This document shows positions 1 through 64,000 of a stretch of 64,000 nucleotides of DNA, piece by piece. A model generated the notes under the pieces. It worked only from the letters and a program-made list of their open reading frames with translations. It had not been told where the DNA came from and did no database searches. A program made the translations under genes and the position numbers. Numbering within the stretch: the stretch's first letter is position 1; every line of letters begins with the position of its first letter. Source of the stretch: Mustelus asterias (lineage: Eukaryota); contig NC_135823.1 of the NCBI RefSeq assembly GCF_964213995.1, positions 1,674,001-1,738,000 on the forward strand, written 5' to 3'.

Positions 1-1242
1 CGTGCCTCACAAATTTGATAGAATTTTTTGAGGAGGTTACTAAGTTTGTTGATGAAGGTAGGGCAGTTGATGTCATATACATGGATTTTAGTAAGGTGTT
101 TGATACGGTCCCCCATGGTCGGCCTATGATGAAAGTAAGGAGCTGTGGGATAGAGGGAAAGTTGGCAGATTGGATAGGTAATTGGCTATCTGATGGAAGG
201 CAGAGGGTGGTGGTGGATGGAAAATGTTCTGACTGGAGGCAGGTTGCTGGCGGAGTGCCACATGGATCAGTGCTTGGTCCTCTGCTCTTTGTGATTTTTA
301 TTAATGACTTAGAGGAGGGGGCTGAAGGGTGGATCAGTAAATTTGTTGATGACACCAAGGTTGGTGGAGTAGTGGATGAGGTGGAGGGCTGTTGTAGGCT
401 GCAAAGAGACATAGATAGGATGCAAAGCTGGGCTGAAAAATGGCAAATGGAGTTTAAGACTGATAAATGTGAGGTGATTCATTTTGGTAGGAATAATTTT
501 AATGTGGATTTCACGTTCAAAGGTAGGGTTCTGAAGACTGTGGAGGAACAGAGAGATCTTGGGGTCCATATGCACAGATCTCTAAAGGTTGCCACTCAAG
601 TGGATAGAGCTGTGAAGAAGGCCTATCGTGTGTTAGCTTTTATTAACAGGGGGTTGGAGTTTAAGAGCCGTGGGGTTATGCTGCAACTGTACAGGACCTG
701 GTGAGACCACATTTGGAATATTGTGTGCAGTTCTGGTCACCTCACTATAAGAAGGATGTGGAAGCGCTGGAAAGAGTGCAGAGGAGATTTACCAGGATGC
801 TGCCTGGTTTGGAGGGTAGGTTTTATGAGGAAAGGTTGAGGGAGGTAGGGCTGTTCTCTCTGGAGCGGAGGAGGCTGAGGGGAGACTTAATAGAGGTTTA
901 TAAAATGATGAAGGGGATAGATAGAGTGAACGTTCAAAGACTATTTCCTCCGGTGGATGGAGCTATTATAAGGGGGCATACTATAGGGTTCATGGTGGGA
1001 GATATAGGAAGGACATCAGAGGTAGGTTCTTTACGCAGAGAGTGGTTGGGGTGTGGAATGGACTGCCTGCAGTGATAGTGGAGTCAGACACTTTAGGAAC
1101 ATTTCAGCGGTTATTCGATAGGCACATGGAGCACACCAGGATGATATGGAGTGGGATATCTTGATCGTGGTTTCAGATAAAGCTCGGCACAACATTGTGG
1201 GCCGAAGGGCCTGTTCTGTGCTGTACTGTTCTATGTTCTATG
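1..1242 (+). mobile_element. CR1/HER1-type LINE, 3' part (RT + tail)
   Basis: RT motifs [18 protein letters not shown]; frameshift near 700; 3' end GGGCCGAAGGGCCTG...(CTATGTT)n. Confidence 0.95.
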
Positions 1243-1447
1243 ACACAGAGACTGTTAAGTTGTTGACGCATAACTAACGAATGCAGAGACTGTGCAATTA
1301 ACAATCACAAGAAGTTTATTATTTATTAGTGCCACAAGTAGGCTTGCATTAACACTGCAACGAAGAATAAATAAACGTGAAAGGTTCAAGCAAAAATAAA
1401 CGTTGCTAACAAATTACTAAAAATATGAGGAAAATGTTGGTATCTCC

Positions 1448-1778
1448 CTCTCTCAGATGAGACACTTCCACTGACAAGATGTTGACTGGAGTTGATCTGA
1501 ACGGCGCAGTTCCACCGAGCTCCACTGTTCATCGATCCCGCCTGGAGAATTATGTAACGGCTGGATGTATAATTTCCATCTGGATCGATGGCACCAGAAT
1601 CAATCCTGCGTCCATAACCGGCCAGAAACATCCCAGTGGATGGCAAAGTGATCTTGATCCACACTCTTCACCGCACACACCAAAGGGACCACTTCCATCC
1701 AGCGAACTTCAACCAGTGGTAGAGTTAAGAGGTAGATGATTGGAGTTCCGGGAGTGATAGATGGATAATACTGAGGCA
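1448..1778 (-). pseudogene. Paralogous IgSF pseudogene, C1 exon (frameshifted)
   Basis: PIIYLLTLP...VVPLVCAVKSVDQDHFAIHWDVSG, frameshift, IDSGAIDPDGNYTSSRYIILQAGSMNSGARWNCAVQI; colinear with exon 3 of the intact gene; donor appears mutated; 5' boundary uncertain. Confidence 0.85.
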
Positions 1779-1840
1779 CTATTGGACATTCATTTCCTGG
1801 TTATTCATGATACGATGGCGCAAATGATCGTTTTCTTTAC

Positions 1841-1975
1841 CTGTAATGAGCAATGCAGAACTGTTTGCAAACATAAAACGCATCCCACTGAACTGGCTCG
1901 CTGCACAGTAATACAGCCGCGAATCAATGGCCCGGACCCCCGCGATGCTTAGGGAATAGAGGGGCAATTTGTCAT
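1841..1975 (-). pseudogene. Paralogous IgSF pseudogene, 3' part of V exon with J-like strand
   Basis: DKLPLYSLSIAGVRAIDSRLYYCAASQFSGMRFMFANSSALLIT then phase-1 donor CAG|gtaaag. Confidence 0.87.
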
Positions 1976-1979
1976 TACG

Positions 1980-4900
1980 TTGTCAGGAATTCAGGAAGCT
2001 TGGGTGGAAGCTGAGAGCCAGGACAAAACAGGTTGTCATCTCTGGTATGTTGCCGGTGCCACGGGATAGCGAGTTGACGAACAGGGAGAGAGTGCACTTA
2101 AACACTTGGATGCAGGGATGGTGTAGGAGGGAGGGTTTCAGCTATGTGGATAATTGAAACACTTTCTGGGGAAGGTGGGACCTGTACCAACAGGACGTAG
2201 TGCACCTGAACCATAAGGGCACCAATATCCTGGGAGGGAAATTTGCTCCAGCTCTTCGGGGGGATTCAAACTAATTTGTCAGGGGGATGGAAAAATGAGT
2301 TGTAGTCCAGAGGTCAGTGAGTGTAGTGAGGTACTGGGAAGGGTATCATGGTCAAAGGTGGGTGCCAGCAGACAAGAAGGTGGGTTGAAGTGTGTCTACT
2401 TCAATGCAAGGAGCATCCGAAATAAGGTAGGTGAACTTGGGGCGTGGATTGGCACTTGGGACTACGATGTTGTGGCCATTACGGAGACATGGGTAGAACA
2501 AGAACAGGAATGGTTCTTGGACGTTCCGGGGTATAGATGTTTCAGTAAGTGTAGGGTAGCTGGTAAAAGAGGTGGAGGAGTGGCACTATTAATCAAGGAG
2601 AGTGTAACGGCTGCAGAAAGGCATTTCGAAGGGGATATGCCTACAGAGGTAACATGGGCTGAGGTTAGGAATAGGAAAGGAGCGGTCACGTTGATAGGAG
2701 TTTACTATAGGCCCCCAAATAGAAATAGAGATGTGGAGCAAGAAATTGCTAAGCAGATTATGGATAGGTGTGGAGGTCACAGGGTAGTTGTCATGGGCGA
2801 CTTTAACCTTCCAAACACTGATTGGAACCTTTATAGGTCGAATAGTTCGGATGGGGCAGTTTTTGTGCAGTGTGTGCAGGAGGGTTCCTGACACAATATG
2901 TGGATAAGCCGACAAGAGGTGGGGCCACATTGGATGTGGTAATGGGAAATGAACCGGGCCAAGTGTTGGATTTGGTTGTGGGAGAGCACTTTGGAGATAG
3001 TGACCACAATTCGGTGTCTTTTGTTATTACAATGGAGAGGGAGAGGGCCAGACGGCAGGGCATAGTTTACAATTGGGGGAGAGGTAATTATGATGCAATC
3101 AGGCGGGAATTTGGAAGCATAGGATGGGAACAAACATTGTCAGGCAACGGCACTAACGATAAGTGGAACTTTTTCAAGGAACAAATACTGCTTGTCCTTG
3201 ATAGGTATGACCCTGCCAGGCAGAGAGGAAATGGCCGAGTGAGGGAACCATGGTTCACAAAAGAGGTGGAATGTCTTGTCAAGAGGAAGAAGGAAGCGTA
3301 TGTTCGGTTGAGAAAACAAGGTTCAGTTGGCTCGATGGAGGGTTACAAGTTAGCAAGAAATTAGCTGAAAAAGGGGCTTAGGAGAGCTAGGAGGGGGCAT
3401 GAGAAGTCGTTGGCGGGTAGGATCAAGGAAAACCCCAATGCTTTTTACTCTTATGTGAGGAATAAAAGAATGACCAGGGTGAGGTTGGGGCCGGTCAAAG
3501 ACGGCAGTGGGAATTTGTGCATAGAGTCAGAAGAGATAGGAGAGGTGATGAATGAATACTTTTCTTCGGTGTTCACCAAGGAGAGGGGCCATGTTTTTGA
3601 GGAAGAGAGGGTGTCACAGGCTGATAGTCTGGAGGAAGTAGATGTTCGGAGGGAAGCTGTACTAGCAATTCTGAATGAACTGAAAGTTGGTAAGTCCTCT
3701 GGGCCTGATGTAATACATCCTCGGAGTCTTTGCGAGGCAAGGGATGAGATAGCAGAGCCTTTGGCATTGATCTTTGCGTCCTCACTGTCCACGGGGGTGG
3801 TGCCAGAGGACTGGAGAGTGGCGAATGTGTTTCCTCTGTTAAGACAGGGAACATAAATGACCCTGGTAATTATAGGCCGGTTAGTCTTACTTCGGTGGTC
3901 GGTAAGTTGATGGAAAAGGTCCTTATGGATAGGATTTACGACCATTTAGAGAGTTGCAGCTTAATCCGGGATAGTCAGCACGGATTTGTGAAGGGCAAGT
4001 CTTGCCTCACAAATTTGATAGAATTCTTTGAGGAGGTAACTAAGTGTGTCGATGAAGGTAGTGCAGTTGATGTCATATACATGGATTTTAGTAAGGCGTT
4101 TGATAAAGTCCCCCACGGTCGGCTTATGAAGAAAGTAAAGATGTGTGGGATTGAGGGACGTTTGGCCGATTGGATAGGTAACTGGCTATCTAACAGAAGA
4201 CAGAGGGTGGTGGTGGATGGAAAATGTTCGGACTGGAAACCGGTTACCAGCGGAGTGCCACAGGGATCAGTGTTTGGTCCTCTGCTATTTGTAATTTTTA
4301 TAAGTGACTTGGAGGAGGGGGCTAAAGGGTGAATCAGTAAATTTGCTGATGACACCAAGGTTGGTGGAGTAGTGGATGAGGTGGAGGGCTGTTGTAGGCT
4401 GCAAAGAGATATAGATAGGATGCAGAGCTGGGCTGAAAAATGGCAAATGGAGTTTAACCCTGGCAAATGCGAGGTGATTCATTTTGGTCGGACAAATTTA
4501 AATGTGGATTACAGGGTCAAAGGTAGGGTTCTGAAGAATGTGGAGGTACAGAGAGATCTTGGAGTTCATATCCATTGATCTCTGAAGGTTGCCTCTCAAG
4601 TGGATAGAGCCGTGAAGAAGGCCTATAGTGCGTTGGCGTTCATTAACAGGGGGTTTGAGTTTAAGAGCCGTGGGGTTATGCTGCAACTGTACAGGACCTT
4701 GGTGAGACCACATTTGGAATATTGTGTGCAGTTCTGGTCACCTCACTACAAGAAGGATGTGGAGACACTGGAAAGAGTGCAAAGGAGATTTACCAGGATG
4801 CTGCCTGGTTTGGAGGGTAGGTCTTATGAGGAAAGGTTGAGGGAACTTGGGCTTTTCTCTTTGGAGCGGAGGAGGTTAAGAGGAGACTTGATAGAGGTTT

Positions 4901-5243
4901 ATAAGATAATGAGGGGGATAGATAGAGTGAACGTTCAAAGAATATTTCCTCGGGTGAATGGAGCGGTAACTCGGGGGCATAACTATAGAGTTCATGGTGG
5001 GAGATATAGGAAGGATGTCCGAGGTAGGTTCTTTACGCAGAGAATGGTTGGGGTGTGGAATGGACTGCCTGCAGGGATAGTGGATTCAGAAACTTTCGGA
5101 ACATTTAAGAAGCTATTGGATAGGCACATGGAGTACTTCGGGATGATCGGGAGGAAATAGCTTGATCTGGGTTTCAGACCACGCTCGGCACAACATCGTG
5201 GGCCGAAGGGCCTGTTCTGTGCTGTACTGTTCTATGTTCTATG
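1980..5243 (+). mobile_element. CR1 LINE (ORF1 3' end, APE+RT ORF2, decayed) inserted in the pseudogene V exon
   Basis: YFNARS, TETW, GDFN, SDH, FADD with stops and frameshifts; standard tail. Confidence 0.95.
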
Positions 5244-5447
5244 TTAACGTCTCCAGAAAATCTCACATTTGAAGGGTTGCTTTTTGTCACGGTGTGAACC
5301 ACTTGTAGATGCTCCCGTTGCCGCTGTTTCTATCATGGACAATTCTCCCTGCTCACTAGTCCGTGTGACAATGCACCTTGTAGATGCTTCCAAGCGGTAG
5401 AATCTGGATCGCCGGGGTCTGGGACAAAACTGCCTGAGATACAAAAC
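5244..5447 (-). pseudogene. Paralogous IgSF pseudogene, 5' part of V exon
   Basis: tttcag acceptor then GFVSQAVLSQTPAIQILPLGSIYKVHC; after stops and a frameshift, TGA TAG AAA CAG (decayed WYKQ) RQREHLQVVHTVTKSNPSNVRFSGDVN, ending at the CR1 tail. Confidence 0.82.
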
Positions 5448-5454
5448 CTGAAAG

Positions 5455-6213
5455 TGCCACACAAATGCCAGGCAATGACCATCACTAATAGGAGGCACTC
5501 GAACCAATGCCCCTTTACATTCAATGATTTAATCATCACTGAATCCCCCACTGTCAACATCCGTGGAGTTACCATTGACAAGAAAGTCAACTGGACTCAC
5601 CACATAAACACAGTAGCTACAAGAGCACGTCAGAGGCTAGGAATACTGCGGCAAGTAAATCACCCCCTGACTCCCCAAAGCCTATCCACCATCTGAAAGG
5701 CACAAGTCAGGAGCGTGACGGAATACTCCCCACTTGCCTGGATGAGTACAGCTCCAACAACACTTAAGAAGCTTGACACCATCCAGGACCAAGCAGCCCG
5801 CTTGATTGGCACCATATCAGCAAAGATTCATTTCCTCCACCGCCGACGCTCAGTAGCAGCAATGTGTACTATCCAGAAGATGCACTGCAAATATCCTTAG
5901 ACAGCACCTTCCAAGCCCACGACCGCTTCCATACAGAAGGACAAAGGGAGCAGATAAATGGGAACACCACTATCTGCAAGTTCCCCTCCAAGCCACTCAC
6001 CATCCTGACTTGGAAATATATCGCCATTCTGTTACAGTCGCTGGGTCAAAATCCTGGAATTCCCTCCCGAACAGCATTGTGGCTCAACCCACAGAGCATG
6101 GACTGCAGCGATTCAAGAAGGCAGCTCACCACCACCTGCTCAAGGGCAGCTAGGGATGGGGAATAAATGCTGGCCAGCCGGCGACGCCCATGTCCAATGA
6201 ATGAATTAAAAAA
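5455..6213 (+). mobile_element. Non-LTR retrotransposon 3' end (L2/CR1-group, distinct family)
   Basis: KCQAMTIT...GVTIDKKVNWTHHI...EYSPLAWM...LDTIQDQAARLI; tail GCGACGCCCATGTCC(AATG)n. Confidence 0.8.
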
Positions 6214-6475
6214 TAGAATTTTTAAAATGTGCGCTATTCCCCAGCTTTGAAATGACGTGAATTTTCAAAGACTTATACATTAATTGTAGTCTGAACGTTC
6301 AATTCCTCTGGAGAGAAACGAATTCAATATTCTTTTTCAAACGATCCTCTCAATTCATCATGCCAACTTCAATGTTTCAGTCTCTGTTACTCTGTATCTC
6401 TCCAATCTTGCATCTTCTTTTCAGTTTTTAACCGTATTTCATTTTGTTTCTTGAACTCTTCATAGAATAATGTAC

Positions 6476-6589
6476 CACTTCACTCGAATGGGTTAATTTG
6501 GACCAGCTAACTGGCTGGTTATGTCCGCCTGACACTTCATTCGAATGGGTTAATTTGGATCAGCTACCTGGCTGGTTATGTCCGCCTGA
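6476..6589. repeat. 57-bp tandem duplication (2 copies, 3 mismatches)
   Basis: CACTTCACTCGAATGGGTTAATTTGG...GTCCGCCTGA at 6476-6532 and 6533-6589. Confidence 0.9.
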
Positions 6590-6599
6590 AGAAATAAGG

Positions 6600-7700
6600 T
6601 CATAAGACAATTAGATGTCGGAGCAAAATTCGACCAATCGGTTCATCGTGTCTGCTCCGCCATTCGATCATGACTGATAGGTTTCTCATTCCCATTTTCC
6701 CGCCTTTTCCCTGTAACATTTGATCCCCCTACCAATCAGAAACGCATCGACCTGTTAAATATACTCAAAGACCTGGCCTCCACAGTCTTCTGTGCCAAAG
6801 ATTCACCACCCTCTGGCTGAAGGAATTGCACCTCATCTTGGTTCGTAAGAATCGTCCCGTTACTCTGAGCATGTGCCCTCGGATTCTAGACTTTCCTGAT
6901 CATGGAAGCATCTTCTCCACGTCCACTCTATCCAGGTCTTTTAGTGTTCTGTAATTTTCAATGAGATTCCTCATCACCCTTTTAAACTCCATTGAGTACA
7001 AACCCATAGTCCTCAAACGCTCTTAATACGTCAGGCTTTCAATTCCCGGGATCATTCCCGTGAACCTCCCTTGGACCCTCTCCAAGGCCAGCACATCCTT
7101 CCTTAGGTACGGGGCCTAAAATTGCTCACAATATTCCAAATGCAGTCTGACCAGAGCCTTATAAAACCTCATCAATACATGCTTTTGTATTCTGGTCCTC
7201 TCGAGATGAATGCTAACATTGCATTTGCCTTCCTAACAACCAGCTCAACCTACAAGTTAACCTTAAGAGAATCCTGAAAATGGACTCCCAAGATCCTGTG
7301 CATTTCTGATTTGTGAATTCGCCCCCCATTTAGAAAATAGTCTATGCCTCTTTTCCTACTAAAGTGCATCACATCACATTTTCCCATATTGTATTCCATC
7401 AGCCACTCCAATATCAATATGTCACATCATTTACTGCCTTTGCAAGTTTAATATCATTTGCGAGCGTTATAATTATCTCCATTCAACCAAATCCACATCT
7501 GTACTATTTAAGAAAACGTACTGCCCTCGTTCGCAATCGACTGGAAATCTTCATTAATCTGAGACAGAGCTGTTTCACAACTACTCTCTGCTTTCACCTT
7601 GGCCAATTTTGCATTCGGGGTTCTTCTTTCCGTTCATCCTGTTGATATTTGTAGCAAGTCGGTGATGTGGAACTTGTAAAATGCGACTTTATTGTGAAGA
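6600..7700 (-). mobile_element. Decayed CR1 3' part
   Basis: Reverse complement of the RT C-terminus (CTGGTCAGACTGCATTTGGAATATTG) and CR1 tail. Confidence 0.8.
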
Positions 7701-7744
7701 CATTCGTTAATATCAGTTGCCTCCAGAAAATCTCCTATTTGGTT

Positions 7745-8620
7745 TGATTGTATTTTTTATTGTCAAATGTATTGGGATACACTACCGTTTCTTGTGCGCT
7801 GTACCAACGAAACATACCATTCACAGAATATACGGGGGAGGAGGAAAGAAGAGAGTGTAGAATATAGTGTTACAGTCATAGCTAGGGTGTAGAGAAATAT
7901 CAAATTAAAATGGAATAAAATCAAAGAATCGTACAGTACAGAAGGAGGCCATTCGGCCCATCGAGTCTGTACCAACCACAACCCCACCCTGGCCAAGCCC
8001 ATAACCCTCATTTACCGTGCTAATCCCTCTGAGAGTAGTGTCAATTTAGCATGGTCAATCAACCTAACTCGCACATCTTTCGACTGCAGGAGGAAACCGG
8101 AGCACCCGAAGGAAACCCATGCAGATATGGGGAGAAATGTGTAAACTCCTCACAGACTGTATATGGTCGGATCATTCAAAAATCTGATGACAGCAGGGAA
8201 CAAACTATTCTTGCGTCGGTTGGTACGTGACCTCAGACATTTGTATCCTTTTTCCCGATGGAAGACGTGGGAAGGGAATATGCCTGGGGTGCGTGGGGTT
8301 TTTGATTATGGTGGCTGCATTTACCGAGGCAGCAGGACAGAATCAATGGCTGGTTTGCGTTATGGACTGGGCTGGGTTCACAACTCTTTGTCGTTTCTTT
8401 CAGTCTTGGAAAGAGCAGGAGACATATCAAACTATGTTGCATCAGGAAGGCATATTTTCTATGGTGCAGCTGTAAACGTTGTTGAGAGTCGTAGCGGTCA
8501 TGGCCAATTCTCTTTGCCCCCTGAGAAAGTAAAGGCTTTGGTGGGCTTTTTGAACTATCACATTTTCGTGAAGGGACCAGGACCAATTGTTGCTGACCTG
8601 TTGGCCCAGGCGTGCAGTAT
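7745..8620 (-). mobile_element. Rex1/Babar-like LINE 3' end with nested V-SINE (about 7925-8160)
   Basis: SWSLHENVIVQKAHQSLYFLR...YSCTIE; (AATCA)-type tail; matches the 12520-13333 copy. Confidence 0.7.
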
Positions 8621-9344
8621 CCACTGGGCAAATGACCTCAAAATAAGGGGGAGCAGATTTAGGACTGAGTTGAGGAGGAACTTCTTCACCCAAAGGGTTG
8701 TGAATCTTTGGAATTCCCTGCCCAGTCAAGCAGTTGATGCTACCACATTGAACGTTTTTAAGGCAAGGATGGATAGATTTTTGATCAGTAAAGGAATTAA
8801 GGGTTATGGTGAGTGGGCGAGTAAATGGAATTGAGTGCACAAAAAGATGAACCACGATCTGATTGAACGGCGGAGCAGACTCGAGGGGCCAGATGGGCTA
8901 TTCCTGCTCCTAGTTCTTATGTTCTTATGCAACTAAATCTCGGATGGAAACAATGCTGAGATGGCGGGAAGAAGCAGTGAGATCAGTGGAATATAGGGTG
9001 GAAAGTCGATGCTTTAAACCCTGCTCCAGATCACAAAGATTTGATAAATTACAATGAGAGTTGGTCATTTCATACGACCACAGGACAAATAAAACTTGAC
9101 ACATATTAAAAACATTTTGTCTTTCCATTGCGTTAAATTGATGCTTGCATTCACCCAATTTAAACTTGCTACACTTAATGAGCAGAGTCAGAAGCTTCTG
9201 GGACACCAGCTCAAATGCAGGATTAGGTCATTCATTCCCTCAATCCTTCCCTATCAGCAAAAAAAAACATGTCTGATCTGCCTGTGGTCTCAACTTCCTT
9301 TTCATATCTGTCCCCCTGAACACTTGACTCCTTTCACTCTCACT

Positions 9345-9695
9345 TTTTATTCATTCGAGGGGCATTGGCATCGCTGGCTGGCCAGCATAAATTGCCCATC
9401 CCTTGTTGTCCTTGGAGAGCAGTTTAGAGTCAATCACATTGCTGTGGCTCTGGAATTACATGCAGGACAGACCAGGTAAGGACGGCAGATTTCCTCCCCT
9501 AAAGTATATTAGTGAACCAGATGGGTTTTTCTGACAATCGAAAATGGTTTCATGGTCATCAGTCGATTCTTATGTCGCAATATATTTGATTGATTTCATC
9601 TGCCATGGCGGAATTCGAACCCAGGTCCCCAGAACATTAATTGAGTTTGTGAATTAATAGTCAAAAGGTAATGCCACTAGGCCATTGCCTCCCAG
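9345..9695 (-). mobile_element. tRNA-derived SINE sharing its 3' tail with the 5455-6213 LINE
   Basis: B-box GGGTTCGAATTCC; related copies at 17150-17497 (-) and 41833-42530 (+). Confidence 0.8.
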
Positions 9696-10546
9696 GTCTA
9701 ATCTGTTTCCATGAGACGTGAACATAATCAATCACTATGTCTCCACTGCTCTTGGGTCGTCCATCCCAAACAGTAATATTCAGTGGACAGAAGTAAACCT
9801 TTCTCATTGATAGATGGGAGATACCTTATTTAGAAACGGTGTACACTAGTTTTAGATTGTCACGCGAGAGGAAGTGGCTTCAGAATGCAGCCTGCCAATC
9901 TCCTCAGCAACTTGCATGTTCCAATCACATTCCTTCCAAAGGCCAAAGATGCGCAGGTTACGTGAATACGTCATGCTAAATTGTCCCTTAGTGTCCAAAG
10001 ATGAGAAGGTTAAATGGATTAGCCATGTTAAAATGCCCCTTAGTGTCCAAGGATGTGTAGTTCAGGTGGAAGAGCCGTGCTAAATTGCCGCTTAGTTTCC
10101 AAAATGTGTAGGTTAGTCGGATTAGCCGGATCAATATGTGGCGTCACGGGGATAGGGCCTGGGTAAGATCCTTTGTCGGATTGTCGGTGCCGAATCAATG
10201 GGCTGAATGGTACTCATTCTGTGTGTAAACCAACGGATAGGGTATTAGCAACGACATAATCAGTCAGATGTTGAAACAAAATCTGAAATATAAATTTGCC
10301 TGCACTTTTTATACCTTTCGGTTGCATTCCCGTGAGTAAATAGAACCAGAGGCCTCGGTTTTACCAACAATTGAAAATGATCCACACTCGGATTTTATAA
10401 CCAAATGCCCAGTGGGAAATTTAGGTGGTTGCTGTCTGCCATTCTCCGGAGCAATCGGTTGCAGTCCTGCCTCTCCCGTGAGGTCCACTGCCCCATTGAG
10501 CAGGGCCGAGTTTGGTCTTTGGTCAGAGAACCCGTGAAATCCCAGG

Positions 10547-10810
10547 GAAAGACCGGATTTATACTGGTGTTTATTGATATATTAACGACTGATTTGTTCA
10601 GTGTCGCAATTGTGTTTGCTTCTTAATTGTCCCGGCGGTTGTTGTCCTCCCGCGGTCCTCAATTTCTGACCGAGTCTCCGCTGCTCAGACTGCCTGATTA
10701 AAGTTTGGGTGTCGAACACTAATGTGGGCAGCTGCAGCGTGGATTTTCACCGAAAGCGGCCCCGGTGAAGATCCCGTTTGGATGATCTATCACGTACACG
10801 TGGTAGCCTC
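10547..10810 (+). pseudogene. Decayed Ig light-chain leader + V segment, resembling cartilaginous-fish sigma-cart (type I/NS5)
   Basis: Across frameshifts: RPDLYWCLLI/LTTDLFSVAI ... VLPRSSISDRVSAAQTA*LKF/VSNTNVGSCSVDFHRKRP/GEDPVWMIYH. ATG, first Cys and Trp are lost; 3' end is truncated. Class assignment is from my recall of shark NS5-type leader/FR1/FR2. Confidence 0.7.
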
Positions 10811-10864
10811 AATTCTGAAACCCTCAGTTATTAACATCTTTTGATAGATTCGGAAAAAAAATAG

Positions 10865-10990
10865 ACCATTGCTGTATGTGGGATTTAGCTGTTGGCAAAC
10901 TAGCTATAGTAATTTCCCACATGACAACATAACGAAAATTTAACACAAAACCTAAAATGTTTTGGAATGCTGAGAGATCGGGACCGAAGC
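10865..10990 (+). mobile_element. Decayed Deu-domain SINE fragment
   Basis: CATTGCTGTATGTGGGATTTAGCTGT...CCCACATGACAACA resembles the SacSINE/AmnSINE 3' region as I recall it. Confidence 0.45.
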
Positions 10991-11198
10991 AGGAACACAG
11001 TAACGTTGTGACTAAGGCCTGCAACCGGCACTTGCAGTGTTTTTAACTTCACTGCCCTGTAATCCTACTATATTCTGGGGGGAAAAAAACAGGTTCCCAG
11101 GCATTCTTGTCAAAAATATAGCAGATGTCGACAAAATCTTTGATAACTAAGCAGATGTAATAGTCCCTTAATCTATCAGTATTTATAATAATTATTCT

Positions 11199-11540
11199 GG
11201 GGCGGCACGGTAGCACAATGGTTAGCACTGCTGCTTCACAGCTCCAGGGACCTGGGTTCGATTCCCGGATTGGGTCACTGTCTGTGTGGAGTTTGCACAT
11301 TCTCCTCGTGTCTGCATGGGTTTCCTTCGGGTGCTCCGGATTCCTCCCACAATCCAAAGATGAGCGGGTTAGGTTGATTGGCCAGGTTAAAAATTGCCCC
11401 TTAGAGTCCTGTGATGCGTAGGTTAGAGGGATTAGCGGGTAAATATGTGGGGGTAGGGCCTGGGTGGGATTGTGGTCGGTGCAGATTCGATGGGCCGAAT
11501 GGCCTCCTTCCGCACTGTAGGGTTTCTATGATATCTATGA
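11199..11540 (+). mobile_element. HE1-type V-SINE, full length
   Basis: GGGCGGCACGGTAGCACA, B-box GGTTCGATTCC, V domain GTGTGGAGTTTGCACATTCTCC..., CR1-like tail. Confidence 0.92.
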
Positions 11541-11556
11541 TAAATTAGACTAAATT

Positions 11557-11856
11557 GGGGCGGCACAGCAGCACAGTGGTTAGCACGGCTGCCTCAGCGC
11601 CAGGGACGCGGGTTCTATTCCTGGCTTGGGCCACTGTCTGTGCAGAGTCTGCATGTTCTCCCCGTGTCTACGTGGGGTTCCTCTGGGTCCTTCGGTTTCC
11701 TCCCACAGTCTGAAAGAAGTGAACTGGCCATGCTAAATTCTCCCTCAGTGTACCCGAACAGGCGCCGGAGTATGGTGTCAGGGGATTCTCACAGTAACGT
11801 TATTCCACTCTTTATGCAAACCTACCTATGGCTAAGAAATAAGCTTTAACTTTTAA
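11557..11856 (+). mobile_element. V-SINE with a different tail (related copies at about 18125-18440, 19480-19780, 38172-38460, 43145-43432, 44645-44945, 63345-63645)
   Basis: tRNA head and V domain, tail TCACAGTAAC...AATAA. Confidence 0.85.
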
Positions 11857-11984
11857 ATTCACATTTCCGACTTAGTCACTATTCAAATAATACATAATAA
11901 TGTCAACGGTGGGTCTGAATGAGGCTGACGAAATGGATGTTCTCCCCGAGCGGCCAGCGTTAATCTCTACCATATAGAGCTGCA

Positions 11985-12110
11985 TCGAAGGATAATTTAG
12001 ATCCCAAAACGTTAACTCTGTTCTCTGCATAGATGCTGCCAGACATGTTGAGTTCGTTCAGCATTTTCAGATTGTATTTCAGATTTCTAGCAGCTGTAGT
12101 TATTTGCTTT
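11985..12110 (+). mobile_element. Penelope-type pLTR remnant with decayed hammerhead
   Basis: ...AAAACGTTAACTCTGTTCTCT..AGATGCTGCCAGACATGTTGAGT..CAGCATTTTC; same family as the split copy at 49475/51985. Confidence 0.55.
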
Positions 12111-12519
12111 TATACCAATATCTCTTTCAATCGGGATTTTCTCTGAGGGAGTGGCACGTCAAATCAAGAGGCGAGACGTCTTGAGATGTACCTATCATGC
12201 TCCAATATCGCGCTCCGATACATCCTCTCCACTCACCACCACCACCGCCCACGCTCCACTCCCCCCTCCCCCCAACCAAAAAACAACAAAGTTAGATTCT
12301 GATTATGAATTTACAACAGAAACATACAAATTTCCAATGTACCTTTGCAGTTTTGCAATCCATTTACTCAACTTTGGATGGTGAAAGTTCCAACAATATG
12401 ATAATTATCTCGTTCCATCAGCATCACAGTGAAGATGAAAATTGCATAAAATCATGATGCAGTAAAGTCCTCATGGTTTACAGGTTTTTTGAAACATCCT
12501 CACAGAATCTCAAACAATG

Positions 12520-13333
12520 ACGCACAGGGTGCAGGAACAAGGTGGAGAATATGGTGAACTGGTGCGACAACAATAATCTGTCCTTCAATGTCAACAAAAC
12601 CAAGGAGATAGTTATCGATTTCAGGAAACGTAATGGAGAATTTGCCCCTCTCTACGTCAATGTGGACGAAGTAGAAATGGCCGAGAGCTTAAGTTTTTAG
12701 GTGTCCAGATCACCAACAACCTGCTCTGGTCCCCGCATGCCAACACTGTAGTTAAGTAAGCCGACCAACGCCTCTATTTTCTCAGAAATATAAGGACATT
12801 TGGCCTGTCCGCCACGACTCTCACCATCTTTTGCAGATGCATACGGAAAGGATTCTTTCTGGTTTGATCACAGCCTGGTATAGCTCCTCATCTGTTCAAG
12901 AAAGCAAAAAACTACAAAGGGTCGTGAATGAAGCCCAGTACATCACGCGAACCAGCCTCCCATAAATTGAATGTCTACACTTCCCGCTGCCTCGGCAAAG
13001 CAGCCAGCAGAATCAAGGATTCCACGCAGCACGGACATAATCTCCTCCACTTTCTTCCATCGGGAAAAATATACAAAAGTCTGAGATCACGAACCAATCG
13101 ACTCAAGAACGGCTTCTCCCCTGCTGCCATCAGACTTTTGAAAGGTGCTACCTCGCACTAAATTGCTATTTCTCTGCACCCGAGCTGCGACTGTAACAGT
13201 AAATTCTGCACCATCTCCTTACCTTCCATATGGATGGTATGCTTTGTCTGTATAGCGCTAAAGAAACAATACTTTTCACTGATTACCAATACATATGACA
13301 ATAATTAATCAAATCAAAGCAAATCAAATCAAA
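12520..13333 (+). mobile_element. Rex1/Babar-like LINE 3' end
   Basis: WCDNNNLSFNVNKTKEIVIDFRK...FLGVQITNNL.W...QRLYFLR; (AATCA)n tail. Confidence 0.82.
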
Positions 13334-13574
13334 CAGTCAATCTTAGTGCTGCCATTTTCAATTGTCCAGTAATGCACCAACCTTCCCCAATCCCTGCAAA
13401 CGTAAAACAACATCCAAGCTCAACAGGAATTTCTGCTAAGGGGGGTTTGTGCTCAGGATTTCCACTCCTCTTGTGGATAAAGTGGTCACTGAAATCACTC
13501 CGGAAGGCCTGTCTCCCATTTTAACTTTCTCTTCCTTTTTCCAGGACTCTATCCTCGCAGAGGAAGTTAGTAAA

Positions 13575-14390
13575 GAACAAATTGAACAAAGAATAAAAAA
13601 GGAACCTTCCTGCCCTCCAAGCCTGCGCTGATTACATTGTCCTGTCTGGATCAGCCTATCATATTCCTCTATTTCTCGCCTGTGCATGTGTCTATCCAGG
13701 TACGTCTTAAATGTCGATGAGGTGTCTGCCTCAATCACCTCACTTGACAGTGCATTCCAGTCCCCCACCATCTTCTGTTTAAAAAGATTGACCCGCACAT
13801 CTCCACAGAACCTTTCCCCCTTATATTGAAGTCGTGCCCCCTTGTAATTATCATTTCGTCCCTGGGAAAAAGCTTCCAACTTGTCACCCTATCTGCGCCC
13901 CTCATAATTTTATAATCTTCCATCAGGCCGCCACTCAACCTCTGTCCTTCCAGGGAGAACAATCCCAGTTTATTCAATCTCTCCTCATAGCTTATGCCCT
14001 CCATACCAGGCAACATCCTGGTCAACGTTTTCTGTACACCCTTCAAAGAATTGCACATAGTATTCCAAATGTGGCCGAACCAACGTTTTACATAACTGTA
14101 ACATAATTTGCCAACTGTTATACTCGATGCCCTGGCCGATGAAGGCCAGCATGCCATATGCTTTCTTCGCCACCACTCCACCTTTTCTGCCACGTTTATG
14201 GATCTGTGGACCTGCACGTCCAGACCTCTCTATGTGCCGAAGCTCCGGATTGTTCTTCCATATAATTTATAGCTCCCACTTGAATTGAATCTACCAAAAC
14301 GCATCACTACGCATTTCAGTTCTGAATCCATCTAGCTATTTCACTCCGGATTCCGTGTGATTTATCCTTTTGTGCCGACCTGCCATGTGG
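13575..14390 (-). mobile_element. Decayed CR1 3' part
   Basis: [10 protein letters not shown]...RPHLEY...RMLPGMEG; (TTTGTTC) tail. Confidence 0.88.
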
Positions 14391-14399
14391 GATCTTGTG

Positions 14400-14812
14400 A
14401 AATGACAGAACATCCAGGCGAACTGAGAGTCGGAGGACTCTTGCCTCCCAGGATGGCAGACGGCGATCCCCTAGAAATTCCCATCCCAGCACTGCTCCTG
14501 ATGCAGACGAAAAGCCATGCTTATCTGGAGGGGCTGTCTGGAACAGTCGTACAACTGCAAGGCCATTTCGAGGAGTCCACCAGGCTTCCAGCAATGCATG
14601 CAACACTGGCTGACACTGCAAGGGTAGTGGCCGGAGTGGAGAGCATTGGGCAAGAAGTCCATGCAATGACCGATGATGTCCAAGGCCTGGCTCAATGTCT
14701 GCTGTCCATTGCTGAAGGCCAAAACAGCATATCCAGCATTTTAACTGGCAGGTCAAAGGTCCAGGCCACATTGCGGAAGTGTTCAGGAAGCTTGGCCCCC
14801 TCCTTGGCCTGA
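14400..14812 (+). mobile_element. Probable Harbinger accessory (Myb/SANT partner) ORF remnant
   Basis: Helical LLMQTKSH..EGLS...LQGHFEES...MHATLADTARV..VES.G pattern, recalled from shark Harbinger-associated proteins; not verified. Confidence 0.4.
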
Positions 14813-15014
14813 AGAGCTGACGGCATCTGCACCTTTGCAGCAGCCCCCTGGTCTTCCGGTTCCAGCTCCTTTGGTGCAAAGTCATGCCTTGCTTGGCTCT
14901 GGCTCTCTCTCAACCTCCTGCTTCCCTCGGCAACAGCGACCAGAATCATTGCTATCTGTTACGGCTTCAGTCCAAAATCCATCGTCAGCCTTTGAGGACA
15001 TAGAAGGGACAGAG

Positions 15015-15050
15015 TGAGTGAGTATATGAGAGAGAGAGAGAGTGAGAGAA

Positions 15051-15081
<31 letters not shown>

Positions 15082-15750
15082 GAGAGACAGAGAGAGAGAG
15101 ACACACACACACAGAAAGGGAGGGATAGAGAGAGATAGAAAGAGAAAGAGACAGAACGNNNNNNNNNNNNNNNNNNNNNNNNNNNNNNNNNNNNNNNNNN
15201 NNNNNNNNNNNNNNNNNNNNNNNNNNNNNNNNNNNNNNNNNNNNNNNNNNNNNNNNNNNNNNNNNNNNNNNNNNNNNNNNNNNNNNNNNNNNNNNNNACG
15301 AGAGAGATGGGGAGACAGTGAAAGAGAGAGAGAGGGGTGAGAGGGAGAGAAAGAGAGAGAGAGAGAGGGAGACAGTGCGAGAGAGAGGGAGACAGAGCGA
15401 GATGGAGAGAGAGAGGGGGGAAGGGAGAGAGAGAGAGACAGAGACACAAAGACAGAGAGAGAGACAGACAGACAGAGAAAAAGAGAGAAATAGAGAGAGA
15501 GAAGGGAGAGTGAGACAGAAAGAGAGAGACAGAGAGAGAGAGAAGAGACTTAGACAGAGATACAAAGATAAATAGAGACAGACAGACATACAGAGGTAGA
15601 GAGATAGAGAAACACAAAGAGAGAAAAAGAGAGAGAGAGAGTGAGAGGGCCACAGAGAGATAGAGAGTGAGACAGACAGAGAGAGAGAGACAGAGAGACA
15701 GAGAGATAAAGCAGGAGAGAGGCGATAAAGAGAGAGAGAGAGAGAGTTTG
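15015..15750. repeat. (GA)n/(GACA)n low-complexity tract containing an assembly gap (N 15159-15297)
   Basis: Seen directly in the sequence. Confidence 0.98.
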
Positions 15751-16463
15751 CAATCTTACCAATCATTGAACTCTAACGTCTTCCCTTATCACGATGTGAT
15801 GCAATGTTTGGACGTCGGCCATTCTTCAACATTCCGTCAGTGCAATCATGCATTGCAGCAACTGCTGTCCACACCATCGGGCTTGTACGGTGAGACCTTT
15901 GCCCGTTGTCCCCTCTTCTTGCATCATGCCCTCCTGTCCCCATCATCTCTCCCTTCACATCACCTATGTAATTATTTTGCATGTGCTGAAAGTGCATAAG
16001 GCTAAAGATTTCCTTCAGTAGGAGATATGACCCACCGGGGAAGTTGTGCTGCACTGAGTGACTCTGGCACTGGTTCGAATCTGACTTGCCCTCGCGCTCT
16101 TTGGTGAGAACCAGCAAGTTTCTGGGGGCCTTAATGTCATCCAGTGAGATCTGGATAGGAGAGGAGGGAACAGCTGGCATTACAGGACAGCGAGTATCGT
16201 AACTTTATGCAGCTTCACCTGTGTGTCTCAGCGCTGCGGCTGGTTCGGATATGGATTGTCTGGCAGCATTTCTTCCAGCTGCTGCTGGGGAGCCTGACCC
16301 TTGCATGAAATCACCTTTCCCATTCCTCTCCCTGATCTGCTGTGGGTCTGTGAATGAAGGGAGTTCCAGGAGGTGTTCCAACATCCAACACACAGTTAGA
16401 GTTTGAAGGGTGATACGTCCGTGGCCATTTCAGAAATTAAAAAAAAGTCATGATCTCTGCAGC

Positions 16464-17148
16464 TGTCACAGTTAGTGTTTCTCAGCTCAAAGCCTCAGGT
16501 GACGTCATTGGTGGGACGAAAAAAATATCTGTGTGCCGGTCAGGTGACAAGTGTTGTTTTAAAATTTGTTTCAGCTGCTGTGTTAGAAGCGTAGCTGAAT
16601 GAATTCTCTCTGTCTCTGTTTTATTTTGAAAGTTTTACCAGTTAACTGAAGGCACATCTTGTTTGCCATTCTACAGTTTAAAAAAATCTAGGCTTCGGAG
16701 AGCTGATGACTATAAGCTGTTCTGAATTTTCAAGATGATTTGAAATCAGCATTCAACGCAGGGAACTGGATTCCAGTATGAAGCGAGCTTTAGCCTGTGC
16801 AGTGATAAATCTATTTATTGAGTTTCCTTACTGGATATTGCTATCGACTGGAACATCTGATACATATTGGTTAACGGTTATTCATTATTGTGGTTGTACT
16901 CTTTTTGTTTGTAATTGTTGAAAGTTCTTGCTAATATTCTTACTATGCATGTTAACTTTATTCTTAAATAAATTTTGTTTGGTAACAGCTCCCTAGTTGG
17001 TCACTTGAATTATACCTGAGGTGAAGCATCTCATCTTCTCCCAGCCAAATTCAAGATGGAAGACTTGTGGTTCAGGCGGGCTTAATGAAACACTTTGAAG
17101 TTTCTGACCTGAATCAGACCAAGGGACAGGGATCCTGGGCCCGTGACA
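16464..17148 (+). mobile_element. Possible solo LTR
   Basis: TGTCAC...GTGACA inverted termini, internal AATAAA near 16967; no TSD seen (a SINE abuts the 3' end). Confidence 0.4.
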
Positions 17149-18799
17149 CATTCGTTTGTTCATTCATGTGACATGGGCGTCACAGACAGGGCCATCATTT
17201 ATTGGCCATCCCTAGCTACTGAGAGCAGTTGAGAGTCTAGAACATTGTTGTGGCTCTGGAGTCACATGCAGGCCAGATCAGGTAAGGCTGGCAGATATCC
17301 TTCCCTAATAGATATGAGTGAACCAGATGAGATTTTCCTGACAATCGTTTCATGACCATCAGTGAATTAATTCCAGACAATTTTCATTGAATTCACATTC
17401 CACGATGTGCCATGGCGGGATTTGAACCCGGGTCCCCAGAACAGGAGCTGAGTTTGTGGATTAATGGCATAGCGGTAATACCACTGTGCCATCGCCTCCT
17501 CATAAATAATTGGATGTGGCGGAAGCGATGACAACTGAAGGTTCCCTGCAGGAGGACATGTGAACCTTTGGGGGAAACTGTGCTGCACTGATTGCTCTGA
17601 GCTGTGCCAACGTCGAACACTGACATAGGGTTTGAAGGGAGAGGGGTGCTGGGTCAGGGACACTCGCTGCGTGTGAATGGATTTGAGACAGTGCTGGCCT
17701 GAGTTGCCGGTGTTGGCGTGAGGATAGGACTATGCCATACTGTGAGAGGTTAACAGATCCAGGTATACAGTAGTCCAGATGTCCTTGGTGCGTGGTGTCC
17801 ATGGTGCCAGAAGGTCAGAGTTCAGATCACACACAGAGAGGATCCAACACTTTTAACATCCGGCAGATGATGTGGATTCAGTTCGCTGCAGCACTTCAGG
17901 GAGGCAATAGAAGCGGAAAAGGAAGGCTTCTCAATCAAAGGGAAAACCCCGATGTCACCCCCTTCCCTCCAACGCCAATCACAGTTGGCCCCGTTTCATC
18001 AGACACGACCCCCAAGCAAGCCAAAGGCGCATGAAAGTTAACACTTATTTCCGAGCTCTCCCTCCAATGCCTCACCGCCAGTTCCTCGCTTCTCAAGATT
18101 AACACCAAACTACACCCGAGTGACCTCTGGTAGCGATGTAGCTGTATATCACTTGGCCGCTGGATCTGGGGTCGGGTTTGCTTCCCGGTTTGTGTAACTG
18201 TCTGTGCATTTTGTATCTTCTCCCCATGTCTGCGTGGGTTTTCTGCTGGAGACCCGCTTTCCTCCCACAGTCCGAAGGACGTGTCAGTTAGATGCATTGC
18301 GCATGCCAAATTCTCCCTTAGTGTAGCCGATGAGGCGTTGGAGTGTGGCAACTCGGGAATTTTTGCTTTAGCTTCATTGCAGTGTTAATGTGAGTCTACT
18401 TGTGACTGATAAATGAACTTAAATTAATCAATAAACTAAACACATTCCAGTTAAGGTAATTGCATCATTTTTGGGCTGCCGCCTGCTTTGTGTCAGAATC
18501 CAAGAGTGACGGGAAAGACATTTCTGCTGAATCGCGAGAACCCACACGCCCGTCAGGAATCCGACATTCCGCCGACGCCCTTTCTACCGGGACACAGGGA
18601 TTCCCGCCTGCAATCAGACGAGGACAGAGAGTCGCTCCCTACTGCTCAGGCGGAGAAACGCACCAGCCACAAATCTCAGAGGGTTCATATTTGAAATTTT
18701 TAAAAGGATTCCAGTTTCACGCAGATTATGTTTGATTATAACATAATTATTCGTCAATAGAAATCGCTGGTGCAGCGTTATAGTCGAAGAATAATTCAT

Positions 18800-18805
18800 T
18801 TTATT
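18800..18805 (-). terminator. Candidate polyadenylation signal of the IgSF gene
   Basis: AATAAA on the minus strand about 340 nt after the stop codon, in AT-rich context. Confidence 0.5.
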
Positions 18806-19142
18806 TACATAAATGAATTTTCAAACAAATAACAATCCCGTCAGGAACTGGAGTTTTAGAATCGGTATTGAAGATTTCGATAAAAACACGGAGAAGTCCC
18901 CAGTGTGTCATTTCACACATGAATAACCTTAATATAGGAGAATATCTTTCACAATGCTGAAAAAAAACTCGTTACGCATTTGACAAAATGAGCCAGTCTT
19001 TCTAATCTGTGGCCAGTATGCGAGTAAAGTTTAGCCGTTTGACGGGAATGTACTTGGTCCCATCTTGATTTCCACAGGGTAGAGTATATATTGGCAATTT
19101 CATTCTTCTGTGTAATGCATCACAGACAAATCACCCCGATTC

Positions 19143-19214
19143 TCATTTCCGTCTCTTCTTTTTTGACCTTTTTTCCAATGCAGCCAAATCCAGGGAGGCG
19201 TACAGAGGTCCATC
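19143..19214 (-). CDS. Exon 8, terminal exon [23 protein letters not shown]
   Basis: ttcccaatctcag acceptor, YxxL motif, TGA at 19145-19143. Confidence 0.82.
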   Translation of the reverse strand, partial: DGPLYASLDLAALEKRSKKKRRK

Positions 19215-22200
19215 CTGAGATTGGGAAATATATTCAACATTAATGATCGACGTGGCTAAAACAATTGTTTTTTTCCCCCCAAAATTCATTGCAATGCATT
19301 TTATTACAAGGGGTTCAATGCACTCACCTGTTTTCCAGACTGCGTTTTCAAGTTTGCCTCTGTTTGACGATGATCCCCTGTGTGTTAAGGGTTAAATAAT
19401 GAATTGAAATGTCACCCAAGCTATAGAATCTATAATTACATAGGAACATCGGGCGCCAAAGATCACCAGGATGTCAACAGTTCAAAGTTTATTGCAAGTG
19501 TCACAAGTGGGTTTACATTAACAAAGCAAAGATGTTACAGTGAAAATCCCCTCGTCGGCAGACTCTGGCTCCTGCTTTGTTGCACTGCGGGGGAACTTAG
19601 CATCATCAATGCACTTAACTAGCACGTCTTTCGGACTGTTGGACGACACCGGAGCACACGGAGGAAACCCGCACGCACACGGGGGAAACATGCAGACTCG
19701 ACACAGACAGTGACCCAAGCCGGAATCGAACGCAGGTCCCTGATGTTACGAGGCAGCAGTGCTAACCACCGTGCCGCCGCAATATGTTCACAGGCTATAA
19801 TCATTATCACACAGCTACTTAAATTTTACCAAACGAGAGGTATTCCACAATTCTTCAGAGGCACTTAGAAATAGCACTGTAGGTGAAGGGGACCAAAAGA
19901 TCTGGGGAGAAGGCGCGACCAGGCTACTGAGTTGGGTGATTGGCCATGTTCAGAGTGAATGGCGGAGCAGGATCAAAGGACAGAATGGTCTCTTCCTGCT
20001 CCTATTTTGGATGTTCCTATGTGAAGTTGCCAATGGATAGATGAGGAAAATCTCATACCAGTACTTATCGCCTGTTGTCCACCTGGTATACCACTACTAG
20101 TATTAATATCAGCGATTTTCCCTTTTATGAAAACAGCAGATTCAAGTGTGATTGTTGAACTTGCTGACGTTAAGGAATGCACATTGTGGACAGAAATAGC
20201 AAGTTGCGGCTGATTCAACTAAACAAAGGAAGGTGCAGGCATTCCCTGGTTCATTCGTCGGGCCAATGATTTAACCAATCAGTCAAACGACCTCTTTTTA
20301 ATTTTATATCAGGCAATAAAGAAGGCAAATAGTATGTTAGCATTCGTAGGGAGGCGATTTCTCTACAGGAATAGGGATGATTTACTGCTATTGCATAGGG
20401 CGTTCCGTGAGAAACATTGCGTGCAGTTTTGGTATCCTTGTCTGAGGAAGGATCTCCTTGCTATAGAGGGCGAACAGCGAAGATTTACCATCTGACTTCT
20501 GGAATGGAAGGTCTATCATATGAGGAGAGGCTAAATCGGTTAGGATTATAATCACTGGAGTTTAGATGAGTGAGATGGGATCGCAAAGAAAATTATACAA
20601 TTCTGACAAGATTAGAAAGAGTAGATTCAGAAAGATGTTTTTTTGCGATGGTGGGGCAGTAGAGAACTAGGGGTCAAAGTTTGAAGATCCGGGAAAATGT
20701 TTGCAGAACTGAGCTGAGGGGAAATTTCTTCACCCAGAGGGTGGCGAATGTGTGGAATTCACTGCCACAGAAATTAGTTGACGCCAAAAGATTGTCTGAT
20801 TTCAGGAAGAAATTAGATATCGCTCTTGGAGCGAAAGGAATCAAGAGATATCGGGAAAGGGGGGAATCAGCGTACTGAATTTGATAATCAGCCATGATCA
20901 TAATGAATAGGAGAGCAGGTTAAAAGAGCCGAATGGCTTATTCCTCGTTCTAGTTTCTATGTTTCTACATTAACAAATACAGGTACATAACAGGCAGTCA
21001 TCAGTTAACTCCTGTATTCTCCATAAAAAGCTACAACCAAGCAGAGTCCACATGCCAGGAAGAATGCACAATTGTTTCCCTTACATTTGTTATTCTTGTG
21101 TTTTTTGCTGATGAACACAAGGCCAATAGCCCCGATGATATGTTTTTCTCCCAGATATACTCAATATTCAACTTTTCTTTCAAACTGTTCTTCACAGTTA
21201 ACTGTCTGTACCATTCAACTGGTGCATTCTCCATGGCAACGCCTCTGCCAATCAACTTCCACCTCATTTATTTTTCATTCTGACATTTAATCTCCACCGA
21301 CATTTCAAAGAAGCTTACCCGTTTTTCGCTCCTTACGTCCCTCTTGCTGCCTTCTCCCACTGAAGCGAACATTGGATGTGGAAAAAGAACACGAAACAAA
21401 TGTTAGATCTAGGATATCCTATCTCAAGTGCTGCGCATTGTTGAAAGTAGGATTGTCTAGTAATTTTACCGAAATGATAGAAAATAGAGGCACACACCAC
21501 TGGTCTCAGTTTTCGGGTTGAAACAGGTTTGACAAAATATAAAACAGAGGAGAGAAAGAACAATGATGGTGTGCTTTACACATGCTTGTCTTACTCACGT
21601 TTCATTGTGGGATCCTATGTCTCTGTCTTCTAAAATAGAAGAACATATAATTAGCTGATTAAAAGCTACAAGGAGGAAATCGTATTGGAGAAACCGGTAT
21701 TAAAGTGTCCCAGATAATGATTAATCCTCACCTGATCTGACGTTTTTCCAACTCCAAATGGAAATAAGGATCAACAGTAGAATCAGTATGACCAGGGCAG
21801 TAATTCCAACAGAAACCGTGTGTCTGCACCATTCTATAGAGAAAAAAACACTTGGAAACTGGCATCGGTCAAATCATTCTTTTCCAGGGTTCTCTGAAGG
21901 GAAACGTGACCCGGTTAAAAATGCGGATTCACCAAAGCAGGGGGTGAATGTGGAAAAAAAAACACAGTTAGTGGTATGGATAGTGGAGAATGAACACACA
22001 GTTTGGAATTGATGACACAATATTTGCTAGTAGAGATTTATCAAATTGCAGCACTATCAATTGTCCATATTCACAGTGTATCAGTATGTATAAGATCATA
22101 AGACCACAAGACATAGGAGCAGAATTGGGCGACTTGGCCCATCGAGTCTGCTCTGCCATTCAATCATGGCTGATATTTTTCTCATCCCAATTCTCCATAA

Positions 22201-25200
22201 CCCCGGATCGCGTTATTAATCAAGAAACATTCTATCTCTGTCTTAAAGACATTCAATGTCTAATGTGGCGTCCACAGCCTTCTGCGGCAAAGAGTTCGAC
22301 AGATTCACCACTATCTGACTGAAGAAATTCCTCCTCATCTCTATTTTAACGGTTCGTCCCTTTAGTCTGAGGTTGTGCCCTCTGCTTTTAATTTTTCCCA
22401 CTGTTGGAAACATCCTCTCCACGTCCACTCTGTCCAGACCTCGCAGTATCCTATAAGTTTAAATAAAATCCCCGCTTATCCTTCCAAACTCCAAAGAGTA
22501 CAGACCCAGAGTCCTCAATCGTTCCCCACTCTCTTCATTCCAGGATTCATTCTTGTGAACCTCCTCTGGACCCCTTCCAAGGCCAGCACTTCCTTCCCTA
22601 GATACGGTGAAAACATCATAGAAAATTCTGATTTCTGAACAGATTCAAAGAAGGATAATGCCCAGAAGGAATCTAGTCGGCCATCCTTCCATGGTTGTTT
22701 CTTTGATTGTCACAACTACAAATGCTCGTTTCCCCCATAGTCCTGAAAGCTATTCCCCATCAATATTAGCCCAATTCTCTTTTCGAAGTTCCTACTGTAC
22801 CTGTTCACACCGCCTTTTCTGGGCCAGCGTTCCAAATCCCAAAACGGCATTGTGCAAAAAAAAAATCATCAGAGCATTGAGTCTAGGAGTTGGGACGCAA
22901 TGTACACAACTGTACAAGACATCGGTAAGGCCACATTTGGAGTACTGTGCAAAATTATGTTCGCTCTGTTATAGGAAGGATGCTATTAAACTGGGAACTG
23001 TGCAAAAAAAAGTTGTTACTGGGACTGGAAGGTTTGAATTAAAAGGAGAAACTGGATAGGCTGGAACTTTTTTCCTGAGCGTAGAAGGATGAGGGGTGAC
23101 CTTATAGAAATGTATAAAATCATGAGGTGCCTAGATAAGGTGAGTAGCCAATGTATTTTCCTCAGGGTAGGGGGGGGGTCCAAAACTAGAGGGGATAGGC
23201 TGAAGTGAGAGGGGAAACATTTAAAAGGGACGGAAGGGGCAACGTTTTGCACACAGAGGGTGGTGCACGTATGGATTGAGCTGACAGAGGAGATGGTAGA
23301 GCCGGGCACAATAACAACATTTAGAAGAAATTTGGACAGGGACATGGATGGGAAAGGTTGAGGGGATATGGGCCAAACGCGGGCAAATGGGACCATTTCA
23401 GATTAGGAAACCTGGTCGACATGGAGGAGATGAGCCTAAGGGCCTGTTTCGGTGCTGCATATCTCTATGACTCGATGTCTCCATTTCACTCTTTGTACCA
23501 ATCATTTTCAGTCTGTGTCCCCCTGGTTACTGACACTACTGTCAGTGGAAACGATTCTCATTTTTCTTTACTAATAAAATGCTCTCGAATTTGGAACTTC
23601 GATTATTTTTTTTTAACCTAGATTGCTCGACGGAGTACAAGCCCAGCTCATCCCTTCTGTCCACGTTAACTAAATTCGTTCATTCCATCCTGGAATTCTC
23701 CTTTGCATCATCTCCAAGCCTTTGATATTCTTCCCAAAAAATAGTGCTCGGAACTGAAGACCATGCGACAAACGTGTCTAACGTGTCCATAAACTGATTC
23801 GAATCGGTTTAAATTAATTTCCGAGCTCGATCTCTCAATTTTAAAAGTTTAGGTGCATGTATATGTCCTTCAACAGCCACGTGAGTTGATGCTTCCATCT
23901 CCCAAGATTTATGGAAACTCAGAATGATTACAGCGCACAGGCAAGCAATTTAGCAGATGCTGGAAAGACGGAGGATGATGGGCGAGCTCATAGATGTCTA
24001 TAGAATTACAAGGGGCACAGGGAAGGTGAAGAGTTGGTAGCTTTTTACCAGGACAATTACAAGGGGGCACAAGTTCAAGGTAAGAGGAAAAGGTTCAGTA
24101 GAGCTGTGCGAGGGAAGTTCTTTTCACAGAGGGTGGTGGGGGACTGGAATGCAATGCCATGACTTATCTGGATAGACACACGGACAGGAAGAGGGATACA
24201 GATGGTTGGTCTAGATCGGCCAACGTGATCGGTGCAGGCCTGGTGGGCCGAAGGGCTTGGTCCTGTGCTGTACTGTTCGTTGTTCTTTGATACCTGCACG
24301 ACATTTCTGCAAGAACAACTCAGTCACATTCATCTACCCTTCTCCTCCAACTTGCTTTTTTTTAATCCAATTTATTTAATTCTTCAATTCGCTTTGCGCA
24401 GCCTCGAGTAATTGTGCCTCCAGTACAGTTCCAGATACTGCATTTCACATCCATTCTCCCCCTCTCTACTTGTGTTTCCTGCGGTTGCCCTGGTTTCCTC
24501 CCACAATAAGAAGTTAAACAACACCAGGTTAAAGTCCAACAGGTTTATTTGGTACCAAAAGGCACACAAGTTTTCGGAGCCTTAAGCCCCTTCTTCAGGT
24601 GAGTGGGAATTCTGTTCACAAACAGGGCATATAATGACACAAACTCAATTTACAGAATAATGGTTGGAATGCGAATACTTACAGCAAATCAAATCTTTAA
24701 GATACAAACAATGTGAGTGGAGAGAGCATCAAGAGAGGCTAGAGATGTGTATTGTCTCCAGACAGGACAGCCAGTGAGACTCTGCAGGTCCAGGCAAGCT
24801 GTGGGGATTACCGATAGCGTGACATGAACCCAATATCCCGGTTGAGGCCGTCCTCATGTGTGCGGAACTTGGCGATCAGTTTCTGCTCAGCGAAACTCAG
24901 CCGTCGTGTGTCGTGAAGGCCGCCTTGGAGAACGCTTACCCGAATATCAGAGGCCGAATGCCCGTGACCGCTGAAGTGCTCCCCAACAGGAAAAGAACAG
25001 TCTTGCCTGGTGATTGTCGAGTGGTGTTCATTCATCCGTTGTCGCAGAGTCTGCATGGTCCCCCCAATGTACCATGCCTCGGGACATCGGTTCCTGCAGC
25101 GTATCAGGTAGACAACGTTGGCCGAGTTGCAAGAGTATGTACCGTGTACCTGGTGGATGGTGTTCTGACGTGAGATGATGGCATCTGTGTCGATGATCCG

Positions 25201-28200
25201 GCACGTCTTGCGGAGGTTGCTGTGGCCGGGTTGCGTGGTGTCTGAGTTTGAAATTGAGTTTGTGTCTTTATATGCCCTGTTTGTGAACAGAATTCCCACT
25301 CACCTGAAGAAGGGGCTAAAGGCTCCGAAAGCTTGTGTGGCTTTTGCTACCAAATAAACCTGCTGGACTTTAACCCAGTGTTCTTAAACTTCTTACTGTG
25401 TTTACCCCAGTCCAACGCCGGCATCTCCACATCATTCCTCCCACAATCCAAAGATGAGCAGGTTTGTTGGATTGGCCATGCTAAATTGCTTCTTAGTTGT
25501 CCAGAATGCGCAGGTTACCTGGATTTGCCGTGCTAAATTGCCCCTTAGTGCCACAAGATGTGAAGGTTGGGGGACTAACGGTGTAAATACGTAGGGTTAC
25601 AGGGGTAGGGCCTGGGCAAAATGCTCTGTTGGAGAGCCGGTAAAGACTTGATGATCTAAATGTCCTCCTTCTGCACTGTAGGATTGGATGATCTGTGTAG
25701 ACTCACGGACAGTCAATTATTTATCGTGTGAAGGATGAGTTGGAATCCTTACCACCAACCTAAATTCAAGATTTGCTCTTAATACATTTAAAATAGCGGC
25801 ACCGGGGCAGGCATAGTCCATTCAGCTAATCGAGCCTACTTCCATACGATCATGGGGCGGCACGGTGGCACAGGGGTTAGCATTATTGCTTCATATCTGT
25901 TCAATTCCCGGCTAGGGTCATTGTCTGTGTGGAGTTTGCACATTCTCCCCATGTCTGCGTGGGTTTTCCCTGCGTGCTCTGATTTCCTCCCACAGTCCAA
26001 AGATGTGCAGGTTAGGTGAATTGGCCAAGCTAAATTGATTCTTAGTGTCGGAGGTCTAGCGAGAGTAAATGCATGACCTTATGGGGATAGGGCCTGGGTG
26101 GGATTGTTGTCGCTGCAGACTCGATTGTTCGAATGGCTTCCTTCTGCACTGTAGGATTCTATTGCTGATTAAAGATGTTATACAAAGTTACTGACATCAG
26201 GATGCTAAGTTTAAATTTATATTATGTGTGAGGATGTATTTGTAGATTGAACAAAAGGGAGTAAAGTGAGGTTAATTAATTCACCGCCCTTCAGGGCAAA
26301 ATGTCAATTTCAACTCTTGTCTACTGTCTGTTTCCAAGGACTCTGCGGTGTAGAACTGATCACACCTCCATTAGAACATAAGAACCAGGAACAGGAGTAG
26401 GCCATCTGGCCCCTCAAACCTGCTCCGCCATTCAATAAGATCATGGCTGATATTTCTGTTTACTTTCACCACTCTTTTTCGTTTTATATATTTGCAGAAA
26501 CTTTTGCTATCTGTTTTTATATTCTGAACTAGTTTGCTCTCACAATCCATCTTACCTTTCATTATAACGTTTTTTGTGGCTTTCTGCTGACCTTTAAAGA
26601 TTTCCCAATCCTCTATGTTCCCACTAATCTTTGCCACTTTGTATGCAATTGTTTTCAATTTCATACCCTCCTTTAATTCCTTAGATATCCATGGCGGATG
26701 ACCTCTTTTTCTACAGTCCTTCCTTATCACTGGTATATACTTTTGCTGAGCACTGTGAAAGATCGCTTTGAAGGTCCTCCACTGTTCCAGTTCAAATGAA
26801 TGCCTGGCTAAAGGACTGGTCCAGGAGGGAGGGCTTTATTTTCATAGACCAATGGGAGGTTTTCAGGAGAGGATGGCACCTGTACAAGAGGGAGGGGTCA
26901 CAACTAAGTTGGAAGGGCACAAATATCCTGGCTGGGAGCTTTGCTAATGCAGTTCGGGGGGGTTTAAACTAGTATGGCAGGGGGGTGGGGATCAAACTAT
27001 TAGGTCTATAAGTGTGGTGGCTGGGGACGAGCTTTGGGCTGGGACAAGGCTGGCAAAGAAGAAGAGCACTCTGGGGGAGGACGACCTCACTGAGCCTGGG
27101 TGTCTGGAGTGCTTATACTTCAATGCAAGGAGCGTAGCAGGTAAAACAGACGAACTCGGGGCCTTAATGCGCACGAGGAATTTGGATGTGGTTGCGGTGA
27201 CAGAGACTTGGTTGAAAGAGGGACAGGACTGGCAGCTGAATATTCCAGGGTACAAGTGTTTTAGGCGAGACAGAGGAGGGGCCAAAAGAGGTGGGGGAGT
27301 AGCGGTATTGGTTGGAGAGCATATTACAGCGGTGCAGAGGGAGGACAATTCGGAGGAGTCGTGTAGCGAGTCACTCTGGGTGGAGCTTAGAAACAGGAAA
27401 GGCGCAGTCACTATGTTGGGGGTGTACTACAGGCCCCCCAACAGCCCAAGGGAAGTGGAAGAATGGATATGTCAGGAGATACTGGATAGGTGCAGGAAAT
27501 ATAGGGTTGTTGTAGTGGGAGACTTCAATTTCCCTGGTATAGACTGGAAATCGCTGAGGGCAGGGACTCTGGATGGTGAGGCATTTGTAAAATGTGTACA
27601 GGAGGGTTCGTTGGAACAATATGTGGACAGCCCAACTAGAGAGGGGGCTATACTGGACCTGGTGCTGGGGAATGAGCCCGGTCAGGTCTTCAAAGTTTTG
27701 GTTGGGGAACATGTGGCAAATAGTGACCACAATTCTGTTAGCTTTAGGATAGTGATGGAAAAGGATGAGTGGTGTCCCAAGGGTAAGGTGTTGGATTGGG
27801 GGAAGGCTAACTTTATTGGGATCAGGCAGAAATTGGCAGCTCTTGATTGGGAGAGGCTGTTTGAGGGTAAATCCACATCTGGTATGTGGCAGTCTTTTAA
27901 GGAACGGTTGTTAGGGCTACAGGACAAGCATGTGCCTGTAAAAAAGAAGGATAGGAAGGGTAGGATTAGAGAACCGTGGATAACCAGGGAAATTGAGGGA
28001 CTGGTCAAAAGGAAAAGAGAGGCGTATGTTAGGTCCAAGCAGCTAAAAACGGAGGGAGCTCTGGAGGAGTATAATGAAAGTAGGAAAATACTCAAACGGG
28101 GAATTAGAAGAGCAAAAAGGGGTCACGAAATGTTCTTGGCAGACAGGATTAAGGAGAATCCCAAGGCATTTTATTCATACGTTAGGAACAAAAGGGTTGT

Positions 28201-31200
28201 TAGGGAAAAAATCGGACCTCTCAGGGACAAAAGTGGGGACTTATGCTTGGAGCCCAAAGAGGTAGGGGAGATCCTAAATGAATACTTTGCGTCGGTATTC
28301 ACTAAGGAGAGGGATGTGTTGACTGGGAGTGTCTCGGAGGGGAGTGTTGAACCGTTGGAGAAAATCTCCATTACAAAGGAGGAAGTGTTAGGTTTGTTAG
28401 AGAATATAAAGACTGACAAATCCCCAGGGCCTGATGGAATCTATCCAAGGCTGCTCAGGGAGACGAGAGGTGAAATCGTTGGGCCTCTGACGCAAATCTT
28501 TGTCTCGTCACTGGACACAGGTGAGGTCCCAGAGGATTGGAGGATAGCCAATGTGGTCCCGTTATTTAAGAAGGGTAGGAAGGATAACCCGGGTAATTAT
28601 AGGCCGGTGAGCTTGACGTCCGTGGTGGGGAAGTTGTTGGAGAAGATTCTTAAAGATAGGATGTATGCGCATTTAGAAAGGAATAAACTCATTAACGATA
28701 GTCAACATGGTTTTGTGAGAGGGAGGTCATGCCTCACGAACCTGGTGGTGTTTTTTGAAGAAGTGACCAAAATTGTTGACGAAGGAAGGGCCGTGGATGT
28801 TGTCTATATGGACTTTAGTAAAGCATTTGACAAAGTCCCTCATGGTAGGCTAGTGAAAAAGGTTGGATCCCATGGGATAAAGGGGGAGGTGGCTAGATGG
28901 GTGGAGAACTGGCTTGGTCATAGAAGACAGAGGGTGGTAGTGGAAGGGTCTTTTTCCGGCTGGAGGCCTGTGACTAGTGGTGTACCGCAGGGCTCTGTAT
29001 TGGGACCTCTGCTGTTTGTGATTTATATAAATGACCTGGAAGAAGGAGTAACTGGGGTGATCAGTAAGTTTGCGGACGACACAAAACTGGCAGGACTTGC
29101 AGATAGTGAGGAACATTGTCAGAGGCTACAGAAGGATATAGATAGGCTGGAAATTTGGGCAACGAAATGGCAGATGGAGTTCAATCCTGATAAATGCGAA
29201 GTGATGCATTTTGGTGGGAATAATGTAGGGAGGAGCTACACGATAAATGGAAGAACCATAAAGGGTGTAGAGACGCAGAGGGACCTGGGTGTGCAAGTCC
29301 ACAGATCTTTGAAGGTGACGTCACAGGTGGAGAAGGTGGTGAAGAAGGCATATGGCATGCTTGCCTTTATAGGACGGGGCATAGAGTATAAAAGTTGGGG
29401 TCTGATGTTGCAGATGTATAGAACGTTGGTTCGGCCGCATTTGGAATACTGCGTCCAGTTCTGGTCGCCACACTACCAGAAGGACGTGGAGGCTTTGGAG
29501 AGAGTACAAAGGAGGTTTACCAGGATGTTGTCTGGTATGGAGGGGCTTGGTTATGAGGAGAGATTGGGGAAACTGGGGTTGTTCTCCTTGGAAAGACGGA
29601 GGATGAGGGGAGACTTAATAGAGGTGTATAAAATTATGAAAGGCATAGATAGGGTGAACGGTGGGAAGCTTTTCCCCGGGTCGGTGGTGACGTTCACGAG
29701 GGGTCATAGGTTCAAGGTGAAGGGGGGGAGGTTTAACACAGATATCAGAAGGACATATTTTACACAGAGGGTCGTGGGGGCCTGGAATGTGTTGCCGGGC
29801 AAGGTGGTGGAGGCGGACACACTGGGAACGTTTAAGACTTATCTAGACAGCTATATGAACGGAGTGGGAATGGAGGGATACAAAAGAGTGGACTCGTTTG
29901 GACCAGGGAGCGGCGCGGGCTAATTGTTCCTGGTTTCTCGTTTCAAGGCTTCATTCTATGATCATCTTGCTGGTGCCAGTACAGAGTGAGACTGCGGATA
30001 GTTGGGAACCTGTCTCGGGGGCAGGGAATTCATATGGTGTTCGTGGAAGTGGAAATGACTAGGGTTGGGAAGCATTTTCCGATCGGGGCCATTGTGATCT
30101 CCTGGACTCGTTTCGATCGCCTCAGGGGGTCGGAGAGGAATTTCCCAGATTTTTTTTCCCCATATTGGCCCTGGGGTTTTTCACTCTGGGTTTTCGCCTC
30201 TCCCTGGAGATCACATGGTCTGGAATGGGGGGGTGCGGGTAAGTTAATAGGTTGTAATGAACAAAGCATCGTAGCTGTGAGGGACAGCTCGGTGGATAGG
30301 ATATTGGTATGTAGATAGGCTGGAAAATTGGGCGGGGATCCTGGATTCAGGATTCAATCCTGGACCGGGGAGCGGCGCGGGCTTGGAGGGCCGAAGGGCC
30401 TGTTCCTGTCCTGTATTGTTCTTTGTTCTTGTTCTTTGTTCCTCAATTGTCTCACCATAACGTTTTTGCTCCCATTCTACCTTAGCCAACTTCTCCCTCA
30501 TCCCTTTATAGTCTCCTTTGTTTAACAACAAGACACTGGAATTGGATTTTACCTTCTCACGCTCCATCTGTATTTTAAATTCAACTATACTGTGATCGCT
30601 TCTTCCAAGAGGATCCCCTAACTGCAAGATCATTAATTATTCGCGCCTCATTACACTGGACCAGATATAGGATAGTTTGCTCCCTTACTGTTCAAGGAAC
30701 CTGTCGCCGATACATTCTGTGAACTCCTCCTCAAGGCTGCCTTGACCGCCCTGGTTTGACCAATTGATTTGGAGATTATAATCCCCCATGATAATTGCTG
30801 TACCATTTTTACATGCATCAGTTATTTCTTTGTTTATTTCTCGCCCCACCATGATGTCATTATCTGGTGGCCTATAGACTACGCCTATCAGTGACATTTT
30901 CTCCTTACTATTTCTAATTTGCACCCAAATGGATTCAACCTTTTTTTTCCATAGAACCTATATCATCTCTCACTGCCGCCCTGATACCATCCTTAAATAT
31001 CAGAGCTACATCACCTCCCTTACCTTCCTGTCGGTCCCGCCAAACAATTTGATACCCCTGGATATTCAACTCCCAGTCGTGACCATCCTGCAACCATGTC
31101 TCTGTAATGGCCACCAAATCATACGTTCGCAATGATTTGTGCTGTCAACTCATTTATCTTGCTTCGAATGCTACGAGCATTCAGATAAAGTGCCCTTATG

Positions 31201-34200
31201 CCAGATTTTGTAGCTTCTTTTTGAATTCTAACACTTCCATTAATAAAATCTCCTGAGTTCTCCTTCCTTTTAACTATTTTTACTGAATTTTGATGTAGTT
31301 GGAACCGTCTCCCCACATTTTGTTCTTGCTCCCTTCTTCTCGGACTCCTTACATAGGTTCCCATCCCCCTGGCATATTAGTTTAAACCCTCCCCAACTGC
31401 TGTAGCAAAGACTCCCCCTCGGACATCAGTACCAGTCCTGCCCAGGTGTAACCCGTCCAATTTGTACAGGTCCCACCTCCCGATAACCGGTCCCAATGCT
31501 TCAGGAATCTGAAACCATTCCCCGACACCATCTCTTCAGCCACGTATTTATCCGATATACCCTCTCATTTCTACTCTGACCAGCACGGGACACCAGTAGT
31601 AATCCTGAGATCACTACCTTTGAGGTCCGATTTCTTACATTCCTTCCTAGCTCCCTGTATTCTGCTTTTAGGACCTCATCTCTTTTTTTTAATCCATGCT
31701 GCTTGTACCAACGTCTACTACGACCACTGGTTGTTCGCCCTCCCCCTTCAGAAGGTCCAGCAGCCGCTACGAGACATCCTTGGCCCGAGAATCAGGGAGG
31801 CAACATACCTTCCTGGAGTCTCGTTTGCGGCCACAGAAACGCCTGTCTATTTCCCTTACATTTAAATCCCCTATAACTATTGCACTGGCACACTTTTTAT
31901 CCCTCCCCTCTGCAGCAAAACCAACCATGGTGCAACACGTTTGGCTGCTGCTGCTTTCCCGAGAGAGGTCATTCCTCGATTTACTTCCTGGAAAGGGAGA
32001 TGGGAGCAACTAATAACCTTCAGGAGGGAAATCACGTCTGGACATGAAGGAGAAAACTTGAAAGGCCGAGGGGGGAAATGGTGGGCCGAATAGGATAGCT
32101 CCGTCGAAGAGACAGTCTCGGCATAATGGGCTGAACGAGATCTTTCTGGGTGCATATATCAAATATTTGTACATGTTTTCAGAAACACAAAGCGAAACGG
32201 AGAATAATGTACTAAACACGAAGCTATTCTGGGGCAGGTGCAATTCCAATGCAGACTGACATATTTTAACAATTGAATGCACACAAACGCTCAAATAAAT
32301 ATCTATACACACACACACACACACTCGAACAGACAGATATCGATACACACACACTCAGATACGTATGTTTGCACAAACATAGACACACGCGCATTCAGAT
32401 ATTTATCGATACAAGGTCACGGTACACATTGGTACACGATAGAGGTCGTGGTACAAATTGGTACCGCTGACATAGGTAGGAAGAGGGAAGGGGTCATGAA
32501 AAGAAAATATAGGGAGTTAGGTAGACAGTTGAGAAGGAGGAACGCAAAGGTAGTAATCTCAGCATTGCTGCCTGTGCCACGGGAAAGTGAGAGCAGGAAT
32601 GGAGTGAGATGGAGGATGAATGCGCGGCTGAGGGACTGGAGCAGGGGGCAGGGATTCCGGTTCCTGGATCATTGGGACCTCTTTAGAGGCAGATGTGACC
32701 TGTACAAAAAAGGCGGGTGACACTTGAATCCCAGGGGGACCAATATCCTGGCAGGAAGGTAGGCTAAGCCTACTGGCTAAGGCTATCTTTAAACTAGAAA
32801 GGTTGGGGGGAGGGAATCGTGGTGAGGTGACTGAGAGCGAGGAGGTGAGCCCGCAAATAGAGAAGGATTGTACACACTATAAGAGGGAGAATAGACGTGT
32901 GATGCAGAAGGGGCGAGCTCAGACCAAATGTTTGAGATGTGTCTATTTTAACGCCAGGAGTGTAGTGTATAAAGTGGATGAGCTTAGAGTGTGGATCGAT
33001 GCTTGGAAGTGTGATGTGGTGGCCATTACGGAGTGGGGACAGGGACAGGACTGTATACTTCAGATGCCGGGTTTCAGATGTTTGAGAAAGGACAGAAAGG
33101 GAGGCAAAAGAGTGGGGGTGGGGGGGGGGGAGTGGCACTGCTGATCAGGGATAGTGTCACAGCTATAGAGAAGGTGGAAGCCGTGGAGGGATTGTCTACG
33201 GAGTCTCTGTGGGTGGATGTGTGGAGCGGGGAGCGATCGATAACTTTGTTGGGTGTTTTCATGCACAGGCCACCCAATAGTAACAGGGATATTGTGGAGC
33301 AGATAGGGAAACAGATCCGGGAAAGATGAAGTAATAACAGGGTTGTCGTGATGGGAGACTTTGATTTCCCAAACATCGATTGGAATACCCCTCGGGTAAG
33401 AGGTTTGGATGGGGAGGAGTTTGTTAGGTGTGTTCAAGAGGGTTTCCTGACATAGCATGTGGATAAGCCTACAGGAGGAGAGGCTGTACTCGATCTGGTA
33501 CTGGCTAATGAGCCTGGACAGGTGTCGGATCTCTTACTGGGGGAGCATCTTGGGGATAGTGATCATAACTCTATCTCCTTGACGCTCGCATTGGAAAGAG
33601 ATAGGATCAGGCAAGCTAGGAAAGTGTTTATCTGGAGTAAGGGGAAATATGAAGCCATTAGGCAGGAGATTAGAGGCGTAAATTGGAAGGAGATATTCTC
33701 GATGAAAAGTAGCGAAGTAAGGTGGCAGATTTTCAAGGAATGTTTGTCCAGAATTCTGCATGACAACGTTCCGATGAGACAGGGAGGTTTTGGTACGTTA
33801 CGGGAACCGTGGGGCACGAAAGCTGCGCTGAACCTAGTCAAAAAGAAAAGGAAAGTGTACAAAAAGGTTCGGAGAGCTAGGCGGTGTTAGGGATCTAGGT
33901 GAGTATACGGCTTGTAGGAAGGGACTCAAGAAAGAAATTAGAAGAGCCAGAAGGACCACGAGAAGGCCTTGGCAGGTAAGATTAAAGAGAACCCTAAGGC
34001 GTTCTATAAATATGTGAAGAGTAAAAGGATGAGATATGAAGGAATAGAACCTATAAAATGTGAAGGTAAGAAAGTCTGTACAGAACCGGAAGAAATAGCA
34101 GAGGTGCTAAATGAATATTTTACCTCGGTATTCACGGTAGAAAAATACCTGGGTGGTTATAGTACAGGTTTGAGGTGGACTGAAAAGATTGAGCATGTGG

Positions 34201-37200
34201 ACATCAAGAAAGAGGATGTGTTGGAAATTTTGAATAGCATCAAGATAGATAAGTCGCCGGGACCGGATGTGATGTTCCCCAGGTTACTGTGGGAGGCGAG
34301 GGAAGAGATTGCAGAGCCTCTCGCGATGATTTTTGCGTCGTCGATGGAGACGGGACAGGTTCCGGAGGATTGGAAGATTGCGGATGTGGTTCCTATATTC
34401 AAGAAAGGGAATAGGGATAGCCCAGGAAATTTATGACCGGTGAGTCTAACCTCAGTAGTTGGTACGTTGATGGAGAGGATGCTGAGCGACAGGATTTATG
34501 AACATTTAGAGACATTTAGTATGTTCAAAAGTAGTCAGCACGGTTTTGTCAAAGGCAAATCGTGCCATACGAGCCTGGTGGTGTTCTTTGAAAATGTGAC
34601 TGAACACATTGACGAAGGAAAAGCGATAGATGTGGACTTCAGCAAGGCGTTTGATAAGGTCCCCCATCTAAGAGTTCTCGAGAAAGTGAGAGGGCATGGG
34701 ATCCAAGGGGCTGTTGCCTTGTGGATCCGGAACTGGCTTGCCTGCAGAAGGCAGAGAATGGTTGTAGATGGGTCTTTTTCTGAATGGAGGTACGGCACCA
34801 GTGGACTGCCCCAGGGTTCTGTTCTGGGACCCTTGCTGTTTGTCATTTTCATAAATGACCTGGATGAGGAAGTGGAGGGATGGGTTGGTAAGTTTGCCGA
34901 CGACACGAAGGTTGGCGGTGCTGTAGATAGTTTGGAGGGATGTCAGAAGCTGCAGCGTGACATAGATAGGATGTAAGACTGGGCGGAGAAGTGGCAGATG
35001 AACTTCAATCCGGATAAATGTGTAGTGGTCCATTTTGGCAGGTCAAATGGGATGGAGGAGTATAATATCAAGGGTAAGACTCTTAGCACTGTAGAGGATC
35101 AGAAGGACCTTGGGGTCCGGGTCCATAGGACTTTTAAATTGTCCTCGCAGGTAGAGAAGGTGTTTAAGGAGGCGTATGGTGTGCTGGCCTTCAATAATCG
35201 AGGGATTGAGTTTAGGAGTCGGGAGATAATGATGCACCTTTATAAAACCCTCGTCAGACCCCACTTAGAGTACTGTCCTCAGTTCTGGTCGCCTCATTAG
35301 AGGACGGATGTGGAAATGATTGAAAGGGTGCAGAGAAGATTTACAAGAATGTTGCCTGGATTGGTTGGCATGCCTTATGAGGATAGGTAGAGGGAGCTCG
35401 GTATTTTCTCTTTGAAGAGACAAAGGATGAAAGGTGACCTGATATAGGTGTACAAGATGTTGAGAGGTATAGATCGGGTGGATTCTCGGAGGCTTTTTCC
35501 CAGGGCGGAAATGGCTGCTACGAGAGGGCACAGGTTTAAGGTGCTGGGGAGTAGGTACAGAGGAGATGTCAGGGGTACGTTTTGCACTCAGAGGGTGGTG
35601 GGTGAGTGGCATCGGCTGCCGTTAGTGGTGGTGGAGGCAAACTTGATAGGGTCTTTTAAGAGACTTCTGGATGAGTACATGGAACTTAATAGGATTGAGG
35701 GTTATAGGTAAGCCTATATATAAGCCGAGGTAGGTAGGGACATGACCAGCGCAACTTGTGGGCCGAAGGGCCTGTTTGTGCTGTATTTTTGCTCCATGTT
35801 CTATGATACACGCACGCGTTCAGATATTTATCCATACACACACACTCAGATATTTATGCATACACGCACATGCACACAAGCTCAGATATTTATTTAAATA
35901 CGCACAGGGACACATACACGCTCAGATATGTTTCTATACACACACATACACAGGCTCAGATATTTATTTATACATGCACAGGGACACACACACGCTCAGA
36001 TATTTACCTACACTTACACATAGAAACACACGCTCAGATATTTATCGATAAATATATATATACACACACATGCTCAGAAATTTATCTCTACACCCACATA
36101 GACACACACACGCACAGATATTTACCGACACACACACAGAAACACAGACTCAGATATTTATCGATACACACACACATTCACACACATGGACAGCTATTTA
36201 TCTGAACACGCACATAGACACACACGTGCTCATATATTTACCTGTACATACATATAGAAACACACGCGCTCAGATATCTATCTATGCGCGCTCATAGACA
36301 TACAGACGCTCAGATATTTACCTGTACATACATATAGACACACATGCGCTCAGATATTTACCTGTATACACACATACACACATGCACACTCTCAGGTATT
36401 TACCTATACCTACATATAGACACACACACTCTCAGATATCAATCTATACACACATATGTAAACACATGCTCAGATATTTATCTATATACACACATGTAAA
36501 CGCACGCTCAGATATTTACCTATGCACATACATACACATAAACACGCTCAGAAATTTACCTCTGCATGCACTTCGAGATACACACGCTCAGATATTTATC
36601 TACATATGCACAGAAGGTCAGGTATATATTTATATACAAACACTCACACATACAACTATATAAACAAACGCTCAGATATTTATCTATATACGGAACTCAA
36701 ATATATAACTATATACACAAGTTCAGATATATATCTATACACATACATCTAAGTCAGAGATAACGTACCAACCGAATCATGAACAGCTTTTTCCCTGCTG
36801 CCATTGGCTTTTGAATGGACCAACCTTATATTAAGGTGATCTTTCTTTATACCCTGCAACACTGCATTCTGCGCCCTCTCCTTTCCTTTCCTCTATGTAC
36901 TCTCTGAATGGTATGCTTTGTCTTTATAGTGCGCAAGAAACAATGTATATTAATACATGTGACAATAATAAATCAAATTAAATCAAACGCTCAGAGATAG
37001 ACCTACACACACCACACACGCTCTCTCTCTCTCTCACACACACACACAGACACACACACGCACACACATTCACTCAATCGCACATATATTTATACACACA
37101 CATATATATCCTCAGAAGCCTAGAATTTACTTAATTAATCCAAATGTCTCTAAAGTTGAATAGAAACTTTCAATATACAGAGTAACATTTCACCTTTCCA

Positions 37201-38562
37201 TTTCTCTGTTGTTTTGGAATTCGACACACTCTTCGTCCAATATTCCCCTGGAATCCCCAGTTCAACAACACAAGTGCAGTCAGCGCCACTTTTCCAGGTT
37301 ACCCCCGACACCATGACGTGACTTCTGATGCTGTAGGTCCCGTCCCCTTCCATTCTCCCGGGATCACTCGATCCTTCAGTGATAAAGCCGGAAATATTCC
37401 AGAAAACAGCAATCTGGTTGGAAGAAACTCCAGTGACCAAACACACTAAGGGCACGGTTTCATTTACATCCAGCTCAGCCGGCGGGACAAATACCAGCAG
37501 TGCCGTCTTGTTGGTAGAACTGTCTGGACAGAAATTGGGACACAGTTAACGATTAATTTACACCAAATGGTATTGCTGTGCACAATCTGAATTCATTTCA
37601 CTTACTCTCTTACCTCCAACCAGTAGTATGGGTCCATTCTGGAGCTGTGCATAGCCAACCTTATCAGCACAGTAGTAGAAACCCGAGTCATTCGCCTGGA
37701 CATTGCGAATTTCCAGTATCAATTCACGTTTGCCGTTGCCTTTTTTAGAAATAAACTTACAACCGTCCGCCTGACAGGGTGAGATATCGATTACTTTCGG
37801 GATTTCACCAACGCGTTGCTTGTACCAGCAATAGCTAGCCACAAAGTCCACCTCGTAACTGTGGTGACAGGTTAAATTCACCGTCTGGCCGACTTCAGCT
37901 GTCATTGTGAAGGGCCTTTGAGGTAGAGAGGGCTCGGAATCTGTAACTAGAGAGATTATTCAAACATTACCACAGATTATTTCGACATAGAAAGCAGCCG
38001 TTTGAAAAAAAAATAAATCGCCTGTAAATTAAGAACAATCTCATTAATGTCTTCAATTATTCATGCTTAGATTTATTTCCCATTTTGCGTTTCTTCGCTT
38101 GAAAGCAGGAAACAGAAAAGAAACTAAAATCCTTTTCCCAATCACTGGCTCACATTTGCATTGCTGTAGCCGGGCGGCACCGTGATTGGCACCGCTGCCT
38201 CACAGCGCTGGAGACCGAGGTTCAATCCGTGGCTTGGATAGTTCTCTGATCACGTTCTCGCCCTGTCTGCCTGAGTTTCCTCCGGGTGCTCCAGTCTCCT
38301 CCCACAGTCCCAAAGCTGTGCTGTTTAGATGCATTGGCCATGATAGATTCTCCCTCCTTGTCCCCGAAAAGTCGCCAGAGTTTGGCGACCAGGACATTTT
38401 CTCAGTAACTTAATTGCAGTGTGGATGTAAACCCACTTGTGACACTAATGCTTAAAAACTATTTTTGGCTGATGCCAATTTAAATATCTCACCTGGCAGA
38501 TACTCACCATAAGCCCACAACAGTTGGAGAATAATTATCAGGGATAAAGATTGCTGGGACAT
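19143..38562 (-). CDS. Spliced 8-exon IgSF receptor gene (leader-VJ-C1-TM-cytoplasmic with ITIM-like motif), about 337 aa; non-rearranging antigen-receptor-like (VJ-C1/PRARP/SIRP-like architecture)
   Basis: Exons 38508-38562, 37614-37946, 37194-37523, 21732-21833, 21599-21629, 21319-21359, 19328-19377, 19143-19214 all have GT-AG boundaries. Phases 1,1,1,1,2,1,0 join into one 1014-nt open frame ending in TGA. Confidence 0.88.
19328..19377 (-). CDS. Exon 7, cytoplasmic ([17 protein letters not shown])
   Basis: acacacag acceptor, CAG|gtgagt donor, 50 nt, phase 1->0. Confidence 0.78.
20310..20968 (+). mobile_element. Decayed CR1 3' part in intron 6
   Basis: [21 protein letters not shown]; CR1 tail. 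Confidence 0.85.
21319..21359 (-). CDS. Exon 6, cytoplasmic ([13 protein letters not shown])
   Basis: ttcgcttcag acceptor, CGG|gtaagc donor, 41 nt, phase 2->1. Confidence 0.78.
21599..21629 (-). CDS. Exon 5, cytoplasmic ([11 protein letters not shown])
   Basis: ttcttctattttag acceptor, AC|gtgagt donor, 31 nt; needed to keep the downstream exons in frame. Confidence 0.78.
21732..21833 (-). CDS. Exon 4, transmembrane exon [34 protein letters not shown]
   Basis: ttttttctctatag acceptor, CAG|gtgagg donor, 102 nt phase 1-1, 23-residue uncharged hydrophobic stretch. Confidence 0.87.
22095..24290. mobile_element. Cluster of CR1 3' fragments (22095-22605 -, 22870-23475 +, 23960-24290 +)
   Basis: RT C-terminal motifs and CR1 tails. 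Confidence 0.8.
24565..24601 (-). ncRNA. Second hammerhead motif in the opposite pLTR copy
   Basis: CAC CUGAAGA A GGGGC uuaag GCUCC GAAA ACUU GUG (palindrome broken by one change). Confidence 0.65.
25301..25337 (+). ncRNA. Minimal type I hammerhead ribozyme motif in the pLTR
   Basis: CAC CUGAAGA A GGGGC uaaag GCUCC GAAA GCUU GUG; palindromic AAGCUU helix III. Confidence 0.75.
25853..26163 (+). mobile_element. HE1-type V-SINE
   Basis: tRNA head, V domain, CR1-like tail. Confidence 0.88.
26789..30436 (+). mobile_element. Young CR1 LINE, truncated in ORF1, with intact ORF2 and extended 3'UTR
   Basis: TGTTCC duplicated at 26783-26788 and 30437-30442; (TGTTCT)n tail. Confidence 0.95.
27014..29923 (+). 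CDS. CR1 ORF2: APE endonuclease + reverse transcriptase, 969 aa uninterrupted
   Basis: YFNARS, VTETW, GDFN, LDL, SDH; [21 protein letters not shown]; frame stays open back to 26948. Confidence 0.96.
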   Translation: MVAGDELWAGTRLAKKKSTLGEDDLTEPGCLECLYFNARSVAGKTDELGALMRTRNLDVVAVTETWLKEGQDWQLNIPGYKCFRRDRGGAKRGGGVAVLVGEHITAVQREDNSEESCSESLWVELRNRKGAVTMLGVYYRPPNSPREVEEWICQEILDRCRKYRVVVVGDFNFPGIDWKSLRAGTLDGEAFVKCVQEGSLEQYVDSPTREGAILDLVLGNEPGQVFKVLVGEHVANSDHNSVSFRIVMEKDEWCPKGKVLDWGKANFIGIRQKLAALDWERLFEGKSTSGMWQSFKERLLGLQDKHVPVKKKDRKGRIREPWITREIEGLVKRKREAYVRSKQLKTEGALEEYNESRKILKRGIRRAKRGHEMFLADRIKENPKAFYSYVRNKRVVREKIGPLRDKSGDLCLEPKEVGEILNEYFASVFTKERDVLTGSVSEGSVEPLEKISITKEEVLGLLENIKTDKSPGPDGIYPRLLRETRGEIVGPLTQIFVSSLDTGEVPEDWRIANVVPLFKKGRKDNPGNYRPVSLTSVVGKLLEKILKDRMYAHLERNKLINDSQHGFVRGRSCLTNLVVFFEEVTKIVDEGRAVDVVYMDFSKAFDKVPHGRLVKKVGSHGIKGEVARWVENWLGHRRQRVVVEGSFSGWRPVTSGVPQGSVLGPLLFVIYINDLEEGVTGVISKFADDTKLAGLADSEEHCQRLQKDIDRLEIWATKWQMEFNPDKCEVMHFGGNNVGRSYTINGRTIKGVETQRDLGVQVHRSLKVTSQVEKVVKKAYGMLAFIGRGIEYKSWGLMLQMYRTLVRPHLEYCVQFWSPHYQKDVEALERVQRRFTRMLSGMEGLGYEERLGKLGLFSLERRRMRGDLIEVYKIMKGIDRVNGGKLFPGSVVTFTRGHRFKVKGGRFNTDIRRTYFTQRVVGAWNVLPGKVVEADTLGTFKTYLDSYMNGVGMEGYKRVDSFGPGSGAG
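32415..35805 (+). mobile_element. Decayed CR1 (ORF1 3' half + ORF2 + tail) inserted in a minisatellite
   Basis: IGTADIG...[10 protein letters not shown] (ORF1); APE and RT motifs with many stops. Confidence 0.93.
35806..37112. repeat. Degenerate CA-rich minisatellite, unit about 30-40 bp with core GCTCAGATATTTA (also 32270-32410); Rex1-like tail inserted at about 36765-36985
   Basis: More than 20 visible copies of the core. Confidence 0.92.
37194..37523 (-). CDS. Exon 3, C1-type Ig domain
   Basis: LLVFVPP...VPLVCLVTG...VFWNISG...[27 protein letters not shown]; acceptor ttctgtccag, donor AAG|gtgaaa; 330 nt; only a 90-nt intron from the V exon. Confidence 0.92.
37614..37946 (-). CDS. Exon 2, V-set Ig domain with germline-encoded J-like G strand
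   Basis: [21 protein letters not shown]...[10 protein letters not shown]...[34 protein letters not shown]; acceptor tctctctag (alternative ttacag at 37940), donor G|gtaaga; 333 nt, phase 1-1. Confidence 0.93.
38508..38562 (-). CDS. Exon 1, signal peptide [18 protein letters not shown](G)
   Basis: aaaATG start, hydrophobic core, phase-1 donor G|gtgagta; a second in-frame donor CAG|gtgaga lies 15 nt further on (exon end 38493). Confidence 0.85.
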
Positions 38563-38939
38563 TTTGCGGAGGTGAGCAATATCTCCCTGTTTCCACTCGC
38601 AACAGTTTGTTTTTGGTGAACGGTCGCCGACTGAACTGGGTTCAGTCCCAGTTAATTGTTGCACTTCAAGATGTGGAAAATATGACAAAGGGCGCAATGG
38701 AAAGTATGACACAATGCTGGGGGCAGTGTCCTGCTGAATGCCACGTGCATTTGACGCACTGTGGTAGCCGCATACGTGTCACAGGGGTCAAGAGATAGAA
38801 TATCCATACAGAGCTTGATTGGTTTGTCATTCCGAGAGGACCACAAGTTAATCAATGAGCGGATATGTGCTGAATATGTAAGTAAAAATTTAATTTATTC
38901 TCAGGGTATGGGGTGAGGGGCTTAGTTCAGAAGGATGAC

Positions 38940-41100
38940 CAAGGGGATCTCATTGAAATTTACAGAATAGTGAAAACCCTGGATAGAGTGAACGTGGGGA
39001 AGATGTTCAGAATTGAACAGAATAGAATAGCATCCCTATTGTGCAGAAGGGGGCCATTCAGCCCACCGAGCCTGCACTGACAACAATCCCACCCAAGCCA
39101 TTTCCCCGCATTGCCACCTTAAACTGCTAGCCTTGCTAACATGGGCAAGTTAGCATGGCCAGTCGAACTAACGCATACATCTTTGGAGTGTGGGAGGAAC
39201 CTGGAGCACCCGGAGAAAACCCATGCATACACAGCGAGAATGTGCAAACTCCCGCAGTCACCCAAGGCCGGAATTGAACCCGGGTCCATGGTGCTGTGCG
39301 GCAGCAGTGCTAACCAATGTGCCACCATCCATTGGTAGGAGAGACTAGGCTCCAGGGGCACAGACTTAGAGTAAAGTGTTGACCCTTTAGAAGCGAGATA
39401 AGGGAGAATTTCTTCAGCCAGAGGGTGATGAATCTGTGGAATTCATTGCTACAGAAGGCTGTGGACGGCAAGTCATTTAATGCATTTAAGACAGAAATAG
39501 AAAAGTCTTTGATTGGTAAGGTGATAAAAGGTTATGGGGTAAAGGTGGGAGAATGAGGCTGAGAAACATATCTGCCATGATCGAATGGCAGAGCAACTCC
39601 ATGGGTCGAATGACCTTATTCTGTTCCTTTATCTTATGGTCGTTTGGCTGGGCCCGCATATATTAAGTACCTCAATGGGCGGGTTGATCAGTGGTGGTGA
39701 GTTGCCTTCTTCGAACAAAGAGAAGAGAACATTGAACATACAGCACTGGAACAGGCCCTTCGGCCCTCGATATTTTGCCGAACTTGACACCTAAAGAAAC
39801 TAACCCCTTCTGCCTGCCCCTGGCCATATCCCTCTAGTCCTTGCATATTCATGTGCTTAACTAAAAGCCCCTTAAACGCACCTATCTTATCTGCCTCCAC
39901 CGCCATCCCAGACAGGGCGGTGCAGACACCGACCACTCTCTGTGAAAAACATTTGTCCCTCACATCTTTGAACTTTCTTCCGATCACCTTAAGTTCAAGC
40001 CCCTTGATGTTTGACATTTCATCTCTGGGGAAAAAAAGATTTTGCTGTCACCCCTATCGAGGATTGTCATAATTTTATAGACTTCCATCAGGTCTCCCCT
40101 CAGCCTCCGCCGCTCCAATGAAAACAACTTCTGCACCTTCTCCGTGGCAGTCCATTTGCTAACCAACTGCGCTAAATAAGACGCGAGATCTAACATTTTG
40201 ACCTGCCGTAGCGAAGGAACGGCAATATATTTCCAACAGATTGTCTCTTACTGGGAGGAGAGTGTGATGGCGATGGTGTCCCCATGCGTCTGCTGCCTTT
40301 GTCCTTCTGGTCGATTAAGGTGTGGATTTGCAAGGTGAATAACAGGAAAATAGATTGAATGTAATGGTACACCCTATGGGACACTCTGAAGCGAACGTTT
40401 TATTTTTACAATTTTTGCCACAGAAACTTCGGAAATATTAGTAGGAAGAGGCCACTCGGCCCTTTGAAACTGCTCCGCCATTAATTCTGATCATGGCTGA
40501 TCATCAAATTCAATTTCCTTATTCCCCCCTTCTCCCCATATTCCTCGATCCCTTTCGCCCCAAGAGCTATATATAATTTCTTCTTGAAATCACACAACGT
40601 TTTGTCCTCAACTACTTTCTGTGGGAGTGAATTCCACAAATTCACCACCCTCTGGGGGAAGAAATTTCTCCTCACCTCAGTCCGAAAAGATTTACCCCTT
40701 ATCCTCAACATATGACCCTGACTTCTGGACTACCCCCACCATTGGGAACATTCTTTCTGAATCGATCCCGTCTGATCCTATTAGAATCCCCTCTCACTCT
40801 TCTAAACTCCAAAGAATACAATCCTAACCTGCTTAATGTCTCCTCATATGACAGGCTTGTCATCCCAGGAATCAGCCTGGTAACCCTTTGCTGTAGTCGC
40901 TCTATAGCAAGGACATCCTTCCTGAGATAAGAACACCAAAACTGTACACAATACTCCAGGTTTACTTTTGGTATCACAGAACGTTTTGGGCTCAACCACT
41001 TTCTGTGGCAGTCAATTCCAAACATTCAACACTCTCTGGGTGAGGAAATTTCACCTCAGTTCATGCCGAAAAGATTTATCCCATATCCTCAAACTATGAT
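38940..41100. mobile_element. CR1 3' fragments with a nested HE1 SINE (about 39020-39330, -)
   Basis: RT C-terminal motifs, CR1 tails, V domain. Confidence 0.8.
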
Positions 41101-41832
41101 CACTAATTGGTGACACAACCTGCTTGCACAGAAACTGGAAAATATTGGATGGATTGTCGGTGGATATATTTGAAATGCACAGTGGCAGCCTTCGTGAGTT
41201 GTTTCAATGTTCCCTGTATGTAGAGACTGGACACTGCCGCTGATTAAGGGAATGCATCGTTTGTGAGTGAAGCTGGGTATCTGTAACTTTTCTTCCAGAC
41301 TGGACGTTGAAGAAGGACATGGACCTAGTGTCGCATTTATGAGGGGACTGTAAATGAAGTCATACATACAATAGCCTGGTCTTTGTTCATTGTATCAAAG
41401 CTGAGCGGCAGACCGGCTATGCTAGCGGTTTCAAACTTAGCGCCAATGTGTGACCTCGGCAAGCAGTTCTGTGTGTGCAGCGTCTCAACTGTGAAAACAA
41501 GCAAACCACTGAGGCCTTCTGGCTCGAATAATTTTCCATCAGCCGTGTAAAGTGGATAGAATCTTGGCGAGCGGCTTCCGCCCCTCGATGTCCTCTGCAC
41601 ACCGCAGAACATGCGAAGCGTCCTTGTGGGTAAAAGCTAACAGCCGGGGCCAGAGCCAATGTGTCTCTTTGCTGCCACGCCAAACCCTCTGTTGCAGGTT
41701 GGACTGAATGGATTCATTCTCATGCTAGGTCATGCACTTATGCAGAACAGATCAAGCGCTCAGTTCCCGGTGATGTCAGAACCTGTTCTATCAGTATTTC
41801 ATTCGACAAATCTCTTTGCATCATAGAAGGCC

Positions 41833-42530
41833 AGGCGAAAACCTCGTGGTATTATCGCTAGACTATTAGAATAGAATACAATCCCTATAGTGCAGCAGGA
41901 TACATTCGGCCCATCGAGTCTGCACCGAGAACAATCCACCCAGGCCCTATCCCCCTCATCCCACATTATGTACCCTGCTAATCCCTCGAACCTATGTATC
42001 CCGTGACGCTAAGGGGCAATTTAGCATGTTCAATCAACCTAACCCGCACATATTTGGACTGTAAGAGGAAAGCGGAGCATCTGGAGGAAACCCATGCAAA
42101 CATGGGGAGAATATGCAAACTCCACACAGGCAGGGACCCAAGCCTGAAATCGAACCCAGGTCCCTGGAGCTGTGAGGCAGCAGTGCTAATCACTGTGCTC
42201 CCGTGATCCAGACACTCAGCTACTGTTCTGGGGACCCTGGTTCGAATCGCTCCCAGGCAGCTTGTGGATTTTGAATTCAATAAAGATACCTGCGATTCAG
42301 AATCTACTGATGACCATGAATCGATAGTCAGGAAAAACCCATGTAGTTCGCTCTATCGTTCAGCAAAGGAAATCTGCCATCCTTACCTGGTCTGGCCTAC
42401 ATGTGACTTCAGACCCACGGCAACGTGCTTGACTTTCAAATCGTTTTTAAGACACTCGATTGCCCTCGGGCAACTAGTGATAGGTAATAAATTCTGGGCA
42501 GCCAGCGACGCCCATGTCCCATGAATGTAT
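41833..42530 (+). mobile_element. tRNA-SINE interrupted by an antisense HE1 SINE (about 41868-42205)
   Basis: Head GTGGTATTATCGCTAGACTATT resumes at ATCCAGACACTCAGCTA. Confidence 0.85.
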
Positions 42531-45500
42531 GTTCCTTTTGTGGCAACATGCGTTCCCCATCATTACAGTGAAGATTGTTTGATATGCTTTCCTGAGGGGT
42601 TTCACAGAGATTTTGCACATGTTTCTCTGAAAGTACTGCAGAAATAGGTCATGTTTCCAATGAGGAAATCCAATAAGCAGAATCATCTGTCGCATTAACA
42701 GCTCCAAGTGTTTTGTCTGTTAGAATGATGTATATTCACCATTTACAATAACTGCCAAGTTGATCAGGATTCTATTCTTTGTTCTCGTTGAGATTTGAAG
42801 TTATTAAAACAGCTGATTACGTGAGGACTGATGTTTCACAGGCACTTTTTAAAACATACGTTTATTTAATGTGCCTTTGTTTTAAATACTACTTGTATAT
42901 CGTTTATTCACCCATCCTCCCCTCCGCCCCCCTCCCCCGCCCCCCGCCCACTCTCCCAGAAAGCTGAGCGAATATCTCCCTCAAGAAAGGAAAAGTGAGC
43001 AACAGATCAATTTCATAATGTTGACAGGTAACATTTTGTCACACTTTTGGTGAGAGCGTTAACCAACTCAGTGTCCAGATCACCAACGATTTGTCCTGGT
43101 CCCTCCACGATAATGTCCTTGTTAAGAAAACCTACCAATGCCTCGGGGGTCATGGTGGCACAGTGGTTAGCATTGCCACCTTAAACGCCAGAGCTTCGGG
43201 TTTGATTCCCGGCTTGTGTGATTATCTGTGTGGACTTTACACATTTTCCTCATGTCTGGGTTTCCTCCGGGTGCTCCGGTTTCCCCCGACACTCCAAAGA
43301 TGTGCAGGTTCGGTGAATTGGCCAGGCTAAATTCTCCCTCAGTGTCCCTTGACCGACGCCAGAGGCAGTGTGAAAGCAGTTCATTGCAGTGTGAAAGCAA
43401 GCCGAATTGTGACTAATAAATAAACTTTAACTTTCTCATGACGCTTAGGAAATCCGACATGCCTTGTGTGACTCCCACCAGCTTTTACAGACGCACATAG
43501 AAAACATCCTTGTCTCATAGATTCGTATGGCTCCTTCTAGAAATACAAAGGGTTGTGAATGAAGTCATCTGCAATTTCTTGCTATCACGTGATTTAATCG
43601 AATCGGATGAACTCAGATGTCTGTCATGCTGGCGACTCCTGGAGCAGGCTCGGTTGTGTCATCCACTGGATACTTCTGGTTGAATTTTGTTCCAAGTGCC
43701 TTGCATTTTGCACTGATGTGCTGGGCTGCCCCGTTAATGAGCATACAGATATTTTTGGAGCTTCCTGAAGACGGGTAAGGGTTAATGAACTTCGTAACAC
43801 TTGAGAGAAATACTTGAGAGATTTGTGAAGAAGCATTGTACTTGTTTTCGTGTCTGCAGAATCTGTTTTTCATGTATCCGAACAGATAAGAGCAGCAGCC
43901 GCCGTATACCAGATTATGTTCAGGAATGTGGCTAACCCAGCTGGTAGCCATTTTGTGTTCTTTAATGTTATGTACTGCTGTGTAACAGTGGAGCCTACAT
44001 GCAGGCCTTCTGTGGTCGTATAATGATACATTCATATATATTCATCATATCCTTACTGATATAAATTATGCAGTTACCTGCGAACATACATAAATTGTTG
44101 TATATAGGCCCCTGCACCTCTGTATGCCGGTTAACTTGTTTGTGCAAGGCTGCCCACTGGTGTTCACAGAGAGCAACAACGTCGTGGCCTTGTGACAACC
44201 GTGAAAAACCTCCTTTATACTGACAAACAATCCTATTTAAATAACAGTTTCCTGGTTACTTGCTCTCTACCATCCAAGACCACCTCTACACATGCTCAGT
44301 GGCGGCACTTGCTGTCAATTGTATGATGGTCAGTTGACATTCATGATTAACTAGGGACAAATCCGCCTTCCTTCTGCAGGGAGAAGAGCAGGTAAAAACT
44401 GGATTGACCCCATTCTGTTCTTCGTTCACAACCTGTATGGATCCGTTTGGAACTGATTGATCAGGACCACCCCAAATCCGTGTTCCTTACTAATACCGTA
44501 CTCTAAGTTACATATATCTAAATCTGGAATCTTGGGTCAGAATAGATCAGAATGGGTATGCGATGGAGACTGACGGAATAGGGGGGCAGCTTGATTGAGA
44601 TGTATACAATTATGAGGGGCACAGATAGAGTAGATGGAAAGAAACATTTTAAGTGTATTTATTCGTGCCACAAGTAGGTTTACATTAACACTGTAATGAA
44701 GTAACTGTGAAAATCCTCTCGCCGCCTGGCGCTTGTTTGGGTAGACTGAGGGAAAATTTAGCATGGCCAATGCACCTAACTAGCACATCTTTCGGACTTT
44801 TGGAGAAAACCGGAGGAAACGGAGGAAGCCCAGCAGACACGGAGAGGACGTGCAGACTCCAAACAGACAGTGACCCAAACCGGAAAATGAACCGGGATCC
44901 CTGCTGCTGTGAGGCAGCGGTGCGAACCACTCTGCCACTTTGCCACCCGATTTCACTTGGTGGATAGATCAGTGAGCAGAGGGCATGGATTTAAGATAAA
45001 GGACAGGATGTTTGGAACCATAGAATCCCTATATTGAAGAAGGAGACCGTTCAACTCATGGAGCCTGCCCCGACTCTCTGAAAGAGCACCTTAACAGAAA
45101 CCAATTTTCAGATCTTTTGTTCATGTCTGAACCAAGGCTGCAATGAAGTAGTTCTTGACTAAGACTGGGAGAAGCCAAACTGAGCGCCACTGGGCAGGTT
45201 ATCGCTGGACATGCATCGATTCGATTTACTTTCATTTGGTTTGATTAATTATTGTCACATGTATTAGTATACATTGAAAAGTATTTTTCTTGTGCACTAT
45301 ACAGGCAAAGCGTACCATACGTAGGGAAGGAAAGCAGATAGTTCAGAATGTAGTGTTACAATCGTAACTAAGGTGTAGAGAAAGATCAACTTAATGCTGG
45401 GGAGGTCCATTGAAAAAACTGAGGGTAGCAGTGAAGAAAACCTTGAAGGAGGTGACCAGGGCAGTGAGGAGCGCGTGGGCTGGGATCACGGGACTTCTTG

Positions 45501-45574
45501 CTGTCATACACATACCAGCTCTTCTCTGGGGTAACTCAGTACTCGGCCCCCGGGAATTGGAAAATATGGTGGAA

Positions 45575-46620
45575 ATGCATGTTTTGCAGCGACGACGTAC
45601 AGTGGTTAAGAACTGGAAAATTCAGCGCTGTGTTCATTTTGTCTCAGCATTTCCTGTTTATAGTTCAGGAGCCCACTCATATCTCAGCCCACAAAAAGAA
45701 ACAGCTCACAACTTATGTTTAACTGGGCGCTTCAGACTGATTCAAGCTGTGGAGGAGAGGCAAGGTTAATGTTAAAATCCCCGAGAACTCAACAGCACTA
45801 CTGGTTGTGACATTTGCTTGAGCACAGGAGATATCAGCCTAATACCGAGTGTTGCGTTGAATTCATTCTGAACACGTTCATTTATTCTGTTTCCAACCAG
45901 AAGGTGTCAGATTGAAGAAAACTAGAAAGAGGAGTGAACGATTGAGTTATTGTTTCACTCTGTCTATCTCTCTGTGGTATAAACATCCTCTTACACAATG
46001 GAGCATGGACAATCTGCTCAGGGCTGGTATTTATCCATCACACGAAACACCTGCTACATTTTCCGGAGTGTGGCGACTCGCGGATTTTCACATTAACTTC
46101 ACTGCAGTGTTAATGTAAACCTACTTGTGTGACATTAATAAATAAACGTTAAAACTTTCAATTTACGTTTTGCAGAGACTCCGTAGAGCGTTTGAATATA
46201 GCACTGGAAAATTCAGCACAGTGTTAATTTAAGTTTTTAAGTTTATTGATTAGTGTGTCACAGTTGACTTACATTACGACTGCAATTAATTTTGTCTTGG
46301 CGTTTCCTGTTTACCGTTCAGGAGCCTACCCACATCTCAGCCCGCAAAGGGAAACATTTCACAGCTCTCTGTTAAACACTGGTGAAAGGCGGTGTGCATC
46401 AAAACAGATTCAAACTGAGGAGTAAAGACAATGTCCTTGAACTGAACAACATTGCTGCTTGTTGCATTCCCCTGGGCACTGGGGATATCGCCCTAATTCA
46501 AACTATGTCTACCTCATTCCGAAAATATTCTGCTTTCAAAAATAGCGTAGCACAATGAAGAAATATAGGAACATAAATTGATGTCTGAGTAATTGTTTCA
46601 TGCGGTATCTGTCTCCCTGC
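45575..46620. repeat. Old ~400-bp tandem duplication of non-TE sequence (about 45575-45975 and 46160-46620)
   Basis: Shared blocks ACTGGAAAATTCAGC, TTTCCTGTTTA, GTTCAGGAGCC, ATCTCAGCCC, TGAGT.ATTGTTTCA. Confidence 0.8.
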
Positions 46621-46949
46621 CTACCTCTTTGTCTTGTAAATATTCCTCTCAGCCGGCCATCTGCGGATGGCGGCTGTTCATATGTTTCGCAGGAATCTCC
46701 TCACATCCACAATTCATTCCACCCCACCAACACATCATTTTATTCCTTCCGCCTTCATTGGTTTATCCAACTAACCACTTAATTGCATATCGGCTGTTGG
46801 GCTAAAGCAGTCAGTGTGGGAACTACTTCCGCAAACTCTCCACTCACTGAATGAACAAGTTCCTTATGAAATCCCGGCTATCAGTGGTCTTTCTCTCCCA
46901 ACAAGACCCGACTAATCCTTTCATAGTTTGCAATCGGTTTAGACGCTGG

Positions 46950-47390
46950 TAGAATCCCTACGGTGCAGAAGGAGGCCATAGGGCTCTTCGAGTCTGTGCC
47001 GACTGCCCAAAAGGGCATCCGACCCAGGGCCTTAAACGCCCACGTGTTTACCGCGGAAAACCGCCAAGCCTACACATCTTTGGACACGAAGGTGCAATTT
47101 AGCATGGCCAATGCACCTAACATGTACATCGATGGACACTAACGAGAAATTTATCATGGTCAATCCCGCTAACTTGCACAACTTTGGACATTAAGGGGAA
47201 ATTTAGCATGGCCAATCTACATAACCTGCACATCTTTGGAATGTGGGAGGAAACCGGAGCACCCGGAGGAAACCCACGCAGTCAGTGGGAGAACGTACAA
47301 ACTCCACACAGACAGTCACCCAAGGCCGGAAACGAACCTGGGTCCCTGGCACTGTGAGGCAGCAGTGATAACCACTGTGCTGCCGTGCTA
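46950..47390 (-). mobile_element. HE1-type SINE with three internal tandem repeats
   Basis: Repeated TTTAGCATGGCCAAT...CATCTTTGGA; tRNA head near 47385. Confidence 0.85.
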
Positions 47391-48473
47391 TCGCGTGTCG
47401 GCTTTTCTTTGCTGGAGTATTGGGTCATTGCTGCTTGAATTCTTGTCCAGATACTTGTAACTGCTGAACAGTTTGACCATTTATTTATCCCCCCGCCCCC
47501 CCAACACGCACACACACACACACGAGCGAACTGTCGTGCCTTCTGTCCATCAACCTGCTTAGTCAGGCATCCGGAATCATACAGGTGTCTGTCATACATG
47601 GAATGTTAGAAAATCCGATTAAATCACGGGCCGATGCAGGAATAAAATCTGAGGATATAATTTCAACAACATACTTATTTTACGCACTCTTTCCAAGAAA
47701 TTCTAGATATCAGGTACCAGGCTCGACATTAAAACAAATGAATACGTCGTTATCAATTGAATCAAAAATAATTGTATCATTTGAGGACTCAGTAACTGTC
47801 AACTAGTTTCAAAGCTGGTTGATGCTTAAGTTGAAATTGAGCCCAGAGTCACCTCATGACACTGTGGAAACATTTCTGCCTTGGGCGTGCTGCAAGGTAA
47901 AGGCACAATCCATGAAGTGGTGCAGATTCAACTGAAGAATAGAGAAACTTGGGAAATGTGCAGCAAGATCACAAACTATTGATCATAGAGTCATCGGGTC
48001 ATGGAGAAACACAGCACAGAAACAGGCCCTCTGGCCTAACTGGTCCATGCTAAACATTTTGCCCTCACAGCAAGTCCCAAATGCTCACATTTGACCAAGA
48101 TCCCTCACATACTTTCCCATCCATGTACTTATCCAAATGCTTTTTAAATGTTATGATTGAACCTGCTTCAAACACTTTCTGTGTTAGCTCATTTCATATA
48201 CGCACCACCCTCTTTGTGAAGAAGTTTCCATTCAGGTCCATTTTAAATCTACCCCCTCCCCCACACCCCCTGCCCCTCACATTAAAACTATGCCCTCTGC
48301 TTTTCAATTTCGCTACCCTGGGAAAAAAACCATGTGCTTTCATTCTATCTATGCCCGTCATAGTTTTATAAACCTCAATCAGCTCGCTCCCACATTTTCC
48401 TATGTTCGAAGCAATAAAACATTATCCTGGTCACTCGTACCCTATTAATCAGGCCCCCTTGTCCTGGAAAGGC

Positions 48474-49206
48474 TGAAGAAGGGAAAGGGTTAATGTTTTT
48501 TTTGTACTCAATGTATTTTGTGCCTAAAAGGTTGAACTTTGTATCTGGAATGTATCATAAACATATCGTTTACTTGTGGCTCGTCATCCCTTTTTTATAT
48601 TGCTCCTGGTAGTAGCATAAGCCATTTGTTCATGTCTTTCATCTTTTACTTTAGTATAAGCCATTTGTTCATGGTTCCCTCGCTTGTTTATATCATTCTG
48701 ATAAAACAGACAGTTGAATATAGATTTTAGTCTTTCTTTCTTGTAGGCTTGTCTGTGATTTAAACAGAGGAAGCAGCGACCAAATGGTAGAGTGCGAGAA
48801 TGGCCGTTTGAAGGAGGACTCCCACTGGGACAGTGGCACTCAGTCACTCAGTCACTTCAAAGGAAACGCTGCGGGAAGAGCAGGGGACCAGAGGTGACAC
48901 CTTGACTGCAACGACCAGAAGAATTGTGCTTTATGACCCAAGGATACCAGATGGTTTCTAACCATGATCCAAAGACTATCAGAAGCTGTTAAAGGAGCTA
49001 TAATTTACGATCAAGGACTGTTAACTGGACTTTGCTTCATGACTTGTATTGGCAACCCTGATGTATAAATATCCATGCTTCTTGTGTTCAGTGAGAACGT
49101 TGGCTTCCGCTTTCAAGGGGTCAAGTTCTCCCATAAGCTTGTGAGAATAAAGCCTGACTGTATTTTTGACTCATACCAGCCTACAGAGGTATATTGTCCG
49201 ACTTCA
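48474..49206 (+). mobile_element. Solo LTR (733 bp) inserted in a minus-strand CR1 fragment (about 47985-49330)
   Basis: TGAAG...CTTCA termini, perfect TSD AAGGC (48469-48473, 49207-49211), TATAAAT near 49064, AATAAA near 49146. Confidence 0.9.
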
Positions 49207-49474
49207 AAGGCCTTCGCAAATCTTATCTGCACTCTTTCCGGCATATCAATGTCTTTTAAATCAGATGGTGAATAAAACTGTACACAATACACCAAATGCG
49301 GCCTCACCAACGACTTACACAAATGTAAGGTGTGACTGAGTTTACAATATTAAGGAGTCAAATTGATCAAACTGCTTAAAAAGATTGAATAACGCGAGAG
49401 GCTCGAGAGGGCGCAAATCTAATCTCTCTGTGCGAAAGGTGTGACTGGAGAACAAGACGGGAGTGGTGGTGGAA

Positions 49475-52035
49475 CAAAAACAGAACATTTTGGAAAATCT
49501 CTTCAGTTCTGACAGCAATTATGGAGCGTCAAAGAGTCGAAGAATCATAGAAGTTTAAGCACAGAAACAGGCCTTTCGGCCCAATTTGTCCATGCCATCC
49601 CTTTTTAACAACTAAGCTAGCCCCAATTGTCCACATTTGGTCCATATCCGTCGAGACCCATCTTACCCATGTAACTGTCTAAATGCATTTTAAAAGACAC
49701 AATTTCCCCTGCCTCTCCTCCTACTTCTTGCAGCTTGTTCCAGACACTCACCATTCTCTGTGTGTAAGAAATCCCCTCTGCACCCTTTTGTATCTCTCCC
49801 CCTCACCTTAAACCTAAACCCTGAAGTTTTATAGCCGCCCCCCGCCCCCCTCCCGCCCCCCACCCACCTACCTTTGGGAAAAGATGTTGACTATCTAACT
49901 GATCTATGCCCCTGATTATTATATAGACGTCTATAAGATCACCTCTAAGCCTTCTACGCTACAGGGAAAAATGTCCCAGTCCATTCAGCCTCTCCTTAAA
50001 AATTAAACCATCAAGTAAGGTGGTATGTTGATGGAGAAGATTCTGAGGGACAGGATTTATGAACATTTAAAGAAGTTTAGTATGCTCAAAAGTAGACAGC
50101 ACGGCTTTGTCAAAGGCAAATCGTGCCTTACGAGACTGGTGGAGTTCTTTGAAAATGTGACTTAACACCTTGACGAAGGAAAAGCAGTAGATGTGGTTTA
50201 CATGGACTTCAGCAAGGCGTTCGATAAGGTCCCCCATGCAAGACTTCTCGAGAAAGTGAGAGGGCATGGGATCCAAGGGGCTGTTGCCTTGTGAATTCAG
50301 AACTGGCTTCCTGCAGAAGGCAGAGCGTGGTCGTAGAAGGGTCTTTTTCTGAATGGAGGTCGGTCACCAGTGGAGTGCCCAGGGATCTGTTCTGGGACCC
50401 TTGCTGTTTGTCATTTTCATAAATGACCTGGATGAGGAAGTGGAGGAATGGGTTGGTAAGTTTGCCGACGACACGATGATTGGTGGTGTTGTGGATAGGT
50501 GGTGGGAGTCAAAAGCTGCAGCGTGACATAGACAGTATGCGAGACTGGGCGGAAAAGTGGCAGATGGACTTCAACCCGGGTAAATGTGTTGTGGTCCATT
50601 TTGGCAGGTCAAATGGGATGGTGGAGTATTATATCAAGAGTAAGACTCTTAGTAGTGTAGAGGATCAGAAGGACCTTGGGGTCCGGGTCCATAGGACTCT
50701 TAAATCGGCCTCGCAGGTAGAGGAGGTGGTTAAGAAGGAGTATGGTGTGCTGGCCTTCATCAATCGAGGGATTGAGTTTATGAGTTGGGAGATACTGATG
50801 CAGCTTTATAAGACCCTCGTCAGACCCTACTTGGAGTACTGTGCTCAGTTCTGGTTGCCTCATTACAGGAGGGAATGTGGAAATGATTGAAAGGGTGCAG
50901 AGAAGATTTACAAGGATGGTGCCTGGATTGGGTTGGCATGCCTTATGAGCTTAGGCTCAGGGAGCTTGGTCTTTTCTCCTTGGAGAGAAGAAGGATGAGA
51001 GGTGACCTGATACAGGTGTACAAGATGTTGACAGGTATAGATCGGGTGGATTCTCGGAGGCTTTTTCCCAGGGCTGAAATGGCTGCTACGAGAGGACACA
51101 GGTTTAAAGTGCTGGGGAGTAGGTACAGAGGAGATGTCAGGGGTATGTTTTTCACTCAGAGGGTGGTGGGTGAGTGGCATCGGCTGCCGTCAGTGGTAGT
51201 GGAGGCAAACTCGATAGGGTCTTTTAAGAGACTTCTGGATGAGTACATGGGACGTAATAGGATTGAGGGTTATAGTTAAGCCGATATATGAGCCTGGGTA
51301 GGCTGGGACATGACCGGCACAACTTGTGGGCCGAAGGGCCTGTTTGTGCTGTATTTTTCTATGTTCTATGTTTAAGTCCCTGTCACATCCTAGTAAATCT
51401 TTTCTGCACTCCTTCGAGTTTAATAATATCCTTTCTATAATAGGGTGACCAGAACTGTACACAGTATTCCAAGTGTGGTCTTACCACTGTCCTGTACAAC
51501 TTCAACAAGACGTCCCAACTCCTTTATTCAATGTTCTGACCAATGAAACCAAGCATGCCAAATGCCTTCCTCGCCACTGTGTCCACCCGTGACTCCACTT
51601 TCAAGGAGCTAATGATCTGTAGCGCTGGATCGCTTTGTTCTATAACTCTCCCCAACCCCCAACTATTGACTGAGTAACTCCTGCCCTGGTTCGATCTACC
51701 AAATGCAACATCTCGGATTTATCTAAATTAAACTCCATCTGTCATTCATCAGCCCACAGGCCCAATTGATCAAGATCCCGTTGCAATCCTCGGTAACCTT
51801 TTTCACTGTCCACTGGCCACCAATTTTGGTGTTATTTGCAAACTTACTATCCATGCCTCCTAAATTCTCATCCAAATCATTAATATAAATGACAAATAAC
51901 TGGAGCCAGCAGCGATCACTGAGGCACACCGCTGGTCACAGGCCTCCAGTTTGAAAAGTAACCCTTTCCAACCATCCCCTGTCTTAGAGAGAACAGAGCC
52001 AACGTTTTGAGTCTGAATGACCCTACCTCAGAGCT
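49475..52035. mobile_element. Three-level nest: pLTR remnant > CR1 (-, about 49530-51984) > CR1 (+, about 50018-51372)
   Basis: Each outer element resumes colinearly after the inner one; AAGT repeated at the inner junctions. Confidence 0.78.
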
Positions 52036-52550
52036 CATGTTTTGATACATGATTTTCCTGGCACAATAGAGGTTTGAATTTGGACAATAGAACTGATAAT
52101 TCGAGTGGCTTGAACACAGATTTTTTCAAATGTAGACGGGGCGTATTTTTATTTCCACAGACAAAAAAATGGCACAGTGGTTAGCACTGCTGCCTCACAG
52201 CCAGGGACTTGGGTTCGATTCCGGGTTTGGATGACTGTCTGTGTGGAGTCTGCACGTTCTCCCTCGTGTCTTCATGGGTTTCCTTCGGCTGCTCGGATTT
52301 ACTCCCAACAATCCGAGCTACGTGCTGCTGAGGTGCTTCGGCCATGCTAAATTCTCCAGAATCTTGAGGTGTTCTGAGGCAAGAACGAGAAATAATCGAT
52401 GGAATAATGGTTGCCCTGATGGATGGTAAGAGCTAAACCGTGTGGGATGCATGAACGTTGTTAAGCAGAATGGACTTTTCCTTCTGCCCATAGCAACACG
52501 GGCCTCCAAATACTCTTCGCAATTTCCGTGTAGAATGTTTTACAATTCAA

Positions 52551-54628
52551 TTGATAGGAATTGATAGAATGATAGGACTGCAGGACAGGCATGTGCCTGT
52601 AAAGAGGAAGGATAGGAAAGGTAGGATTCGAGAGCCGTGGATAACCAGTGAAATTGTGGGCCTAATCAAAGAGAAAAAAGAGGCATACATGTGGTCCAGG
52701 CAGCGAAAAACAAATGGAGCACTGGAGGAAGACAGAGAAAGTAGAAAAGAACTCAAACAGGGACTTAGAAGGGCAAAAAGGGGTCAGGAAATGCCCTTGG
52801 CAGACAGAATTAAGGAGAATCCTAAGGCATTTTATACATACATCAGGAACAAGAGGATTGTTAGGGAAAGAATCAGGCCTCGCAGGGACAAAGGAGGGGA
52901 ATTATGCTTAGAACCAAAGGAAGTAGGTGAGATCCTAAACGAATACTTTGCATCAGTATTCACAAAGGAGAGGGACATGTTGACTGGTATTGTCTCAGAG
53001 AGATGTGTTGACCCGTTAGAAAATATCTAAATTACAAGGGAAGAAGTGTTAGGTTTTTTAGGAAACATTAAGACAGACAAATCCCCAGGGGCCGATGGCA
53101 TCTATCCTGGACTCCTCAGGGAGGCGAGAGATGCAATTGCTGGGCCTCTAACAGAAATCTTTGTCTCTTCACTGTACACAGGTCAGGTCCCAGAGGATTG
53201 GCAGATGGCAAATGTGGTCCCGCTATTTAGGAAGGGTAGCAAGGATAACCCGGGTAATTATAGGCTGGTGAGCTTGACGTCCGTGGTAGGGAAGTTGTTG
53301 GAGAAGATTCTTAGGGATGGGATATCTGCGCATTTCGAACTGAATAATCTCATTCGCGATTGCCCGCGTGGTTTTGTACGAGGGAGGTCTTGCCTCACAA
53401 ATTTGGTTGCGTTTTTTGAGGAGGTGACAAAAACGATTGTCGAGGGAAGGGCTGTTGATGTCGTTTATATGGATTTTAGTAAAACGTTTGACAAGGTCCC
53501 TCATGGCAGGCTGGTGCATAAGGTTAAATCTCACGGGATAAAAGGTGAGTTAGCTAGATGGGTGGAGAACTGGCTTAGCCATAGAAGACAGAGGGTAGCA
53601 GTGGAGGGGTCTTTTTCCGGTTGGAGGTCTGTGACTAGTGGTGTTCCGCAGGGCTTTGTAGTGGGACCTCTGCTGTTTGTGATTTATATAAATGATTTGG
53701 AGGAAGACGTAACTGGTGTGATCAGTAAGTTTGCGGATGACACGAAGATTGCTGGAGTTGCGGATAGTGATGAACATTGTCAGAGAATGCAGCAGGATAT
53801 CGATAGGCTGGAACATTGGGTGGAGAAATGGCAGATGAACAGTAATCCAGGTAAATGCGAAGTGATGCATTTCGGTAAGGGGGAGCTATACAATATATGG
53901 CAGAACCACCAGAAGTATAGACAAACAGAGGGACCTGGGTGTACAAGTCCACTGATCCTTAAAGGTGGCAGCACAGGTGGAGAGGGTGGTGAAGATGGCA
54001 TATGGCATGCTTGCCTTTATTGAAAGGGGCATAGAATATAAAAGTTGGCATATGATGTTGCAGCTGTATAGAACGATGGTTAGGCCACATTTGAAATACT
54101 GCGTCCAGTTCTGGTCGCCACACCACCAGAAGGACGTGGTGGCTTTTGAGAGAGTACAGAGATGATTTACCAGGATGTTGCCTGTTATGGAGGGTCTTAG
54201 CTATGAGGATAGATTGGGTAAACTGGGATTGTTCTCCCTGGAAAGACGTAGGATGAGGGGCGACCTAATAGAGGTGTATAAAATTATGAAGGGCGTAGAT
54301 AGGGTGAACAGTGGGGAGCTTTTTCCCAGGTCGGAGGTGACGAACACAAGGGGTCACGGGTTCAAGGTGAGGAGGGAAAGGTTCAACACAGATGTCAGGG
54401 GGACGTATTTTACACAGAGGGTGGTGGGGGCCTGGAAAGCACTGTGAAGCAAGGCGATTGAGGCGGACACGCTGGGATCATTTAAGACTTATCCAGATAG
54501 CCACATTAACAGACTGGGAATAGAGGGATACAAAGGAATGGTCTCGTGGGCACATCAGCAGCGCAGGCTTGGAAGGCCGAAGGGCCTGTTCCTGTGCTGT
54601 ACTGTTCTTTGTTCTTGGTTCTTTACTT
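52551..54628 (+). mobile_element. Decayed CR1 of the same subfamily as 26789-30436, without the 3'UTR insert
   Basis: High similarity to the 969-aa ORF2 ([24 protein letters not shown]...), with stops and frameshifts. Confidence 0.93.
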
Positions 54629-54889
54629 TCACATCACATACGGAAAAGAAAACAAGGACCGATTTGGGCGGAGATGGAAATGGAGAGGACAGGATTCGGA
54701 TAGAATGTGAACAATGGGATTTGCTTTTGGGTTGAATGACATATTTATTTGCGTTCTGCTCTTTGTAAATCCACTCGATGTAATGACCATGTTAAATTTT
54801 CCCTCATTGTACACAAACAGGCGTCGGAGCGTGGCGACAAAGGGATGTTCACAGTAACATCATTGCACTGTTAATATAAGCCTACAAAA

Positions 54890-57605
54890 AGACAAAGAAA
54901 GAGAGAAAAGTACAACACTGGAACAGGCCCATCGGCCCTCTCGTCCTGCACCAATCATGATGCCTGCCCAAAATAAAACCATATGCACCTCCGGAGGCAG
55001 GCTCCTTCCATTTCCATCCTATCGGTGAATTCGTCTCGTTGCCCCTTAAATACTGCTATTGTACCTGCTCTCACCATCTTCCCGGGCAGAGCATTCCAAA
55101 CATTCACCATCCTCTGAGTAAAAAGCTGCCTCTCACGTCGCCTCTAAACTTTTCCCCACGCACCTTAAACCTATGCCCCCAGTGCTTGCTTTTCTACCTT
55201 AGGAAAGAGCACTTGACTATCTACCCTGTCCGTGCCACTCATAATCTTGTAAAGCTCAAACTCCCTCGTTCGAAAGATAACAACCCGAGATTGTCCAAAC
55301 TCTTTTCATAGCTAATATCCCTAGGCAAGACCAGGCAACATCCTGGTAAATATCTTGTGTACCCTCTCCAAAGCATCCACATCATGCTGGTGGTGTGGCG
55401 AACAGAAATGTGCACAATATTCCAAATGAGGCGTAACTAAGTTTTTATACAGCTGTAGCATGACCTGTGAATGTTTATACTCAATGTCCCGACCAATGAA
55501 GGGAAGCATTTTGTATGTCTTCATGACTACATTATCCACGTGTGTTGCCACTTTCAGTGATTGGTGGACATGCACGTCGAGGTATCTCTGCCTGTCAATA
55601 CCCCTAAGTGTTCTATCATTTACTGGATAATTTAATCATCCTTCTCGGAATCCTTTCCAATACTTTCACTACACAGACCTCAGGCTCACCGTCCTATAAT
55701 TTCCTGGATTATTCCTGCTGCCCTTCGTAAACAATGCAACAACATTGGGCATCCTCCAGTCCTCTGGAACTTCACTATAGCTATTGAAGACGCAATGATT
55801 GCTGTCAAGGCTGTAATAATTTCCGCCCTTGCCTCTCTCAGTATTCTGGGCTAGATCCCATCAGGCCCTAAGGACCTATCTACTTTAATGCTTTTTAAGA
55901 AGCCCAGTACCTCCTCCTTTTTGATATTGACACGACCTAGAAGATCTATACACCCTATCCTCAGCTCCTCAACCATCAAGTCCCACTCTTTGGTGAATAC
56001 TGAGGCAAAGTATTCATTCAGTATCTCGCCAATTTCCTCAGCTTCCGTGTATGGATGCCCTCCACTATCTTTTAGTGCAACAACCCTTTCCATGGCAACC
56101 CTCTTGCTCTTTACATACGTATAAAATGCCTTAGGAGTTTCGTAATCCTGTTTGCAAGGACTTTTCATGACCCATATTAGTCCTGCTCGCTCCTTCGTCA
56201 AGTCCCTTCCAACGTTTTATACCTTCTTGAAGGGCTTCAACTGTCCTAAGTCATTAAGACCTTACAAATATTTTTTTTTTTCTGTTTGAAAAGGCCCATT
56301 CATAATATCTATCGTTATCAAGGGTTCCCGATACTTGCCACACTTATCCTTCATTCTCACAGGTACATGCCTGTCCTGAATTCCAATCAACTGGCATTTG
56401 AAAGACTCTCACATGTCGGAAGTTGATTTATTCCCAAACTGCTTCCCCCAACAACACTTTCCAGACCTTGCCCAATCGGTCATATCATTGAATACAGGAG
56501 TTGGGACATCTTGTTGAAGTTGTACAAGACATTGGTAAGCCAAACTTGGAATACTGTGTACAATTCTGGTCACCCTAATATAGAAACTATATTATTAAAC
56601 TCGAAAGAGTGCGGAAAAGATTTACGAAGATGCAACCGGGACTTGATAGTTTGAGTTATAAGGAGCAGCTAGATAGACTGGGACTTTTTGCTCTGAAGTG
56701 TAGGAGGCTGAGGGGTGATCTTATAGCGGTCTATAAAATAATGAGGGGTCCAGATCAGCTAGATAGTCAATAACTTTTCCCAAAGGTAGGGGGGTCGAAA
56801 ACTAGAGGGCATAGGTTTAAGGTAAGAGCGAAGAGGTACAAAAGTGTCCAGAGGGGCACTTTCTTCACACAGTGGGTGGTGAGTGTCTGGAACAAGCTCC
56901 CAGAGGTAGTAGTAGAGGCGGGTAAAATGTTGTCTTTTAAACGCATTTAGATAGTTACATGGGTAAGATGGTATAGAGGGATATAGGCCAAATGTGGGCA
57001 ATTGGGATTAGCTTCGGGGTTTAAAAAGAAAAGGGCGGCATTGACAAGTTGGGCCGAAGGGCCTGTTTCCATGTTGTAAACCTGTATGACTCTATGTTGT
57101 GGTACTTAGTCTTCCCCAGTTTAACACATTCGCCACACTTGCCCTATGTCTTATGGTCTTATGGTCTTATTGACAAGCACCTTTAAAATGACGGATTTAT
57201 GGTCACTGTTCCGGAAATGCCCTCCTACTGAAACTTTGACCACCTGGCCGGACTCATTCCCCAATGCCAGGCCTATCATGGCTCCTTCCCGATTTGGGCT
57301 ATTTACATACGGTCTCAAGAAACCCTCCTGGACGCTCCTGACAAATTCTTCCCCATCGAAGCCCCTAGCTCTAAGTGAGTCCCAGTCAATATAGGGAAAG
57401 TTAAAATCACCCACCACAACATACCTGTTGTTTTTGCAACTTTCCAAAACAGGTCTGATAATCTGCTCCTTTCTCTGCCGCTGGATGTCGAGAGGCCTGT
57501 CATAACCCCCAACATTGTGACGGCTTCCTGTTCCTGAGATATTAATACATTGATTCGCTGCCTCAACGGTCCTCGGTGCCCTCCCTCAATGCAGCTGTAA
57601 TATTC
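54890..57605 (-). mobile_element. Decayed CR1 with a nested plus-strand CR1 3' end (about 56478-57097)
   Basis: GDFNFP.IDW, SDH, KAFYTYVKSKR, PHLEYC motifs. Confidence 0.85.
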
Positions 57606-57789
57606 TCAAACGATTTCAAGGAAGTCTCGGAGCGGCTGCAGGACTGAAGGGGAGTGCGAAAAGCCAGTGGTCGTAGTACACGTTGGTACAAGGGACACAG
57701 GTTAGAAAAAAATGCAGAATGCAGGGAGCGAGGGAAAGGTTGTGGCACCGCATCCGCCCGTGATGGGCAGGTGAAGAAGAGGAGGAGAA

Positions 57790-58810
57790 CTCTGGTCTAC
57801 ATTCTTCGAGGGGATGACGGACGCCATATGCCGCTGCAGGTTCCAGCTAAGTCATGGGATGGTTCGGCCCCTGAGACTGACCTTGGCAGACCGGGAATCT
57901 CGAGAGCTGGGAGGCCGCCCGTTACCAGTGGCAGTGAAAGTCAAGGCAGCTGTCAACTTCTACACAACCAGGTCCTTCCAGACTGTCATCTCTCAGCTTT
58001 CAATGCACAAGCGCATCCATCAGGTCATAGAGTCATAGAGGTTTACAGCATGGAAACAGACTCTTCGGCCCAACTTGTCCATGCCACCCTTTTTTTAAAA
58101 AAACCCTAAACTAATCCCAACTGCCCGCATTTGGCCCATATCCCTCTATACCCATCGTACCCATGTAACTATCTAAATGCTTTTGAAAATACAAAATTAT
58201 ACCCGCCTCTACTACTACCCCTAGCAGCTTGTTCCAGACACTCACCACCCTCTGTGTGAAAAAGCTGCCCCTCTGGACACTTTTGTATCTCTCCCCTCGC
58301 ACCGTAAACCTATGACGTCATGGAAGCCCTGTTCACCCAGGGTGCCAACAACATCCACTTCGACGTGGGCAAGGCGCAACAGAAAGTGTGGAAAGCAGAT
58401 TTCACCACCATCGCTGGCATGCCCCATGTGCAGGGGGTGATATATGACACGCATATCGTCCTGTGATCCCCGCACGGGCAGGGACTGTGGTTCACCAATA
58501 GGAAAGGTTTCCATTCCGTCAATGTACACACTGTCTGTCACTACAGGCTGAATATCTTGCACGTGTGTGCACGTCAACCGGGTAGCGTGCACGGCAGCTA
58601 CATTCTCCAGATTTCAGACATCCCTGGCTATTCGAGGACCAGTTCAGGCTGCGTGAACGGCTCGTCAGGGACATGGGATACCCGCTAGGGACCTTGGCTC
58701 ATGACGCCAGTGTGGATGCGACAGGCCACGGTGGAGCTCAGCTGGAATGAAGCTCAGAGCTTCATCCAGTGCATTGTGGATCATCAGGCTTCTGAAAATT
58801 TGCTTCTGAG
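57790..58810 (+). mobile_element. Harbinger (HARBI1-like DDE) transposase relic split by a CR1 tail (about 58028-58312, -)
   Basis: LPVAVKV.AA.NFY.T.SFQ...ISQ; AGMPHVQGVI..THI; NRKGFHSVNV; PGSVH..YIL; D.GYPL..WLMTP; catalytic Asps degenerate. Confidence 0.88.
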
Positions 58811-58839
58811 CGTCGGGTGGAGGGAGTAGATGATTGCGA

Positions 58840-59825
58840 ATGTGGTGCCAATCAAGCGAACTGCTTTGTCCAGAATGACGTCAAGCTACTTGCGAGTGTT
58901 TGGAGCTGCAGGTAAGTGAGGAGTATTCCATCACACTCCTGATTTGTGCATCGTAGATGGTGGGCGGGCTTTGGGGAGTCAGGTGATGAGTTACTCACCA
59001 CAGTATTCCTCGCCTCTGACCTGCTCCAATAGCCATGTTTGTGAGATGGCGATTCCAATTGAGTTTATTGTCAAGGCTATCTCCAAGGATGTTAACATTG
59101 GGTATTCAGTGAATGCAACACCTTTGAATGTCAAGGGGTGGTGGTTAGAGTGTCTCTTATTGGTAATGGTAATTATGTGGCATTTGTGTGTCGTGAATGT
59201 TACTTGCCGTTTGTCAAACCAAGTCTGGACGTTGTCCATATCATGTTGCATTTGAATATGGACTGCTTCAGTACCTGATGAGTCCTGAATGGTGCTGAAC
59301 ATCGTGCAATCATCGGTGAACATCGTCGCTTTTGACCTCATGATGGAAGGAAGGCAATTGCTGAAGCAGCTGAAAATATTTTACCTCGGACAACCCCGTG
59401 AGGGGCTCCTGCATAGATGTCCTGGAGCTGAGATGAATGTTTCCCCCACAACCACAACCATCCTCCTACGTAGCAGTACAGAACATAGAAGAAGATAGAA
59501 ACGCAACAGCACCAACAGGCCCTTCGGCCCACAAGTTGCGCAGAACAATTTCCTTACCTACTAGGCTCATCTATAACCCTCCATCTTACGAACATCCATG
59601 ATCTATCCAAAAGTATCTTAAAAGACTCAATCGAAATAGAACATAGAAAAACATAGAGACGTATGACTGCAACCAGTGGAGAGGTTGGCTCCTGATACCC
59701 ATTTCTTCCGGTTTGCTAGGTTTCCTTAATGCCACTCGATCGAATGTGGCCTTGATGTCAAGGATTGTCATTCTCGCCTCACCTCTGGAATTCAGCGATT
59801 TTGTCTATGTTTGAACCAAGGTTGA
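58840..59825 (-). mobile_element. L2/CR1-group LINE RT fragment (family of 5455-6213) with an inserted CR1 tail
   Basis: LDIKATFDRV, MFTDDCTMF, KCHIITITNKR. Confidence 0.8.
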
Positions 59826-60179
59826 ATTTAGGTCTGGAGCTTTCAGGTCATAGTATTGAGCTCACAGAAGCCTTCAACATTATCCTAAATTAAACCAAGA
59901 CATGCATGCTCCAAATCATTTTTTTTCTTTCTGCTACAGAGTCAGCCCCTCACATTGACCATATCATCAAAACATCCTGTTAATAAGCATTGCAGGGAAC
60001 ATTCTTGCGAAAAGAAATAGCCCATTACCTCTATCACATGAATAACTAGACGACTGCAGTCAGTGCTTAACTGGCTTTTACAAATCTTTTTTCGAAACCC
60101 TTGTGACACACTGACTGCCTGCAGAATAGATCTAAATGTTAAACAGTCTCCAGAAACACAAAACAAATATATCGATGAT

Positions 60180-60962
60180 GCATCTTGGAAGGTCCAATAC
60201 ACGTTAGATTGTACAATAATTGGTAGCACGCTCAGAAGTATTGGCAGGCAAAGAGATCTGGGCGTACATGTTGAACGATCACGGAAAGTGGTAACGCAGT
60301 TGGATAAGGTAGTCAAGAAAGCATATGGCATGCTTGCCTTCAGCGGTCCGGGCATTGAGGATAAACATTGGCAGGTTACACTGCAGGTGCACACGACCTT
60401 AGTTAGGACTCATGTAGAATATTGTGTACAATTCTGGTCAGCATACAACCAGAAGCGTTTGCATGCTTCGGAGAGGGTACCAGAAAAGGTTGACCAGGAT
60501 GTTACCTGGTCTCTGCAACCTATGAGGAGTGGTTGGACCAACTCGGTTTGTTGTCACTGGCAAGACGGAGGTTGAGGGGTGACCTGATAGAGGTCAACAA
60601 GATTATGAGGGGCATGGAGAGGGTGGATAGTCAGATAATCTTTCCTGGGGTAGAAAATTCAAGTACGAGGGGCATATTTTTAAAGTGCGTGGGGGAAAGT
60701 TTAGAGGAGATGTGCGAGCCAAGTTTTTTACACAGAGGGTGTTGAATGTCTGGAACACTCTGCCTTGGGAGGTGGTGGGAGCAGGTACAATTGCGGCATT
60801 AAAGGGGAAACTAGACGAATGCATGAATAAGATGGAAATGGAAGGATACAGACTCCGTATGTGCAATCGGTTTTAGTTTAGGCAGGCATCATGATCGGCA
60901 TAGGCTTGGGGGGCCGGAGGGCCTGTTCCTGTGCTGTACTTTGCTTTTATCTTTGTTCTTTG
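60180..60962 (+). mobile_element. Decayed CR1 3' part
   Basis: QRDLGVHV...KKAYGMLAF...FFTQRV; tail. Confidence 0.88.
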
Positions 60963-61699
60963 CCCTCCTATTATCACAAAACTCATAAAAGTCAGAGATT
61001 GATGAAACCCAGGATGGGAGGGATTTACTCCAGTAACCTAACACCTTTATATCTATCCTCGAAGATCTCCAGACTAAGTAAATATTTAATCGGTCCCAAA
61101 TTAATAAAGTGCAAGGAAATGAGTCATTACCTTCAGACATGCAATGTTTGGAAGTTAAGGTGAGAAAGATTCGGATTGTGAAACAGGAAGGACCATTGAT
61201 GTGAGAGATGGAGAGCGATGGAAATGATCAATGTTAGAGTTTCAACACGAAATAAAAGTGTAGCAGCAAGAGAGAGGAAACACAATTGGAAATTTACAAT
61301 TTTACAGAATGACAAATACCTCCTCCAGAAACAACTTGAAATTGCACAACAAATGTAAGAGAAAAGTAAATCAAGAAGGCATTTTGACGGATACATGGAT
61401 AGGAAAGTTTTAGAGGGTTACAGGCCAAATGCAAGCAAATTACTCTAGATGGAAATTTTGGTCGGCATGGAACAGTTTGGCTTGAAGACACTGCCTCCAT
61501 GCCCTAGGTTCTGTGATTCTATGAAGAAAGGGGGGGGGGGGTGAGTTCTCGCTGTTTCTGTAAATATTTCTCAGTAATAATCTTGAAAGAACAATGCACC
61601 AAGCGAAACCAGTATTTTGCATTGGAACACACTTGTATATAAAATCAGCCGGGGTTTGGTAAAACCAGTAAAGCAACACATTCATTCGAGGTACTGACA

Positions 61700-63300
61700 T
61701 GATAACCCTGTGAGGTTACACCTTGTAAAATGCCTTGAGAACATCTATGTACAGTGCATCCAAAGGATCCCCTCCATCCCCAGCGTAGATGACTTTCACA
61801 AAAATAACGACAATCATTTGCTGAATCAGAATTTCCTTTGCACAGGAAGATACTGACTCTATTTAATTTCCTTGAGCTTAGAAAAGTGTCCTGCTGTAAC
61901 TATTTAAATCATAACTTCATACATTTTCCATACAAGAGCTGTGAGGCTAACTAAACAGTAGTTTCAGGCGTTATATCCCTCTAACGCTGTTGGGTCATGG
62001 AGTTAGATTTTCTATCTTCCTGCGTGATGGCATGGTCCCCGTATCTAAGGGATTTCTGGACAAGTAGAATCAATGCATCAACCATCTCACTGCATATTTA
62101 TTTGGAAAGTCCAGTAGCAAGTCCAACAGAAGCCCCATTCTTATCAACCAGCAGCTCCAACAATGTAGAACGAAGTCTGTGGTGATTGTCATATTCCTGA
62201 GCTCCTCTCTCCCTTCCATTCAGGATTGTAACTGCTCCTGGTCTGTAACTTGTATTTCCACAGTGAAAAATGATGGAACATTTATCTATCTGATATTCCT
62301 CTTGTAGCTTGTGCATTGCATCCACCATCTCCTTGCATTCCATGGTCAATTCTCCTGGCTCAATTCATATGGCACCAACTCTGAGTGTTAACTCTCCTCA
62401 TTTCTTTTTTAGTATTTATAAAAACTGTCATCTGCTTTCATATTTCTGGCTAGTTTTCTCCCGCACTCAAATATCTCCCTCCTTATGAATCTTTTAGATA
62501 TCCTTTCCTGTTCTTATATTCTGCACAAACTCCTGAGATGCCCCCTGTCTTTGCGCTGTTATATGCTCCTTCTTTAACTTTGGTCGAGCCTGTAAACGTT
62601 CTAGTTAACCACGGAAGGGAGGCCTTCACTGTGTGATCAGTAATTACTCAAATTCCGTTGTACAATGTCTGGCCGAATATGACTCCCTTTTTGTTCGATT
62701 ATCGCAATTTCCAGAGAACGTTCTGTGAATTCTTTGTTCATGTTATCTTTGTCCATCTGAATTTTCCGATCAAAATGTAAATTAGAATCTCCCATGCTTA
62801 TCGCTGTACGTTTCTGACAAGCTCCAACTACCTTTTTTCCGTCATGCTCCACCCTGCCATGTGGTTCATGTTTGGGGCCTGTATACCAATCGCACAAAAG
62901 TTTTCTTACCTTTACCATTTCTCATCTCTGCCCAAAACCATTGCCACGTTTTGATTTCCTGAACTTAGACTCAAACAACCATAGTCATAGAGCGCACTAA
63001 TGCTTGGTCATCCACATGCGTAGCCAAATGTATTTATAAATGTTGCTTTTATACCTGCCTCAACTATTTCTTCTGGCAGCTTATTCCATGTATGCACCAC
63101 ATGCTTTGTGAAGAACCTACCCTCAGACCTCCCTCTGGATTGTTCCAATACATCATTAACGAACCGAGCCACACCTCCGCTTTTGCTATCTTCCCGTCTT
63201 TCCGGAATATACTGAAACCTTCATTGTTCCGATGATAATCGATTGTCTTTCATGTCTCTGCAATATCCATCAAGCAGTGCATATTGATTTCTACCTGTGC
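61700..63300 (-). mobile_element. Highly decayed CR1 APE/RT fragments
   Basis: Remnants MGDSNLH.D, IAET; weak. Confidence 0.55.
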
Positions 63301-64000
63301 TCTCAGCCCTTCTGTTTTTTTTTCAAGTGCTCTGTGTGCATTATGGTGGCAAGTGGTTATCACTGCTACCACACCGCGCCAGGGACCCGGGTTCGATTCC
63401 TTGCTTGGGTCACCGTCTATGCTTATTCTCCATGTCCTCCCTGTGTCTGCGTGAGTTTCCAGCGGGTGCTCCGATTTCATCCCACAGTCCAAAATTTGTG
63501 CTGGTTAGGTGCATTGGCCATGCAAAATGTCCCCTCATTGTATCCGAACAGGCGCCAGAGTGTGGCGATGAGGGGATTTTCACAGCAACATCCTTGCAGT
63601 GTTAATGTAATCCTACCTGTGAGTAATAATCAAACTTTAAAAACTTTTCATTTGTGTACTGAACTTTCAGTTTAACCCAATTTTTATCAGCTGTATTCTG
63701 ATCTGTTGATGTCCAGTTGGATTTGCATTCTCAATCCCTTCCTGTACATGCTAGTTTATCATTCCTCGTAATAATACCTTTCCATTTTGTCTTGTCTTTG
63801 CTTTTTCATTCCCCACACATCCCAAATTTTGAACCCTCATCCCCAGTATTTACTTGGAAGCCTTTTCTTGCTCCCGATTTACCCTGCTCGCAAGATCACT
63901 GACCCAAGCATGGTTTGGGTGTGAACTGAAGCATATAACAGCGCAAACAGGAGCATCCTAAGGAAACCCACGCAGAACGGGGAGAACGTGCAAACTCCTC

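Follow-up and report, generated by a model that had tools for sequence, protein, structure and literature searches.

The plus-strand element at positions 10547..10810 of the window, by which we mean the entire 64,000-nucleotide stretch of Mustelus asterias DNA that was analysed, is probably an Ig light-chain V pseudogene fragment of an ordinary kind, namely the inactivated 5' half of a gene. Taken as a whole, its best explanation, which we hold with reasonable confidence, is a non-functional putative orphon: a shark IgL cluster's 5' portion that would have been copied as DNA, truncated, decayed and duplicated. Its lesions, its truncation, the missing RSS, J and C in the window and the existence of multiple versions are all directly visible in the DNA.

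The sequence-only reading of this DNA had described a light-chain-type V pseudogene of sigma-cart type. The pseudogene itself is supported, its leader was probably misassigned and the sigma-cart label is plausible from spacing. All the peptides quoted in that reading are present on the plus strand, spread over three frames: RPDLYWCLLI (10550-10579), LTTDLFSVAI (10582-10611), ISDRVSAAQTA*LK (10662-10703), NTNVGSCSVDFHRKRP (10715-10762) and GEDPVWMIYH (10764-10793). The Ig V exon remnant, as delimited by PDB matches, spacing and an in-register score, occupies 10627..10795 (+) and comprises the end of the leader, FR1, CDR1, FR2 and the start of CDR2. It bears a stop codon TGA at 10695, the loss of one nucleotide near 10710 and an extra C in the run at 10760-10763, and the codons for Cys23 (10704) and Trp41 (10745) are both TTT. 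With FR3 also absent, the Cys23/Trp41/Cys104 core of a V domain is missing, as is expected of a pseudogene.

The V-likeness of the fragment is probable, as several weak lines of sequence comparison agree, none of them individually strong. A read-through of 10700-10835, made with one hand-chosen frameshift, gave 49 matches in the PDB at E<=10, of which 49/49 are antibody chains and 48/49 are named as light chains; the best E-value is 0.03 and the match ends at about 10793-10799. Since all these matches are antibody chains, a remnant of an Ig light-chain V is likely, although none of the searches attained firm significance. The unshifted frame gave two matches at E<=10 (E 0.8 and 1.2), both to light-chain V domains and in register over FR1 and FR2. 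Control searches with the opposite strand, with the other frame and with a hand-picked FR3-like piece read through in the same manner returned no Ig match. Against 14 V domains of the VJ-C1 receptor family, to which the neighbouring genes belong (see below), the read-through scored +6.6 in register as against -45+/-12 for shuffled sequences (2/5000), and -29 to -48 off register; when frameshift freedom was given to the whole window, 90 of 127,075 positions reached the fragment's VJ-C1-profile score. Other searches returned nothing: pieces of the fragment had no match in Pfam, the fragment had none at E<=0.001 among 1.84 billion sequence representatives, the FR1 piece alone had none, a profile (A4) had none in the PDB, and Rfam had none over 9500-12500. 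Word-based homologue searches, a method that is itself weak evidence, produced no candidates sharing words with the fragment, and an atlas search with its plain-frame piece yielded nothing usable.

The V similarity ends where CDR2 starts, and a high-copy repeat begins at about 10821. This old repeat, delimited by contig depth and loose ends with approximate bounds of 10821..10980, stands in the place of CDR2, FR3 and the RSS: contig depth peaks at 10857-10889, and loose ends occur at 10867 and 10905, with loose letters resembling 10821-10850. We take it to be SINE-like. An FR3-like stretch at about 10970-11050, V-like by eye, was rejected as no Ig chain matched it. Motif and remnant scans of the window bear out the earlier statement that no RSS, J or C survives at the fragment. 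In the whole window an RSS with up to three mismatches occurs at two sites, 17488 (-) and 61281 (+), neither near the fragment, and a four-mismatch site lies at 12425; no J motif or C1 remnant was found beyond those of the two VJ-C1 genes. Within the window the fragment is hence accompanied by neither the RSS or germline-joined J nor the C exon of an IgL V gene. The sites at 17488 (-) and 12425 (+) have perfect CACAGTG heptamers with poor nonamers and adjoin no V or J.

The leader formerly placed at 10550..10611 (+) lacks both an ATG and a GT donor, needs a frameshift and is probably intron sequence; two other versions of the fragment have CAG in place of its Trp codon, by a TG/CA swap. About 280 nt further upstream is a better candidate for the leader exon, and 'almost no leader intron' gives way to a probable intron of about 295 nt. 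This probable decayed exon, found by a scan for donors and ATG codons, spans 10268..10331 (+), begins with ATG and has 21 codons plus 1 nt, i.e. phase 1. The consensus splice donor GTGAGT follows at 10332..10337 (+), and the probable leader intron, 10332..10626 (+), has a pyrimidine-rich 3' end (70-75% pyrimidines before 10626/10635). We infer its exact end, as the acceptor AG has decayed. On this model the fragment has the split-leader organization of a phase-1 exon, an intron and a V exon. The scan considered GTRAGT donors on both strands (n=53) for an ATG lying 15-23 codons upstream in an open phase-1 frame, and three of the 53 qualified: the real leader of the neighbouring gene A, the donor at 10332, and one at 39697 (+) that is probably due to chance. 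The candidate exon was chosen after the fact and is weakly hydrophobic (best 8-mer hydropathy 1.25 vs 3.15 in gene A); by its sequence it cannot be assigned to a family. Its donor is conserved, in that a contig of an 86% version has G followed by GTGAGT at the same place, where 25/30 letters match the window by hand count. The paralogue indels at 10415-10428 and a 138-nt skip at 10351-10490 fall inside the proposed intron; tandem duplication was rejected as the cause of the skip, as 213/300 shuffles do as well. Upstream, SINE-like repeats at 9930..10221, detected by self-BLAST of the window and by 52-nt internal repeats, end 46 nt before the ATG, where a promoter would lie; within them, the SINE-like element at 9943-10138 contains the 52-nt unit three to four times. 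An octamer-like site at 10294 was rejected, being one of 70 such sites in the window. Leader introns are reported in two papers: nurse shark NS5-2 has one (PMC2435157) and that of NS4 is 186 bp (PMC2193156).

Copies of the fragment were judged from the DNA contigs of four runs, three of which gave cover, and the comparisons hold among the differences listed. Contigs of one run (X1) include the window's version, a version about 94% identical and pieces at 86-88%; the ~94% version is also present in runs X3 and X4, where it extends to at least 11062. The versions within X1 imply at least two loci, with alleles and paralogues not fully separable. Among the differences listed, the other versions have no indel across 10430-10836, and the frameshifts of the V are thereby common to the versions. 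The listed changes remove the TGA at 10695 and create a TAG at 10712 and a TGA at 10740, so both frames are stopped and no frame is conserved among versions. From the shared frameshifts and the lack of a conserved frame it follows that the gene was presumably dead before it was copied. Three TG/CA swaps among versions, at 10437, 10486 and 10565, suggest independent CpG decay.

The fragment lies in LINE- and SINE-rich shark DNA and, as had been noted before, between two VJ-C1 genes, on the plus strand, about 8 kb past the stop of gene A and about 5 kb from the V of gene B. Gene A (19143..38562, -) is an open reading frame for a non-rearranging V(J)-C1-TM-cytoplasmic receptor, as established by Pfam and an exon map. 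All its parts are on the minus strand: the leader at 38562-38508 with ATG, hydrophobic core and GTGAGT donor; a single-exon VJ at about 37940-37614 (Pfam V-set 4e-11); a C1 at 37523-37194 (Pfam C1-set 5e-10); a TM at 21833-21732; and tail exons with YASL reaching to about 19143. The V domain of gene A matches XP_078095903.1, a public model from Mustelus asterias, at 100% identity; this model begins within the V domain and omits the leader exon 38562-38508. The same search gave 21 further matches from five other sharks, several per contig. The family V has an extra Cys pair and a J-like end without FGxG, and automatic annotation names the family 'immunoglobulin kappa/lambda light chain-like' despite its TM and YASL tails. 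With at least five VJ-C1 matches on one Heterodontus contig and eight on one catshark contig, the sequences suggest tandem arrays; tandem families of these genes occur in at least six sharks. Gene B (1440..5435, -) is a pseudogene with the architecture of gene A, from a divergent subfamily, with a V exon split by a LINE of about 3.3 kb, stops and a frameshifted C1 that is about 30-43% identical to the family; its leader was sought in the window and not found. We take these neighbours to be PRARP-like, VJC1-type non-rearranging receptors. Elsewhere in the window, a long degenerate tandem array fills 35807-36700 in an intron of gene A, a 139-N gap in a GA-rich microsatellite lies between the fragment and gene A (15159-15297), and the ORF at 25299-24811 (-) presumably resembles the GIY-YIG endonuclease of a Penelope-type element.

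As for isotype, a sigma-2 (sigma-cart, type I, NS5) identity is plausible on the basis of gap-free spacing. The fragment presumably fits shark sigma-2/type I chains closely, as the sequence-only reading had it. Given a single 1-nt loss, the Cys23 codon is 41 nt, or 13 residues, from the Trp41 codon, and the stretch from position 4 to Cys23 covers 20 residues. CDR1, read most parsimoniously, has eight residues, the length at which the sigma-2 CDR1 is fixed in PMC5985310, and one not unique to sigma-2, since the lambda and kappa ranges given there include 8. The corresponding sigma-2 CDR2 has seven residues, and the fragment is truncated within CDR2. One sigma-2 V, from ropefish, is printed in the part of supplement file 8 of that paper that was examined; its spacing is identical to the fragment's and fits it gap-free, whereas the hand-counted kappa, lambda, lambda-2 and sigma V regions of the same file need gaps. 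By hand-counted identities, the fragment matches the ropefish sigma-2 at 13/49 without gaps, the ropefish kappa at about 17 with three gaps and the best VJ-C1 V at 14/49; these counts fail to discriminate isotype, and the bony-fish sequences do not single out sigma-2. A printed shark sigma-2 sequence was sought in literature text and not found, and figure and supplement alignments may hold one; the supplements of PMC3964593, PMC4762898 and PMC5241823 were searched without result, and PMC3308330 and PMC11599192 provided background only.

The strongest competitor to a sigma-2 orphon, which we nevertheless consider rather unlikely, is a decayed V of another kind, either of a different IgL isotype or from the local VJ-C1 family, of which it would be a divergent member in inverted orientation. 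The best PDB matches are lambda-3-like and kappa chains, a ranking that cannot fix the isotype as no identifiable sigma-2 chain is among the matches. The VJ-C1 V domains share the 20/13 spacing, one member scores 39, and the candidate leader lies slightly above shuffles against VJ-C1 leaders (59/2000). Against this, the remaining 13 VJ-C1 V domains score -2 to +8, the DNA similarity of the fragment to gene A or gene B is within background, and a free VJ-C1-profile scan recovers pieces of gene B and misses the fragment, whose site does not rise above background (28, reversed DNA giving 32-35). A DNA similarity to the gene A V (score 82) was rejected, as 9/691 pieces of the window match that score and the alignment is out of register.

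Very unlikely is a reading in which a genuine sigma-2 IgL region, of which the fragment marks the edge, is in physical linkage with the VJ-C1 cluster as an old syntenic relic. Its several versions might share one region, and a precedent is given in PMC12227049, where UrIg2 is linked to Ig/TCR and to some IgL, including sigma-prime in the great white shark. Yet the 64-kb window has no J, C or RSS of an IgL cluster and offers no support for linkage of the fragment to a working IgL locus. The sharks in which both can be located also argue against it: Table S1 of PMC12227049 places sigma-prime IgL on great white shark chr27 (>17 Mb) and IgL sigma on catshark chr17 (>133 Mb), whereas the three VJ-C1 matches of the former are on contigs of 0.4-6.0 Mb and the eight of the latter on a 15.6-Mb contig. 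These contigs may be unplaced chromosome pieces, on which Ig/TCR genes often lie (PMC10751288). Shark Ig clusters can spread over many chromosomes, and one of the four nurse shark sigma-2 loci is a pseudogene, according to PMC5192425. It is a long shot that the VJ-C1 array contains repeated dead fragments of sigma-2 V, located equivalently in other sharks, and that these mark an ancient physical link to a light-chain locus; if true, following that link might lead back toward the ancestral antigen-receptor region.

That a low-copy repeat of non-coding DNA resembles a V by chance is highly improbable. The search statistics are weak throughout, and the 'frameshifts' are common to all versions seen; on the other hand, the light-chain matches of two frames are correctly ordered and in register, a phase-1 leader with a donor lies upstream on the right strand, and the three control searches gave no Ig match. 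A processed retrocopy of light-chain mRNA, suggested by the short spacer between the formerly proposed leader and the V, is hardly credible, since the intron is not precisely removed: even the older model leaves a 35-45 nt T-rich spacer, in the revised one an intron of about 295 nt is still unspliced and its donor intact, and no J or C follows downstream.

The putative orphon thus fits best among the alternatives raised earlier. For its history we infer the isotype, the DNA-level route, the order of events and neutrality. The leader exon, intron and V exon of a shark Ig light-chain cluster, most likely sigma-2/type I/NS5, would have been copied as DNA, and the copy would have landed in the VJ-C1 receptor array in the orientation opposite to that of the array genes. 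Everything from CDR2 on (FR3, RSS, J and C) would then have been lost, its place now occupied by the old repeat; two frameshifts would have been acquired and Cys23 and Trp41 lost; and duplication together with the flanks would have left at least two loci carrying a fragment that, unable to rearrange or encode a domain, presumably decays neutrally. For an IgL fragment that is differentiated and inverted, a later insertion is the best reading, and even if linkage were real, such an opposite-orientation fragment of an already differentiated isotype would by itself say nothing about shared ancestry with the VJ-C1 receptors. As it stands, the fragment is a genomic leftover that matters little and gives no evidence on how antibodies arose; it can serve as a marker for the growth of the VJ-C1 array and for dating it. 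Only if conservation among sharks and proximity to intact sigma-2 clusters were demonstrated would it contribute to the question of where rearranging receptors arose. A search by titles and beginnings of abstracts, mostly outside the subscription literature, found no paper on it.

Among known systems, gene A resembles the PRARP/VJC1-type receptors in its single-exon VJ, C1, TM and YASL tail, whereas the fragment lies on the opposite strand and shows no detectable derivation from such neighbours. Like UrIg/UrIg2, as described in PMC12227049, gene A is a non-rearranging VJ-C1 gene of a type discussed as antigen-receptor precursors, but it has one C1 domain where UrIg genes have three or more; the fragment is unrelated to UrIg, save for the precedent for linkage. 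With shark IgL sigma-2 V genes the fragment shares the split leader with an intron, the 8-residue CDR1 and the length of FR1, and with the ropefish sigma-2 V of PMC5985310 an N-x-N-V in CDR1. Unlike shark sigma-2 V genes, it is truncated in CDR2, frameshifted, devoid of RSS, J, C, Cys23 and Trp41, and isolated from any V-J-C cluster within the window. Ig orphons and dispersed V pseudogenes are a general concept, and dispersed Ig pseudogenes are expected in sharks. The fragment is like these in being a genomic copy with an intron, multi-copy and decaying; it differs from them in sitting inside a non-rearranging receptor array.

What the first reader, a model, noticed from the sequence alone, without database searches (positions are those of the whole stretch)
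26945..27013. Coronavirus-type slippery heptamer U_UUA_AAC at the CR1 ORF1/ORF2 junction: candidate programmed -1 frameshift
Seen: ORF1 ends GGU UUA AAC UAG (heptamer 26963-26969). ORF2 is in the -1 frame, open only from 26948, and its first AUG lies after the first APE motif (YFNARS). The same heptamer-plus-stop in the same phase occurs in other subfamilies at 32788-32794 (+) and 31380-31386 (-), and with one change (UUCAAAC) at 2265-2271. Each is followed about 8-12 nt later by a GGGGG.GG(G) tract. Known: U_UUA_AAC is the canonical X_XXY_YYZ -1 shift site, and the LINEs studied so far mostly reach ORF2 by reinitiation. Inference: these CR1s make an ORF1-ORF2 fusion by frameshifting. Caveats: two decayed copies do have an upstream in-frame AUG, and the G tract may just encode Gly.
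Basis: partly seen in the sequence, partly recalled or inferred. Interest (0 to 1): 0.72.

Follow-up and report, generated by a model that had tools for sequence, protein, structure and literature searches.

The report
Conserved frameshift signal in CR1 retrotransposons
A common jumping gene of sharks, reptiles and birds keeps a virus-like 'slippery' seven-letter signal exactly where its first gene ends, which suggests that its copying enzyme is made by the ribosome slipping back one letter; this has not yet been shown by experiment.

Summary
The window is shark/ray-type DNA, and all 4 CR1 LINE ORF1/ORF2 junctions carry U_U(U/C)A_AAC-UAR, then a G run 10 nt after the heptamer (4 hits, 0.07 expected). 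In 17 DNA junctions from three lineages ~40% identical in ORF2, the codons are UUA 16/17 and AAC 17/17, with a preceding U in 16/17. They are the only codon-invariant columns of 12 conserved in ORF1's end. 38/45 close and 46/109 distant ORF1 proteins end Leu-Asn; 14 end Gly-Asn or Lys-Asn, as G_GGA_AAC or A_AAA_AAC would (DNA unseen). The -1 frame opens just upstream without AUG and stays open to the endonuclease; this copy's first AUG falls inside the fold. Best reading: programmed -1 frameshift giving an ORF1-ORF2 fusion (~0.75). Against: no conserved stimulatory structure, Met in 11/12 linkers, AUG beside the stop in some subfamilies, no experiment. Ten literature searches found no CR1 frameshift claim; the original CR1 papers were unavailable. 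The scan noted a similar LINE junction in another genome (e1-7350016).

The parts
26790..26972 (+). 3' remnant (about 60 codons plus TAG) of ORF1, an SGNH esterase; the copy is 5'-truncated
   Evidence: homologs carry PF13472; their profile matches ZfL2-1 esterase 4C1B at E 2e-36
26945..26947 (+). TAA that closes the -1 (ORF2) frame 5 codons before the heptamer; no AUG between it and the heptamer
   Evidence: the common variant A26947G in related contigs keeps a stop
26963..26969 (+). slippery heptamer U_UUA_AAC, last two ORF1 codons (Leu-Asn); candidate -1 shift site
26970..26972 (+). ORF1 stop UAG directly after the heptamer (UAG or UAA in 16/17 junctions, never UGA)
26980..26990 (+). G tract (G6-T-G4), conserved as primary sequence; candidate stimulator
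26969..27115 (+). 49-codon Met-free linker in the -1 frame between shift site and endonuclease
27116..27133 (+). first APE motif YFNARS at the end of core strand beta-1; its Asn is invariant in 34/34 aligned ORF2s
27167..27169 (+). first in-frame ATG of ORF2, inside the first helix of the modelled endonuclease
26948..29923 (+). intact ORF2 frame, 991 codons: APE (aa 57-264) and reverse transcriptase (aa 545-773)
30384..30441 (+). 3' end of the element with short TTGTTCT-type repeats (read by eye)
2265..2286 (+). junction of a second subfamily: U_UCA_AAC-UAA, G5 at 2282-2286; in-frame ATG at 2295
32788..32810 (+). junction of a third subfamily (decayed): U_UUA_AAC-UAG, G6 at 32805-32810; in-frame ATG at 32902
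31365..31386 (-). junction of a fourth subfamily (decayed): U_UUA_AAC-UAA, G5 at 31369-31365

Best explanation
This is the ORF1/ORF2 junction of a CR1 LINE, and CR1 most likely reaches ORF2 by programmed -1 ribosomal frameshifting. Most ribosomes finish ORF1 (Cys-motif, coiled coil, esterase; about 310 aa in relatives) at UAR. A minority slip back one base on U_UUA_AAC (tRNA-Leu and tRNA-Asn re-pair on UUU and AAA), read CUA next, cross a variable linker and make an ORF1-APE-RT fusion of about 1,300 aa, like Gag-Pol. The adjacent stop and the G tract 10 nt downstream are the likely stimulators, acting as primary sequence (for example a site for a G-run-binding protein) and not as a pseudoknot. 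SHOWN: the site, its phase, its codon-level conservation, the open -1 linker, the lack of a usable AUG in the intact copy, the lack of a shared RNA structure. INFERRED: that slippage occurs, its rate, the role of the stop and G tract, and the need for the fusion.
For: (1) 17 DNA junctions (4 window, 13 metagenome loci found with an upstream ORF1 motif, not with the heptamer): UUA 16/17, AAC 17/17, preceding U 16/17 across 6 different residues, UAR 16/17. Background in 7 ORF2s: TTA/Leu 0.03-0.20, AAC/Asn 0.19-0.75. (2) Only these two of 12 conserved ORF1-end columns are codon-invariant; 14 conserved APE columns have modal fractions 0.36-0.83. (3) The three lineages share 39-45% ORF2 identity and are separate clades in a quick tree. 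(4) 38/45 close and 46/109 distant ORF1 proteins end Leu-Asn-stop, including turtle, snake, Komodo dragon and swallow. The residue before cannot have a U-ending codon in only 2/85 against 17-18% background. (5) 11 end Gly-Asn (Gln before it in 9/11 against 1/85) and 3 end Lys-Asn, the residues that G_GGA_AAC and A_AAA_AAC encode. The dipeptide stays at the stop while its distance from the esterase motif varies from 23 to 64 aa. The solved esterase matches the profile only to 303 of 309. (6) The -1 frame is closed 1-37 codons upstream with no AUG in 17/17, and has 1 stop in 577 linker codons against 39 and 54 in the other frames. (7) Starting at this copy's first AUG would remove strand beta-1 and the invariant Asn. 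(8) G|GGG|G in 15/16 against 0-13%. (9) Variants fit tolerated ones: G_UUA_AAC in L001; GUU is named as tolerated in PMC3542737.
Against: No conserved hairpin or four-run quadruplex downstream (z mostly between -1 and +1; RNAalifold 0 pairs in 11 sequences) and no shared long-range partner, while canonical -1 sites need a structure 5-9 nt downstream. Met lies in 11/12 linkers against 6.7-7.5 expected (P 0.007-0.025, relatives not independent). An in-frame AUG lies 2 nt after the stop in 4/17 junctions, and UAAUG overlaps the stop in 2/16 published consensus junctions. DNA for the Gly-Asn and Lys-Asn enders could not be obtained, so their codons are inferred. 10 of the 17 junctions are bird-type and share ancestry. 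45/109 distant representatives end otherwise. The G tract is weak or missing in about 3 of the 16 consensus junctions (by eye). ORF1p is reported non-essential for the related ZfL2-1 in cultured cells (PMC3905857), so a fusion need not be obligatory.
Confidence: 0.75

Rival explanations
1. Termination-reinitiation, as in SART1 and L1: ribosomes stop at UAR and restart ORF2 at a nearby AUG or near-cognate codon; the conserved block is a stop-restart signal and ORF2p is a separate protein.
For: AUG 2 nt after the stop in L002, L003, L004, L013, and GUG at the same place in L005, L007. UAAUG in 2/16 consensus junctions. Met excess in linkers. It is the mechanism reported for SART1 and proposed for L1 (PMC5972666; PMC3708506); L1 is described as AUG-independent (PMC5009743).
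Against: 0/4 window junctions have an AUG within 3 codons of the stop, and the intact copy has none before the endonuclease. The same codon is TGG, TGT, TGC, TCG, TCC or CCG elsewhere. It does not explain why the 7 nt before the stop obey X_XXY_YYZ, nor the switch between Leu-, Gly- and Lys-Asn ends. The TURBS-like word TGGGA lies upstream in only 5/17.
Confidence: 0.15
2. The block is another kind of nucleic-acid signal (internal promoter for an ORF2 transcript, splice signal, or RNP-packaging site) that happens to sit at the ORF1 stop.
For: TTTAAA is TATA-like and GGGGG-N-GGG resembles an Sp1/KLF box or hnRNP H/F site (recalled, from no call). The block is conserved as primary sequence without structure, and diverged contigs share it up to 26989 and then diverge.
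Against: The AG needed for a 3' splice site is present in 13/17 and a GT after the stop in 4/17. A transcript starting downstream would still need an AUG before APE, which the intact copy lacks. The fixed -1 phase, with the frame open from the heptamer onward, and the Gly-Asn and Lys-Asn ends are not predicted.
Confidence: 0.06
3. Protein constraint or shared ancestry: Leu-Asn ends the esterase, Gly starts the linker, and the DNA likeness follows.
For: 10/17 junctions are bird-type relatives; the strand is G-rich (GC skew +0.26 to +0.39).
Against: Synonymous sites in neighbouring conserved codons vary freely; the ZfL2-1 esterase folds without this dipeptide; the dipeptide follows the stop and not the fold.
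Confidence: 0.04

Closest known systems
Canonical -1 programmed frameshifting at X_XXY_YYZ in RNA viruses and retroviruses (Gag-Pol, replicase; PMC3542737, section read)
   Same: Heptamer of the consensus form in the right phase; polymerase ORF in the -1 frame; a structural or accessory ORF upstream; a tolerated GUU variant occurs (L001).
   Different: No stem-loop or pseudoknot 5-9 nt downstream was found; the host is a non-LTR retrotransposon; the stop abuts the heptamer in 16/17.
Dictyostelium TRE5-A / TRE3-A, APE-type non-LTR elements said to need a -1 frameshift for ORF2 (figure legend of review PMC5911963, passage)
   Same: A two-ORF APE/RT LINE with ORF2 in the -1 frame.
   Different: A different clade and ORF1; the passage names no slippery site and I did not see the primary evidence. 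Here a defined heptamer is conserved from cartilaginous fish to birds.
Protein-stimulated -2/-1 frameshift of PRRSV nsp2 (PMC7939443, passages)
   Same: A short conserved primary-sequence motif about 11 nt after the slippery site, with no predicted RNA structure.
   Different: That motif is C-rich and bound by nsp1beta with PCBP; here it is G-rich and no binding protein is known.
SART1 UAAUG coupling and mammalian L1 reinitiation (PMC5972666, PMC3708506, PMC3894237; passages and parts 1-2 of 3)
   Same: Bicistronic LINE RNA with ORF2 needed at low level; UAAUG or a nearby AUG occurs in a minority of CR1 subfamilies.
   Different: Those give a separate ORF2p; in CR1 the AUG is not conserved but the slippery site is.
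CR1 clade LINEs with esterase ORF1 (survey PMC13343379, passages and part of the supplement; ZfL2-1 esterase PMC3905857, passages)
   Same: The element is an ordinary member: esterase ORF1, APE-RT ORF2.
   Different: These papers treat ORF1 and ORF2 as separate; 'frameshift', 'slippery' and 'readthrough' occur 0 times in the survey's main text.

Membership tests
CR1 clade LINE | ORF2 with APE endonuclease followed by RT | tested here: met
   Pfam PF03372/PF14529 and PF00078; model matches L1 and TRAS1 endonucleases, TM about 0.75
CR1 clade LINE | ORF1 with SGNH esterase | tested here: met
   remnant aligns to full-length PF13472 proteins of sharks and rays; profile hits 4C1B at E 2e-36
CR1 clade LINE | RT phylogeny groups with reference CR1s | tested here: inconclusive
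   quick tree only, no curated reference set; groups with bird CR1-type ORF2s away from the L2-type L009; catshark, stingray and sawfish CR1 consensus sequences show the same junction
Canonical -1 programmed frameshift | X_XXY_YYZ heptamer in the 0-frame phase | tested here: met
   U_UUA_AAC in 15/17 junctions, G_UUA_AAC and U_UCA_AAC once each
Canonical -1 programmed frameshift | downstream ORF in the -1 frame, open from the shift site | tested here: met
   1 stop in 577 codons of 12 linkers against 39 and 54 in the other frames; 5 of 17 junctions left out (2 truncated, 3 decayed)
Canonical -1 programmed frameshift | synonymous-site conservation of the shift site | tested here: met
Canonical -1 programmed frameshift | stimulatory stem-loop or pseudoknot 5-9 nt downstream | tested here: not met
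   pseudoknots were not modelled directly, but no conserved C-rich partner for the G tract was found near or far
Canonical -1 programmed frameshift | measured transframe product | not testable with these tools
   needs a reporter assay, ribosome profiling or mass spectrometry
Protein-stimulated frameshift (PRRSV type) | conserved unstructured motif about 10-11 nt after the shift site | tested here: met
   G run starts at base 10-12 after the heptamer in 13/16 and at base 8 in 3/16
Protein-stimulated frameshift (PRRSV type) | trans-acting protein that binds the motif | not testable with these tools
   no data
Termination-reinitiation (SART1 type) | conserved AUG overlapping or close to the ORF1 stop | tested here: not met
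   0/4 in the window, 4/17 overall, 2/16 consensus junctions

The most novel reading that the evidence does not exclude
Esterase-ORF1 LINEs as a group make a Gag-Pol-like ORF1-ORF2 fusion by recoding. CR1s, from cartilaginous fish to birds and in more distant animal lineages, use a -1 shift on X_XXA_AAC-stop driven by an unstructured G tract (a protein-dependent stimulator of a new kind), while the fish L2-type relatives use stop-codon readthrough at UGA-C (L006, L008: UGA CUA G; L009: UGA C plus a 13-bp stem). Annotated CR1 ORF2 proteins would then be systematically mis-started.
Probability: 0.35. Interest if true: 0.9.

Novelty: new variant of a known kind. Interest (0 to 1): 0.76.

Why it matters
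How ORF2 of two-ORF LINEs is translated is called an open question in the reviews read (PMC3894237; PMC3708506). CR1 is described as the dominant retrotransposon group of most vertebrates (PMC13343379, abstract). A conserved -1 shift would give a precise and cheaply testable answer: ORF2p would be an ORF1 fusion carried into the RNP through the ORF1 coiled coil, at a ratio set by the shift. It would also mean that gene models starting at the first AUG cut into the endonuclease, it would add a very old cellular-genome example to the short list of vertebrate -1 frameshifts, and it points to a structure-free G-rich stimulator.

Tried and rejected
No whole genome is held for the window. DNA for more junctions: viral contigs gave nothing relevant (one search returned one unrelated GC-rich SGNH locus, L039); genome contigs gave none; phages and plasmids gave no match; metagenome loci are not searchable by handle. 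Hence no DNA for Gly-Asn or Lys-Asn enders. Of the 38 metagenome loci, 13 hold a CR1-type junction, 3 an L2-type junction, and 22 end before the ORF1 stop or were not resolved to it. RNA structure: local folding of 60 and 100 nt, folding across the site and duplex scans along the elements, RNAalifold and Rfam (0 hits) showed nothing shared; C-rich best partners 650-770 nt upstream in several bird-type ORF1s were not shown to be homologous and are not counted. Four-run G-quadruplex: 0/17. Splice signals rejected. The bacterial promoter scan does not apply to this host. Read laying: raw-read run X22 laid 0 reads; of 79 variant rows 40 were shown and none lies in 26948-26996, so this is suggestive only. 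A supplement search for synonymous variants of the site showed only 4 places per term and none at an ORF1 end by eye; not used as evidence. In-frame esterase-APE proteins were few (P0332 and P0336 among 15 long hits; P0029 among 45; read); two are NCBI gene models and they are not counted as support. The careful tree did not finish; the quick tree is shown.
Full report
WHAT THE WINDOW IS. The window is repeat-rich DNA whose ORF1 remnants match proteins of sharks, rays and a chimaera; no whole genome is held. The finding lies in a 5'-truncated CR1 LINE copy, about 26790-30441, with 60 codons of ORF1 and an intact ORF2 frame of 991 codons carrying APE and RT domains. It is inserted in an older minus-strand CR1.

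OBSERVATION. Every coordinate given is right. tblastn finds 4 ORF1/ORF2 junctions in the window and all 4 carry the heptamer, an adjacent UAR and a G run. The composite pattern gives 4 hits against 0.07 expected. The four copies are distinct subfamilies: 61-66% identical over the last 150 nt of ORF1, 60-83% over the 30-nt block, 44-51% over the next 100 nt. In Logan contigs of runs X1, X10 and X6 (2691, 1985 and 24 laid; X22 gave 0), summed depth peaks at 26960-26995 and loose ends pile up behind 26989 (33, 44 and 4 contigs), so diverged relatives share the block and then diverge (depth is no copy number).

CONSERVATION IN PROTEINS. Of 45 ORF1 homologs, 38 end exactly Leu-Asn. A profile search of 50%-identity representatives listed the best 150 of 6330; of the 109 new ones whose match reaches profile position 290, 46 end Leu-Asn, 11 Gly-Asn, 3 Lys-Asn, 2 Ser-Asn, 1 Glu-Asn, 1 Phe-Asn and 45 otherwise, the last group including fish L2-type, truncated and frameshifted entries. 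The slippage rule predicts that the codon before UUA ends in U, which excludes K, E, Q, M and W: they stand there in 2 of 85 Leu-Asn enders against 17-18% nearby (binomial P about 3e-5, overstated because rows are related). Gln, which can supply the G of G_GGA_AAC, precedes 9/11 Gly-Asn and 1/85 Leu-Asn ends. The dipeptide follows the stop, 23-64 residues after the esterase His motif, and the solved ZfL2-1 esterase matches the profile only to position 303 of 309. Leu, Gly and Lys are unlike as residues but are what XXA encodes. Their codons were not seen (searches found no DNA).

CONSERVATION IN DNA. One metagenome scan with an ORF1 motif about 140 residues upstream of the junction gave 38 loci, of which 13 reach a CR1-type junction. 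With the window's 4, n = 17: UUA 16, AAC 17, preceding U 16 (Gly, Asp, Ser, Ala, Cys, Phe), UAR 16, UGA 0. In a codon alignment of 12 of the 17 (those without an indel in the last 58 codons), 12 columns are conserved as residues; only the last two are codon-invariant (TTA 11/11, AAC 12/12) and the other 10 have modal fractions 0.40-0.67; 14 APE columns give 0.36-0.83. The set spans three lineages: window-type, bird-type (10 loci; the two full-length ones 44-45% to the window ORF2) and L001/L012/L016 (40-41% to the window, 39-40% to bird-type; separate clades in a quick tree). In the supplement of PMC13343379, where only the first 400 nt of each consensus are held, the 9-mer has 23 hits; of 22 shown, 16 lie by eye at an ORF1 end (halosaur, bowfin, bullfrog, coelacanth, alligator, crocodile, chimaera, stingray, sawfish, catshark, dogfish) and 6 elsewhere. 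That search selects for the motif and shows breadth only.

HOW ORF2 CAN BE REACHED. The -1 frame is closed 1-37 codons before the heptamer (5 or fewer in 10/17) with no AUG in 17/17. From the heptamer to the first APE motif it has 1 stop in 577 codons (12 linkers of 21-91 codons; 5 junctions left out as truncated or decayed) against 39 and 54 in the other frames. 22 of 120 listed ORF2 models, nearly all from a stork, keep the junction peptide and a long open linker. In the intact window copy the first AUG is residue 28 of the modelled endonuclease, inside helix 21-31 and after strand 6-13 (mean pLDDT 93); the Asn ending that strand is invariant in 34/34 and aligns with the start of the L1 endonuclease. 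A protein started there would lack a core strand (inference).

THE G TRACT. The first Gly codon after the stop is GGG in 16/16 and lies in G|GGG|G in 15/16, with six different residues before and four after, against 0-13% of Gly codons in six ORF2 bodies. It is therefore kept as nucleotides. It forms no shared hairpin, four-run quadruplex or long-range duplex. Its distance from the heptamer recalls the unstructured C-rich motif 11 nt after the PRRSV nsp2 shift site (PMC7939443). A G-binding protein is my guess and is untested.

RESULTS AGAINST. The structure that canonical -1 sites need (PMC3542737) is missing. Met occurs in 11/12 linkers against 6.7-7.5 expected. Four bird-type loci have an in-frame AUG 2 nt after the stop and two shark consensus sequences read UAAUG as in SART1. 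Some subfamilies could therefore reinitiate, instead of or besides shifting. The G tract is weak or absent in about 3 of the 16 consensus junctions. ORF1p is not essential for ZfL2-1 in cultured cells. Nothing here measures translation.

A PARALLEL. Three loci of the fish L2 type (ORF1 like ZfL2-1; L009 ORF2 23% to the window) have ORF2 in frame 0 behind a single UGA: UGA CUA G in L006 and L008, with 70 and 69 open Met-free codons to the endonuclease motif, and UGA C in L009, with a 13-bp stem from base 8 (z -4.8, 0/200 shuffles; L006 -2.0; L008 -0.1) and Met at codons 50 and 105. UGA-CUA with an extended stem is the type II readthrough signal. Two routes to one fusion would fit a need for the fusion; n is 3.

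MECHANISM. Most likely (0.75): a minority of ribosomes slip -1 on the heptamer, helped by the adjacent stop and the G tract, and make an ORF1-linker-APE-RT fusion of about 1,300 aa. Conservation of the first heptamer base favours two-tRNA slippage; a one-tRNA slip on A_AAC with the stop in the A site is a variant that I cannot exclude. Rivals: reinitiation 0.15, another nucleic-acid signal 0.06, protein constraint 0.04.

WHAT IS KNOWN. Ten full-text searches (terms combining CR1, LINE, non-LTR, ORF1/ORF2, esterase, frameshift, slippery, ZfL2-1, TRE5-A, G-quadruplex) returned no paper that proposes a shift site for CR1. Seen as passages: PMC5009743 (first 300,000 characters; CR1 0 times), PMC4255032, PMC3708506, PMC3905857, PMC5911963, PMC5006619, PMC2734521, PMC7939443, PMC11835228 (first 300,000 characters; its frameshift mentions concern a retrovirus), PMC5972666, PMC13343379 and its preprint 10.64898/2026.01.13.699120. 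Seen as sections: PMC3894237 parts 1-2 of 3, PMC3542737 section 13 part 1. The nearest precedent is a review legend saying that Dictyostelium TRE5-A and TRE3-A need a -1 frameshift. Not seen: Haas 1997 (title only, in a reference list), Kajikawa 1997 (recalled), Kapitonov and Jurka 2003 (not held) and Repbase; these may already remark on the overlap, so the novelty claim is limited to the library searched.

VERDICT. A real and strongly conserved signal in an ordinary CR1 element. It works like a -1 programmed frameshift, but I do not file it under the canonical structure-stimulated class because that feature was tested and not met. New variant of a known kind; interest 0.76, since it makes an open question directly testable with one reporter assay.

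Noticed in passing
L006:1082-1090, L008:1316-1324, L009:1818-1920: Fish L2-type elements with esterase ORF1 have ORF2 in frame 0 behind one UGA in a readthrough context (UGA CUA G twice; UGA C plus a 13-bp stem, z -4.8); no Met before the endonuclease motif in L006 and L008.
   Followed up: partly
window 26464-26781 and 30466-31900 (minus strand) around 26790-30441: The finding's element is nested in the older minus-strand CR1 whose junction is at 31386; that element's ORF2 match stops at 30466 and resumes at 26781.
   Followed up: partly
window 29899-29921 and 30361-30383: A 23-nt direct repeat spans the ORF2 end and the start of the 3' tail, enclosing about 440 nt that hold a second short RT-like repeat (30309-30333 matches 29136-29160).
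   Followed up: no
proteins P0124, P0134, P0099, P0177: Several distant ORF1s end Phe-Phe-X, which could reflect a U-run slippery site; DNA not seen.
   Followed up: no
proteins P0015 and P0212: Shark-type CR1 ORF1 and ORF2 proteins are deposited under bacterial names (Pseudomonas aeruginosa, Carnobacterium maltaromaticum) on 3-4 kb contigs, most likely contamination.
   Followed up: no
proteins P0332, P0029, P0336: Database proteins in which the esterase runs in frame into the endonuclease; single copies or gene models.
   Followed up: partly
window 15159-15297: A run of 139 N, the only gap in the window.
   Followed up: no
L038:4400-4480: A bird-type copy that has lost the last part of ORF1 but rejoins right at the heptamer.
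   Followed up: no
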